DNA from: Cetorhinus maximus | Lineage: Eukaryota | Assembly: GCF_964194155.1 (NCBI RefSeq) | Contig: NC_135904.1 | Location: forward strand, 27,838,001 to 27,902,000 | Direction: 5' to 3' | DNA: 64,000 nt | Part shown: positions 1 through 64,000 of the stretch, one piece after another | Layout: every line of letters begins with the position of its first letter | Numbering within the stretch: the first letter of the stretch is position 1 | The notes under the pieces: model-generated | Database searches by the model: none | What the model was told of the DNA's origin: nothing | What the model saw: the letters and a program-made list of their open reading frames with translations, nothing else | Translations under genes and position numbers: made by a program

Positions 1-352
1 TATTAATGTGTAAGAGGCTTGTGACCAAAGACTCAACATTACATGTGTCGGTATGACTTATCCAGGGAGCAGCATAATTCATTCATTTTTGCCAAATGTG
101 GAACACACTTTCCTTATTACAGTTTTACACTGGTATGTCCATGTTGGTGGAGGACTAAGTTTGGCTTTCAAAGACAAATTGTGCAATGTTTTAAACTGGA
201 AGTTGAAAATGTGAAATCAATGTAATGGTAAAGGCTGCAACATTCAAATTTCCATTTCTGCGTTACCTTCGTGGCTATTCTGAGAGCCTGGTAGTTCTTC
301 CTCATCTCAATCCTTGCCCTTGCAGCTTCTGAACCAGCAACTATTCACTCAA

Positions 353-529
353 AACAAAAACAGAATTACCTGGAAAAACTCAGCAGGTCAGTTCTGCTGA
401 AGGGTCATGAGGACTCGAAACGTCAACTCTTTTCTTCTACGCCGATGCTGCCAGACCTGCTGAATTTTTCCAGGTAATTCTGTTTTTGTTTTGGATTTCC
501 AGCATCCGCAGTAGTTTTTTTGTTTTTAT
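353..529 (+). mobile_element. Penelope-type short fold-back insertion with hammerhead-like motif
   Basis: Inverted arms aaaacaaaaacagaattacctggaaaaactcagcaggtc / gacctgctgaatttttccaggtaattctgtttttgtttt. 14-bp TSD aactattc(a/g)ctcaa at 339-352 and 530-543. Confidence 0.8.
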
Positions 530-611
530 AACTATTCGCTCAATCCACATCAAGGTAAGGCCTATCTGGAGTGCCCTCTGCTCCCAAAAAATCATCTTGT
601 TTCATTGTGTA

Positions 612-1030
612 CCAACCTTGGCTCAATGGTAGCACTCTTGCATCCAAGTCAGGAGGTGATAGATTCAAACCTCTCTCCTGACGCATGAGCATATATTCTA
701 GGTTGACACTTCAGTGCAATTTTGAAAGAGTCATGCACTAATAGAGGCACTGCGCTTTGGGTGACATATTGAACTGACAGGTGGATACATCCATGGAACT
801 ATTCGAAGAAGGGGAGAGGATATCTTCCAGTGTCCTGATCAATATTTATCTCGCAAATAGCTCCACTAAAATAGATAACCTAGCTATCTATCTGATTAGT
901 GTTTGTGTGGCTGTGCTGTGTGCAATTCGACTGGCACATTACCAATATGACTACACTTCAAAAGTCCTTCAATGGTGGAGCAGTAATTTGGGACGTTCCA
1001 AGGATGTGAAGGGCTCTATTTAAATTAAAT
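612..1030 (+). mobile_element. DeuSINE (SacSINE1/AmnSINE1-like) copy
   Basis: tRNA-like head tggctcaatggtagcactcttg...gattcaaac, Deu-like core (gtgtcctgatcaatatttatc) and tail gactacacttcaaaag. Similar to the copy at 42910. Confidence 0.8.
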
Positions 1031-1289
1031 AGAAATACACGTTCCTTCTTCCTTTCACCAAAAAGGCTCATGGGATCAAAGCCAGAAGATCAAAGATAGA
1101 AGGGTTTCAGTTTGTATGCGTAGCCCTTGCCAATGCAGTGTGATTTGTTTGCTGCATGACTGTATTTCCAGCTTATTTGGAAGTACTGGTGATTAAAGCA
1201 CTTGTTAATCACTTGAGAAGTGTAAAAATGGGCGTTGGTGCAGATCCATGGTAAACGACCAATTTCTGTGAGTGAAGAAAGACGATTTT

Positions 1290-1572
1290 AACTGCTTAGG
1301 GAGTCACTGATGAGGGGTTATCAATTTAAAATTGTCACCATAGTGACGGGTATGGGGAAATTTCTTCAACACCTTGCAACACCATAGAATATTTTCGCCA
1401 CAGTGAGTAGTTCGGGCAGAAGCTTCTGAGGGAAATGTCTAGCTATTTGGAGCAAAGTTAGGTTCAAAGCTTTGCGGAGAGATCAGGTCAGTGGAATTAA
1501 TTTTGGATTTACTGTCGCAAGGAGCCAGCATGCACACGATGGGCCAAACGGCCTCCTTCAGTGATATGGCTA
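1290..1572 (+). mobile_element. Old CR1/HER1 LINE 3' fragment
   Basis: Ends in gatgggccaaacggcctccttcagtg, the CR1/HER1 3' stem-loop motif. Confidence 0.6.
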
Positions 1573-1599
1573 TCTGTGGCTCAACGGAGAGATCTTTAA

Positions 1600-2545
1600 A
1601 AAATTCTTTCATGGGATGTGGGCATCGTTGACAAGGTCAGCATTTGTTGCCCGACGCTCATTACCCTTGAAGTGAGTGGCTTGCTGGGCTATTTCAGAGG
1701 AAAGCTAAGCGTCAACCAGAGCCAGAATTTCAGACTCCCCCACCAGCAGGTTTTTAGTTGGGGGAAGGGGAGCGTGAAATTGAAGGAACGGAATTCCCAC
1801 CGGGTTCCCACCTGCCCTGACCATGCAGCAAAGGGCCGTTTCCCGCCCAGCCTCGATTTTTAGGCTGGCGGCTGGATTTAGCTAGCATAGGGGAGCCCAA
1901 AAGAGAATGGGCCAGGGCGCCTCCACCAGAAGCCCTCTCCTGACTGCGGGCACCCCTCTTAAGGTCCAGTGGCTGCTGGACCTCCCTCCTTCCCGTCCTT
2001 TCCCCCCGAACACCCCGATTGCTTCTCCCCAGGCCTTCCCTGCCCTCCCCACCCTGGGATCCCTTAAACTTGTTTGTCCTCCGTTCCCAGGACTTAGGCT
2101 CAGGCATGTTGATGCACTTCCTCTTCAGTCCACTGCAGCTCTTGTCGCTGTAGGGACTGGAGGGCTGACAGCCAATCAGATTGGCCGGCAGCTCTCTAAG
2201 GCGGGACTTTCTCCTGAGCGAGGGGCAGAGGTGCCACCTGCAGCCCCTTGACGCTCAGTCGAACGTGGGTTGGCTGCAGGGCACTCGGAGTCGGAGGGGA
2301 GACCCCACCATCTGAAAAATTCAGGCCCACGTTACTGTGGATCTGGAGCCACGTAGGCCAGGATAGTAGATTTCCTTCCCTAAAGGGCATTTGTCAACCT
2401 GATGGGACTTTACAACAACTGATGATAGTTCCACTCTTACTGAAAGTAGCTTTCAAATCCTGATCTTTTCAGTGAATATAAATTCCACAAGCCTGGGCCT
2501 CTTGATGACTAGTCTAGTGACATTACCACTGTGCCACCATCAACC
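1600..2545 (-). mobile_element. tRNA-headed SINE (partner of the LINE at 30922), split by a MITE
   Basis: 1600-1718 and 2329-2545 are consecutive parts of the reverse complement of the SINE seen at 53945-54335. Confidence 0.75.
1719..2328. mobile_element. Harbinger/PIF-like MITE
   Basis: Termini gagccagaatttcag ... ctgaaaaattcaggccc form an imperfect TIR; GC-rich interior; interrupts a SINE. Confidence 0.65.
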
Positions 2546-2811
2546 CCACAGCCTTATGAGTGTTGAATCTGACCAGAGGAAAGCCAGATACAATCATCAG
2601 TTTGATAGATGGATGAAATTCACAAACAGAAAAGGATGAACTTATTTCCAGAGAGGGAATTGTAACTTCAATATTTCACTGACTATAAGTAATTACTAGT
2701 TGATGAATATCTAATCATTGTGATATTGTCATATATCACATGAGGGATGATCAGGCTATGTGATCTATAAACGTCAGCTTTATTTAGCTCAAAACCAACA
2801 ACAATACTTAC

Positions 2812-2921
2812 TTTTTGATTCTTTCACCAAACGATGCTGCCTTATCCAGGATATTTTGAACTGTAATAACAATATCTTGAACCATGTGGATCTTGTCCAT
2901 TAATCCTTTTTTTTCAGACTC
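2812..2921 (-). CDS. MCTP2: MCTP2 coding exon, 110 nt, phase 0/2
   Basis: Minus strand: gttattcgttctAG | [36 protein letters not shown](N) | GTaagt. ASFGERIKN is the MCTP signature; [13 protein letters not shown] favours MCTP2 over MCTP1. Confidence 0.96.
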
Positions 2922-3157
2922 CTAGAACGAATAACAAACATACAGTCAGGAGTACAGAGCAGGTAAAGGAGGTGGTAGGAGGTGATGGACAAAGCGTTAT
3001 GCCCAAGCATTATTGCCTGTGATGATATTGGCTTATTTGTTCTATCACAGCCTGTTATGGCATTGAAAATACAGGCTCCCTCATAGAAAATGGCCCACTT
3101 TGACTCGAAACAGAAACTTCAAAATATAGATGTTCCATCTGGCTAGATGCCTGAGAG

Positions 3158-3158
3158 G

Positions 3159-3189
<31 letters not shown>
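3158..3189. repeat. (GA)n microsatellite
   Basis: Directly visible. Confidence 0.95.
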
Positions 3190-3351
3190 CAGAAGCTATT
3201 CCATTCAAGTACAAGCATCTTGTGGGCTTATACGTTTCACTGGTAGCTCTATTGAAGTTTAAGAGTGACAGTGAGAGCAAGAGTGACAAAGACGTATACT
3301 TCAGAATGAGACAACGAGCAATAAATTATGACATATAGGTTAATACCCAAG

Positions 3352-3495
3352 GAACATACGAATTAGGAGCAGGAGTAGGCCATTCAGCCCTTCAAGCCTG
3401 CTCCGCCATTCTCTAAGATCATGGCTGATCTGATTCTAACCTCAGCCCACATTCCCGTCTGCCACACATAAACTTTCACCCCCTTGATAATCAAG
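3352..3495 (-). mobile_element. CR1/HER1 3' end fragment
   Basis: gaattaggagcaggagtaggccattcagccc is the reverse complement of the tail at 34225-34250 and 53830-53857. Confidence 0.85.
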
Positions 3496-3787
3496 GGCCT
3501 GGAACTGTCAGAACTTTAGAGTATCATTGTTTTTGTTCACATACTGTTTAGTAGAATCCGTTTGATAGTTTACAGCATAATATACAGTCCAGTGAAGTGT
3601 TTATCCTACTGCATTCCAGAGTCAAAAAAGACCACAACAGGACATGGGACATGACCAGCTGGCAAAAAGAAGCATTTCGGATTTGATCCCTGGGCTCGCT
3701 ACAGATTACTGCAATTTTGGACAGATAAAGGCTCACTCCAGGTAACAGTCAGTAAATGCTCATCTACTACAATGATCTGAGATACTG

Positions 3788-5956
3788 GCTGGAATTTTCC
3801 ACTCCCGCCAGCTACCAGTGGCTGGTGGGGGCACTTAATTTGGTGGGAGGAAAAATATCTGTAAAGGTGAGTCGAGCTTCCCGACAAACAATGTCAGGAA
3901 TCCCGTTTGCATTCATTAGCATCTCATGCATTCTCATTAAAAGGCTACCTCGTCGGAGCTAAGTTGATTCTCCAAATTAAGTTCCCCGCCAGCGAGAATT
4001 TGGAACGTTCAGTTTTACGATTGCCTCTAAGTGGCGTCCACCTGGCGAGCTTCACCTCTTCCACAGCTTTGAGGTCTCTAGATGTTGCTTTCTCCTTCTT
4101 AGGGACCTCGCAAAACTTCAATCGAGTGCCGTTAGCAAACATTGCACTAAGGCTGGGCACGGGGGGCGGGCTTATGGGGGAGGGGGGGTAGGGGAGTGCC
4201 TGGGGAAGTGGGGGGTGGGGGAAGAGAGCATCCGGGGAATGCCTTACTGGTGATAGGAGGGAACAGTCACAGCCAGAGGGTAGAGTGGGATGCGGTAGGG
4301 TGGCAGGGCCAGGGTGAGAATCTGGTAGGTGAAGGTCTCATCCGTGGCGGGGGCTCAGAGGGGGACTAGACAGGTGGCTTGGATAACGGGAGGGGGCAGG
4401 GGCAGGGTGGGCAGGGGGACAATAATGGGTGTCGACTCTGAGGGGAGCAAAGGCATGTGGAGGTGGATCGTGGGTAACGGGGTCCAGGGTAACGGAGGAG
4501 GTTCAAGGTGACAGAGAGGAGAGGAATGGTGATATTGGGTGGGTCAAGGGCGATGAGGGGCAAGATGGTGGGTGACAGGGGGAGGGTCGAAGGTGGTAGC
4601 GTGAGTTTGAAAGGGGAAATGCACCACTTTTCAAAACTGATCTTGGCCACACCGATCGTGGGATCCCTCGAGGTGGGAGGAAGGTCTTTCGGGTGGGTGG
4701 AGTTCAAGGTCAGCACAAGTGGCCGACTAAAGGGAAATCTGGATGTCAACTATGCTCAGTTGTGTTCTCCTCTCTATGGTGAAGCCCCATTGCAGCAGGT
4801 TTGTTTCTGACTCATGGGTCTCTTAACATTGAGATCCCAGTGAGGGGCGGAGCTGCTGTTCATTCTGTGCCATTTGCCATTGGCTGCTGTCAGAGGCAGG
4901 GATGAAGGGAGGGAGGGAGGGAGGTGGATGCCTCCATGGGGCACAGCTGGTGGAGGGCAGCCAACTCACGACTCCAAACCTCCATCCTCCCAGGTGAAGG
5001 GTCATGGCTGACAAGGGATCATGTGGTTAGTCTGTCTATCCTGCCAAGGCAATGGTCTCTATAGAGTTTCAAGGGTGGTGGAGACAAGCGGAAAAGTGCC
5101 TGAGTGAGGCTTCTTGTACATGGCTCTCATCACCCTGGTCAAAGGTCAATGTCTCCATAAGCATTCGTGTAAGGACGAGCGGAACACCCATCTCTGGTCC
5201 TTCAGGATGTCCTTTATGTTGAAGGGATGGGGTGGGAATGCCATGTCTGGATGGTGGCCAGGTGAAGGGTTTAGCACTGTCCTGCTGCCTTTGAGATGGA
5301 GGGAGACTGTAAAGGATATGCTCACTAAATGTCTCACTTCAATTCATTCACACATCCACTGAGGCGTCAATGATGCAGGCTGCAAGGCAACCCTGTCTTG
5401 GTAATGGTTCTCATTCCAGAGGAGAACTTAGAGGGTCTGTCACCGATTGACACAGGGCCATGAGCAGCAAGGGCCCGAGCAGCAAGAGGCAGTGGGGCCT
5501 CTACAAGGTCAAGAGGCTGGCACATATGGACCACTGCAACAGCCCAAGCATGGGTGTATCGCTGGCGGTGGTCTTATCTAGAGATGAGAAAAAGGCAATG
5601 CCAGAGGCGCCCTCGTAAGTCCGGGATGTGATTGCTCACATCTGCCAGCTTCTCTAGTGCAAGCTGTGGCCACAAAGACTCTAGAGGAGTAGTCCAGAAC
5701 TGCCGGCCTTCATTGAATGAATGTCTGTCTGGGTGCCCTTTAAAAAGGGCACCCGAGCTTTCGACCCCATGAGGTAACAGCAGGGTGGCGACTTCCTACC
5801 TGTCCTTCCATGAGGTTCACCGAGCTCCTCACTGATACGCAACTAAAGAGCTAAAAAATGGAAGATTGTGCGTATTACCCAACCTGCCACCCAGCGGGAA
5901 TCAAGCCAACTTTCCTGCCTGTCACCAGACATCTTCAGAATAGAAAGTCCCGCCCA
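3788..5956 (+). mobile_element. Harbinger-derived defective DNA transposon with transposase N-terminal remnant
   Basis: Termini ggctggaattttcc ... agaaagtcccgccc. About 5550-5660 translates, with a frameshift, to WVYRWRWSYLEMRKRQCQRRPRKS/RDVIAHICQLL, resembling the HARBI1-type transposase N-terminus. Confidence 0.6.
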
Positions 5957-6689
5957 CTGAATCAGAGAAAAGTATTGATAAAACAGTAAAAATAATGCTC
6001 CACAGGGAGGAGAATGACATGGACATTTCTCCCCACAACAAAAACAGTTATTGTTCTTACAATCAGAGACTGCTCCAATAACTGTTGGATTGGGATGAAT
6101 GTTCAGAGAATTCTTTACGCCCTCCCCCTCAACAAATAATTGCGCAGATCGGATTTGGCAGGAGAGTCGCAGCAGGAAACCAGAGCGTGCGCGTTGACCC
6201 TTGGCATTGCCAATGTGTAGTTAGGAGCAGGTGCAAAGGGGAAGGGTGCGTTCACACATGCATGGAAACCAGAGGAGACTTTCCATTCATTTTTATACAT
6301 GCCACCCAGGGGTAAAAGGCAGAAGGGGCATCAAGTCCCAAATGCATCATGTCCTGTGCAAATGAAACCGAGATGCCCCAGAGAAGAGAAGTCTACTGTT
6401 GAAGATATTGGAAGATGAAATGGAAGTGCTTGTGTGCATTTTGTGTTGAATTTATATGGTGTGAGTAAGTGTTGAACATAGCTGCTCAAAGGCCTTTTTT
6501 TCAAGGATGCAGTTGGTTGCTTTTCCTTGTGTGTGAGAATTATTTGGAATCATTAGTGCGTGATGTTTCTGTGAATATATTTTGATAGGCTGCTTTCTCC
6601 CAAAATTGAAATTAGAACCAGTTTGCTCCATGTTTGCATCTGACGTTTTCCCGCATTAGATCAACAGTTCAAACATTTTTCCACTCTCT

Positions 6690-7755
6690 GTCGACACCTT
6701 CCCTATTCCTACAGACACCTTCCCCATTCCCCAGACATCTTCCCCCTTCCCCAGACACCTTCCCCATTCCCCAGACACCTTCCCCCTTCCCTACAGACAC
6801 CTTCCCATTTCCTACGGATACCTTCCTTCCCCATTCCCCAGATACCCTCCCTATTCCCTGCAGACCCAATTCCCCCTTCCCTACAGACACCCTCCCCATT
6901 CCATACAGATAATTCCCCATCCCTGACACCCTCCCCATCCCCTAGACACCTTTCTTCTTCCCTGCAGACAATTCCCCAGACACCCTCCCCATTCCATAAA
7001 CAACTCCCCATTCCCCAGGCACCTTCCCTCTTCCCTACAGAAACATTCCCCATTCCTTAGCCACAGAATCAGAATCACAGAATTTTAAATGCACAGGAGG
7101 AGGCCACTTGCCCCACATGTCTGCACCAGCTCTCTAAATGAGCATTATGACCTAGTGCCATTGCCCTGCCTTTTCCCCCTACCCCTGCACATTGTTTCTA
7201 TTCAAATAGTCATCTAATGCCCTCTTGAACGCCTCCACCACACTTCCAGGCAGTGGATTCCAGACACGAACCACTCGTTGTGTGAAAAAGACACCTTCCC
7301 CCCCGTCCCTGCAGACACCTTCCCCATTTCCTACAGACAATTCCCCATTCCCTACACTTTCCCCATTCCCTACAGACACCTTCCCCACTCCCCACTCCCC
7401 ACAGACACCTTCCCCACTCCCCACAGACAATTCCCCATTTCTTACAGACACCCTCCCCACTCCCTACAGACACCCTCCCCACTCCCCACAGACACCTTTC
7501 CCATTTCTTACAGACACCCTCCCCACTCTCTAGACACCTTCCCCACTCCCCACTCCCCACAGACACCTTCCCCACTCCCCCAGACACCCTCCCCACTCCC
7601 TACAGACACCCTCCCTACTCCCTACAGACACCCTCCCTACTCCCTACAGACACCCTCCCTACTCCCTACAGATACCCTCCCCGTTACCCATAGAGAATTC
7701 CTCATTCCCTAAACACCTACCCCCTTCCCTACAGACATCTTCCCCATTCCCCTAA
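6690..7755. repeat. Minisatellite, about 20-22 bp unit acagacaccttccccattccct, interrupted by a CR1 fragment
   Basis: Many degenerate units at 6690-7060 and 7290-7755. Confidence 0.95.
7065..7292 (-). mobile_element. CR1/HER1 3' fragment inside the minisatellite
   Basis: Minus translation FFTQRVVRVWNPLPGSVVEA-FKRALDDYL is a CR1 ORF2 C-terminus. Confidence 0.9.
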
Positions 7756-10284
7756 GGACAAGTCAGACATTATCACCATTCCCTACATACATATTGGTTA
7801 TATGTCAAATACAAAATGTTTAATTAGATATTAAGATTACTTCAAGTTAGTCAGGTGGATAAAACCAGAGGACATAAATTCAATTATTGAAATCTAAATT
7901 AAAGCAGATGCTTTATTACAAAGAACTTCTTTACACAGAGGGAGATAAATGCTCGGAATAATGTGCTAATGGAGACAAAACATTGGGGACATTGAAATTG
8001 TTTAATGGAAGAATTAGGATAGAAGAGGTGAGTTTTGATGCATTAAATTACCTTTTCTCATCTTTGCCTTTTCGTAGAAGAATAAGGTGAAACTCGAGAA
8101 GATAAAGCAGAAACATCTATAAGTCACCATGCCGTATTGTAAGCATGAATACCTTTAAAGTAAGCTGTGATAAAAACACAGAGCCCATGGAGATGATCGA
8201 CAGTCTGCATCTGCAGCTTCACTCATATTTGGCCATTGCTCTTTAACAGTTTTCAGTTTCTGCTCAGTTTATGAAGGTCTATGCATTAGAATGAATACAT
8301 ATAGTAGGGTGTAACTCTGGGACTGCAGTATGGGAAGTTGAACTGAGGCTAAAAACTGGTCTTCAATCTTTCTTGTTCAAACATTTATTCGCGGATGTTC
8401 CAGTTCAGAAAACACATGATCATCTCCATGACATGGGGATTTTTGCACTGCAAACATTCTGTGGCTGAGCAACAAAACATATTAATTCACTTTGTTCCAT
8501 TGCTGGATGTGACAGTACAATGACAAACTTTAAAATCCTACTGTGAGCTTCTGTATGTTTTTGATGTACGTGGAGGATTCCAATATTAGATCACACCTTG
8601 ACTTAAGAGAATATTTATGGCCTGCACCGTTTCTAGTTATTAATCAAATAACACATACAACAGAGAAACAGCCCATTCAGTCCAAATGGTTCATAGCAGT
8701 GTTTATGCCCCACATGGACCTCCTCCTATCTCTCTTCATCTAACTGTGCTAACATATCCTTCTATTCCTTTCTCCCTCGGTTTGCTTTAAACTTTTAAAT
8801 GCTATTCCTCTCAATGACTAATAATTATTAATAATAATTGAAACATCTTAATAGCCATTATGTGCACTTTATGTCAGTTTGGAATTGTTTGCTCTGCTCC
8901 AGTTAAGTCAATGCAGTTTGATCTCCTCAGTCTGGTCATGACAAGCTGCTGGATATTAGACGAAGCCACCGATGAAAGCTTGCCTGCCGTTTGCAGAGAG
9001 TGAGAATGGGAAGCTTGCTGTTTGCGCGATGGAGTCAAGTAACGCTTCCCACAACCCTCCAGGACAAGTTTACACTTGCAGCTGTAGGTGCAAAGTACAG
9101 CTGAGAGCAGAAGGCGAGGCTCCTGCTGGGTTTATTCTCACTTTCTGATCAAACAGCACAACAAGATGAAAACACTACTTTACAGCACAACGTACGGCTG
9201 TTTCTGGTCTCAGACTGGAATCATTATGGATCTAAACTCCACTGTACCCAACACCGTAACAAAGCACGAGAAGAGGAACATTGCTGAGTACCTCAGGCTT
9301 TCTTTATCGTTCCACTTTGAATCAATGCCACTCTCTCTTAAGGCAGACTAGCTGCTCCCTTTAAAACAAAAACTGACACCAAGTCTCTGGAAGATTTTGG
9401 TTTCCTGGTCCAATTTCTAGTTTTGAGCTTATCTGGATGTACATGTATTGGTTTCCGTTCTGCCACTTTTCTTCCCACTTTTAAAGTTAAACTCCGATTG
9501 AAAGACTGTACCAGCATGATTGCCCCAAAGCTTCAACCGTCTTCCTCGCAAAGGTCCCAGTCTTTGTCCTACCACCAATTGGAGGCAGGATATCTTCCTA
9601 AGGGAGGTGAGATAAGAGCCTATGTCTTACAGTGTTTTTTTAACGGCTGCTTTAAGGTCCAATATATTGGTCATATTGCTTTAAACATATTCTGGTGACA
9701 TTGGATTCCATCTAATGCTTAAATCGGAAATCTACGGATACGCTTAAAATGGAGAACTTAAGGAAAATGGATCAAACCAGTCCTGTTGAACCCAGTAAAT
9801 CGTAGAGAGGAAATAAAACCCACCTCTGCAATTTGCAGTTATAACTCTATTAGCATGTCTCTATAAAGAATACTTAGAGATATTACAAGCAGAAAGTGTG
9901 GGACACTTGCTCAGCTTTTCAGGGAATGGTATAGAAAAGGATAAAATAATAAATGTGTCGGAAGAGGAGAAATTCTGATCCGATGTCGAAACAGTAATTC
10001 AGCTGCAGATTTTTAAAAAAATCCAATATAGCTCAATGGCCCATAAACAGGAGGCAGCCGCTGTCAATAGACTTCAACAGTGTGGAAATCTGCGAGGGGT
10101 CCAGTCTGAGATTCAGATGCTACTTTCTCACTGGGCCAACTATCACTTGGGCAAAGAGTTAAATTGATGGGTCTAGGGCATAGTGAGACCTGGAAAATGT
10201 ACTAGAAATGCAAAATATCTCTTCAGAAGCTTGTCTGTGGAAATCCACATCTGGCACAAATTAAATTGATTTTATTTGTTCGTT

Positions 10285-10640
10285 CATAGGATGTGAGTCT
10301 CTGGCAAGGCCAGAATTTATTATCCATCCCTAATTGCCCTTGAGAAGGTGGTGGTGAGTCACCTTCTGGAATCGCTGCAGTCCATATAATGTAGGTCCAC
10401 CCATTGTGCTGCTAGGGAAGGAGTTTCAGGATTTTAACCCAGTGACAGTGAAGGAACGTCAATGAATATCATGGGAAAATGGTTAGATTTTCTCTTGATG
10501 CAAGTCACTGACTGGCACGTGTCATTTGCCACGCCAAGCCTGAATGTTGTCCAGGTCTTGCTGCATGGAGGACTGGACTGGAATTGCGCATGGTACTCAG
10601 CAATCACCAGTGAACATCCCAATTTCAGACCTTATGCTGG
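10285..10640 (-). mobile_element. Internally deleted 3' fragment of the LINE family at 30922
   Basis: ccatccctaattgcccttgagaaggtggtggtgagtcacc is the reverse complement of 33795-33835. Confidence 0.8.
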
Positions 10641-12239
10641 AGGGAAGGGATTGGAGGATGGTGTTAGGGCTAGGCTTGATGTGAAAAACAGAAAGGAAAA
10701 TCTTGAGCCAGGTTACAGGTGATGAGGTCCCAGACAGTGTTCTTCCTGGAGACAAAGAAATGATGGCGATTCAGGAGCTTCTACACATGAGGATCAACAG
10801 GAGCATGATCTCGCGGTTCATTGGGAGGGCCATGTGCTTCATGGGCTGACAATTCAACCCACTGGGGCCCACTTTATTCTGTAGGAAGGTGATGGGAAGA
10901 ATGCAGCAGTGGAAATGAGTGATCCACTTGATGAAGTGGAGTCATTGGAGTGATTGAAAAGGTCACATTGAAAGCTACCAGAGCTATGTACTACACCCTC
11001 TTCCAAGAGGCTGATAAAATGATGCCCTGAACACCTTGCATGAATTTCCACAATGCTACCCACTTAGTGTTACAGGCAGGAGTTGATCTGGTCGTATTAA
11101 ACATCATCATGTGCTGAGCCATTGCGAGAGTGGGGGAGGAGTCTAGCAGCAACAGCACCAGCTTGGCACCTCAGAGATGGCACTCAATGCGGAGAGCAGA
11201 CAGTTTGCAGTATCAGGCGATAATGGCAAATTAGATGTGCCACAATCAGATCACTCATGCACTTCATTCTTGGTAAAAATTAACAGTGTTGATACATTTT
11301 TAGGTTCGTCACAGCAGTATCCTTGAAGAGCATTGAAAGATTCTGTCCTTGCTGAGAGAGAACATAATACCCAATCATTTCTGAAAATAGACATGGGCTA
11401 AAGGTGCAATCCTGCCAGTTTCACTTTGCTTCCTTCTTTTATTCGAGCCCTTAAGGGTGAAGCAACAGGATTGTTTAACAATCCATATGCGGGGGGTAGA
11501 CTTCTCCACCTCTCCTGCAATGAGGTCCAGAATCAAGGTCATCGAATGCCGTCAGACAGTGAGAAAATATGAGAGTAAGCTGCCCGCTCCACATGGGCGG
11601 TAGAGACAGTAATCTTGTGGCAATAATGAGGTTAGGTCATCAATCTTACCAAAAATTAGATAGAATTTTTACAGCACAGAAACAGGCCATTCAACCAAAA
11701 TGTTCATTGCCCGTGTTTCTGCTCCACATCAGCCTGCTTCCATTCTCCTCCAGTTAACTCTTGACATGCTTTAGTGCTGAAGAACAATGAGCAGCCTTGG
11801 ATGTAATAAAGGTTCTTATGTTAATTGAAGCAATCACTGGGCTCTGTCTTGACATTTTGCCCTGTTAAAGCACTTTCATTATTCCCAAACTTTCCATCTC
11901 AGTTGTTCGGGGATTCCAAATTTTCCCATAGCTCGGACTTCTGCTTGTTATGGTACATTTATTATTACTGAGCCGGTCATGGCCAAGGAGAGACAGCTGG
12001 CAACGACTGACATATGTTCCTGTTTCTAGCCCACTGACTTGTGTTCTAGGAGTAGACGATTATATACATGCAAAGGAGACCTAATTTGAATGTATTTTAA
12101 ATACAAGTATACTCTTCAAAATCATAATTTCCCAAAGAAAACATAATAGATACAGATGTTGAACATTTCTCGAACAGAAATATTTTGCATAAGCAAATAG
12201 TAAGTTATGCAGTGCAGGATAAGAACTTTACAACATTAT

Positions 12240-13212
12240 AATAAAAGCAAAACACGGCAGATGCTGGAAATCTGAAATATGAACAGAAAGTGCTGGAAAA
12301 ACTCAGCAGCTCTGGCAGCATCTGTGGAGAGAGAAACAGGGTTAACGTCAGAGCTCTGAAGACGTCATACGGACTCGAAACGTTGACTCTGTTTCTGTCT
12401 CCACAGATGCTGCCAGGCCTGCTGGGCAGGACCTTCCCCCTCGTCGGGCAGACGCGACAGGTGGGCCCGGGAGCAGTCTTGAAACTGCCCGCTGCCCGCG
12501 ATCGGGCCCCGGCCGCAGTTTCACACTGGCTGGCCTCTCAACGGCCAGCCTGCGTGAATCATGTGCCGCAACGCTGAGCGCTGCCGAGGTGGGAGCGGGA
12601 GGAGGGCCAGCACGGAAGTTTGCGCAGGCGCGCGCACTGAAAGCCCCCTGAAGGCACAGAGCAGCCTCAGGGAGCTGTAGGATTTTAAAAATATAAATGT
12701 AAAGAGTTTAAAAATGTTAAAAACATGTCTCCTCATGTGACTTTGTCACATGAGCAGGGACATGTTATAAATGAGATTTCAACATTTTTATTTTGTTTTT
12801 AATTCCTCTTGGAAACCTCATCCCGCCCGTGGGTGAGGTTTCATAAAAACCCCAAAGGCTGCCTGGCCGATTCGCCTGCCCGCCAACCATAAGGTTGTCA
12901 GGCAGAGAGAAATTGCATTTAATTATTACCTCACTGGCCTTAATAGACCTGTTAACTGTCGTCTGGAAGTCACATTCAGGCTCTGAATTTGCCTATCCAC
13001 CTGCTCTCTGGAGACCAAGGTTACAGAGCTTCCTTGCCTCCACTGTCCCCCCTCTCCCACACACGCTCGCCAACCGAAATATCGCACGAGGGCGCGGTGA
13101 CGCTGGGACGCTCCCCCGATGCCATCGTGTGTCACTTTACGCTCGAGGGGGTCGGGCGCCCGCCCGCTCGGCGAAAAACTCTGGCCGCTGAGCTTTTCCG
13201 GCATTTTCTGTC
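12240..13212. mobile_element. Penelope-type fold-back repeat interrupted by a MITE
   Basis: gatgctggaaatctgaaat...ggcagcatctgtggagagagaaacag / ctgtttctgtctccacagatgctgcc; resumes at 13187 (gctgagcttttccggcattttctg). Confidence 0.8.
12424..13186. mobile_element. Harbinger-like MITE with internal hairpins
   Basis: Imperfect TIR gggcaggacctt / aaaactctggcc with a 3-bp duplication (gct) of the host repeat. Confidence 0.75.
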
Positions 13213-13855
13213 TTTGTAACGTTATAATGCCTTTCACGACCTCAGGATGTCCCGTAGCCCTTTACAGCCCATCAAATACTTTTCAAATGTTTAGAATGTA
13301 GGAAACGCTTATTTAATTGGATATCAATTATCTTTAATTATATGAAGGTGGAGGGCATTAATTGGGGTTGAACTTGAGCAAATATAAAAAGACGCTGAAA
13401 CTGGGGTGGAGTTGAGTTAGGATGTGTTTGCTTGTACTGATTTTGTAAATAAATGTTGGACTGGGTAAAGATTTGCTCTTGCACTGGCCTTCACCAACTG
13501 GCATTCTGGAATATAAAGATGGAAGTCGGCAGCCAATTTGTACACAGCAAGATCCAATAAAAAGCAATGAGATAATGATGAGATAATCTATTTTCAGTAA
13601 AAGAGCTTGGGGGAAAGCAATTGACCAGGATACCAGGAGAACTCCTATTCAGTTCTTCAAAATAACAATATCCAACAGAGATGGGGAATAGGGCCTCAGT
13701 CTAATGTCTCATCTGAAGGACAACACTGTTCAACAATGCAGCACTCCCTCAGTACTGCACAGGGATGTCAGCTGGATTAGGTGCTCAAATCTCTGGAGAA
13801 GGACTTAATCTCATGACCTTCTGACTCAAAGGTGAGAATGTTAATCACCGGGCCT
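13210..13855 (-). mobile_element. DeuSINE pieces, minus strand
   Basis: gcctttcacgacctcaggatgtccc (tail, about 13230) and gcactccctcagtactgcac...ttctgactcaaaggtgagaatg (head, 13740-13850). Confidence 0.75.
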
Positions 13856-13896
13856 AAAACATAAGCTTCAAGACGACTGAAGTCTCATTAAGAACA

Positions 13897-14349
13897 AAAC
13901 AAAAATAAAAATACCTGGAAAAACTCAGCAGGTCTGGCAGCATCTGCGGAGAGGAACACAGTTAACGTTTCGAGTCCGTATGACTCTTCAACAGAACTAA
14001 GCAAAAATAGAAGAGAGGTGAAATATAAGCTGGTTTAAGGGGGGGTGGGACAAGTAGAGCTTGATAGAGGGCCAGTGATAGGTGGAGATAGCCAAAAGAT
14101 GTCATAGACAAAAGGACAAAGAGGTGTTGAAGGTGGTGATATTATCTAAGGAATGTGCTAATTAAGGGTAGAAAGCAGGACAAGCTATATTTCACCTCTC
14201 TTCTATTTTTACTTAGTTTTGTTGAAGAGTCATACGGACTCGAAACGTTAACTGTGTTCCTCTCCGCAGATGCTGCCAGACCTGCTGAGTTTTTCCAGGT
14301 ATTTTTATTTTTGTTTTGGATTTCCAACATCTGCAGTTTTTTTGCTTTT
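13897..14349. mobile_element. Young Penelope-type insertion with about 135-bp near-perfect inverted arms
   Basis: About 13897-14030 is the reverse complement of about 14183-14318. Exact 15-bp TSD gtctcattaagaaca at 13882-13896 and 14350-14364. Confidence 0.9.
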
Positions 14350-14705
14350 GTCTCATTAAGAACATCTTCTAAAATAATCCAATTATTCATTGAGATTGTT
14401 CAGATAAAAGTAATGGTCACAATGTCAAGGCAACGTGTGTTGACATGGTGGGGGAAAGTGGGAAAGATTTACAGTACAGGAGGGGGCAGCACAGCTACCA
14501 GGAAGTCATATTCAGGTTGTCGTCATTGCCTTAAGAGGCTACTGAATTACAGGTCATGGAGCATAGATTTGCCTCTCCACCCGCCTAACCAAGGCTACAG
14601 AGCCTCTTTCCCTCCACTGCCCCCATCCCTCAGCTAGTGGAGAACATGAGTATAAATCTATCTGCCCTCCCCTACCTCCACAGCTGTTCCTCTTTGTTAC
14701 ATCTT

Positions 14706-15380
14706 GGGAAAAATTCTCCTCCCATTGAGGGGGCGGGAGGTCGCGCCTCCGATCAGCGCCCCCGATTGGGGGTTTGGGGGTGTGCCACCATTTTACGTGG
14801 GCGGGCCAATTAAAGCCCGCCCAGCATGATGTCCGCCAGGAAGCGCTATGCGCTCCCTGTGTGGGCAGGGGGGTTATTCCCTCAGCCGAGAGTGCGCTCT
14901 TTCCTGCACGCGCGTGAAAGAGTGCATTGATCTCCCTGAGGCTAAGTGCTGCCTCAGGGAGAACGGCTCAGAATTAAAATTTGCAATAAAAATGATAGGA
15001 AAATTTCCCTGACATGTCCCCTCATGTGACACTGTCACATGAGTTGGGACATGTCCACAACTTTAACTGAAGCTTTAATTAAAAATTTAAATACCCTCAT
15101 GAAACCTCATCCCACCCGTAGGTGAGGTTTCGTGCTTTTTCTGAAGCCTGCCAGGGCCCCCGGCCTGCCCACCAATCTTAAGGTTGGATGGGCAGGTCCA
15201 TTAATGATTTTAATTGGTGTCTCAATGGCCTCAATTGGCCGTTGACAGGTCGGCGGGCGCACAGCTGAAAATGGAAATGATGTGGGGTGACATCAGGAGT
15301 TCCACCCGATGTTATCCCGCATCATTTTTCGCACCGGCGAGCGGGCCCCGCCCTCGCTTGCCAACCGGAAGATCCTGCCC
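14706..15380. mobile_element. Harbinger-like MITE related to the one at 12424
   Basis: Termini gggaaaaattctcc / ggaagatcctgccc; shares its ordered internal palindromes with 12424-13186. Confidence 0.75.
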
Positions 15381-16429
15381 CTGGAGACAGATCACTTGTC
15401 AGGTGCAGTGAAGAGCAAGTGTGGGGAGTGAACTGTTAACCAGGTCTCTGTCCCCATAGGGCTGCCCTGGGCATCCCCTGAGAGCAGGACTGGGCCTGCT
15501 CCTGGAATATGCACAGAATGAGTGCAAACATTCACTGGAGGCAGGAGCTCGGGGTGGTGGGGGGAGGGCGGCACGGGATTAATCTTGGCCTCCCGCCTCA
15601 CTCTTCTCCTCATTGTTCCCATTTAACATCATTTTCAGTGCATGTTGCCCAGGACAAGGAATATTGGATGTGTCTCTTCTCTTACACCTCCCTTATTCTG
15701 TGCACCTATTGGAGACCCAAAAATGAAAATCTCTCTCGAGTTCAGATCTCCCCCATCTCCCCAGCAGAACGCTGACGCCAATCTCCCTCTGACAGGAAGG
15801 TATTTGCTCCTTCAACCTTTTCCCAGTGCTACTGTGTTCCAAAACCTGGCAGATGAGATACATACTCAACTGTTTCTCCATAGAGAAAACCAAAACATGT
15901 TTTCTGGCCATGAAGTTTGTGGTGGCTTTGCTTAATCTTAGATTCAGCCAATTTGTACTTCTGTATGAAATCTAGAAGTTGTGCAAGGATTTTCAAAACG
16001 ATAACTCAGCTCTGACCTTGCAAATAAGTATTTTAATTGGTTCTCCGAATCATTATCAACTCAGATGATGTACTGGATTGTAAAACAGCATGCACTTCAT
16101 ACCAGTTAAAAGACATGAACAGTATATTTTCTAAGTGTTGCTTAACTGATTGTTCCAATTTGAATGATCAGATATTGAACATCTACTTTGTTTTATTTTC
16201 ATATGAGCAAACACGAATCATTAAAACAACCCAAGGAGAAGCTACCTAAAGCAAGACAGTTGGATTTACAGCCTCATGTGATCTATACCTTTTGCCTTGA
16301 CATCTATGTAGGATTGAAGAAACAAAAAAAGCACAATTACTCATTTTTTTAATCTCACTAAATTCTGGTTTATAAACTAGTCCTGATTTTGGTTATTGTG
16401 CACAAGTAGCACATATCCACCTCTTTTAA

Positions 16430-16808
16430 CATTCATTCCCTCCACCAACGACACACAGTGGCAGCGGTGTGCACCATCGACAAGATGCACCGCAGCAACT
16501 CACCTAGGCTCCTTCGACAGCACCTTCCAAACCCACGACCTCTACCACCTAGAAGGACAAGGGGAGCAGATCCATGGGAACATGGGAACTTGCAAGTTCC
16601 CCTCCAAGTCGCACACCATCTCGACTTTGAACCATATCATCGTTGCTGGGTCAAAACCCTGGAACTCCCTCCTAAATAGCACTGTGGATGTTCCTACACC
16701 GGATGGACTGCAGCAGTTCAAGGTGGCTCACCACCACCTTCTCAAGGGAACTTAAGGATTGGCAATAAAAATGCTGGCTTAGCCAGTGATGTCCACATCC
16801 CATGGAAG
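16430..16808 (+). mobile_element. 3' fragment of the LINE family at 30922
   Basis: AAVCTIDKMHRSNSPRLLRQHLPNPRPLPPRRTR plus the shared 3' tail. Confidence 0.9.
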
Positions 16809-17421
16809 AGTAGAAAGAATGCTGTTGAGCTTCCTCTTGCATGGTGAAATTATGGTACAATAATCAACCAGAGAGAACAAAATGGCAATTAAAGAAGCTT
16901 ACAGCACAGCAGGAAGCCATTCAGCCCATTATGTTTATACCAGCTCATTGCAGGAGCAAACATAAAAACAACCCCATTGCTCTGTTCTTTGCCTCAAGGT
17001 CTTGTGCCTTTCTCTGTTGGAGCATGAACATGGACCTCCATCATCTACTAACAATAAAGGCTGGGACTGCATTGATGGACAAATAAAATACTAGTCAATC
17101 CTGTGATTCGTGGGGAGGAAGTCTGGACTTTGTTATTGGAGGCCTGGATTATCAGTCAACCAAAGTCTGAAACAATCGGCAACTGAAGCTCAAGGTGAAA
17201 GCAATGAACAGAGAAGCCAAGGATATAAGAAAAGGCCTGTCACGTTCTTTCAGGGTGTTACTGTGAGTTCAGAGGCAGCAATGCTGGGCCCTACAGTTAA
17301 ATTAGAATTCCTAAACTATGTTGGATATTATTAAACAAGCTCTTCAGTACAGTGGTAACGTGGTGGCTAACACTTTATTTATAGCTTAGTTCTGGCTCAA
17401 TTCAAGTCACCTGGAGACAAT

Positions 17422-18165
17422 GGGCTGGATTTTCAAATCGGAATCTGGAACCTGATGCCCAGATCATCTCCGGGTCCTGACCCTGCGTTAGCATCAGCAG
17501 AAAATGAGCAAGGACCTGCCTTTGTGTAGAGCGCACCATGAGTGAATGAATGAACGGACGATGAATGAATGGTTTCTCTGTTGCATCAGCAATCGTGTCG
17601 CAATGTGATTTTCAAATGTTAATCAGATAATTGAGCTGGGGGGCGATTGTGGCACCCAATCTGCGATGACAGCACTGGCATGGAGGTGAGCATACTGCGA
17701 TGTTGAAAGGCAGATGGGGACCATGACAGGGCTCACTGTTGCCTGGCTAAATGGTCAGAGATCCAGCATCGTAATCATGCATAAAAGTAGACAAATGTTC
17801 ACCAGGAAGTTAAGTGAAGCGCTTTGTTTCAAAGGCCCTACTTTTCCATCATTTTGCATTATTATCCAGATTAAACAACGTCCAACTGCATTTCTCCTGC
17901 CAGGTAATCACTTAGATGCACCAGAATGTTCACAGCTCCTGTTCTCCAGATTGAAAATTCCCTTCTGGCCCTCTTCAGCCCATTGACAAGCTCCTCAAAA
18001 GGCTTAACAGGCTGTTAATTGGAGGTGAGTGGGTTCCCTCCTCCCTCCTCCCTGTGAAAACTCAAGCGCATCCTGAAGGTGTTGGAATCCAGAGACGCCT
18101 TGCAGGAATTCGATGTTTAGATCATGTCTGTTCCCAACCCAACTGGCAACTGAAAATCTGGTCCT
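17422..18165. mobile_element. Harbinger-like MITE
   Basis: Termini gggctggattttcaa ... ctgaaaatctggtcc, the same TIR type as the element at 54432. Confidence 0.6.
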
Positions 18166-18269
18166 TTAATCTTCACCTGGTTTGTTCATATCCAATTCAA
18201 TATCACCTTTGAACAACACTTTATGATTGGCCTTCCCAGCCCTACTACTACTACAGCCCTCTACTATCA

Positions 18270-18530
18270 TGAATAACAAGTGCAGTAATATCATGGGAAC
18301 ATCATCACCACCAAGTTGCTCTACAGACGTACACCATCCTGACTTGGGACACATATCACTCTCTTCATTGTCATTTGTTCAAAATCCCCAAATCTTCTAC
18401 CTAACATCATTGTGAGAGGACCAGTATCACACAGACTGCCGTGGTTCAAAAAGGTGGCCCATCGCCACTTGCTCAGAGTAACCAGGGATAGAAATAATTG
18501 TAACCAGGCCAGTGAAGACCTCATCCCAAG
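18270..18530 (+). mobile_element. Diverged 3' fragment of the LINE family at 30922
   Basis: caccatcctgacttgg...gtggttcaaaaaggtggcccatcgccacttgctc aligns by eye with 33670-33870. Confidence 0.7.
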
Positions 18531-19981
18531 ATCAAATTTTTCAATGTCAGTGTTGCTTTAAGGTAAGAAATCATGATGATTAGATTTTTTATATAGTTTT
18601 TACAGGGAAAATTACAGGGAAAATTGAAAATATGTTAAAAAAAGCAATCAAAAATTGGCAAAATGAGACTGACAAAGTTACAATGGGTAAAATGAGGCAC
18701 TTTATTCCAATGATTTAAAAGCATCAAGCTTAATTTTAGGTTTGTGCTCGGGACAATCAATTGGCTTCCTCATCGCTGTCCAAAGTAATCTTTTCTCAAG
18801 ACGCTATCTTCTCCCCTATGTGAAAACACATCAGTGTCTATGTTTCTTGACCCTAAGTGAGCATGAGTCACTTCACAATAAATTAGACCAGTTATTATAA
18901 AAATCTAGGTTAACACTGAGCTTTTAACATTTCTAAGGCCATGGAGACACTCCAAAGCTTTTGTAAAATGCCACCTTATATTTAACAAGCCCTGCTCCTC
19001 CAAGTCTATGGCATTCCGAGTTTTATTAAAGAACTCAAGTGGAAAATAGGTTAGAGGTAACTGCAATCCAAGCAAAAAGATACTGTCCTCAGGTAGCTTG
19101 GGAATACTTCAAAGAACTAGCATTTAAAAACCGCAGGAACCAAGCTCCTTTCTTTAATGCTGAGCTCCCGGAAACATTTAACATTTTGGAGAGAGGGAAA
19201 ACTTTTGGAGATTTATCAAACTTGATTTATTACTGAAATTCTTTATGAATCAGAGCCTATGTAGGTAATGATTCACAGTTAATTTTATTGTCTTGAACGT
19301 ATTACCATACTTTTGGGTATTGATGCTTTCAAAGTAAAAATCAAAGCAAAGAGCACACTAACAATTCAATTCTGAAACGGACATCAATTGTCCACTTAAG
19401 AGCTGGCCACCTTGTTTGCATGTTTATGCCCTACAAGAATGAAGATTAAAAACTATCCTGCTGCAATATTATAAATTGACTTGCAGCCAGAATGCGTTAA
19501 GATCACCCACTGTAATATCAAATGGGTCACTAATTCCAGCATATGTAAGTCTCTCTCTGCTTAAGTGACTAACTACCATTAATCATTCCTGTCCATTTGT
19601 AAAGGACTATCAAAGTGCTTTGCAGCTAGGCCTGGTTCCAAAGGTAAAAGAAACAGAAGACCTTGCGCATACAGCTAATAGATTACAAAGTTGGCTGATG
19701 AAATGAGTAGAGGGGAAATGTCCTATTTGTTCAAGTTTTGTGTCAATGGCTCTGTGTTATGGGGTCTGAGCAATACAGATCACAAATCACCAAGTTTTGA
19801 TCCCTGGTCTGTATTGTGACAAAGTGACAAAGGATGAAGCCCTACAATTAGCATCAATCACTTGAGCAGGGCAAGAGAAGGGTAAATTGTTTTCAAAAAA
19901 TTCTGGATCTTGCAGGAATCCAACATCAGCCCCTGTTATATTGATGAGGTAATAAGGAGGTTCCAGTTGTCTCTGGAATCA

Positions 19982-20290
19982 GGCGAGATGGTGGCGTTGT
20001 GGTAATGTCACTAGGCTAGTAATTCAGGCTAATGCTCTGGAGACACGGGTTCAACTCCCACCATGGCAGTTGGTGCAAATTCAATCCATAAATCTGGAAT
20101 ATAAACTATAGGGAAGGAGATCTGCCACCCTTACTCAGTCTGGCCTTCATGTGGCTCAAAACCCACAGCAGTGTGGTTGACTCTTAACTGCCCTCTGAAA
20201 TGGCCTAGCAAGCCACTCAGCTCAAAGGCAATTAGGGATGGGCAATAAACACTGGCCTTCTCAGCAAAGCTGAAATCCTGCAAAAGAATA
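19982..20290 (+). mobile_element. tRNA-headed SINE (LINE partner)
   Basis: A-box-like tggcgttgtggt, B-box ggttcaactccc, body gactcttaactgccctctgaaatggcc, tail aattagggatgggcaataaa. Confidence 0.85.
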
Positions 20291-20439
20291 CAAACATTGG
20301 GGCCATAAACAATGTCGAGTCACATATGTGATAACAAAGCTGCTGTGCAATTAATCAGAGGCATGAGAATGACCCCTGGTTTGAGACCAGTGTTCCCTCT
20401 AATCTATGCTGGTGCAAAGATGAGCAGCAACCAGCAATC

Positions 20440-20586
20440 CTTCCCTAACAGCACTGTGGGTGTACCTATACCACAGCGACTGCAGTAGTTCAAGAAGGCA
20501 GTTCACTACTGCCTTCTCAAGGGTAATTAAGGATGGGCAATAAATGCTGGCCCAGCTAGTGACGCCCACATCCCATGAATGAATAA
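20440..20586 (+). mobile_element. 3' fragment of the LINE family at 30922
   Basis: ccctaacagcactgtgggtgtacc...gacgcccacatcccatgaatgaat. Confidence 0.85.
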
Positions 20587-20827
20587 ATGCAGTTGGAGCA
20601 TTCCAGTACAAGCGTGCTGCCTCAGTCACACTGTGCTCCCCCAGGAAGGAGGCTCTCACAGTAGGCTGACTTTGTTGGGTCCAGTACAACACAAGGAGCC
20701 AACAGACCCCAGTGCATTCTCCAAAGGTGCACAACAATGATGTTGGTGAACATCAGTCGTGTAAAAGTAAACCATTCTATTTAATCAGTATGGTTCCCAG
20801 TCTGATGACTTTTATTTGACACAAGTG

Positions 20828-20988
20828 CCTTTAAGGGGATGATAGGCAAGTACATGAGGGAGGAAGGAATAGGAAAATATGCAGATGGGGTTAGATGAAG
20901 TAGGATGGGAAGAGGCTGGTGTGGCACATAAACACTGGTATTGACCAATTTGGTCGAATGGCCAAATTCTGTGCTGTAAATTCAATGT
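20828..20988 (+). mobile_element. CR1/HER1 3' tail fragment
   Basis: ataaacactgg...ggtcgaatggcc...tctgtgctgta. Confidence 0.7.
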
Positions 20989-21609
20989 AAAGTTGGGTCG
21001 CAGTGTTCTCTAAGATTTTATTTGTTGTACGTGGCTCATTTTTTTCAACACTTGGTCCTCTTAAAAGTTTTTTTGCATGGCTGTGCACATGCGTTGTCTT
21101 AACAGAACAACTTGCGAGTGGCCTACGCAGCATCTTCTGGCTTGCTGCTCATCCTTGCACCTACATATCAGGGACAAAATAGTGAAGTCAAAATATCAGG
21201 GCAGGGATCAGCCTTGGAGTAAAATGAACATACTTGGGCGGGAAGAGTGGAGGCGAGGGTGGGGGAAAGAGAAAGAGAGGAGTGGTCAATTGATAGCGTT
21301 ATGGGATGAATAGTTCTCAAGAAAAAAGGATGAAAGATAACTTGAGCATCAATGGCTATGATCCAACTGAGCACAGAAAGAAGTAGAAAACTAAGGAGAA
21401 CAAAAGAAGGGATTCAAGATTTTATTCAAATCAGACTCCATAAAAAGGGAATTAAAACAAAGGGTTCAAAAATGTTCCTATAAAAATACTGAGTAGTAAG
21501 CTTGGAGAAATGCAAAACTAATGCACTAGATTTAAAAGGAACACAGAAAGAAAGTGTTAACATTGAATAATTAATAACAATAAGAATCCATGCCTTAGGA
21601 TACAAAAAA

Positions 21610-22005
21610 AAAGACTTGCATTTGTATAGCACCTCTCACGACCTCAGGATGTCCCAAAATGCTTCACCTACAACAATGTACTCTTGAACTGCAGTCACTG
21701 TTGCAATGTAGGAAACCTGATCTAATTTGCACAAAGCCAGGTCCCACAAACAGCGTAATAATGAACTGAACATCTGCTTTAGTGATGCTGAATGATAACT
21801 ACCCGTGTTATTTTTTTCCAAATAGTGGGCATGGATCTTTCACATCCACGGGAGAGAGTTTCGGTCTAACATCGCATCCAAAAAGCTGCACCTACCTTCG
21901 GTGCTCTGTTGGGAGTGGTAGGCTACTTTTAATGCTCAAATCTCTGGAGTGGGACTTGAACCTACAACCTACAGGCAAGAGAGCCACCCACTGAGCCACA
22001 GCTGT
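21610..22005 (-). mobile_element. DeuSINE copy
   Basis: gacttgcatttgtatagcacc...ctggagtgggacttgaacc...actgagccacagc. Confidence 0.85.
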
Positions 22006-22559
22006 TGTAATGGAGGAGGCTGTGGCTCAGTAGGTAGTGAAGAGTAGGTACAGAAGAAAATGGTTATAGAACGATTATATATGGAAACACAATTTGCAGA
22101 TGAAGGGTATATGAAGAACTAATAACAGGGGAGACCTGAAGGAAATTATAACTAAGAGAAGACATTGTTCAGGTCGAAAAGAGAGGAAATAAGAACTGGG
22201 AGATCAAAGCGATTTGTTTTAAAATGCAGCACAGTTACCATGGAAAGCGACTGAAGCAATAGTTATTCGATAATAAAAGCTTTTTACTTTGTAATATCAG
22301 AAAAAGAGGCTTCCTCCATGTTATTTTATTGCCCAGTGTGAGAGTAGATTCAATTGCAATAGCGCACACAACATTAGATTAAACTACGTTTATAGCTATT
22401 TACCATTTAAAATCCCAGCTACGTGGATGGGTTGCTGCACTAGGTGGAAAAATTGATGGCAGTGGAACAGTGCGAAAAGGAAAAAAAAGGCTCATACTGT
22501 GTCATGTACCTCCTCCAGTCTTTGGCCACAGTGCAAACTGCTCGGTTTGTATTTGTTCC

Positions 22560-22862
22560 TTTCCAGTACTGAGTCAGCGCTGTACTGTTGGAGATGCCAT
22601 CTTTTGGATGACAGGTTAAAACATCTGCCCTCACGGAGAACAGCGGGAAGTTCTCCTCAGTGTCTTGGCCATATTCACCCCTCAAACATCGCTAAAATGA
22701 GATGATGTGGCCATTCACACATTACTGTTTGCGGGAGCTTCCTGTGTGTAAATTGACTGCTGCGTTTCCTACATTACAACTGCTTCAAAAGCAGGTCACT
22801 GGTTGTAAGGTGCTTTGTGACACCCTGAAGTCATAAAAGGTGCTATATAAATGCAAGTCTAT
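22560..22862 (+). mobile_element. DeuSINE copy, 5' truncated
   Basis: cttttggatgacaggttaaa...ggtgctatataaatgcaagtct. Confidence 0.85.
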
Positions 22863-22989
22863 TTATTTTACACAGGAAAAAATGCAAGTTCATGCAGGGT
22901 AATGCAGCTATACGCTAGCACAGCTTTTCTTGCTTTCTTCTGTACACCCCTTCACTGTCCTGTTTATTATAACACTTCGCTTTCTTTCG

Positions 22990-23430
22990 GCTTCACCCAT
23001 TTTACTTGGGGGCCACCGTTGATTACCCTTCTCCACCTCCTGTCTCCTGTCAGTCACCCACTCCTGTTCCAACCCCGCTGCGTTTAAGCCTCTTACCACT
23101 GCACCCTTCCACCTGGTCTGAGGTCTTCCTCTCCTGCTTGTCACTGGCAGAGCCATTTTCATCATTCGCCTCACCACAATTCCTCTCTCTCTCTCTTTCC
23201 CAGCAATAGATGACCAAACCATTCCAATCTCTTCTCAGCTGCTTCCTTCAATGCTCCCAAAATTTTCACTGACCCCCTGATGTACTGGTTGTTGATCTTG
23301 CCCTTTCTCAATACTCCACACATCCATTGCGGTATCCATATCTCACTAGTATCTTCTTCACGTTACCCTAGCTTCTGCCCTATGTAACAGTTTATTCTAA
23401 CACTGTACTTTTACAAATGATTTTTACCCA
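22990..23430 (-). mobile_element. RTE-clade LINE 3' fragment
   Basis: Minus translation WMCGVLRKGKINNQYIRGSVKILGALKEAAEKRLEWFGHL ... RRGRPQTRWKGAV...DR, typical of an RTE C-terminus. Confidence 0.8.
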
Positions 23431-26400
23431 TCTCAACGTATTTAGTTTTTCTCCTTTTGCCTCTGAACATTGAACGCTATTAAGCGTTGATACGCTTGCA
23501 GACAAAATAATTATTTCTTTATACCGCCAATAACTTAGCGACGAGCACTTTGAAAATGATACCATGTTTCTTAGCCCAATATAAAAAAGACACTGCAGGA
23601 CATTTAAAGCATCTCCAGTCAGCCCTGCCTTTGCAAGTGTCTAAAGTAAATGCTCACTACAGGACGCAATCGTTTTGTCTGAATAAAACGACACAAAATG
23701 AAAGCCAGGCACGATGTGATACAATTTTAGTTCTTAAACCTAGTTTAATAACAGAAGCAGCGTGAAACTCGGACTCCAGTTAATAGCCGCAATCAATTTA
23801 AAATTTTTATATTGATTGTATGCTTTCTTTAATCCACAAATTTCTTCACAAGAGCATTAAATTACTGTATATTCCAATAATAATACTCAAAAAATAAGCA
23901 GCGTGTTGTAATGAAGGCAATGCAGTAACCATGGGTCTCACTGACTATAGAAACATTGTTAAGCATGTGTTGAAACAGGGAAATCAGAAAAAAATCTGCT
24001 CAGGATTATGTTCTGTTCCCTTTGGAGGGCAATGAGAATGCTGTAGAGAAATGAATTATAAAAAGAGATTAATCCATCTAGGAAATTTTTACAATGTGAA
24101 ACTTTTCATCAGAATACTCATGGTAGCAATATCAAAATGCACCAAGGAATCATTCTTCCTTAAACATACAGTACCACACACACAGTGCTTGTGGCAGTGG
24201 TGTCATTGGTAGCCTGCAGAACAGCGGCAGTACTGTGCTGCACAGATTGTGTCGGTGTCAGCCTATCCACAGAGCTCTCCTTTCCATGGCCGGGAAGGAT
24301 CTATTAGCTAATAGAGGTTTTCTACCAATGCTATCCAGGATAGAGGAAGCCTACACACCCACAGCCTTCCTTTGATTCTTCTGCCCAGAGAAGGAGAAGG
24401 ACGCAGCACCAAACAAGTAACACTGGCAGACATTCCAGTGAACGAAGTGGGTCGACAGAGCTCAGCTAGGGTAGCTGAGAATTGGATGGAGGCAGCTGCA
24501 ACTTAACAGCACACCTAACTCAAAGCCACCACTTCTGTGCTGTCACGTGTCTATTACTGTCCTTGGGAAACACACAGAAAAAAAGCTTCAGTCTTAACAA
24601 CAACTTACATTTATGCAACGCCATTAAAGTAATGAATCATCCCAAGGCACTTCACGGGAGCATTATCAGGTAAAATCTGACATCAAGCCGGATAAGGCAA
24701 TATTAGGGCAGGAGACTCAAGTATAGTTAATGCAGAATTTGCTATTTAATAGTATTAAGAAAGAATCTTACGATTGTTGAGGCTAATAGTTGAGAGGACT
24801 ATATCTTTTCAAACACTGTGTAAGATGGCATACTGAAGTCAAGCTTTGAGACCACAGGAACAAAAACACACAAACACATGGCACTTTATTCATCCAATTT
24901 CCCTTTATGGAAGGAAGAACATAGTGAGAATTGGAGTGAGCGTGCAATGGTGCTGAAGAATATGTTGAAATAGGATCCAGGAGCAGTAAGAAAATAAATA
25001 AATGAAGTGGCATAAGGAACCGCATCGGACAAGTTGAAAAGATAAGAATGAGAAAATTTAAGGGTGAAAAGAATGGAGAAAAAAGAAACCCATGTTTGGT
25101 TGGAGAAATTTATGGGGGTATAGTAAAAGGCAGCAGCTTAATTCATGAGATGGAGTTTGCCTCACCTCATGGGCACAGCCCTCTGTAACACACAAGCAGA
25201 TCTGTTATGAAAGGCCTTAGACAGGCTTCCAACAACATTTCTGGGCCAATGATCTGGAGGCCTGTGGTTTTGCTCACTTTTTGCTGAGTCCCTGATCGGG
25301 TGTGTGGAGTTTGAAGGGACTGGGAGTACAGTTCCAGGGATAACAGATGCATTATTTCAATGTATAGTATTTACACAGAAAGACAGGGGGGGGGTGGGAG
25401 AAGAAGGGAAGAGCTTGTATGCCTCATCAAATAATGAACTTTGACTCCAGCCCTGCTCTTACGTCTCTCAGCTTCCCGGAAGGGAAAAAACAGTTCGGAC
25501 CAGCACTCTTATTTCCCAGTTTTTACTGCTTTTTCCTTCTGGGTTGTTGGACAGTGAAGTTAACAACATTAGAACTAGTCTGTTTTTGTCTGCCTGACCT
25601 CTTTCTCGTAGCTCTCTAGCTCCAGCGTCTTTGTTTGTTCCTTGTCTGTCTCTCTTTACCTGGCCTTTCTCCCAGAGGTCTCAGCTTGCCTTCATTGGAC
25701 ACAAATCATCCACTCTTCCTTGAGTCTCCTGCTCTGCCCAACCCTTGCCTCAGCTCACTGGGAGACACCAGCATTCTTCTTCCCTGGCTGAGCGTCTTTA
25801 CCCAACCTCTATCTCTAGGCCGTTCGCTTGTCTGCAGGACTGAAGGCCTGTCTGTCATCCTCTGTACTAGTTCCCCTTCCCCCCGCTATTTGGAGGTGTC
25901 AGCTGTGGCTCAGTTCATAGTACCCTCGCCTTTGAATCAGAGGGTTGTGGGTTCATGTCCCACTCCCGGAAAAACCAAGAACTGTGATTGTACTCGAAAG
26001 AAGTTGCAATCTGTGACTGTTGGTAACTAGAAAGAGTTTCCCCCACCCATTTGTCTCTCCCTACTTGCAGCTGCACCGGTCGACAAACCTCATAAACCCC
26101 TATTACTTCCTTTGAGCTGCTGACATTGACTTCCCCTCCACGGAGGAAGCTAGTTTCGTCGAAGAATTAAATAATTTGAGGACAATGCTGCTTTAAAATC
26201 TGATACAGCCAAGAAGCTTCCCAAATCCTCAATCCACGTTGACACAGTGCTTATACCCCAATGGATTACACCGTGCCGAGAGCATCAAAGGCAAAAATCA
26301 GAAGCATAAAAATAGCAAATTAGAACCCAGATCATGCTGTAGAGACTGCACCTTAATAGAGGTTAACTGTACAGCAAATACTGCTTGGAATTACTGTCCC

Positions 26401-28134
26401 CATTAGAAATGAGGCAGCGTCTCAAAACAAAATTCTAATTAGTAACTAATTCATTGTTGATTTTTGATATATCTTATTGCTGCTGTTTTTAAATGAACAG
26501 ATTATTTATTTTCATTTTCAAGGTCACTGTTTCAGCTTTCATGAGAACGCTGCAGAATCTTCATGGTTTCACTGGGGAGATGAGAGCTCAAATAAAAAAA
26601 TCACGTGGTGACTCATAAAATTTTCCTGGGCTGATTTTGGTGAGCCAGGTGCCTTAGACCTCTTGTGCCTACTTCAGTGCAGGCACAACCCTGGATTGCG
26701 ATTCTTTGGGTGGGAGGGTGGGGGGGCGGGGTGCAGGGAGAGCGGGGTGGTGGTGGGGGTCGGGGGGGGAAGCGAAGTGGTCATGTAGACTTGGCGTGGC
26801 AGTGTAACTGAGAAAAGCACGGCTGCTGCACTTTTTCTGGGAGGGAGATGCCACGGTGATCTAATTGTACAGAAATGCAAGCCCTGACAGTTCAAAGCTG
26901 ACAGAAACCAGCTCCATGACTGTAGCCTGGCTTTCTTTAAACGAAATGTTAAAAAAAAAATTCCATGAGAAAAATATGCATTGACGAAGAGCCAGTGGGA
27001 ATACATGAACTTTTATCTTTTGCATAATGTTGAGACAGTGTTTTGGAGTTTTGGTAATTAAACACTGTGCGTCATTTTAGATTCAAAGTTTAGGCAAATG
27101 GGATTTGTGTTGGCCTTTTGTTTTTGTATTAAACAGTATGTTTATAAATGGTAAACAGTTCTCCCCCTCAAGGACTGATTAAAAAAGCCAGAAATGGCAT
27201 CTGCTATATATAAAGTGTGGCAGAAGGGCTCCATCTTTAGATTTAATAAAACACATTTCTTCTTTTAGGAAAAAAGGCGAAAGGGCACTAACCTCCTGCA
27301 CTGTGTCACAAAGTACAACTGGATCATTTTTTGGAAATGGTTGCTCAGTATTCTCAATGCCGGCACAGCTGACTCTTTTTGCATTCAGGAGAGCTAATCA
27401 TCAAACACGGCATAACTGAATGAAGTTCATGTGTGGCTCCAATTTCCTGCACTGACTGTGAGCTTCCCACACTCCCCTCCTCAATCATTGTTATCTCGTT
27501 GAAGAACCTTCCCTCCCACCCTCGTCAAATATTAGTAACACTGCAATGCTGTGTTTCGAAATTATTGCATGTTGAGCTATTCTGGACCACTTTGGGTTTT
27601 GATTTACTTGTTCTGCAGTTCTCGATTAGTCTTTAACCCTCACTGCATTACTACTGGGGTGCGAGCATCTTCTGACACTTGCGGGATATTAGAGTTTGAT
27701 GAAACAAGCTTTGAAAAGTTTCCGAGACAATTAATATGATTAAGCATCATGTGGCTTGGCTCGTGTTGAAATTAAACCCAAGAGTTTTTTTTAATGAACG
27801 GTCTTATCAAACCATAATGGATGCAGTGATTAGCAAACTTTTCTTTGTAGTGTCCATCCCCGCACAGTCCTTTAATGTGACTTTTCTGCACTTTAATATC
27901 ATATATTTAACATTATGACAGAACTACCACTACAGTCAGCTACTGAGAAAAAACAAATTTAAACTTTCAAACCCCACTGGTTTCTAATGCGTATTTTCAG
28001 GCTATACACTAAACCGAGGGTTGCAAGATCCATTTTCCAATTGGTACCAGCTCAAAGTAATGAAAATCAGTTTAGTCGACCAACTTATCTGGGATGTCCT
28101 TGACATTTGCTCATTTGTATCCGTCTCTACAACA

Positions 28135-28585
28135 CTCCTTCATAAAGCTCAACTCATCCAAAACTCTGCTGCGTGTATCCTAATGCGCACTGGCCTACGC
28201 TGGCCCCCTGTCTGGCAACAACTTGATTTTAAAATTACATCCTTGTTTTCAAACCCCTCCGTGGCCTCACTTTTTCCTATCTCTGTAACCTTCTACAATC
28301 TTCCGGGGGTCCCCATGCTGCTCCGATTCTGGCCTCTTGTGCATCCCCGATTTGCTCCACCCATGATGGCTATGGAAGCAGCTGCCTGGGGGCTAGGAAC
28401 TCCTGCCCTAAGCCTCTCCACCTCTCTACCTGTCTCTCCTCCTTTAAGTCTTCCCTTAAAACCTATCTCAACTGTTCCAACACCTTTTTACGTAGCTTGT
28501 CAAATTTTTATTCGATAACACTCTTATGAAGCCGTTTGGGAGGTTTTGTTACGTTAAAGGTGCTATTTGGATGCAAGTTGCTGCT
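28135..28585 (+). mobile_element. L2-like LINE 3' fragment
   Basis: LHKAQLIQNSAACIL..LRWPPVWQQLDFKI and tail acgttaaaggtgctatttggatgcaagttg. Confidence 0.8.
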
Positions 28586-29374
28586 CACTAAGGCAGTTAA
28601 TCAACAGCTAGACATGTAGAGGACTACCAGATGTAGATGAGTGTTGAAGTGAAATATCATCTCCATTTTGACAGTGAAGCTGAGAACTGTTGGGGGATCT
28701 ACGTAGATATTAACTTCTTTTGCAAGTGATTAAATAAAACATAACTCATTATGTGTGGGCTCTCTGGGACTTCCACCACTGAATGCTGATGTGGATATGA
28801 ATGAGTCACTGCAGTCTAGCTGCAGGTCTCAACCCCCACCCCACCCCCATCCCCCAAAAAATGTTGGAACAACAACAATGGAGATGGGCCTTTGAACTCG
28901 ATCCTCATAAACCCCTGCTTCGCTTTTATGAGCATTCCACATTATGGCTGCTTGCGGATTAGAATGCAAGTTCACATTTTCCAATGTAACTTGAATCTGC
29001 TGTGAGTTCAGCCTTTTTTCATGCGAAATGATTTAAATGTTATACTGTAGGGTTTCTACATGGAGGTCCACTGCAGTGACTGATAAAGGGCAACGAACCA
29101 GGTTTTGTTTCATGTCACAAGAACCAGCTATGCCGAGGAAATTCACTTGTGTCAGATTAGAGTGGAAGTTATCAGGAGTGATAAACATACAGACTCAACC
29201 CTCTGCAGTTTTCGTTATGGTTGAAAGAGCAAACAGGAAAATAAATTTTATCGCAACAAAGATCTTACAGTAATCACACCACTTCATTCTTTACTTCAGT
29301 TTATGTGTACTCAGGGAAGCATGGGTTATTTTACATTAGTTATCTGCAGAACAGCAAGTAAACGAAGAACAGAA

Positions 29375-29745
29375 GTAATACGCATTTATATAATACCTAT
29401 ACCATAGTAAAACGTTCCAAGGTGCTTCACAGGAGCTATTGACAATGAGCCACCTAAGGAGATATTAGCACAAAGATAAAAGCAAAAAAACTGCGGATGC
29501 TGGAAATCCAAAACAAAAGCAAAAATACCTGGAACAACTCAGCAGGTCTGGCACAAATAGCTAAAAGCTTAGCTGAAGGAGTAGGTTTTCCGGAGTGTTT
29601 TAAAGGAGGAAAGCAAGGTAGAGAGGTAGAGGACTGGAAGGGAAGTTTTTCCAGGGTTTTGGTCCAAGGCAGCTAAACGCATAGCCACCAATGGTGGAGC
29701 CATGAAGATTGGGGATGCTGAAGAGGCCAGAATTAGATGAGTGCA
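29375..29745 (-). mobile_element. L2-like 3' fragment with a small Penelope-type insert (about 29475-29550)
   Basis: Reverse complement of the L2 tail at 45445-45680; insert flanked by gcacaaa repeats. Confidence 0.7.
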
Positions 29746-29774
29746 GATTTCATGGAGGTAGTACAGAACTCAGG

Positions 29775-30035
29775 TATTGCTGAACAAACATGTCTAAGCT
29801 TTTCGTCTTGCACTAGTCAGGACACCTCACAAGAATACCAATATCAGGGGAAAACAACAATTTATACTGTATGTGAAGTGTTGATTGGTTGGCAAGTGAC
29901 GTTGCCATGGAGAATGCACCAGTGATGGCAGCAGTCAGTTAACTGTCGAGAATTGTTTGAAATTTAAACCAGGCAGCTTGACCCTGATTGGTCAAGGCAT
30001 TGCCCTGAGGAACATGTCAGCGAATGGCTGACACA
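29775..30035 (-). mobile_element. Second Penelope-like repeat family with degenerate hammerhead core
   Basis: Minus strand gtcctgactagtgcaagacgaaaagctt; related to 45980-46150. Confidence 0.55.
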
Positions 30036-30611
30036 GGGTCTTGTTCTTTGCAGACAGAAAGAACATGTACACACATTCCGCTTGTTTCAGATAAACAAAA
30101 TAAGTGATGGCCATTTGCTGAGGGTAAGGGAAAGAAATAAAATAGAAAGACAAAAAGTCAAAGAAAAATAACTGAAAAGAAAATCTCTAGCACTAATAAA
30201 ATTTTGATGGAGTGAGATTCCATATTTGTAAATCTAATTTTACAAATTTTATTTTAAAAAATTCAGGGCACGAAGGGTTGTTTGGCAGCAATTGTGACTT
30301 ATCAAGCCATTAAATAGTCACCTCAATGGACCAATCCTAACTTTTTCTGGCATGTTTACTGGGTAAGTGCTGCAGTCTCACCTTACGTTGATTTCAAAAC
30401 TGAGACTCTTAGAGAGATTCTGTTATAATGAAACCTGCGGAAGGGCAAATTGGACTGCAACTTGTAGATTTCCACATTTAACTGCACATGTCTGGATTTA
30501 CCGTAATCCAGAATAATGGTGAGCACTGTTAGCCTCACCATTAATCTCAATGCAAAATCCGGACAATTATGTCTGATAAGCCTTATTTCCAGTGACAAAT
30601 TCTCAGTTTAG

Positions 30612-33600
30612 ATAAGGTAATTAGGAAAGCTAATAGAATGTTCTCATTTATTGTGAGGGGAATTGATTACAAAAGTGGGAGGCTATGCTTCAGTTGTACA
30701 GGGCATTGGTGAGACTACATCTGGAGCGACGTGTACAGTATAGTCTCCTCATTTAAAGAAAGATGTAAATGTGTTAGAAACAGTTCAGAGGAGGTTTACT
30801 AAACTAATACCAGGAATGAGCAGGTTGTTTTTTGAGGAAAGACTGGACAGGTTAGGCTTGTATCCAATGGAATTTGGAAGAGTAAGAGGCAACTTGATTG
30901 AAAACTTTAAGACCCATTAAGATGGGGGAGGCAATGGCGTACTGGTATTGTCGCTGGACTAGTAATCCAGAGACCCAGGATAATGCTACAAAGCCGCAAA
31001 AAAGGAATGAAACCAGATGGACCACACGGCGTCAACCTAGGCACTGGAAGCAATGACGGCAAACTCAGCCCCGTCGACCCTGAAAAGTCCTCCTTACTAA
31101 CTTCTGGAGGTTAGTGCCAAAATTGGGAGAGCTGACATAATCATCCTCATGGAATCATACCTCACAGACAATGTCCCAGACATCATCATCACCATCCCTG
31201 GGTATGTCCTGTCCCACTGGCAAGGCAGACCCAGCTGAAGTGGCAGGACAGTGGTATACAGTCGGGAGGGAGTTACACTGACAGTCAACATCGACTGCGG
31301 ACCCGATGTAGTCATGGCATCAGGTCAAACATGGGCAAGGAAACCTCCTGCTGATTATCACGTACTGCGCTGCCTCAGCTGATGTATCAGTGCTCCTCCA
31401 TGTTTAACACCACTTGGAGGAAGCACTGAGGGTGGCAAGGGTGCAGAATGTACTCTGGGTAGGGACTTCAACGTCCATCACCAAGAGTGGCTTGGTAGCA
31501 CCACTACTGACCGAGCTGGCTGAGTCCTAAAGGACCAAAGCTGCTAGACTGGGTCTGCGTCAAGTGGTGAGGGAACCAACAAGAGGGAAAAACATACTTG
31601 ACCTCATCCTCACCAATCTCCTGCTACAGATGCATCTGTCCATGACAGTATCGGTAGGAGTGACCACCGCACAGTAGTTGTGGAGACTAAGTCCCGCCTT
31701 CATATTGAGGATTCCCTCCATTGTGTTGTGTGGCACTACCACCGTGCTAAATGGGATTGATTTCGAACAGATCTAGCAACTCAAGGCTGGGCATCCATGA
31801 GGCACTGTGGGCCATCAGCGGCAGCAGAATTGTACTCAAACACAATCTGTAACCTCATGGCCTGGCATATCTCCTACTCTACCATACCGTCAAGCCAGGG
31901 GACCAACACTGGTTCAATGAAGAATGCAGGAAGGCATGCCAGGAGCAGCACCAGGCATACCTAAAAATGAGGTGTCAATCTGGTGAAGCTATAACACAGG
32001 ACTACTTGCGTGCCAAACAGCATAAGCAGCAAGTGATAGAAAGAGCTATGCGATCCCACAACCAATGGATCAGATCTAAGCTCTGCAGTCTTGCCACATC
32101 TAGTCGTGAATGGTAGTGGACAATTAAACAATTCGCTGGAGGATGAGGAGGCTGCATAAATATCCCCATCCTCAATGATGGAGCAGACCAGCACATTAGT
32201 GCAAAAGATAAGGCTGAAGCATTTGCTACAATCTTCAGCCAGAAGTGCCAAGTGGATGATCCATCTTGGCCTCATCTGGCGGTCCCCACCAGATGCCAGT
32301 CTTCAGCCAATTCGATTCATTCCATGTGATATGAAGAAACAGCTGATGGCACTGGACACTGCGAAGGCTATGGATCCTGAAATATTCCAGCAATAGTACT
32401 GAAGACTTGTGTACCAGAACTTGCCACGCCCCTAGCCAAGCTGTTCCAGTACAACTACAACACTGGCATCTACCTGGCAATGTGGAAAATTACCCAGGTA
32501 CGCCCTGTAAACAAAAAACATGTCAAATCCAACCCGGCCAATTACCACCCCATAAGTCTACTCTCGATCATCAGGAAAGTAATGGATTGGGTCATCAACA
32601 GTGCTATCAAGCGGCACTTGCTTAGCAATAACCTGTTCACTGATGCCCAGTTTAGGTCCCTCCAGGGCCACTCAGCTCCTGACCTCATTACAGCCTTGGT
32701 TAAAACATGGACAAAAGAGCTGAACTCCCGAGGTGAGGTGAGAGTGACTGCCCTTGACATCAAGGCTGCATTTGACCAAGTGTGGAATCAAGAAGCCCCA
32801 GCAAAACTGGAGTCAATGGGAATCAGGGATAAAACTCTCCACAGATTGGAGTCACACCTAGCACAATGGAAGATGGTTGTGGTTGTTGGAGGTCAATCAT
32901 CTCTGTCCCAGGACATCACTGCAGGAGTTCCTCAGGGTAGTGTCCTAGGCCCAACCACCTTCAGTTGATTCATCAATGACCTTCCTTCCATCATAAGGCC
33001 AGAAGTTGGGATGTTCGTTGATAATTGCACAATGTTCAGCTACCAGACGCAACTGCTCAGATACTGAAGCAGTCCATGTCCAAATGCAGCAAGAGCTGAA
33101 CAATATCTAGGCTTGGGCTGACAAGTGGCAAGTAACATTCGCGCCACACAATCTCCAACAAAAGAGAATCTAATCATTCACCCTTGACGTTCAATGGCAT
33201 TACCATCACTGAATCTTCCAATATCAACATCCTGGGAGTTACCAATTGACCAGAAACTGAACTGGACTAGCTATATAAACACTGTGGCTACAACAGCAGG
33301 TCAGAGGCTAGGAATCCTGCGACAAGTAACTCAACTTCCGACTTCCCAAAGCCTGTCTACAAGGCACAAATCAGGAGTGTAAAGGAATACTCCCCATTTG
33401 CCTGGATGACTGCAGCTGCCACAACACTCAAGAAGCTTGACATTGTCCAGGATAAAGCAGCCCACTTGATTGGCACCACATCCACAAACATTCACTTCCT
33501 CCACCACCGATGCACAGTAGCAGCAGGGTGTACCATCTACAGGATGCACTGCAGGAATTCATCAAGGCTTCTTAGGCAGCACCTTCCAAACCCACGATCA

Positions 33601-34262
33601 CTACCATCTAAAAGGACAAGGGCAGCAGACACATGAGAACACCACCACCTGGAAGTTCCTCTCCAAGTCAGTCACCATCCTGACTTGGAAATATATCGCC
33701 GTTCCTTCACTGTCGCTGAGTCAGAATCCTGGAACTCTCTTCCTAACAGCACTGTGGGTGTACCGACACCAAAGGGACTGCAGCAGTTCAAGAAGGCAGC
33801 TCACCGCCACCTTCTCAAGGGCAACTAGGGATGGGCAATGAATGCTGGCACAGCCAGTGAAGCCCGCATCCCGTGAATGATTTTTTTTAAATCGTGAGGG
33901 GTCTTGACAGGGTGGATGTGGAGAGGATGTTTCCTCTTGTGGGAGAATCTAGAACTTAGGGGTCACAGGTTTAAAATAAGAGGTCACTCATTTAAGACAG
34001 AGATGAGGAGAATTTTTTTCTCTCAGAGAGTTGCGAGTCTTTGGAACTCTCTTCCTCAAAAGGCGGTGGAAGCAGAGTCTTTGAATAATTTTAAGGCAGA
34101 CCTAGATAAATTCTTGATTAACAAGGGCTGAAAGTTTATCTGGAGTAGGCAGGAATTTGTGTTTGTGGTTACATTCACAAATCAGTCGAGACCTTATTGA
34201 ATGGTGGGGCAGGCTCAAGGGGCCGAGTGGCCTACTCCTGCTCCTAATTCGTATATGTGTTC
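30612..34262 (+). mobile_element. CR1/HER1 3' fragment (30612-30915 plus 33893-34262) split by another LINE
   Basis: The two halves join to match 53215-53860 (gattgaaacctttaagatcc|tgaggggtcttgacaggg). Confidence 0.9.
30922..33885 (+). mobile_element. Non-LTR retrotransposon (CR1/Jockey group) with tRNA-like SINE head and one decayed APE-RT reading frame
   Basis: APE motifs (ILMESYL, GDFNVHH, LDLILTN, SDH) and RT motifs (NYHPISLLS, ALDIKAAFDQV, GVPQGSVLGP). Stops and frameshifts present. 3' tail gggcaatgaatgctggc...catcccgtgaatga. Confidence 0.92.
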
Positions 34263-36274
34263 GTTTAGTGGAAATGCCAAACAATGAAAAGGGTTTTCAA
34301 AACAGTAATACTTGCAAGCATTTCACTGCTTTCCTTCCTGCTCCTTGCCATTACTGGTTAATTTTTGGATTGGAATTTACTAGTTTGAAATGATAAGTAT
34401 ATTTGCTGATATGTAGTTTCATTCCCTCTTGACACACAATGATTTGTACTGGTCATTATTTAATGAAATTTCTATTAAATTTCAGCCAATCAGTTGCACG
34501 TGTGATGCAAAATTTGGAAGAATGGAAGAATGCTATATTCCTGTCTGACTGTCAACATTCTGACCACATATAATGTCTTTATGTCATAGTTCGAGATAAA
34601 TCAGATGCAGTTCCTGGATGGAGGTAGAGGGCTTCTTAATGTTTGGTGGGGGGAGGCTATATCCCCAGAGAAATAAATTAGTAAGATATTGGCAAGAGCT
34701 CTACCCAAAGGCAATGAAGTGAGTGCTTCTGATTAACTCTTGGAGAATAACTAGTTATTGTTTTCTGTACCCACTAGAACTAGATAAATAAATCACAGCT
34801 GCACAAATAAATCTGTTCTGTGAACAACTGTAACCTTCAAGCTCTCGGTATAAGGTACTGTTGCTGTTTAGCCAGTTGACGAAGCAAAAGAGCATTTCCT
34901 GTCAGGGTTCCCACAAAAAAATGGTTCCATGCTGTTTTGAAGTCATATCAAAAAACAAAACTTCTGTTTATTGTCATATCCCGAGGAAATTCACACTTCA
35001 AAGTATTGTACACCAGAGCTGGGAGGATCATGCTGGGAGATCCTCCACAGTGCACATGCTCAATCCTGCAAATTGCTGGCACAGATGTAATTCCAATGTT
35101 TCTCCCAAAATAATCATCAACTTAGATCCGAGGCCTATCAGAGAGGCTGGAGTGTTTGATTAACTACTTTTATAAATGATGCAAAGGACAGTTTTAGAGG
35201 TAACAGTATGGTTTTGACAAATTATGTAGTTCTTTTGCAAATGCCTTCATTTCCAAATGCAACCAGTTGGCTGGCTGACATGTGGGAGTCAGACTTCAAA
35301 ATGTAGCCAACTTGATGTTCTAAGGGTTGACATAAAGTCGGAATTGTGACACTTTTGGATTGTAACAGAATAGATGTCGGTACTATTTGCGAGATATAAA
35401 TGTGTTAATCATGGATCTCCTGCGGTCTGGAGTTAACCAGAGAACTTGGAGGTGACTTTGGAAGCTGGTAGTGGATGGTATCAGGAAACAGGTGAGAAAC
35501 ATCAAAGAAAATCGGGCCGGGTGCAAAATGGATTGTTTATTTGCTATTACCTATTTCGGGTTGCTCCTCAAGACCACGTTTTCCCCGTACGCTGGATGCT
35601 TTCTCGCTGTGTTTGTTGTTAACAGGCTGAGAGGTCACACCGCTGTCTCCCGACAAGTAAATACAAAAGGCATTCTTGCAACTCTGTTTTAGTTAAAAGA
35701 GGTAGCAGTGCCATTGCTGGAGGAAGTCAGAATAGCAGATGTTCCTGCTAATTCATTACCCACGGACTTCACCGCAATGGGGCCTGGCAGTGTTACCAAT
35801 TCAAGGTTTTCGATTACACAGTTAGGCTTTCTGATGTTTATAACTGTACTAAACCATTTCTAGCGCCTGCAGAATGAAATTTTATACTGGTACTAACAAT
35901 AGAAGCCTTCAGTGACTGGCTGACATGGAATGTGGAAATGATTCTGCAACACTGTCCGACACAAATACAAATTAAAATCTCAAATACTTGCTTAAAGATA
36001 TCCAAACCATCTAATTAGGATGGGTTTCTGCTTTAAGCATATCTATACTGTATTTGCCAAGTTTATTTTAATGCACTTAAGCCAAGGCTAGTAGCTGCCA
36101 ATAATTCCATTCCAGTACTTTGAGAACTATGTAGAACACAATGAGAATTGGCAGGGTGACAGAGAAAATCCACAGCAAAGGCTTTTCAAGAAAAGAAACA
36201 CTGCATCTCAAGATGTTTCATCTACAAATGAAGTTTCTGTCTGTCTAGAAATAATTAAATGTGTTGTCCACTAC

Positions 36275-36319
36275 CTTTTCATCCTCCTCATCGTCATCAT
36301 CATCCACATCGTCTTCCTC
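36275..36319 (-). CDS. MCTP2: MCTP2 acidic mini-exon, 45 nt, phase 0/0
   Basis: Minus strand: ttttttctcttttttgatgcgacAG | EEDDVDDDDDEEDEK | GTagtg. Splices in frame between the other two exons and matches the acidic linker that precedes ESEKKG in MCTP2. Confidence 0.92.
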
Positions 36320-36850
36320 CTGTCGCATCAAAAAAGAGAAAAAAAATACAGTTAGGTTTAGGTAACATTCTTTTCTTACATTGTCGAAACACTCTTAACT
36401 TTGGATTAGCACAACGTAAGCAAAGGGTTTGATGCTATAGAGCAGTGCTCCATCACTGAAAGAGAGGCCCCCACATTTTTTATATTGAATTGTGCAGCAT
36501 GTCTCATTATCTGCGTAAATTGTTCCCAAACGACCCAACTTAGCTGTAGAGGACAGTGACTCACAGGCTCACCATAGTTACCACTGGGATGGAAATGAAA
36601 ATCATTTACGGCAGTCAACAAATACTGGCCAAAGGGAAGAAGAATGAGACTAGCTAGGTTGCTCTAGCAGAGGACCGGTACAAACCTGATGGGTTGAATG
36701 GCCTCCATCTTTGCTGTAACTGTTCGATGATTCTATGAAATATGCAAATTCCAAAAGATATCCAGTACTCAAAAGGGTTTATCTTCACTGCTTCACTTCA
36801 GTGATGTGTGCCAGAGGTAAAATGCAATTGGGTGTATATTTTCACACAAT

Positions 36851-37426
36851 GGCAGAATATTATCGGGGCTGGGGGGGGGGTGCGCTGGAGTTGGTGGGCA
36901 GACGGTTGCTCCCCCCCCCCCCCACCCCCCCCAGGGTGCAAGGTTGGCGTGGAGCGGACTCTCTCCAGGCAAGCCCGCCCTCCAGCCATAACATGGTGCA
37001 GCAGGTTAAGTAGGGGCAGTGTGGGACTTCTGCCCCTCACTAGGGAGGAAGACCCACCCTCAGGAGCTACCAGCCAATCCGCTTTGCAAAGGGCAACCCC
37101 TTGAAGATAGTACTCCCCCTATCCCTCCCGCCCTTTGAAATTTTTCTTTTAAAAGCGGCCTGCCCACTCCAGCCTGACTGCCCACCCCATCTTATGTCAT
37201 GGGCTGCATATCATCGGGATCAACTGGCTTATTAACAAGTCCAATTAACCCTTGATTATCTATTTAAATATAGTGGGAGGGCTGCCCATTTCGGCGCCTG
37301 CCCATCCCCCATATGATGGGGGTGAGTGGAAAGGTAGTGGCTGGGGAGGTGCCCTATTTAATGTTGCCCACCCCACCCCACCCCCTGCCGAAAACAAGCC
37401 CGGCGGGGGCACATCAAATACAGCCC
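36851..37426. mobile_element. Harbinger-like MITE
   Basis: Termini ggcagaatatt ... aaatacagccc with a GC-rich interior like the other MITEs. Confidence 0.5.
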
Positions 37427-37504
37427 TATTTTTCTTAACTTTACAAGTTAGTTCTTCTACACTGTGATTGCTCATTTGCTTTTTCATTTCAGCATCCTCC
37501 AATG

Positions 37505-37768
37505 GTGGGTTCATTCATTCATGCGTGCTCTGTCAGAAGGCAGGTCTTTGGCCCTTTGTCCGCTGATGCTTCATCCTGAGCTGCTTTTTTCTTGGCAGCT
37601 TCTTTCTTTCTTGTCAGTGGTAGCTTGCCATTGCCTTCCACCCTCAGGGCAGAATGAGGAGGCAGGTACCAAGTCTACCCCTGCCGGAACAGGAATCAAG
37701 CCCACACTGTTGGCATTACTCTGAACCTCATGCTGGTCATCTAGCCACATAAACTAACCAGCCCCCTA
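37505..37768 (-). mobile_element. tRNA-SINE with RTE-like middle and (TGAA)n tail
   Basis: Minus strand: head ggggctggttag..., gaaggcaatggcaagctaccac, tail gacctgccttctgacagagcacgcatgaatgaatgaa. A similar tail occurs at 17510-17570. Confidence 0.55.
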
Positions 37769-38099
37769 TATTATTGGTACATGGAAATAGCCATGGGGAG
37801 GGAAGAGGGTTTACTGTTTCAGCGATGGTTGGAACAGGTTTATGCTCCGATCTTCTGTCCCATGTTTGTCCAAGTTAGAGGCCTTGGATAGGCTTCATGG
37901 AAGAAGGTCGAACTGCTCAGCACGTATCACCTACATATCGGTGCTGGGATGGGAGGGGCAAATATATAGACAATCCCCCACCATCAAAAGAAAAAGCCAC
38001 ATCAGTATGTCCACTATAGGGTGGGGGCAGGGCAGACATTGGGGAATCGCAATCCCTGGGGTGAAGCCCAGCAAGCAGGAAGGAGGATCTGAGATGAAC

Positions 38100-38340
38100 C
38101 CTGACCCCAGCTGTCTGTTCTGGTAGATGTAAGAGATCCCATAGAAGAAGAGCTGCAGCGGAGTCATCCCAGTGTCCCGGCCAATGCTTATCCTTCAACC
38201 ATATCCAATAAAACAGATTCACTGGTCATTGCTGCATTGCCGTTTCTCTCTCCACAGGTACAGCCAGACCTACTGAGTTTTCCAGCATTTTCTGTTTTTA
38301 TTTCCAATTTCCAGCATCCGCAGTATTTTGCTTTTATCTT
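38100..38340 (+). mobile_element. DeuSINE fragment followed by a Penelope-type fragment
   Basis: gatgtaagagatcccatagaagaagagc...; ctctccacag...ccagacctactgagttttccagcattttctg. Confidence 0.7.
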
Positions 38341-39659
38341 AGTGTTACAGGTGGCCATTTGTGCAGGAGGTTTTCGCACGTTGGTTTGGTCCTTGTTCAA
38401 TGATTATTAAATATTACCCCAGTTTACACTCAAAGTCTTGCTCTGGAGTAAATGAACTATGTGATTCTTCACATTAGGCATTCGAGTTACAAACGCTCTT
38501 CACGGCTTAGAAAATTCACCAGCGTCAGGACCATTCCCCGACTCTACCCCTGCCCATGTCAACGGTCCACCTGCCTGTGTGATCTTACAGGAGGAAGCCA
38601 ACGGGCAGGGAGGGCCAATCGGAGGGCACAACAGGAGGGTCACCCAGTGACCCCACTGGGAGAGGTGAGCACTGCTAAGGAAGAGGGACACCTAGGGATT
38701 GCCTCAAAACGGAGGCCTGCACAAAGGGGTCTAGCGGGAGTAATAAAAAAAAACAAGCTACAGAACTGTGTTTGTCCTCAGTGTGGAGCAGTAACCCCAC
38801 CCCTCGGCAGGGATGCGCCTGGCCGCGATTTTGATCGGCCCTTTGTGCCTTGCGTTTTCCTGATACAGTATTGCCATTTGCAGCAGCCTCTGATGACCCT
38901 CCGACCTCCCGCTGAGTGGTTGCCTCCAAAGCGTTTCTGGGTGCTTCTGTGGGGGGGCCCAGACGATGGTGGGAAACTTGCCTCGCTCTCAGGAAATGGC
39001 CATTCTGAGGCCTTAATTACCTTGATAGCCTGACCGCCTCGGTTGTGTGGGTTGTTGATTCCAGCGGCAGTCCACCCTAGAGTTAGGACCGTGTTGGGGA
39101 GCCATCCCAAAATGGTTTCCCCCGACAACCACGTCTCCGAGGGGCTGGGAAAATTCCAACAAGTCTCGCCTTTTCGACCCTATTTTCCTCTGCTTTGTGC
39201 TACGGGTTGTGACATTGATTTTACCTCACTGTGGACCCCAGCCCAAGAGTGTGAATCAAAATCTTCCAATTTATCATCAGGCAGAAGTAGGTTGCCAGAA
39301 TGATATTATTGTCACCACACTCCCACTTTCCTTCTGAGTTTCTGCAGCTGGTTTCATTGGCCCAACACCTGCACATGTCGTGAACAGTGCAGATTTAACC
39401 CTTAAACCCATCAGCATCTTGAGCGACCCATAGTTGGATGCAAGTGTTAGCAGAGGGCTGCTACTGGCTGGCGTTCAAATGTATTAATAGAAAAAAACAA
39501 AGGCCACATAATGAAAATGAATGGAACTGATAGGAGGCAAGAGTTGCACATTCCTGAGTCCTGATCAGCACATTCACTAACACGAAAGCTTTTCTAAGAG
39601 CTCTACATGATAAACAGTGCTTGATTTAAGACTGCGGTATCCTGAAATAGCTGGATTCT

Positions 39660-40080
39660 ATCAAGATTGAATAGGCTAGGGCTCTTTTCTCGAGAAAAGA
39701 GAGACTGGGGGTGGTGGGGGTGGGGTTGACCTGATTGAGGTCTTTAAAATTATGCTCGAGAGGGCTGATTTTAGAAGATGTTTCCACCTGTGGGAGAAAC
39801 CAATACCAGGGGCCATAAATATGAGATAGTTACTAATAAATCCAATAGGAAATTCAGGAGAAACCTCTCCATTCCGAAAGTGGTGAGAATGTGGAACTCG
39901 CTACCAGGATGAGCTACGCCAAATAGAATGGATGCATTTAAGGGGGGAAGTTAAATGAATAGGAGGGAGAATGGAACAGAATGATATGCTGATAGGTTTA
40001 GATGAAAAGTATGGAGTATAAACACTGGCAGAGACCAGCTGGGTTGAATGCCTTGTTCCTGTGCTCTACACTCTATGCAA
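39660..40080 (+). mobile_element. CR1/HER1 3' fragment
   Basis: gtggtgagaatgtggaactcgctacc...gggttgaatgcc tail. Confidence 0.8.
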
Positions 40081-40767
40081 ATCAATGCAATATAGCACCT
40101 GGAGATAATGCACTGTTACTGGAAAAATTAGCCTTTTTATTTTAATCACAGGCATCAGATTTTGGGGCCAAGAAATTATAACTCCTCAAAATATTTTCAT
40201 TGAATACGAAGATACAAATTACAGACACATATTGTACTTATTTTCTGTGTTTTAACTTGCCTTTCCTCAGAAAAGCTACTCAGGCATCTTGCCAACCCTT
40301 TCACCTCCCCCACCAACAATCCCATCAAGAATGTCCACTCCTTCTAGTTACGAGGTTATTAAGAGTTTGCTGCAGTGACGGGTTCTAGTAACGCACATTG
40401 TTTTCTGCAGTCACATGGCTGACCTCTGTTCTTGGCTCCAGGGCTCTGATTTTACGCTCTGTAAGAACTGTGGGCCAGAGTGGAGGTCGGTGAGATCACT
40501 CAAACAACATGTCATAGAAACCAACACTGCTGCAAAACAGACTTAAAAGGGGCAGTCATCACGGGAAAATGTCTGAAATACTTTTTTCCCTTCATCCACC
40601 CAACCAATTTGCTTTCAGATACACAAATGCAGGCATTGATGTGCTTGAAGGCACATAAGTGGCAACAATTAGGTTACGGCATTGATGCTACTAAAGGTTT
40701 GCCTGGCTCTTCTCACTCACTGAAGTGGCAATGAAACTCCATTAACATTGAATTCTTAACTCCATTA

Positions 40768-40940
40768 ACTCTCAGAATTTTTTAAGGCAGAGGTGGATAG
40801 ATTCTTGGTAAGCAAGGGCGTGATAGGTTATCGGGGGTAGGTGGGATGCAGGTTTCAGGTTACTATCAGATCAGCCACGATCTTAGTAGCAGGCTTGAAG
40901 GGCTGAATGGCCTACTCCTGCTCCTTGCTCGTATGTTCAT
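40768..40940 (+). mobile_element. CR1/HER1 3' fragment
   Basis: tttaaggcagaggtggatagattcttg...ggcctactcctgctcct. Confidence 0.85.
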
Positions 40941-41768
40941 AACATTGATCAGTCAAGGAGGACAATCTTTTTAGTGTTCAGTTTCTTAGAGTCCTTCGAT
41001 TTGGGTTCAGTTATGGGACAAACTTGGGGTGGGAGGACCAGGAACGTCTTTGCAACCGCTCCATCTCTGTCATGGAGGCTCCATTTAGTTCCTGTCGCAC
41101 TCCCGGCCAAGTTAGCGAGAGCAGCCCTGAGGAATATTCTGACCTCTCTCAATGCAGTTAAGGTCAGCGTAACTGCAGGTTGTCTTTTTTAATTGCAATT
41201 TATTGCAACAGGAGGAAGAGATGACCTTTCTGTGATCAAATCACGTTAGTGCCATTCTATGACCCAATAAGTTGAGAGGGACTATGGACAAACCTGAGAA
41301 GTTCAATAAATAAACAATTAAAATCATGTGACGAGAAAGACACTGAAAAAGCAAAGTAATGAACTCTGTTTTGTAAATAACTTCACAGTGTGAATACTCA
41401 TGAGCAATCAGGGCCTTGAGTTTTCAGATGGTTTTAACAGTCCCTTACCGTAACTTTATGGTGAGGGGTGATAGAATTCCCAGAGAATTGGCGTTAATGG
41501 TCATTTTTATCCATTTATGCCTTTACTCCGGGGTTCCATCGATCTTCCTCTTGAGAATGCCCACACCATAGGAATTCCAGGTATAGATCTAGATGGATAT
41601 TTAATCCTGATTCAATTTCAAAAGACATACATATGTTGTTATATCATTAAGGGGCCAACTTCAGTTCAGCTGCCGTCCATTGAACAAGAGAAATGCTCCC
41701 TCCATTCAAAAATCATAATATTATTTAGGTTTACAAGGGTACTTGATTTGTTGTTATGGTTATATCGT

Positions 41769-42907
41769 TGTTGCGATTTTCTAATTTTTGTGCTTTAGAA
41801 ATAACTTTTAGTAGCAATTGAATTTAAATAGTGATAAATAGAAACACTTGGTTGAGAAACTAGTAAACAGACCCAGGGTAATTACAGGTCAAAGGGCAAT
41901 CTGTGTTTATTTAATAAGGTCAGGGTTAGAAGTGAAAAACTGAAACGATGGATGACCCATCTCTGAGCTTTTAGTAGAGACAGGAGGGCTACAGTTAATT
42001 TAGTAAGGGACATAGATTATTCATTTAGCTCAAGGTCAAAGAAGCTAACAGCACCTTTGTAAGCCAGTGAGTTGGTTGTTGGAGCGAACAAGTCTGGAAA
42101 GAGGGCCATAACTGCATTAGAGATATAAATTATTTATCTAGTTACCAGAATCAAAGGGTTGTTTTGAAGGCAAAATATAATTGATTCATTTTTCTGTTTG
42201 GGAGCATCCTAAGTGTGCCATATTGCTATGTAGATAGGCTATGGAGGGGAGCTACCCTTTTGTGTTTGTTTTTTTCTGTGTGTTTTATTTCCACAGAAAA
42301 CAAGCAGTTCAGCTTTGGAACAGGCAGAGTGAGAGAGATATATATGACAGGCGCTGTAAAGCAGCCTGTGTCTGTCTAAAGCCAAGACAAGATGCGTAGA
42401 GGCTATTAAGAACCAGGGGTGTTCCTAATTTTTAAATCACTTACCACATATGCAGTGAGGCCCAAGCTTGAGCTGAGAAGACCACAGCCATGAGGTTTTG
42501 AAGAAAAGTTGGAGGGTCGCTTAGCTAAAGGTTAATGGAAGGATCCCCATGAAATTTTGTACCTTGGAGAATAGCTGAAACACTGAGGAGAAACCCAAGT
42601 GAATTCCAGAGAGCTGTGGCATACTTGGTTTGATTCCAAAAGGAGGAGTGGATGAGCTCCCGAGATCTCAATGTATAAGAGAGCTCTTGGTGGAATTAAG
42701 AAGTGAAAGGGGTACTGGAATTATACTCTAAGTCTTAACAAACTATAACAAATTAGTAGTGCTTGCTTTGTTTAATTTTGTTTTTATATACAGTGAAGTT
42801 TGTTTTTGTTTAAAAATGTGAAATTTTCTGGCATAATTTCTTTCAGTTGATCACTGGGTGTTCAAATTTCTCTTTAATCGTTAATGGTCTTTACAGAGAT
42901 TCTGACA
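41769..42907 (+). mobile_element. Probable solo LTR (Gypsy-like)
   Basis: About 1.1 kb non-coding block from TGTTGCGAT to ATTCTGACA, with a 3' part resembling fish Gypsy LTR ends. No clear TSD. Confidence 0.45.
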
Positions 42908-42911
42908 GTGC

Positions 42912-43345
42912 CCACTGTGGCTCAATTGGTAGCCTTCTTGCCTCTGAGTCACAAGATTCCAGGCTCAAGACCCACTCCAGGGCTCAAGCACCAAATTCAA
43001 GTCTGACTACCCCAGTGTGGTAGTGAAGGAGTGCTGCACTGTTGGAGGTACAGTCTTTCCGACGAGATGTTAAAGATAGGCCCCATCTGCCTGTTTTGGT
43101 GAGTGTAAAAGATCCCATGGAGGAAGGAGAAGAACAGGGGAGGTGTCCTGGCCAATAGTTATCCCTTAATCAACATCACAAAAAAAAACTATCTGATCAT
43201 TATCACATTGTTGTTTGTGGGGGCTTGCTGTGTCCAAAATGGCTGCCGCATTTCTACATTACAACTGTGACTACACTTCAAAAGTACTTCATTGCACTCT
43301 GGTGTATTGGGTGATCATGAAAAGCACTTAATAAATACAAGATTT
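42912..43345 (+). mobile_element. Full-length DeuSINE
   Basis: ctgtggctcaattggtagc head, gtaaaagatcccatgg core, gactacacttcaaaagtacttcattg tail. Confidence 0.88.
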
Positions 43346-43478
43346 TTATTAGGTGTGCCATTTTAAGAGGGGGAGACTTATGCTTTTGGTTGACGACAAT
43401 GGCCCATTATTAGTTATGTTAGAGAAGGCACATTTCTTCCAGAAATTCTAGAAAATGAGAGTCTCATTAATAACTCAC

Positions 43479-43598
43479 CATGTCGTTCTGGTTGACAACC
43501 TTCCCTCTAGCCACCTGAATGTAGCTCCAGGCAAAAAGCATCAAGAGGGCGAGTGGAAGCATATAGATCTCAAATATCCAGACAATTACCAAATACAA
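43479..43598 (-). CDS. MCTP2: MCTP2 coding exon (transmembrane segment), 120 nt, phase 0/0
   Basis: Minus strand: tttctctttcttttcAG | LYLVIVWIFEIYMLPLALLMLFAWSYIQVARGKVVNQNDM | GTgagt. Matches the MCTP motif VWNFELYMIPLALLL as I recall it. Confidence 0.95.
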
Positions 43599-43764
43599 CT
43601 GAAAAGAAAGAGAAATACTATATTAATGAAAAGCTAAAGAACAAAAAAATAAACACCATCCTAGATACCTGGGAAGAGGGAGGACAGATTTACATTTTCA
43701 ACTATCTGCAAAGGTCGTCTTTTTAAAGTTCTCTTCAAGACAGCAGCCATGCTGCGAGGTGCAG

Positions 43765-44998
43765 TGTCTGTGAAGCAGCGACTCACATGCACTTCCTTCA
43801 ATTTAGTCGACTGGATTCGCTGCTCCCACTGCAGTCCCCTCTATACTGGGGAGACTAAGGGCAGACTGAGTGACCAATTTGAGGAACGCCTTTGCTCAGT
43901 CCGCAAGCAGGACCCCGGCCTTCCTGTCGTTTACCATTTCAATTCACCATCTTGCTCTGATGCTCACATTTCTGTCCTCGGCCTGCTCCAGTGTTCCAGT
44001 GAAGCCCAATGCAAACTGGAAGAGCAGCACCTCATTTTCCGATTAAGTGCTTTATAGCCTTCTGGGCTTAACATCAAGTTCAATAACTTCAGACCACGAA
44101 CTTTGTCCTCTATCTCTATTTTAATTTTTTTCCACCCCTGTCGTTCCTCCCCCCACCCCACCCCCAGCTCCAAAGTACCAATCTGTATCTTGTTCTCATG
44201 TTTTGCTTTCAGAAAGTGTTGACCCTTGTTCTGCTATTTATTCATTCTGCTATCTTGCTTTCAGACAGGGCTGACCTTTATGCTGCTATTAACACCTGCT
44301 TTTGTCTTTAATACTATCATCACCGCGCTCTTTATCTTATGTCCATGACGTAGAAACATAGAAACTAGGAGCAGGAGTAGGCCATTCGGCCCTTCAAGCC
44401 TGCTCCGCCATTCAGTATGATCATGGCTGATCATCCAACTCAATAGCCTGCTCCCGCTTTCTCCCTATACCCTTTGATCCCTTTCACCCCAAGGGCTATA
44501 TCAAACTCCTTCTTGAAAACATACAATGTTTTGGTCTCAACTACTTTCTGTGGTAACGAATTCCACAGGCTCACCACTCTCTGGGTGAAGAAATTTCTCC
44601 TCATCTCAGTCCTAAATGGTATACCCCATATCCTCAGACTGTGACCCCCGGTTCTGTACTCCCCCACCATCGGGAACATCCTACCTGCATCTACCCTGTC
44701 TAGTCCTGTTAGAATTTTATAGGTTTCTATGAGATCCCCCCCCTCATTCTTCTGAACTACACCGAATATAATCCTAATCGACATCTTTGTCATTTAATCG
44801 CTCTTGACCTCCAACCCTATCTCTGACCTTCTATTTTGCTCCACCACCCTCTTTTCAATAACACAAAATCTAACACATTTCTACCTCTCTTCAGCGCTGA
44901 AGAAGTCATATGGACTCTAAACTTCAATTCTGTTTTTCTCTTTCTCCACAGATGCTGCCAGACCTGCTGAGTATTTCCAGCATCTTCTGTTTTTATGG
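43765..44998 (+). mobile_element. Penelope-like element 3' part: GIY-YIG endonuclease remnant plus terminal repeat
   Basis: TCTSFNLVDWIRCSHCSPLYTGETKGRLSDQFEERL...VVYHFN...EQHLIFRL..PSGLN. Ends with a hammerhead-like motif at about 44898 and gatgctgccagacctgctgag. Confidence 0.9.
44351..44780 (-). mobile_element. CR1/HER1 3' fragment nested in the Penelope element
   Basis: GDLIETYKILTGLDRVDAGRMFP...RRNFFTQRVVSLWNSLP; (tttcta) tail. Confidence 0.93.
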
Positions 44999-45444
44999 CA
45001 GTGTCTGTCGTTCTGCTGTTGTACATAGTTTAAAAGGAAGCAGTCTTGTATTCTAGAAAATCCCCCCTCCCACTGTTTACATTGTGGGGCAGAATCCTGA
45101 GAACAGCTGTTGACACAGAAACAACGCCAAGTACGGGGCAATGGTTCGAAAGTTGTGAATGTGACTTGTACGTTCTGGCAGTGGGCATTCCCTGATGGGG
45201 TGTCCTTCGTAGACAGTGATAGCCCATCATGATTTGAGTTATATTATTTGACAAGGACTGTGTTATGTAACATGTGCTTTCAGGGGCAATCTAAAATAAA
45301 CTGAGCGGTATGCGCTATTCGAATATGTAGAAGGCAAGGGATAAATAAAGTAGTAACTTCAGATCTTAATAACCTTAAAAAAAAACAATGGAATACAAAT
45401 AACCCTCAAAACAACATCTGGTAACTGATGGTTGTTTCTTCACT

Positions 45445-45680
45445 CACCATTGCTGTTCTTGCTTTCAGCCACCTAGGCTCTAAGCTCTGGAATTCCCTCC
45501 CTAACCCTCTTCACCTCTCTCTCTTCCTTTGAGACGCTCCTTAAAACCAACCTCTTTGACCAAGTTTTTGGTTATTTGTGCTAATACCTCATGTTGTTTG
45601 GCGGCGATTATGCCCCTGTGAGGTGCCTTGGGTCATTTTACTACATTAAGGGTGCTATATGAATGCGAGTTGTTGTTATT
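45445..45680 (+). mobile_element. L2-like 3' fragment
   Basis: taagctctggaattccctccctaa...ctttgaccaag...ggtgctatatgaatgcgagttgttgtt. Confidence 0.8.
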
Positions 45681-45979
45681 GTTGGGAAGGAGAAACTTTG
45701 GTAAAAGATTGGGCCGCCCTACTCCCGCCCGACTGCCCACATTAAATGTTTTATGGCACGGGGAGAATATTATCAGGATCAATTGGCTTGAGGACGAGCC
45801 TAAGTGACACTTGGTTACTTATTTGAAGATGGTGGGAGAGCTGGTGATTTGGACGGCCGCCCACCGCCCCCATAAAATGGGGGTGAGCTCGGGGATGGGC
45901 GGGAAGGTGGTTTGTGTGCACCCGCCCTATTTTATGTGCCCCCCCCTGCCCAAAACATGCCCCCTAAATGCAGCCCGCG

Positions 45980-46148
45980 TTGTCGCAGTTTGTCATCTTG
46001 CTCAAACACAAGAATGCCAAGTTTCAACGATCACAACAATTTATACTGAGACTGCAGTATAAACTGTCTGAAATTTGGAATTCTTGCGTTTGTCCTGATC
46101 AGTACAAGCTGAAAAGCTTCAACAAAATGTCTCTCCTTTAGGCAACAT
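45980..46148. mobile_element. Fold-back repeat of the second Penelope-like family
   Basis: caagaatgccaa...tttatactg / cagtataaa...ttggaattcttg inverted; gtcctgatcagtacaagctgaaaagctt. Confidence 0.55.
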
Positions 46149-46496
46149 TTAATTCTGTGCCACGAAAGCGACTGAGAGCAACTTCCAGTTCGGAGCCTGG
46201 TACTCCGAAAGTAAATGTGACCTCCCGTAGTTTGTCCTTACGGCAGTTTCCATTTCATTCCATGCCAGCCCAGTGTATCCACAGGAAACGCCAGGAGAAT
46301 CATGAAAGGTATTCAATTCAAAATTGAAGTGAAACTTGCACTTCACCATCCAGATCGACGGCATTGACAGAAACTGCAAACCATTAGTTCCAACTGTTTG
46401 CCTTCAAAGAAAGAAAAACTTCCGGCGGTAAATACTTTGTGTCGAGACTTCCCAACTTGCAATAAAACATGCTGTGGTTTGCTATGTTTTCAATCA

Positions 46497-46732
46497 TTTG
46501 GATGAGCCATTAACCCGAGGCCCCGTCTGACCTCTCTTTTGACAAATAGCATGGGAGCTCCCCTCCTAGTTTTGGCCAATGTTTACCCCTCAACCAACAG
46601 CACTAAAAAAAGACCATCTGGTCATTATTTCTTTTTGTGGGAGCTTGCTGTGCACAAGTTGGCTACTGCATTTCCCACTCTACAACTGTGCCTACACTTC
46701 AAAAGTACTTCGTTGGCTGCAAAGTGTTTTGC
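46497..46732 (+). mobile_element. DeuSINE fragment
   Basis: ttggatgagccattaacccgaggccccgtctg...ctacacttcaaaagtacttcgttggctg. Confidence 0.85.
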
Positions 46733-47047
46733 AGTGGAAAAAGCACGCCAGGTTTCCTATTAATAAAAGTTTGGGGGAAATACCAGGCTGAGGAGTCTGC
46801 ATGGACTCCTTGTGAGGTCTGTGGTGGGACATGAGCATTCCTGCTCCTCCTGGCCCACATGGAGTTCAAAGGCAAAGTTTTAAAACTTAGCTCTGGTCAG
46901 TCAACTCCTCCCGTCCTGTTGCTGCACAGCAGTCAGAGCAGGATACTCCCTGCACAGACCTTTAAACTGTGTCACGGCACCAATGATGTCATCAGACCGC
47001 AGCTTTTCAATCTTAAGTAGGTCCCTGCCTACTGAGTCATGGCAAAT

Positions 47048-47850
47048 ATCATGGCAGCATTACTGGACTAATAATCCAGAGGCCCCAACTAATGCCCCAG
47101 AGACTTGAGTTCTAATCCCATCAAGACAGCTGGAGGAACTTGAATTCAATTAATTAATAAAATCTAGGGTATGCTAACCCCATTAGTAATGATTCCGAAA
47201 CTAGTGAGTTGTCATAGAAACCCATCCTGTTCACTAATGTCCTTTAGGCAGGGGTTCCCAAACCGTGGGTCGTGGGGCGGGCAATTGGGGTCACAGCTGG
47301 AATCGGCTCTGAGGCCCCATGACAAGTGCTCGCACAATTTCTTTATCTTGCCCTGGTTCGGAAGGTGTGCCCTAAGGGGATGAGCTTCAAGGGCCCATCA
47401 CTGCCTCCATCAGAGCCTGCATAATGGTTGGCGAAAGAAACATTGCACCATCCCCACCTCACCCCCCACCCCTACTCTCACAATGCTACCTCACCACCCC
47501 TACTCTCACAACGCTACCCCTCCTCGCTCTCATACCCTTACCGCCCCCAGCCTCCACTCTTACTCTGAGAGCACAACCATTTTTAAGCATCAAACTGGGG
47601 TCACAGTGGGAAGAGGTTTGAGAAGCATTGCCTATTAGGGAAGGAAATCTGCTGTCCTTACCCGGTCTGGCCTACGTGTAACTCCAGACCCACAACAAAG
47701 TGGTTGACTCTCAACTGCTCTCTGAAATGGCCTAGCAAGCTACTCAGTTGTGGGTGGCTCACCATCACCTGCTGAAGGGCAACTAAGGAGGGGCAATAAA
47801 TGCCGGAATTGCCAGTGATGCTCACGTCCCAAGAACAGATGAAAAAAAAA
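47048..47850 (+). mobile_element. tRNA-headed SINE (LINE partner) split by a hAT MITE
   Basis: actggactaataatccagaggccc head, gagttctaatccc B-box, shared body and LINE tail. Confidence 0.85.
47249..47630. mobile_element. hAT (Charlie-like) non-autonomous element
   Basis: TIR caggggttcccaaac / gtttgagaagcattg; 8-bp TSD cctttagg / cct(a)ttagg. Confidence 0.8.
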
Positions 47851-48929
47851 GGTGGCCAGAAAAGGCGGGAGCGAGAGGCAGGATTTTCAATTTCCTGCCT
47901 GACCTGGGATAGCTGGTTTAAAACCTGGGCCCCAATGACAAAATGAAAAATTATATTTCTGTTTGAAACCAAACTGAAGGTGAGAACAGCTTTAAAGATT
48001 TTTTTAAAAAATATTTCACCCCTGAGATGGTTAGGATCAATGGAGAAGGCAAAGCAACTGCACCAATCCAACTGGATGCCATTCCATTTGTTTTCACATC
48101 TAACTCCTAAAATATCCAACGCCTTGAACTACACTCGACACCCCATCAGGACAAAAATCTGTAAAATTAGGTTTCATATTTCATTTTCCAATAAAAATTA
48201 AATACTCACGGGCTTAAACACACATCTGGTAACTGCATTTTTTTCCTGTTTTAATACTTGCCCTTCCTCAAAATGTTTTAAACTGCACAGCATATCTGAT
48301 AATTATTTTATGAAACTATTCATAGGTCACACTTGCAGCATAGAAAAGATGTAACTAATAACTTGTTTAGAGCAGTCAATGGCCCATATATTATGGCTAA
48401 AGGCTCAGTAATAAAAACACTTATTAAGTGTAACAATTGTACTGTAAGTTCATGCAAAAATAATCGCCTTAAAATAAAGTGTAAAAATCCAATAACCTTC
48501 TACCAGGGGAATAATTTAACAGACCCAGCGCAGGCCAAGTAAAATGCAAATGCCTTCTAAGTCACTGCAAATACATTTAGAAACCTGCAGTCATACAGCT
48601 TGAAAAACTAACCAATTTAAAGGAAAGGGACATACTTAGGTAATTTGGACTAAACTAGGGCAGGCGCAGGAGAGATAGGCCCATATTAGATAATTGTAGA
48701 CTATGGTTTAAGTGAGTAAAATAATTGATGGAGACTTTACCTGGTGCTGTGCCTTTCACAGAATAATACAGCACAGGAGGTGGCCATTTGGCTCATTGTT
48801 CCAGCTCTTTGAAAAAGCTTCCAATTAGCCCCACTCTCCCTGCTCTTATCCCAAGGCCTTGCAATATTTTTCCTTTTCCTACCGAATTTAATCTTTATAT
48901 TGTTCGGCAGTGTTTTGTTCACGGTTCTT

Positions 48930-49289
48930 CCTGCCCTGAGGGCATTAACTCACTTGGGCGTTGTCCAATGGATGCCCCTGCCCTTGGTTAACTTAAGTCG
49001 AGTGGCCAACCATCACCCGTGATCCATTTATTCCTCTGCAGTGAATGGCAACTAGCCAGCTACTTGAGGCACAGGAGAGATCGCAGCGAAGCCCGGTCCC
49101 GTCCGCAGCGCACACGCATGGGCTTGAGGTTTCTAGCAACGCTGCCATTGGATATGAATCAGAGTGGGAGCGATCCTTGAATTTTCCTGTCCCTGAACCA
49201 GGGAGTATCTTCCGCGAAACGTGACAATTGTGACAATTCGGTGCCACTGCCAAGATCAGTTAACACAGCACAGATCATGCATCGCACGC
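48930..49289 (-). mobile_element. Old SINE-like element truncated by the CR1 insertion
   Basis: Minus strand cgatgcatgatctgtgctgtgttaactgatct, resembling 19800-19815; a possible head remnant lies at about 53873-53900. Confidence 0.45.
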
Positions 49290-49849
49290 CGAGGGCAACC
49301 TCAATGTAGCGTGAGGGTTTGGTGAGCTGAGGGAAACTTAAATATCTTTCTAAAAATCTAATATTGCTTGTACTTAACATTTAACTGCAAGTACTGTTTA
49401 AATTCTAAGTCTCATCCAGGGGCCTAAGCAGGGAGATAGAAGCTATCCATTAGCAGCAGCTGAAGTAAATAATTAAGGAAACCAGCTTGAACTGGTCTTG
49501 CTGTACCCGGGCTCAGCTAATCCCTTTGTTTGGAAAATATAACTTCAGAGATTCTCAGAGCGACCAGCACTGAGTGCCATTTCAACGGAGCATGAGAGTT
49601 TGGTGAGCTGAGGGAGTTTGGTGGAGAAGGGAGGGAGACTTGCTTTTTCTAACTTTTTCACCCTGTAGGAACTGGTTCTTGCTCTACTGAAAGGGAAGAA
49701 ACTAACTGTGAGTGTCTGGTAAGTGATCAAAGTCTATTCCATTCTTAAGGTTTAAGATGGTACAAGAATTTGTGATAAGATTAATAAATATGTAAAATAA
49801 AGTAACTAATTGAATCAAGTAATTAAGTAATTAATTAAAGCACGTAAGT

Positions 49850-50790
49850 ATGGCAGGGCAGGTGATGAGTCACGGCTGCAGCATGTGGGATCCTGCTGCA
49901 GCTCCTGAATACCAGTGTTATCCAGGACAAGCACTTCTGCAGTAAGTGTCAATGGCTGGAGGAGCTTCAGCTCAGTGTCATTGAGCTGGAAGCTAAGCTG
50001 CGGACACTGCGACACATCAGGCGCGAGTTACCTGGATGCTTTGTGCCAGGAGGTCGTCACACCCCTTAGTAGAGTCTTATGATCTGGAAGGTGGTCAGAG
50101 GGGTGTGACTGCAGCTGAGGCAGGTAAGGGGAGCCAGAGGGCAGGAGCGCAGAAGTGTCAGTCTCTGCAATTGTCCAACAGGTTTGAGGCTCTTTCAGCT
50201 GGTTTGGATGAGAGTAGGGGCTGCAGAGTGGGTGAGCTGACTGACCATGGCACTGTGGTACACGAAGTCATTCAAGTGGGAGGGGCTCAAAGGACTGTAG
50301 TAGTAGTAGGGAACAGCATAGTAAGGGGGATTGACACTGCTTTCTGTAGCAAGGAGCAAGAGTCCAGGAGGCTACGTTACCTGCCCAGTGCCATGGTTCA
50401 GGACATTTCCTCAGGGCTGGAGAGGAACTTGCAGTGGGATGGGAAGGGTCTAGTGGCCATGGTCCATATAGGTACCAACGACATAGGGAAGATAGGGAAG
50501 GAGGTTTTGCCTAGTCAGTATGAGGAGCTTGGCACCAAATTAAGAAGCAGAACTTCAAAGGTAATAATTTCTGTATTATTACCTGAGCCACATTCAAATT
50601 GGCATAGGAAATATAAGATTAAAGAAATGAATGTTTGGTCAAAGACTGGTGTGGCAGAAGGGGGTTCCAGTTTATGAGGCACTGGCACCGGCATTGGGGA
50701 AAGTGGGATCTGTACCATTGGGACGGTGTACACCTGAACCACGTTGTGGCTGGTGTCCTCACCAGCTGCATAACTGAGGAAGTAGAGAGG
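49850..50790 (+). pseudogene. CR1 ORF1 remnant (zinc finger/leucine zipper plus SGNH esterase-like domain)
   Basis: LSNRFEAL, VVVGNSIVRG, HIGTNDIG, DGVHLN motifs; frameshifts and stops. Confidence 0.88.
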
Positions 50791-50984
50791 GTTTTAAACT
50801 GAATAGTGGGGGCAAAGGATCGAATTTGGGAAAATGTGGTAAACCAAAGAGTAGAGACAAGGCACGAGAGAAAGGTACTAATATGGGAAATGATAAGCAG
50901 ACCATGACAGGAAGGGATGGAAAGTACAAATTTAAGAGTAAATCAGCAGATAAGTCTAGATGCTACAAAAATAATTAAAGGACA

Positions 50985-53745
50985 AAACTAAAGGCCCTGA
51001 ACTGAAACACAGGTAGCATTCGAAACAAAACAGGTGAACTGATAGCGCAAATAGAAATAAATAAGTACGGTTTGATAGCCATTACAGAGACATGGCTACA
51101 GGATGACATAGATTGAGACCTGAACATTGAAGAGTACGTGAAATTTAGGAAGGACAGGAAGTTAGGAAAAGATGAGAGGTGGTTCTGTTAATTAATGATG
51201 GTGTTAACACATTAGAGAGGGATGACCTAAGTTCAGGAAACCAGGATATAGAAGTGGTTTTGGCTAAGATGAGAAATGATAAAGGCAAGAAATCACCTGT
51301 GGGAGTGGTGTACAGGCGCCCTAATTGTAACTACACAGTAGGACAGAGTGTAAAGAAGAGATAATGGGAGCTTGTCAGAAAGCTATGGTGATAATCATGG
51401 GAGATTTTAATCTACATATAGACAGGAAAAATCAGATGGGCAAAGGTAGCGTAGATGAGGAGTTCATAAAGTGTTTCCGGGATAGTTTCTCAGAACAGCA
51501 CGTTCTGGAGCAAACCAGAGAGCAGGCTATACTAGACCTGATACTGTGCCACGAGATAGGATTAATTGATAACCTCATAGTGAAAGCACCCCTAGGTAGC
51601 AGCGATCATAATATGATTGCATTTCACATTCATTTTGAGGAAGAGATGAGTGTGTCCAAGACTAGTATTTTAAACTTAAATAAGGAAAATTATGAGAGCA
51701 TGAAAGTGGAACTAGCTAAAGTGAACTAGCAAATGAGGTTAAGGGATAAGTCAAGAGAGGTTCGGTGGCAAAGATTTAAAGGGATATTTCAGAATACACA
51801 GAATACGTACATTCCAATGAGAAAGAAAAATTCCAAGGGGAGGGCCCACCATCCGTGGTTAACTAAAAAAGTTAAAGACAGTATCAAACTTAAAGAAGGA
51901 GCTTATAATTGTGCAAAGACGGGTGACAGGTCAGATGATTGTAAAGAATACAAAGAACAGCAAAGAACGACAAAAAGATTAAGAGAGAATTAGAGAAAGT
52001 TAGAGTGCGAGAGAAAACTAGCTAGCAATATAAAGACGGATAGTAAGAGTTTCTATAGACACTTAAATAAGAAAAAAGTTAACAAAGTGAGCGTTGGTCC
52101 CATAGATAGTGCATCTGGGGAATTGATAATGGAAAGTAGGGAAATGGCGGATGAATTAAACAGGTATTTTGTTTTGGTCTTCACTATAGACGACACAAGT
52201 AACATCCCAGAAATAGATGTAAATCAGGAAATGGAAGGGAGGGAGGAACTTGGGATAATTACAATCACCAGGGTAGTGGCATTGAGCAAATTGTTGGGGC
52301 TGCGGGCTGACAAATCCCCGGGTCCAGATGGACTTCTCTCTAAGGTCTTGAAAGAAGTGAGTCATGAGATAGTTGATGTACTGGTTTTAATTCTCCAAAA
52401 TTCCCTAGATTCGGGGAAGGCTCCATTAGATTGGAAAATAGCAAATGTAACTCCTTTATTCAAAAAGGGAGACAGAAAGTAGGAAACTATAGGCCAGTTA
52501 GCTTAACATCTGTCATAGAGAAAATGTTAGAAGCTATTATTAAAGATGTTATAAGAGGGCACTTAGAAAAATTCAAGGTAATTAGGCAGAGGCAACATGG
52601 TTTTGTGAAAGGGCAATCATGTTTAACCAATTTATTGGAGTGCTTTGAAGGAGTCACATGTGCTGTAGACAAAGGGGAACCGGTAGCTGTACTGTACTTA
52701 GATTTCCAGAAGGCATTTGATAAGGTGCCACATCAAAGGTTCTTGTGAAAAATAAAAGCTCATGGTGTAGGTAACATATTGGCATGGATAGAAAATTGGC
52801 TAGCTAACAGGAAGCGGAGAGTTGGCATAAATGGGTCTTTTTCTGGTTGGCAGGATGTAACGAGTGGTGTTCCACAGGGATCAGTGCTGGGGCCTCAATT
52901 TTTTACAATTTATATAAATTACTTGGATGAAGGGACCAAAGGAATGGTTGCTAAATTTGCTGAAGACGCAAAGATAGGTAGGAAAGTAAATTGTGAAGAG
53001 GACATAGGAGACTACAAAGGGACATAGATAGGTTAAGTGAGTAGGCAAAGATCTGGCAGATGGAGTATAATGTGGGCAAATGAGAAATTGTCCATTTTGG
53101 CAGGAAGAATAATAAAGCTAATTATCTAAATGGTGAGAGATTGCAGAGCTCAGAGTTTCAGAGAGATCTGGGTGTCCTAGTGCATGAATCACAAAAGGCT
53201 AGTATGCAGGTACAGCAAGTAATTAGGAAAGCTAATAATTTATTGTGAGGGGAATTGATTACAAAAGTAGGGAGGCTATGATTCAGTTATGTAGGGAACT
53301 GGCGGGACCACATCTGGAGTATAGTCTCCTTATTTAAGGGAAGATGTAAATGTGTTAGAAGCATTTCAGAGATGGTTTACTAGACTAATACCAGGAATGG
53401 TGGGTTGTCTTATGAGGAAAGGTTGGACAGGTTAGGCTTGTATCCACTGGAGTTTAGAAGAGTAAGAGTTGGCTTGATTGAAACCTTTAAGATCCTGAGG
53501 GGTCTTGACAGGGTGGATGTGGAGAGAATGTTTCTCCTTGTGAGAGAATCTAGAACTAAGGGTCGCTGTCACTGCTTAAAAATAAGGGCTCGCTTATTTA
53601 AGACAGAGATGAGGAGAAATTTTCTCTCTGAAAGCGTTAGGAGTCTTTGGAACTCTCTTCCTCCAAAGGCGGTGGGAGCAGAGTCTTGAATATTTTTAAG
53701 GCAGAGCTAGATAGATTCTTGATTAACACGGTGGGGGTGAAAGGT
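50985..53745 (+). pseudogene. CR1 ORF2 remnant (APE endonuclease plus reverse transcriptase)
   Basis: Fragmented ORFs in the track from 51179 to 53689; catalytic motif reads FAED instead of FADD. Confidence 0.93.
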
Positions 53746-53943
53746 TATCGGAGGTAGGCAAGAATGTGGGGTTGAGGTTACATTCAAATCAGCCATGATC
53801 TGATTGAAAGACGGAGCAGACTCGAGGGCCGAGTGGCCTACTCCTGTTCCTAATTCGTTTGTTTATACGTAAACGCGGGAGCTTCCTGCTCAGTCATAAA
53901 GCAATCTGTGGGATTGTCAGTCGCTCTTCTACATATATAGCCG

Positions 53944-54340
53944 GGGGGAGATGGCGGGTGTAGTAGTAATGTCACTGGCCCAGTAATGCAGAAGACCAGG
54001 CTAATGCTTTGGGGAAAGCAGGTTCAAATCCCACCATGGCAGCTGGAGGAATTTAAATTTAGTTAATAAATATGGAATATAAAGCTAGTCTCAGTAATGG
54101 TGACATAAAACTATTGTTGATTGTCATAAAAACCCATCTGGTTTACTGATGTCCTTTTTGGGAGGAAATTACCACCCTTACCTAGTCTGGCCTAGATTTA
54201 ACTCCAGACCCACAGCAATGACTCTTAACTGCCCTATGAAATGGTCCAGTAAGCCACTCAGCTCAAGGGTAATTAGGGATAGGCAACAAATGCTGGCCTT
54301 ATTAGTGACACCCAAATCCCATGAAGAATAAATGAAAAAA
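53944..54340 (+). mobile_element. tRNA-headed SINE (LINE partner), full length
   Basis: gggggagatggcg..gtagtagtaatgtcactggcccagtaat, B-box ggttcaaatccc, tail aattagggataggcaacaaatgctggcc. Confidence 0.88.
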
Positions 54341-54431
54341 AAAGGTAAATAATCTTGAATACCAGTGGCTATTGGGTGGCACTCTCACACCTGAGTTAGA
54401 GGCTGTGAGTCCCACTCTGGAGACCTGAATA

Positions 54432-57400
54432 GGCCTGGATTTTCACAACGACAGACAGAAAATGGCGGATGAGCCTGGGATGACTCTGTGCAGGAGGGGC
54501 TCATCGCCAGACGTGTCCATGTGCAAAACAGATTCACATAGGGTCCTCCAATCTTACACTTGCCATCAGTCAGTCCCTGGTGAGCAACTTCCAACTAAAG
54601 AACTTTTACAATGACGCCACAACTACCCAGGTGAACACCCATCCCTGACAAAGGAAAGAAGAAGCATCTTTGAGTGTGACTCAGTCACATTAAAATGGCT
54701 ACAACCCTTACCATCACAATCATGGGCCTCAGCATATTGCAAACACACATCGTAATAAGCTCTTTACAACCTTAAACACCAGTGCCCGTAAATTAGGTGC
54801 CCAAAGCTGCCACCCTGTGCCCAAAGCTGCCACCCTGTGCATACTCAATCCATGTCCACAATGCTGAGAGTGACATTATGTCTTAAGACTTCACACCCAA
54901 TACATGCTGATATGATTGTATTTGCCAACATACATGCAGATAAGACATATTGCGCTGGATAAACCCACAACTCTGCAACAACAGCTCTTTAAGTGAACTT
55001 GGGCACCATCCATCTGGCCAATGGTCTAATGTCTGCCATGGGCACCAGCAACATTCCTGGCATCCACACGCCTTGGCTTCCCTCACAAAGCACATCCTCT
55101 GCCACCTGGAATGCAAATGCTGCCAACGTAGTGAGGCAGCAGAACAATATTCCTTGGAGCATACTTGGCATCTTGACCTGCGATGCTAACACCTCAGCCA
55201 ATGCGTGACACTGCCATGCTGTTGAACGCCTTGCACCCAGCACGCTTGCTTGAGATGCACCTGCTGATCTGCATCTGTTTGTGCAATCTGATCATTGAGC
55301 CTCCTTCAAAGTTAAGCATGGATGGGCAACGAAAGATGCAAGGAGCATCTCAGTGCTTGAGCCTTTGAACACTGGATTATTATGTGATAGACCAGAGAAG
55401 GAAGAAGCCTTCCAATGCCTCACAAATCTGGCCACACCGTTGTTCCTCATAACTTCAATGAAAGGTGGACTTCAGCATGATGCCTTCATTATCACTGGTA
55501 AGGATGCCCTTTATAACATTAACATTCTTTCTGTGTTCTGCAGTGCACACACACTGAGTCGTCTACGAGTGTACGTACGTATATTCAAAAAGTGCTCAGA
55601 TGTGACATTTACAATGTGAAAAGGGAAACCATGGTGAACCCAATAGTTCTTTAGGCGAGACGACACCCCACGCTCAAGCACACTCCTCCGAAGTATTGCC
55701 TTGGAGGAGGTGGAATATGCTGCTCACTTCTTGTTGTATATGGCAATGAGGAGTATGATGGCCAGCCACGTTGTGCAGGCACCTTTAGACTTTGACCTCT
55801 GCTTGGGCAGCCGTGACCTCTGCGTGGGCAGCCGTGGCCACTGGCACCTGTGGGGTAGACAAGAGCTTTGGCAGAAGGGCTGGGGAGGTAGAAGATGCTG
55901 AGGGTAACTTTACCCTTCTCAGTGACCTTCACAGCCCTGGGTTGGCCTTCAGATGGGGTTGGTGCACTTGGCCACTGCTGCGCAGCAGTTGTCCATTTTA
56001 GCAGCGGCTATGCCAACAGTGCAACTGTCCCGTTAGAGGTGTGCAGCTCCTCATGTATTCCACAGATGTCAGCGCTCATACTCTGAGCAGACTGATCCAG
56101 GCTACTGAGGGACACTTGCACCGTTTCCTGGCTGAGGCACTGCTCTTGCATTCAGCCTTGCCTCTCCATGAGATTGGCCAATCTCTCATGGTCGGAGCTC
56201 ATGTGACTGAGCCCCCGGGACAATTTGGATCTCATGATGGTAATGGCCTCCTCCACTCGCAGTCCTAGAGCTCCCAGAGGCTCAGGGGACTCTGCCAGAT
56301 GTCCACTCATCGGCTGCTGATTGTCCAAACCCTGTGGCTCAACAGGTGACTCTTGAGGCTCCACGTTCCTGCCCACTGCAGCATCATCGTGACTTTCCCC
56401 CACTCCTCCGAGGAGGGCTCTGACACCACCTGTCACCTCTGTTGAGGTGTCTTTCACCCTGTGCCACTGACTCTACATGCGCACTATATCCCCCCGATGT
56501 GCTGGTATCTGAGTTAGCCAGTGTGAGCTAGTCAGGCTGACGCTGCCTCCTCGGACATCTCTTCCTCCTCTTGATGCCCGAGGGGTGATCTGGCCCCGGG
56601 GAGGGGGGAGGGGTGGGTGGGTGTCAAGTGAGCAGAACTAGGACTTGTGTGAGACACTAAATGAGTTATTTAGGGAGAGCCCTTCACATTATGAAAGCAC
56701 GCTCTGATGCACGCCACTGCCATAACCATGCCCACATGCCCTTATGACGCAACCCCCACCCTTCAATTTCCTCTCATGCCAATGTCCCTTTGTGCTCAGT
56801 GAACTGACAGCATGACCTCCATCATTACCACCATGTTCCAAGGTGCATTTGCCATCGCCTTTATCATCTGCTGCCAGCGATTCACCATCACCAACAGATA
56901 GCTGCTCAGTCACCCTGACAAACTCCATGACCATCTGTTCGACCAGGCTGACCCACTCCCAGTCCAGGCCATCTCCATGGCATTCCTCCCCCTCTTCGAC
57001 TACAACTGCAACATGATTTTAAGTTAGCCTGGTATATAGTGCAGGGAGGGATATTTCTCTTCACTGTGTTTGTGCATCACAGTGCTCATTCACATCTGTT
57101 CTGGGTGCACCTGCTTGAGCAGCTTACACAAACAAGCCACAATGCTATAGCAGAGGTATGTACCAGGTCTCTCACATTAGCTGCAGCATTCAGATATGAC
57201 CCCTCACTTGAACTTCTGTGGGCATGAGTCAAGCTAGTCACCTTGCCAGGAAGCAGCAGATTGCTGAACCTTTTCCAGCACTGAATCCATGATCTCTCAT
57301 GGTCTCCTGTTGCGCTCACCGAAGCCCAAATTTGAATCCAGGCCTTCTTTGTGGTGGCTTCATTATGGATTATGCCAGCCAGCAGGGTACAGGGCTGCTC

Positions 57401-58386
57401 TCCTCTTCTGGGCCTCTTCATACTTGCAGGTCTTGGTCTGAGAAGCATCGGGCAGCTGGACCCATCGCTTCCCCAGTGTCTCCTCTGTGCGACAGTCTAA
57501 CAATACAAATGTAAGGCGCAAAAGGCCATGAGCCATTCAGCTTACAATGCTCTCGTTCACCTTGGTGTGCTTACACGCACTACCCATTTTCACCATACCA
57601 TCAACGAGTACTGTAAAGGTCGGAGGAGAAAATTTCTCGACACAAATGCATGCTGCCATGGATGTTGTGGCTGTGACTCCAAGATAGCATGTTGTGCTCC
57701 GCGGGCGCTGACAGCCTTATTGCATTACTCCCTCTTAGTCACAGTGTTATGCCATGACTGTGTGCAAATGTGAGGAACCTGGTCAAGGGTTAACCGTGTG
57801 GGTGCATCCTGATATCTGATTAGCAAGAAGACAAGTGGATGAACTAACGACCCTGGCACTGTTCATCATTCATCCCCTGAGGTCTGGTAGCTAGTGAATT
57901 ACTGCAGGATATCTTTACCAGGTAGTGGTGTAAAGACGACGCCATCTCTATGGCTGTGTCTTGTCAATCCGTTCCAGGGTTTGTGCTTCAGTACAGTATA
58001 TTGTGAATGGGCAGCAACAATGACGATATTCCCTAGGGAAAGCACCTGATAGGGTCAGCCTAACAGTGGGACAACGTTTAGAGTTCCCACTCACCTGATA
58101 AGGCAATGATGCCTCCTCCGAAGCACACGGACTTCACCCCATGATGCCTTACCTCTCAAAGGAACCTTTCTGAAAGCCCCCTTTTTAAATGCACCCAAGT
58201 CACCCAACCCCCGCTGGAGCCTCTGACCCTACATTACTTCTGGTGTCACCTGCCCCTACTCCGATTAGAGCCCACACCCCTGGACTGAAAATCTGACACT
58301 TGGGTCCACATTTATAGAAGTCGGGCTTTGCAGAGCCAGGAATTCTCCTGACTCTGCACACCGATGTGAGGATGAAAATCTAGGCC
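54432..58386. mobile_element. Harbinger/PIF DNA transposon, 3955 bp, carrying a decayed Myb/SANT-like gene
   Basis: TIR GGCCTGGATTTTCA / TGAAAATCTAGGCC (13 of 14 match), 3-bp TSD ATA, and it interrupts a SINE cleanly. Confidence 0.9.
55700..57450 (-). pseudogene. Harbinger accessory Myb/SANT-like DNA-binding gene remnant, multi-exon
   Basis: TKKAWIQIWASVSATGDHERSWIQCWKRFSNLL followed by a GT donor at about 57241; then SKRGRNAMEMAWTG...VGDGE (about 57000-56870) and a helical LRVEEAI...ERLANLMERQ segment (56152-56457). Confidence 0.75.
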
Positions 58387-58784
58387 ATAATCTAGGCTGA
58401 CACTCCAGTGCGGTATTGAGGAAGTGCAGCATTGCTGGAGGTGTTGTCATTCGAATGAGACGTTGAACCGAGGCCTGTACCTAACCTCTCAGGTGGACAT
58501 AAAAGATCCTTGTGGACCTATTTCTAAGAAAAGCAAGGGAGTCCTCCTTGGTGTTCTGGCCAATACTAAACCCTCAACCAACATCATTAAATGAAAACAG
58601 ATCATCTGGTTCTTGCTGTTTGTGGGATCTTGCTGTGTTGGTTGCCACATTTCCTACAATATAGCAGAAGCTACACATAGCTGTAATTTTAACTTAACTG
58701 ACCGGGCTGGAAACTAAATGTGTCACATTACACAGGCCGAGGTAGACAAATGGGATTTGGAATGGAAACCAGAAAGGGAAGCTC

Positions 58785-59182
58785 TTTTTTTTTCCTTCAT
58801 GAGATGCGGGCATCACTGGCAAGGCTGACAATTGTTGCCCATCCCTAACTGCCCTTGAACTGAACGGTTTGCTAGGCCATTTCAGAGGGCAGTTAAGAGT
58901 CAACCACACTGTGGGCCTGAAGTCACACGTAGGCCAGGAGTCACATGTAGGCCAGGCCTGCTAAGGACGGCAGATTTCCTTCCCTAAAGGGCATTAATGA
59001 ACCGGATGGATTTTTATGACAATGATGATCATTTCATGGTCACCATTACTGATGCTATCTTTCAATTCCAGATTTTATCAAAATTTCACCAACTGCCATG
59101 GTGGGATTTGAACCCACGTCCTCAGTATAGCCTGGGCCTCTGGGCTGACCAGTGACATTACCAATCCGCCACCATCTCCCCT
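58785..59182 (-). mobile_element. tRNA-headed SINE (LINE partner), full length
   Basis: Reverse complement of 53944-54340, with an internal 18-bp tandem duplication at about 58920-58956. Confidence 0.88.
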
Positions 59183-59984
59183 CTTCCTCTTTTTGTAAAA
59201 GGTATAATCCACACTTGGAGGTTATTGGTGGCACTTTCCAACTCATTGGAGCAGATATAATTATGCAACGTAATTCAGATCACAAAAAGAGTGAACCCAA
59301 AGGGAACTCAAAATTCCATCAGGATATCAACGCTTAGCACTTTTAGTTTGTTTTGCTTTGCAAAAGGGCAAGAATGGTCCTTTAAGTAAAACAAGTATTG
59401 AGTCAAAGAACTCAGAAGAAGCACTGACAGAGTTTGGCAGCAGAAATGTGGTGTTAACCAGCAAGAAACAGGTCAAAACATGAGAAACGTCAACAGACAA
59501 AAGGATGGAGTGCTGATAGCCCAGAGGTATACAAAGGGCCAAGGAATGCATTCAAAGGTTGGTTCATGATCTGGGGACTCCGCAACCGAGCTTTTTCAGG
59601 TCTTTTTTTTTAGACTGAGTTTCAGTTTTGTTGAGATGTTGTAACCTGAGTGAATTATGTAAAAGAATGCTGTCTCTACCATAACCTGAGGCTGGAATAT
59701 TCAGGCACGAATATAAAATTGACCTAAATATGATCCTTAATTTTAGGCATAGACCTGTATTAATGAAATGTTCCACTGTATTCAGATTAAGAGCAACAAA
59801 GGTGAGCAATGTCACATGCATCACACCGAGTTAAGTTTGGGGCACCTGATTAAAATACTAATTTAAACATTGTTCTTTGCTTTTGAATAGACGGTGGCTA
59901 TTAGAGAATAGGAAAAGCAAAGGAATTTCTTTCTTTGATTTGTCTTTATTCTTGATATGGTCAGCATGGTCCTAGTTTTAGACT

Positions 59985-60690
59985 GTCAAAGCGAGTGAAA
60001 TGGGCAGGAAAAGAGAGCTGAAATTTAACACTGAGATGCTGAAGTGATGCATTTCATGATGGGGAATGCAGAGAGGAAATATAAATGAACTCGTACAATT
60101 TTAAAGGGGGGTGCGAAAAGAGAGAGACCTGGGGTTTCACATACACAAATTCTGAAGGACAAGTTGATAAGGCTTTATTTGGTATAGAGGGCAAAAGTTA
60201 TATAAAGCACCACTGAGGTGTGGAAATATATGGTGTCTGATTCTGGGTACCACAATTCAGGAAGGGTTTCCAGGTCCTCAAGTGGGTGCAAAGGAGATCG
60301 ACCAGAAGGAATGAAGCACTTCAGTTATATGACTAGACTAGAAATGCTGGGATTGTTCTCTTTTGGGCAGAGTAGGTTAAGGGGACTTTGATTATTAGGG
60401 TTCAAAGTTATGAGGGGGTTTGCTACTGACAAGAAAGTCAGTGAGTAACCAGAAGACAACAATGTAAGATTATTGATAAGACAACCAGAGGGGTGATGAG
60501 AAGAAATTATTTTATGCAGCAAGTCACCAAGACAGGTTCAATAATAAATTTCAAAAGGAATTTGATAAATACTTGAAAAGGAGAATTTTGAAGGGTCATG
60601 GGGAAAGAGCAGGGAGGGTAGGCCTAAGTGAAGGCTCTTTCAAAGAGCTGGTCCAGGCATGATGGGTCCAATGACCTCCTTTTGTTATGC
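59985..60690 (+). mobile_element. Old CR1 3' fragment
   Basis: gagagacctggggttt...ttctgggtaccacaattcaggaag...gatgggtccaatgacctcct. Confidence 0.75.
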
Positions 60691-60961
60691 AATCAGATCA
60701 ATATCTAAATAAAGGATCAACGAAAGTAAAGAGAGAGGTGGGGTCTGATTTTTACCTATGGTGCTCATGGACTGGACTGTGAACAACCAGCTCTAGGCCT
60801 GAGCCATTTTTCCTGTGGGCCTCCGTCGGACGTGATAGGTGAGCGGTTTGCATTTTATGATTGCTGGAAGACAGCTCACGGAGCAGTGGGTCAGTGGCAG
60901 ACACAACACAGTGTCGTCATTAACCTCACCCCATAGAACACCAGACATCTCCCAGTCATTA

Positions 60962-61205
60962 CAACAACTTGCATTTACATACCACCTTTAAAATAGGTGA
61001 ACAGCCCCCAAAGTGCTTCAAAGCAGCATTAAATAACATTTGACACCAAGTCACATAAAGAGATATGAGAACAAGTGGCCATGAGCTTGGTCAAAGAGGC
61101 AGCTTTTCAGGAACATCTTACAGTTGGGGAGAGAGACAGAGAGAGAGAGAGGTTCAGGGAGGGAATTCCAGAGATTAGAGCCAAGTCAGCTGAAAGCCTG
61201 GCCAT
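60962..61205 (-). mobile_element. L2-like 3' fragment
   Basis: caacaacttgcatttacataccacc...gagcttggtcaaagagg...agggagggaattccagag. Confidence 0.8.
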
Positions 61206-62769
61206 TAGATTGTCTCACCAATATACCTACCAACCAGTCATTCATGTAAATTTACCAGCCAGTGGAGTATAACTCGCCATTGTTCCAAGCCCATGTTCAC
61301 AAGGTTCATAGCTCACAATCCTGAGAATGAGAGATCTTTTCCTCGTTTCACCCAACACATGGCAAACAGCCCAGTGGCATTGTGTGCACAGGCCACAATA
61401 TTACTGTGCCAAATGGTAAAAAGCGATTTGACAAAAAAAGATCCATGTGAATTAAAATACCACAACTGGAATTTCCGACAGGAAAACCTTTTCTATTGGG
61501 GAGAAATTTGGCACAGAATTAAACAAGCAAAATGAGGTAATAGTGGCCACTGAGGGTAATATATACGAGAAATACAAACAGCTGGAAAAAGTACCAGAAA
61601 ACCCAATCGTGGACACTACGTTCCAGATGTGTCACGGACAAAACTGGAACACTGATATTTAAACAAGACAATGCTAAGCTATGAATAAACCCAACTGACT
61701 GGGTTGACGAAGCACTGGAGTGACCCAGCTCTGAATGCTTTTCATGCATTCCAGGCAGACAGAAAGGGAGAAGTTCAAATTCAAAATGTTAAATTCCTTT
61801 TGTCCGTCAGATCAACAGTTCACACATCTTGAGATACAATTAAGCGGAAGGTCCTTGCTCAGGTGAAACTCTGATATCTTTCGGAGCATTTAAAAGGTAG
61901 TCTTGTCCCTCATTAAGCCATAAAAATCAATCCAAAATATTGTGTCTTTCTGTCTTACAACCTTACGTTATGGCTACTAATTCAGGATTCTCACTGATCA
62001 GCTGCTATTATATTCTACTTAGAATTAATTTTCTTGATGTAATCATCACCGAGAATGCTTTCCCTCAAGTGAAGAAGCAATGTTGTCATCACTGTCAATT
62101 TTGAACACATTCTAGGAACACCAGAGAAGAGGTAATGTTCTTCAAGCCAGCCAGAGAACATACAGTTCGTTTGTCTGAGCTGCATTTCAGGGCTGATAGG
62201 GAATGATATTAAACTATGACCACCCACTCAGTGACAGTCTCATAAAACTTGGCACTTATTTCTTTCCTGGTCTCGGATGTCAGTAGCACTAGCAAGGCCC
62301 TGCTTCTTGCCCACCCCCACTTGTGTGAAAAAGGTGGTATTGTGTGCCTCCTTAGCAGATTATATAACTGAATGATGTGCTGCACCACTGCAGAGGGCAT
62401 TAAGAACCAACCGCATACAATGGGCTAGAGTGACATGAAGGCCAGAGCACGTGGGAATGGTAGGAACCCTTTCCAATAGTCACGTTCATAAAGAAATCTG
62501 ATAGATTCCAAGATGATTTCTTTTCTGATGCAAATACACAAATTGCCAGATTTATTAAATTCAATTTAACAGTGTAATATGATAGGATTCGAGTTGCTAG
62601 TTCAGCACCATATTATTACCCTATTGTCTCCAAAATTGACCCTTGTTTACTAGGAATTAAGTTAATCTGAAACTTGTTTTACTTAGAACCTTCAACCGCT
62701 AATGCAAGGGCATTATGGGGTTAATTTTTGACTTCAATGGAGCATAAAATCAAGCAGGTGCAAAATCAG

Positions 62770-63200
62770 ACTCTGGGTCTATACTCGATGGAGTTTAGAA
62801 GATTGAGGGGGGATCTGATTGAAACTTACAGAATACTGAAAGGCCTGGATAGAGTGGACGTGGGGAAGATGTTTCCATTAGTAGGAGAGACTAGGACCCG
62901 AGGGCACAGCCTCAGAGTAAAGGGAAGACCTTTTAGAACAGAGATGAGGAGAAACTTCTTTAGCCAGAGAGTGGTGAATCTATGGAATTCATTGCCACAG
63001 AAGGCTGTGGAAGCCAGGCCATTGAGTGTATTTAAGACTGAGACAGATAGGTTCTTGATTGGTAAGGGGATCAATGGTTACGGGGAGAAGGCGGGAGAAT
63101 GGGGTTGAGAAACTTATCAGCCATGATTGAATGGCAGAGCAGACTCGATGGGTCGAATGGCCTAATTTCTGCTCCTATGTCATATGGTCTTATGGTCTTA
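62770..63200 (+). mobile_element. Young CR1/HER1 3' fragment
   Basis: Open frame LGLYSMEFRRLRGDLIETYRILKG...WNSLPQKAVEA; tail (tatggtct)n. Confidence 0.95.
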
Positions 63201-64000
63201 CCCGATCCCACCAGCCTGATGGGTGGGTAAAGTTGAAATCAACCCCTATATTTCTACCTAACAGGCTGAGCACTAGATTTCAATCTAATTGCCTGAGATA
63301 TATGTAAACTATAGTGGTATGTTAATAGTTCACTCAGGGAGTCTAAGTTGCTGTGGCAACGTGCATTTTCACATGCATGTTGTAGTCTGGAGTTATGGAT
63401 AGTGATAGGGGCTGCCACTTTCTTTCCATGACATGGCTGACCAGGAATCTCTCTCGCTCTTACCACCTGCCATTAGTCTGTTTTGGAAGGATTTGCAGGT
63501 TGATACTCAGCCATGTATTATGATTGCATCTTTCTCGGCCTGGGATAGGATTTGAATCCAGAGCTTCTAGTTCAGGGGCAAGGACACTACCCATTGTGCC
63601 ACAAGACCTCCAAACATAGTATGTATAGTACATGTAGTAAATATGTTATTCTCTTTTACAGGTAAACAGACTAACTCTCAATATTACAATATTACAGTAA
63701 TTATCATATTCTTTCATGTACTTGGACAAAGGTGGAGACTTTAAAAGTAGGTGTGTTTACAAAGAGTTATCAATATTCATCGAATCACAGGCTCTGATAT
63801 TAGCTTGGAAACAGGGATAGAGCAGTAGGGCTTTGCAGTCGGGATACCTGGAAAGATGGAAACCAGGTAAGCTGGGTCCAACAAGTAAGTGGAAAGAACC
63901 TTAAATGCTGGATCCCGCAGCTCTTGCCTCCCTTTAGCTGGTTGCCCGGAAGGTTCAACTTAAAATGTTTGTTAAATCTGAGGCACATCGCCTCATTAAG

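Follow-up and report, generated by a model that had tools for sequence, protein, structure and literature searches.

The window analysed here is a stretch of 64,000 nucleotides from Cetorhinus maximus (contig NC_135904.1, positions 27,838,001 to 27,902,000, forward strand). At 30924-33885 on its + strand it holds a dead elasmobranch Zenon LINE of the CR1 group, nested in a CR1 fragment. The features of the insertion, in window coordinates, are as follows.

30617..30915 (+), left part of the host CR1 fragment, matching window 53219-53495 at 81% and genomic CR1 copies at about 90%
30906..30915 (+), left copy of the 10-bp target-site duplication (the insert is flanked on either side by CR1 majority 1806-1815)
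30916..30923 (+), 8 extra nt between the target duplication and the head, in neither the CR1 nor the LINE majority
30924..30984 (+), 5' part of the tRNA-like head, of the young-subfamily type, with the A box at 30935-30946 and an anticodon-like arm (AGT)
30984..30985 (+), junction of a private 265-nt deletion, with loss of the B box and the SINE-like body
31007..31009 (+), conserved AUG, shifted to the +1 frame against the long ORF and opening a 35-codon frame that overlaps the endonuclease start
31093..33828 (+), decayed single APE-RT coding frame, with the RT at about 32381-33260 and the stop at 33826
33745..33880 (+), 3' segment common to the SINEs (type B from 33745, type A from 33815), with a terminal stem-loop
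33886..33894 (+), right copy of the target-site duplication, after which CR1 resumes to about 34252

Aligned to the CR1 majority, the two flanks of the insert share 10 bp (positions 1806-1815), and we therefore assign the repeats at 30906-30915 and 33886-33894 to a target-site duplication. This bears out an earlier note on this DNA, made from the letters alone, which had described an insertion inside an older CR1 with both ends defined. The note had bounded the element at 30922..33885; the end holds, whereas the start shifts to 30924, where the G-run begins. Target-site duplications are not the rule in the family: a score of 8 or more was reached by only 2 of 14 complete copies, of which one lies in a tandem repeat, and most copies had none. 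The window copy is 92.6% identical to the family majority and carries 10 in-frame stops and many frameshifts; it is a decayed, dead copy. Its B box and body, whose absence the note had recorded, are missing because of the 265-nt deletion, which took positions 63-327 out of the majority sequence at a short microhomology (GCT). The endonuclease motif lies at about 31093, some 170 nt into the element and not the roughly 100 bp first proposed, and about 435 nt from the start in intact copies, but the accompanying point that no room is left for an ORF1 stands.

We collected genomic copies with a head-free query (31000-31400), which drew 6,921 first-look candidates from the 4-Gb genome. We scored 40 of these and retrieved the best 30, the window copy itself included, so that the counts refer to best matches and not to a random sample. 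The tRNA head and the SINE body were found directly upstream of the ORF in 24 of the 29 other copies, the 5' flanks continuing into full head and body in the alignment that the note had suggested. The remaining five were 5'-truncated inside the body, three retaining body only and two the body's end only, and no other shared 5' end or 5' sequence occurred among the 29. A control search of 1.5 kb upstream of 29 CR1 anchors yielded one partial head/body match. An unrelated 5' UTR or an ORF1 occurs in none of the other copies, and the head recurs beyond this locus. We are thus nearly certain that the tRNA head is a family trait of the LINE. A one-off chimera, in which a SINE head was joined to a 5'-truncated LINE at this locus alone, had been kept as an alternative, and the window copy, which lacks the B box and keeps just 61 nt of head, would fit it. 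It is refuted by the full head and body in those 24 copies and in all elasmobranch consensuses compared from a published supplement (below), and the gap in the window copy is a clean deletion against the majority; this alternative is practically out of the question.

Classification of 94 LINE copies by head type gave 51 young and 23 old heads, with 20 left unclassed. Head type predicted ORF type, with 15 linked columns compared with at most 1 in 60 permutations, which indicates that the head was inherited together with the ORF across two subfamilies. The suggestion that the autonomous element itself carries the head with A and B boxes was therefore correct. At least 4 of the 23 old-head copies carry young ORFs, so heads can be swapped; in these four (L069, L253, L259 and L263) an old-type head on a young-type ORF may have arisen by template switch or conversion.

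Whether the family stood in repeat databases had been left open, and it proved to be in print as elasmobranch Zenon. Zenon consensuses from five elasmobranchs (sharks and rays) are given in Supplementary Table 2 of PMC13343379, and by eye all seven of them (CarCar_Zenon-1, RhiTyp, ScyCan, HypSab and SquAca_Zenon-1/2/3) begin with the same head and body. The first 400 nt of CarCar_Zenon-1, from the white shark, are by eye nearly letter-for-letter the same as the majority built here; the two are 3288 and 3278 nt long, and both lack an ORF1 and have an A-rich tail. The A and B boxes are both kept, again by eye, in consensuses from sharks and a ray, and the head is absent from the first 400 nt of two hagfish and one coelacanth Zenon consensuses. 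PMC13343379 defines Zenon by a missing ORF1 and a poly-A tail, and its table counts 3/612 intact copies in stingray and 1/1419 in whale shark. The full copies listed here have A-rich ends, as in that definition, unlike the T-rich tail of the window LINE. In a quick RT tree the element fell into an 11-row clade with an SH-aLRT of 98; this tree held no labelled Zenon reference and had lost 8 of 110 rows at a coverage filter, among them the CR1 flank protein. The probable Zenon identity rests on the by-eye match to the published 5' ends and on length. A CR1-Zenon-like LINE has also been named in the whale shark in the available part of 10.1101/443036.

The family and its head are thus already in published sequence, and the head goes unremarked in the passages of PMC13343379 on Zenon, which likewise hold nothing on T-run avoidance, the missing in-frame AUG or SINE derivatives; the main text has no match for tRNA, promoter or pol III. 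A literature search outside Repbase, Dfam and subscription journals returned no description of a tRNA head on Zenon. The subfamily linkage of head and ORF and the breakpoint map are newly worked out here.

The young majority was built from 18 near-full copies, that is, 17 of 20 fetched plus the window copy; L062, L063 and L069 were left out for a large deletion, insertion or rearrangement. From the old majority the chimeras L282, L299 and L300 (3 of 20) were left out. The family majority is 3,278 nt long, with the body reaching about 320. Its A box at 14-25 and B box at 77-88 stand at tRNA spacing, with an anticodon-like arm carrying AGT; A and B boxes and one ORF are what the note had proposed to look for in a consensus. 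ARAGORN called the head a tRNA in 3 of 10 full loci (Thr once, Ile twice), and Rfam gave no tRNA match in the 4 loci tested. From the boxes we infer that the head may be a working Pol III promoter. The majority has one 968-codon APE-RT frame, in which the RT is RVT_1, and the endonuclease was recognized as Exo_endo_phos_2 (Pfam) on 3 of 3 natural copies. No other sense-strand frame exceeds 106 codons, and only the 435 nt or so already mentioned precede the endonuclease.

This frame has no in-frame AUG before the endonuclease in the majority, and its first in-frame Met comes after it; proteins of the same RT clade start at a Met that lies 10-30 residues upstream of the endonuclease. An AUG at majority 351, in the +1 frame, opens the 35 codons that overlap the endonuclease start. 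It is conserved in 66 of 91 copies, and its spacing to the ORF is unchanged in 56 of the 91. We rejected a subpopulation with an in-frame AUG, as in-frame spacing forms no subpopulation among the 91 copies. Read-through of the stop at majority 302-304, in a short AUG frame, was rejected by eye because many copies, and the Squalus consensuses too, have a stop after it. Shared variants in the frame overlap were silent in the APE frame in 16 of 39 cases compared with 10 of 39 in the AUG frame, a weak difference for which no significance was computed. Folding gave no signal of structured RNA near the AUG (z from -0.1 to -1.0) or in the head and body, and the 3' stem-loop had a fold z of -2.3 against mononucleotide shuffles. 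In SquAca_Zenon-2, from the supplement of PMC13343379, a short deletion seen by eye brings the conserved AUG in frame with the endonuclease; it may mark a subfamily or be a consensus artefact.

Vertebrate Pol III stops at runs of four or more T. On its sense strand, the 18-copy majority contains 6 runs of three or more T, compared with 47 of A, 50 of C and 41 of G, and no run of four or more T, compared with 15, 11 and 9 for A, C and G. Within the ORF, 4 runs of three or more T were observed against 12.8 expected under synonymous-codon shuffling (P about 0.0003). The T3 deficit gave P 0.03 under dinucleotide shuffling. The absence of T4 runs alone gave P 0.01 under a mononucleotide null, and was not significant under the stricter ones (0.09 for the synonymous shuffle, 0.20 for the dinucleotide shuffle). 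A synonymous T that would make TTT across a codon border was used at 0 of 38 opportunities in the element. The CR1 of this genome used it at 12 of 27, and 63 control ORFs pooled at 1911 of 4307, the lowest single control being 3 of 27. The observed/expected ratio for T3 in the ORF was 0.31, whereas 63 control LINE ORFs had a minimum of 0.67 and a median of 0.98. These controls came from 80 metagenome loci, 17 of which were left out as they had no ORF of 350 codons. The older subfamily majority also has 6 T3 and no T4 runs despite 129 differences, although the two majorities are not independent. The element's RT clade contains none of the 63 DNA controls, and there is no headless Zenon among them, so that the avoidance of T may be a trait of Zenon that predates the head.

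On this evidence the full element has, in our judgement, about an even chance of being transcribed by Pol III. The same even chance applies to our reading of the locus as a dead copy of a 3.3-kb single-ORF Zenon whose family would be Pol III-transcribed end to end and would shed SINEs. On the other side, RNAs made by Pol III usually lack a cap. They are also usually short (PMC10886601, available part). A rather unlikely alternative is that the head is real throughout the family and the element is made by Pol II, through host read-through or a promoter in the body, with the tRNA part a relic or serving at the RNA level in processing, stability or translation. Non-LTR elements are described as Pol II transcribed in the available part of PMC10886601. 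Public RNA contigs covering the head run on into the flanks with loose ends, a point for Pol II; thousands of dead copies inside host transcripts should, however, yield such read-through contigs as well, and the contigs carry no start, strand or polymerase information. TT itself is depleted (observed/expected 0.69; 7 of 53 compared with 154 of 460), which is not directly predicted by Pol III termination and is broader than terminator avoidance needs. Against Pol II, both boxes are retained in the shark and ray consensuses compared from PMC13343379, and T runs are not depleted in this genome's CR1 or in an L2-like fragment from it (the L2 control, from which L307 was left out, spans only 450-650 nt). 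In a coral-labelled metatranscriptome run (X15) we also saw the element in short fragments at 85-95%, which may stem from shark material carried over.

Four SINEs of the window share both head and tail with the LINE.

19981..20294 (+), type A SINE with an internal deletion
47048..47849 (+), SINE whose junction differs (majority 320|3182) and which an insertion interrupts
53943..54340 (+), full-length type A SINE
58785..59182 (-), full-length type A SINE

The first 61 nt of the window LINE align with the heads of these SINEs (at 19981, 47048, 53943 and 59182(-)), and its last 65 nt or so match their four tails at 76-80%. The note was thus right about the common head and tail. The four SINEs differ among themselves, 47048 having another junction and the insertion, while 19981, 53943 and 58785 have a common junction. 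Since the window LINE is of the young type and the window SINEs are of the old type, the SINEs correspond to the older subfamily minus its ORF, and not to this copy's. Further partial SINE or head/body copies lie at 1603-1718 (-), 2327-2528 (-) and 62340-62452 (-). The window also holds four 5'-truncated Zenon 3' fragments, at 16428-16819 (+), 10270-10648 (-), 18258-18527 (+) and 20438-20587 (+), which match the young majority at 67-89%, several with older-type tails.

A 25-nt motif from the end of the body is matched exactly 5,370 times in the genome. The first 30 on contig 1 led into a SINE-A tail (21), a long stretch of the ORF (5), a longer SINE-B junction (2), a brief stretch of the ORF and then the tail (1) and an unrelated insertion (1). 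On the majority, the junctions lie at 317|3198 for SINE-A, at about 334|3128 for SINE-B and at scattered positions up to 368|3151, the SINE-B and scattered junctions having been enriched by targeted searches; those that reach 368 keep the AUG region. The junction map and the head and tail majorities indicate that the SINEs consist only of the 5' and 3' ends of their partner LINE. SINE-A shares head and tail variants with the old LINE subfamily, and two SINE families with different breakpoints match that subfamily at both ends. Divergence from the own majority is 7.5% for the young LINE, 10.4% for the old LINE, 10.5% for SINE-A and 13.6% for SINE-B. One-off or small-family junctions retain LINE sequence to 350-368, beyond any SINE, which shows that deletion from the LINE does happen, and some deletion junctions carry young-type heads (L225, L231 and L237). 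One old copy (L046, 1224-1830) has a Squalus-like head and passes straight to the tail after about 200 nt of the coding start. The SINE body had no exact match in prokaryote and viral collections, as expected, and a first metagenome scan was also empty.

We consider it probable from these junctions that the present SINE families are deletion derivatives of the LINE, as the earlier note had proposed. Its proposal is supported by the older LINE subfamily matched at both ends and by the several breakpoints, and stays unproven, the direction of head capture being unrooted; the LINE-to-SINE direction appears supported for the minor junctions and SINE-A and is not rooted for SINE-B. The head must have been captured once, from a tRNA or a SINE. 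In a rather unlikely alternative the SINE came first: through template switching, a headless Zenon took over the 5' part of a tRNA SINE with a Zenon tail, and today's SINEs descend from that SINE and swap heads with the LINE. Headless Zenon relatives exist in the part of PMC13343379 compared, as do Persaeus/Zenon elements of Lepidoptera that lack tRNA homology (PMC6740152, available part), and bivalve tRNA SINEs use CR1-Zenon tails (PMC11481361, available part). SINE-B is moreover the most diverged class, ahead of the old LINE, and head/ORF chimeras exist. This order of events is harder to reconcile with SINE-A tracking one LINE subfamily at both ends, or with the junctions that keep LINE sequence past any SINE, some of them with young-type heads. 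A SINE-first origin of the head itself is compatible with deletion for the later families, and both can be true.

Taken to its furthest point, the reading is that an autonomous coding retrotransposon may have been on Pol III since before the shark-ray split, its uncapped 3.3-kb RNA purged of T-run terminators and translated without an in-frame AUG, and that it may have shed tRNA SINE families by internal deletion, LINE and SINE forming one lineage. We hold this combined reading tentatively, with somewhat less than even confidence. TFIIIC would bind the internal A and B boxes of the head, and Pol III would read through 3.3 kb, because the element has no T4 terminator, and stop when it meets a run of T in the flank. 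The uncapped RNA would be translated by a non-standard route, either from the +1-frame AUG with a -1 shift or from a non-AUG start, and the 3' stem-loop and A-rich tail would be where the LINE protein primes reverse transcription. If a deletion spared promoter and tail, a ready-made tRNA SINE would then result in one step.

The textbook split holds that LINEs are Pol II-transcribed and coding and SINEs Pol III-transcribed and non-coding, and Pol III processivity is invoked for the shortness of SINEs. With a head bearing A and B boxes and a T-run purge on a 3.3-kb coding element, Pol III service of an autonomous retrotransposon becomes directly testable, as does the translation of an uncapped RNA without an in-frame AUG. 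The deletion route offers a one-step birth of SINEs, and shark repeat annotation would be dividing a single element into a 'SINE' and a 'LINE'.

Several known systems resemble this one in part, as far as the available portions of the cited papers describe them. In Persaeus of Lepidoptera, as here, Zenon yields high-copy derivatives of 5' and 3' ends with variable breakpoints; these have no tRNA, 5S or 7SL homology and no Pol III promoter, whereas the derivative here would be a tRNA SINE from birth (PMC6740152). The bipartite RTE/Vingi SINEs Bov-tA, WALLSI2 and SINE2-1_EC likewise hold LINE 5' and 3' parts, but their tRNA head was added to a non-autonomous deletion product and here sits on the autonomous element; such derivatives are listed only for RTE, Ingi, Vingi and R2 (PMC5786205). 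RTE-1_DAn and relatives in Repbase, known from one sentence in PMC5786205, are LINEs with tRNA-like sequence, as here, and belong to the RTE clade. The TRIMp3 elements Cassandra, Helenus and Ajax are retroelements with a small-RNA Pol III promoter, yet non-coding, LTR-type and at most about 1.3 kb, in contrast to the coding 3.3-kb LINE (PMC10886601). SacSINE1 is a tRNA-headed shark SINE like those here, but with an L2 tail (PMC5499810), and MetaSINEs are also tRNA-headed, with heads resembling tRNA-Thr (PMC4824008). The hagfish Meta, Deu and UCON3 SINE sequences in the available part of PMC7245038 are by eye unlike the body here, and motif searches of two supplements for a conserved central domain of the Meta-, Deu- or UCON3-SINE kind gave no match.

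Some minor observations were made in passing. LINE RT pieces lie inside predicted ray and catshark gene models (P0001 and P0004), one of them named cystathionine beta-synthase-like, probably through mis-annotation. Elsewhere in the window, 6681-7752 contains degenerate tandem-like repeats, and 27988-28515 (+) is an L2-like 3' coding fragment at about 70% to other genomic copies. An inverted pair at 13895-14027 and 14186-14318 has arms of 133 nt that are 98.5% identical and lie 160 nt apart.
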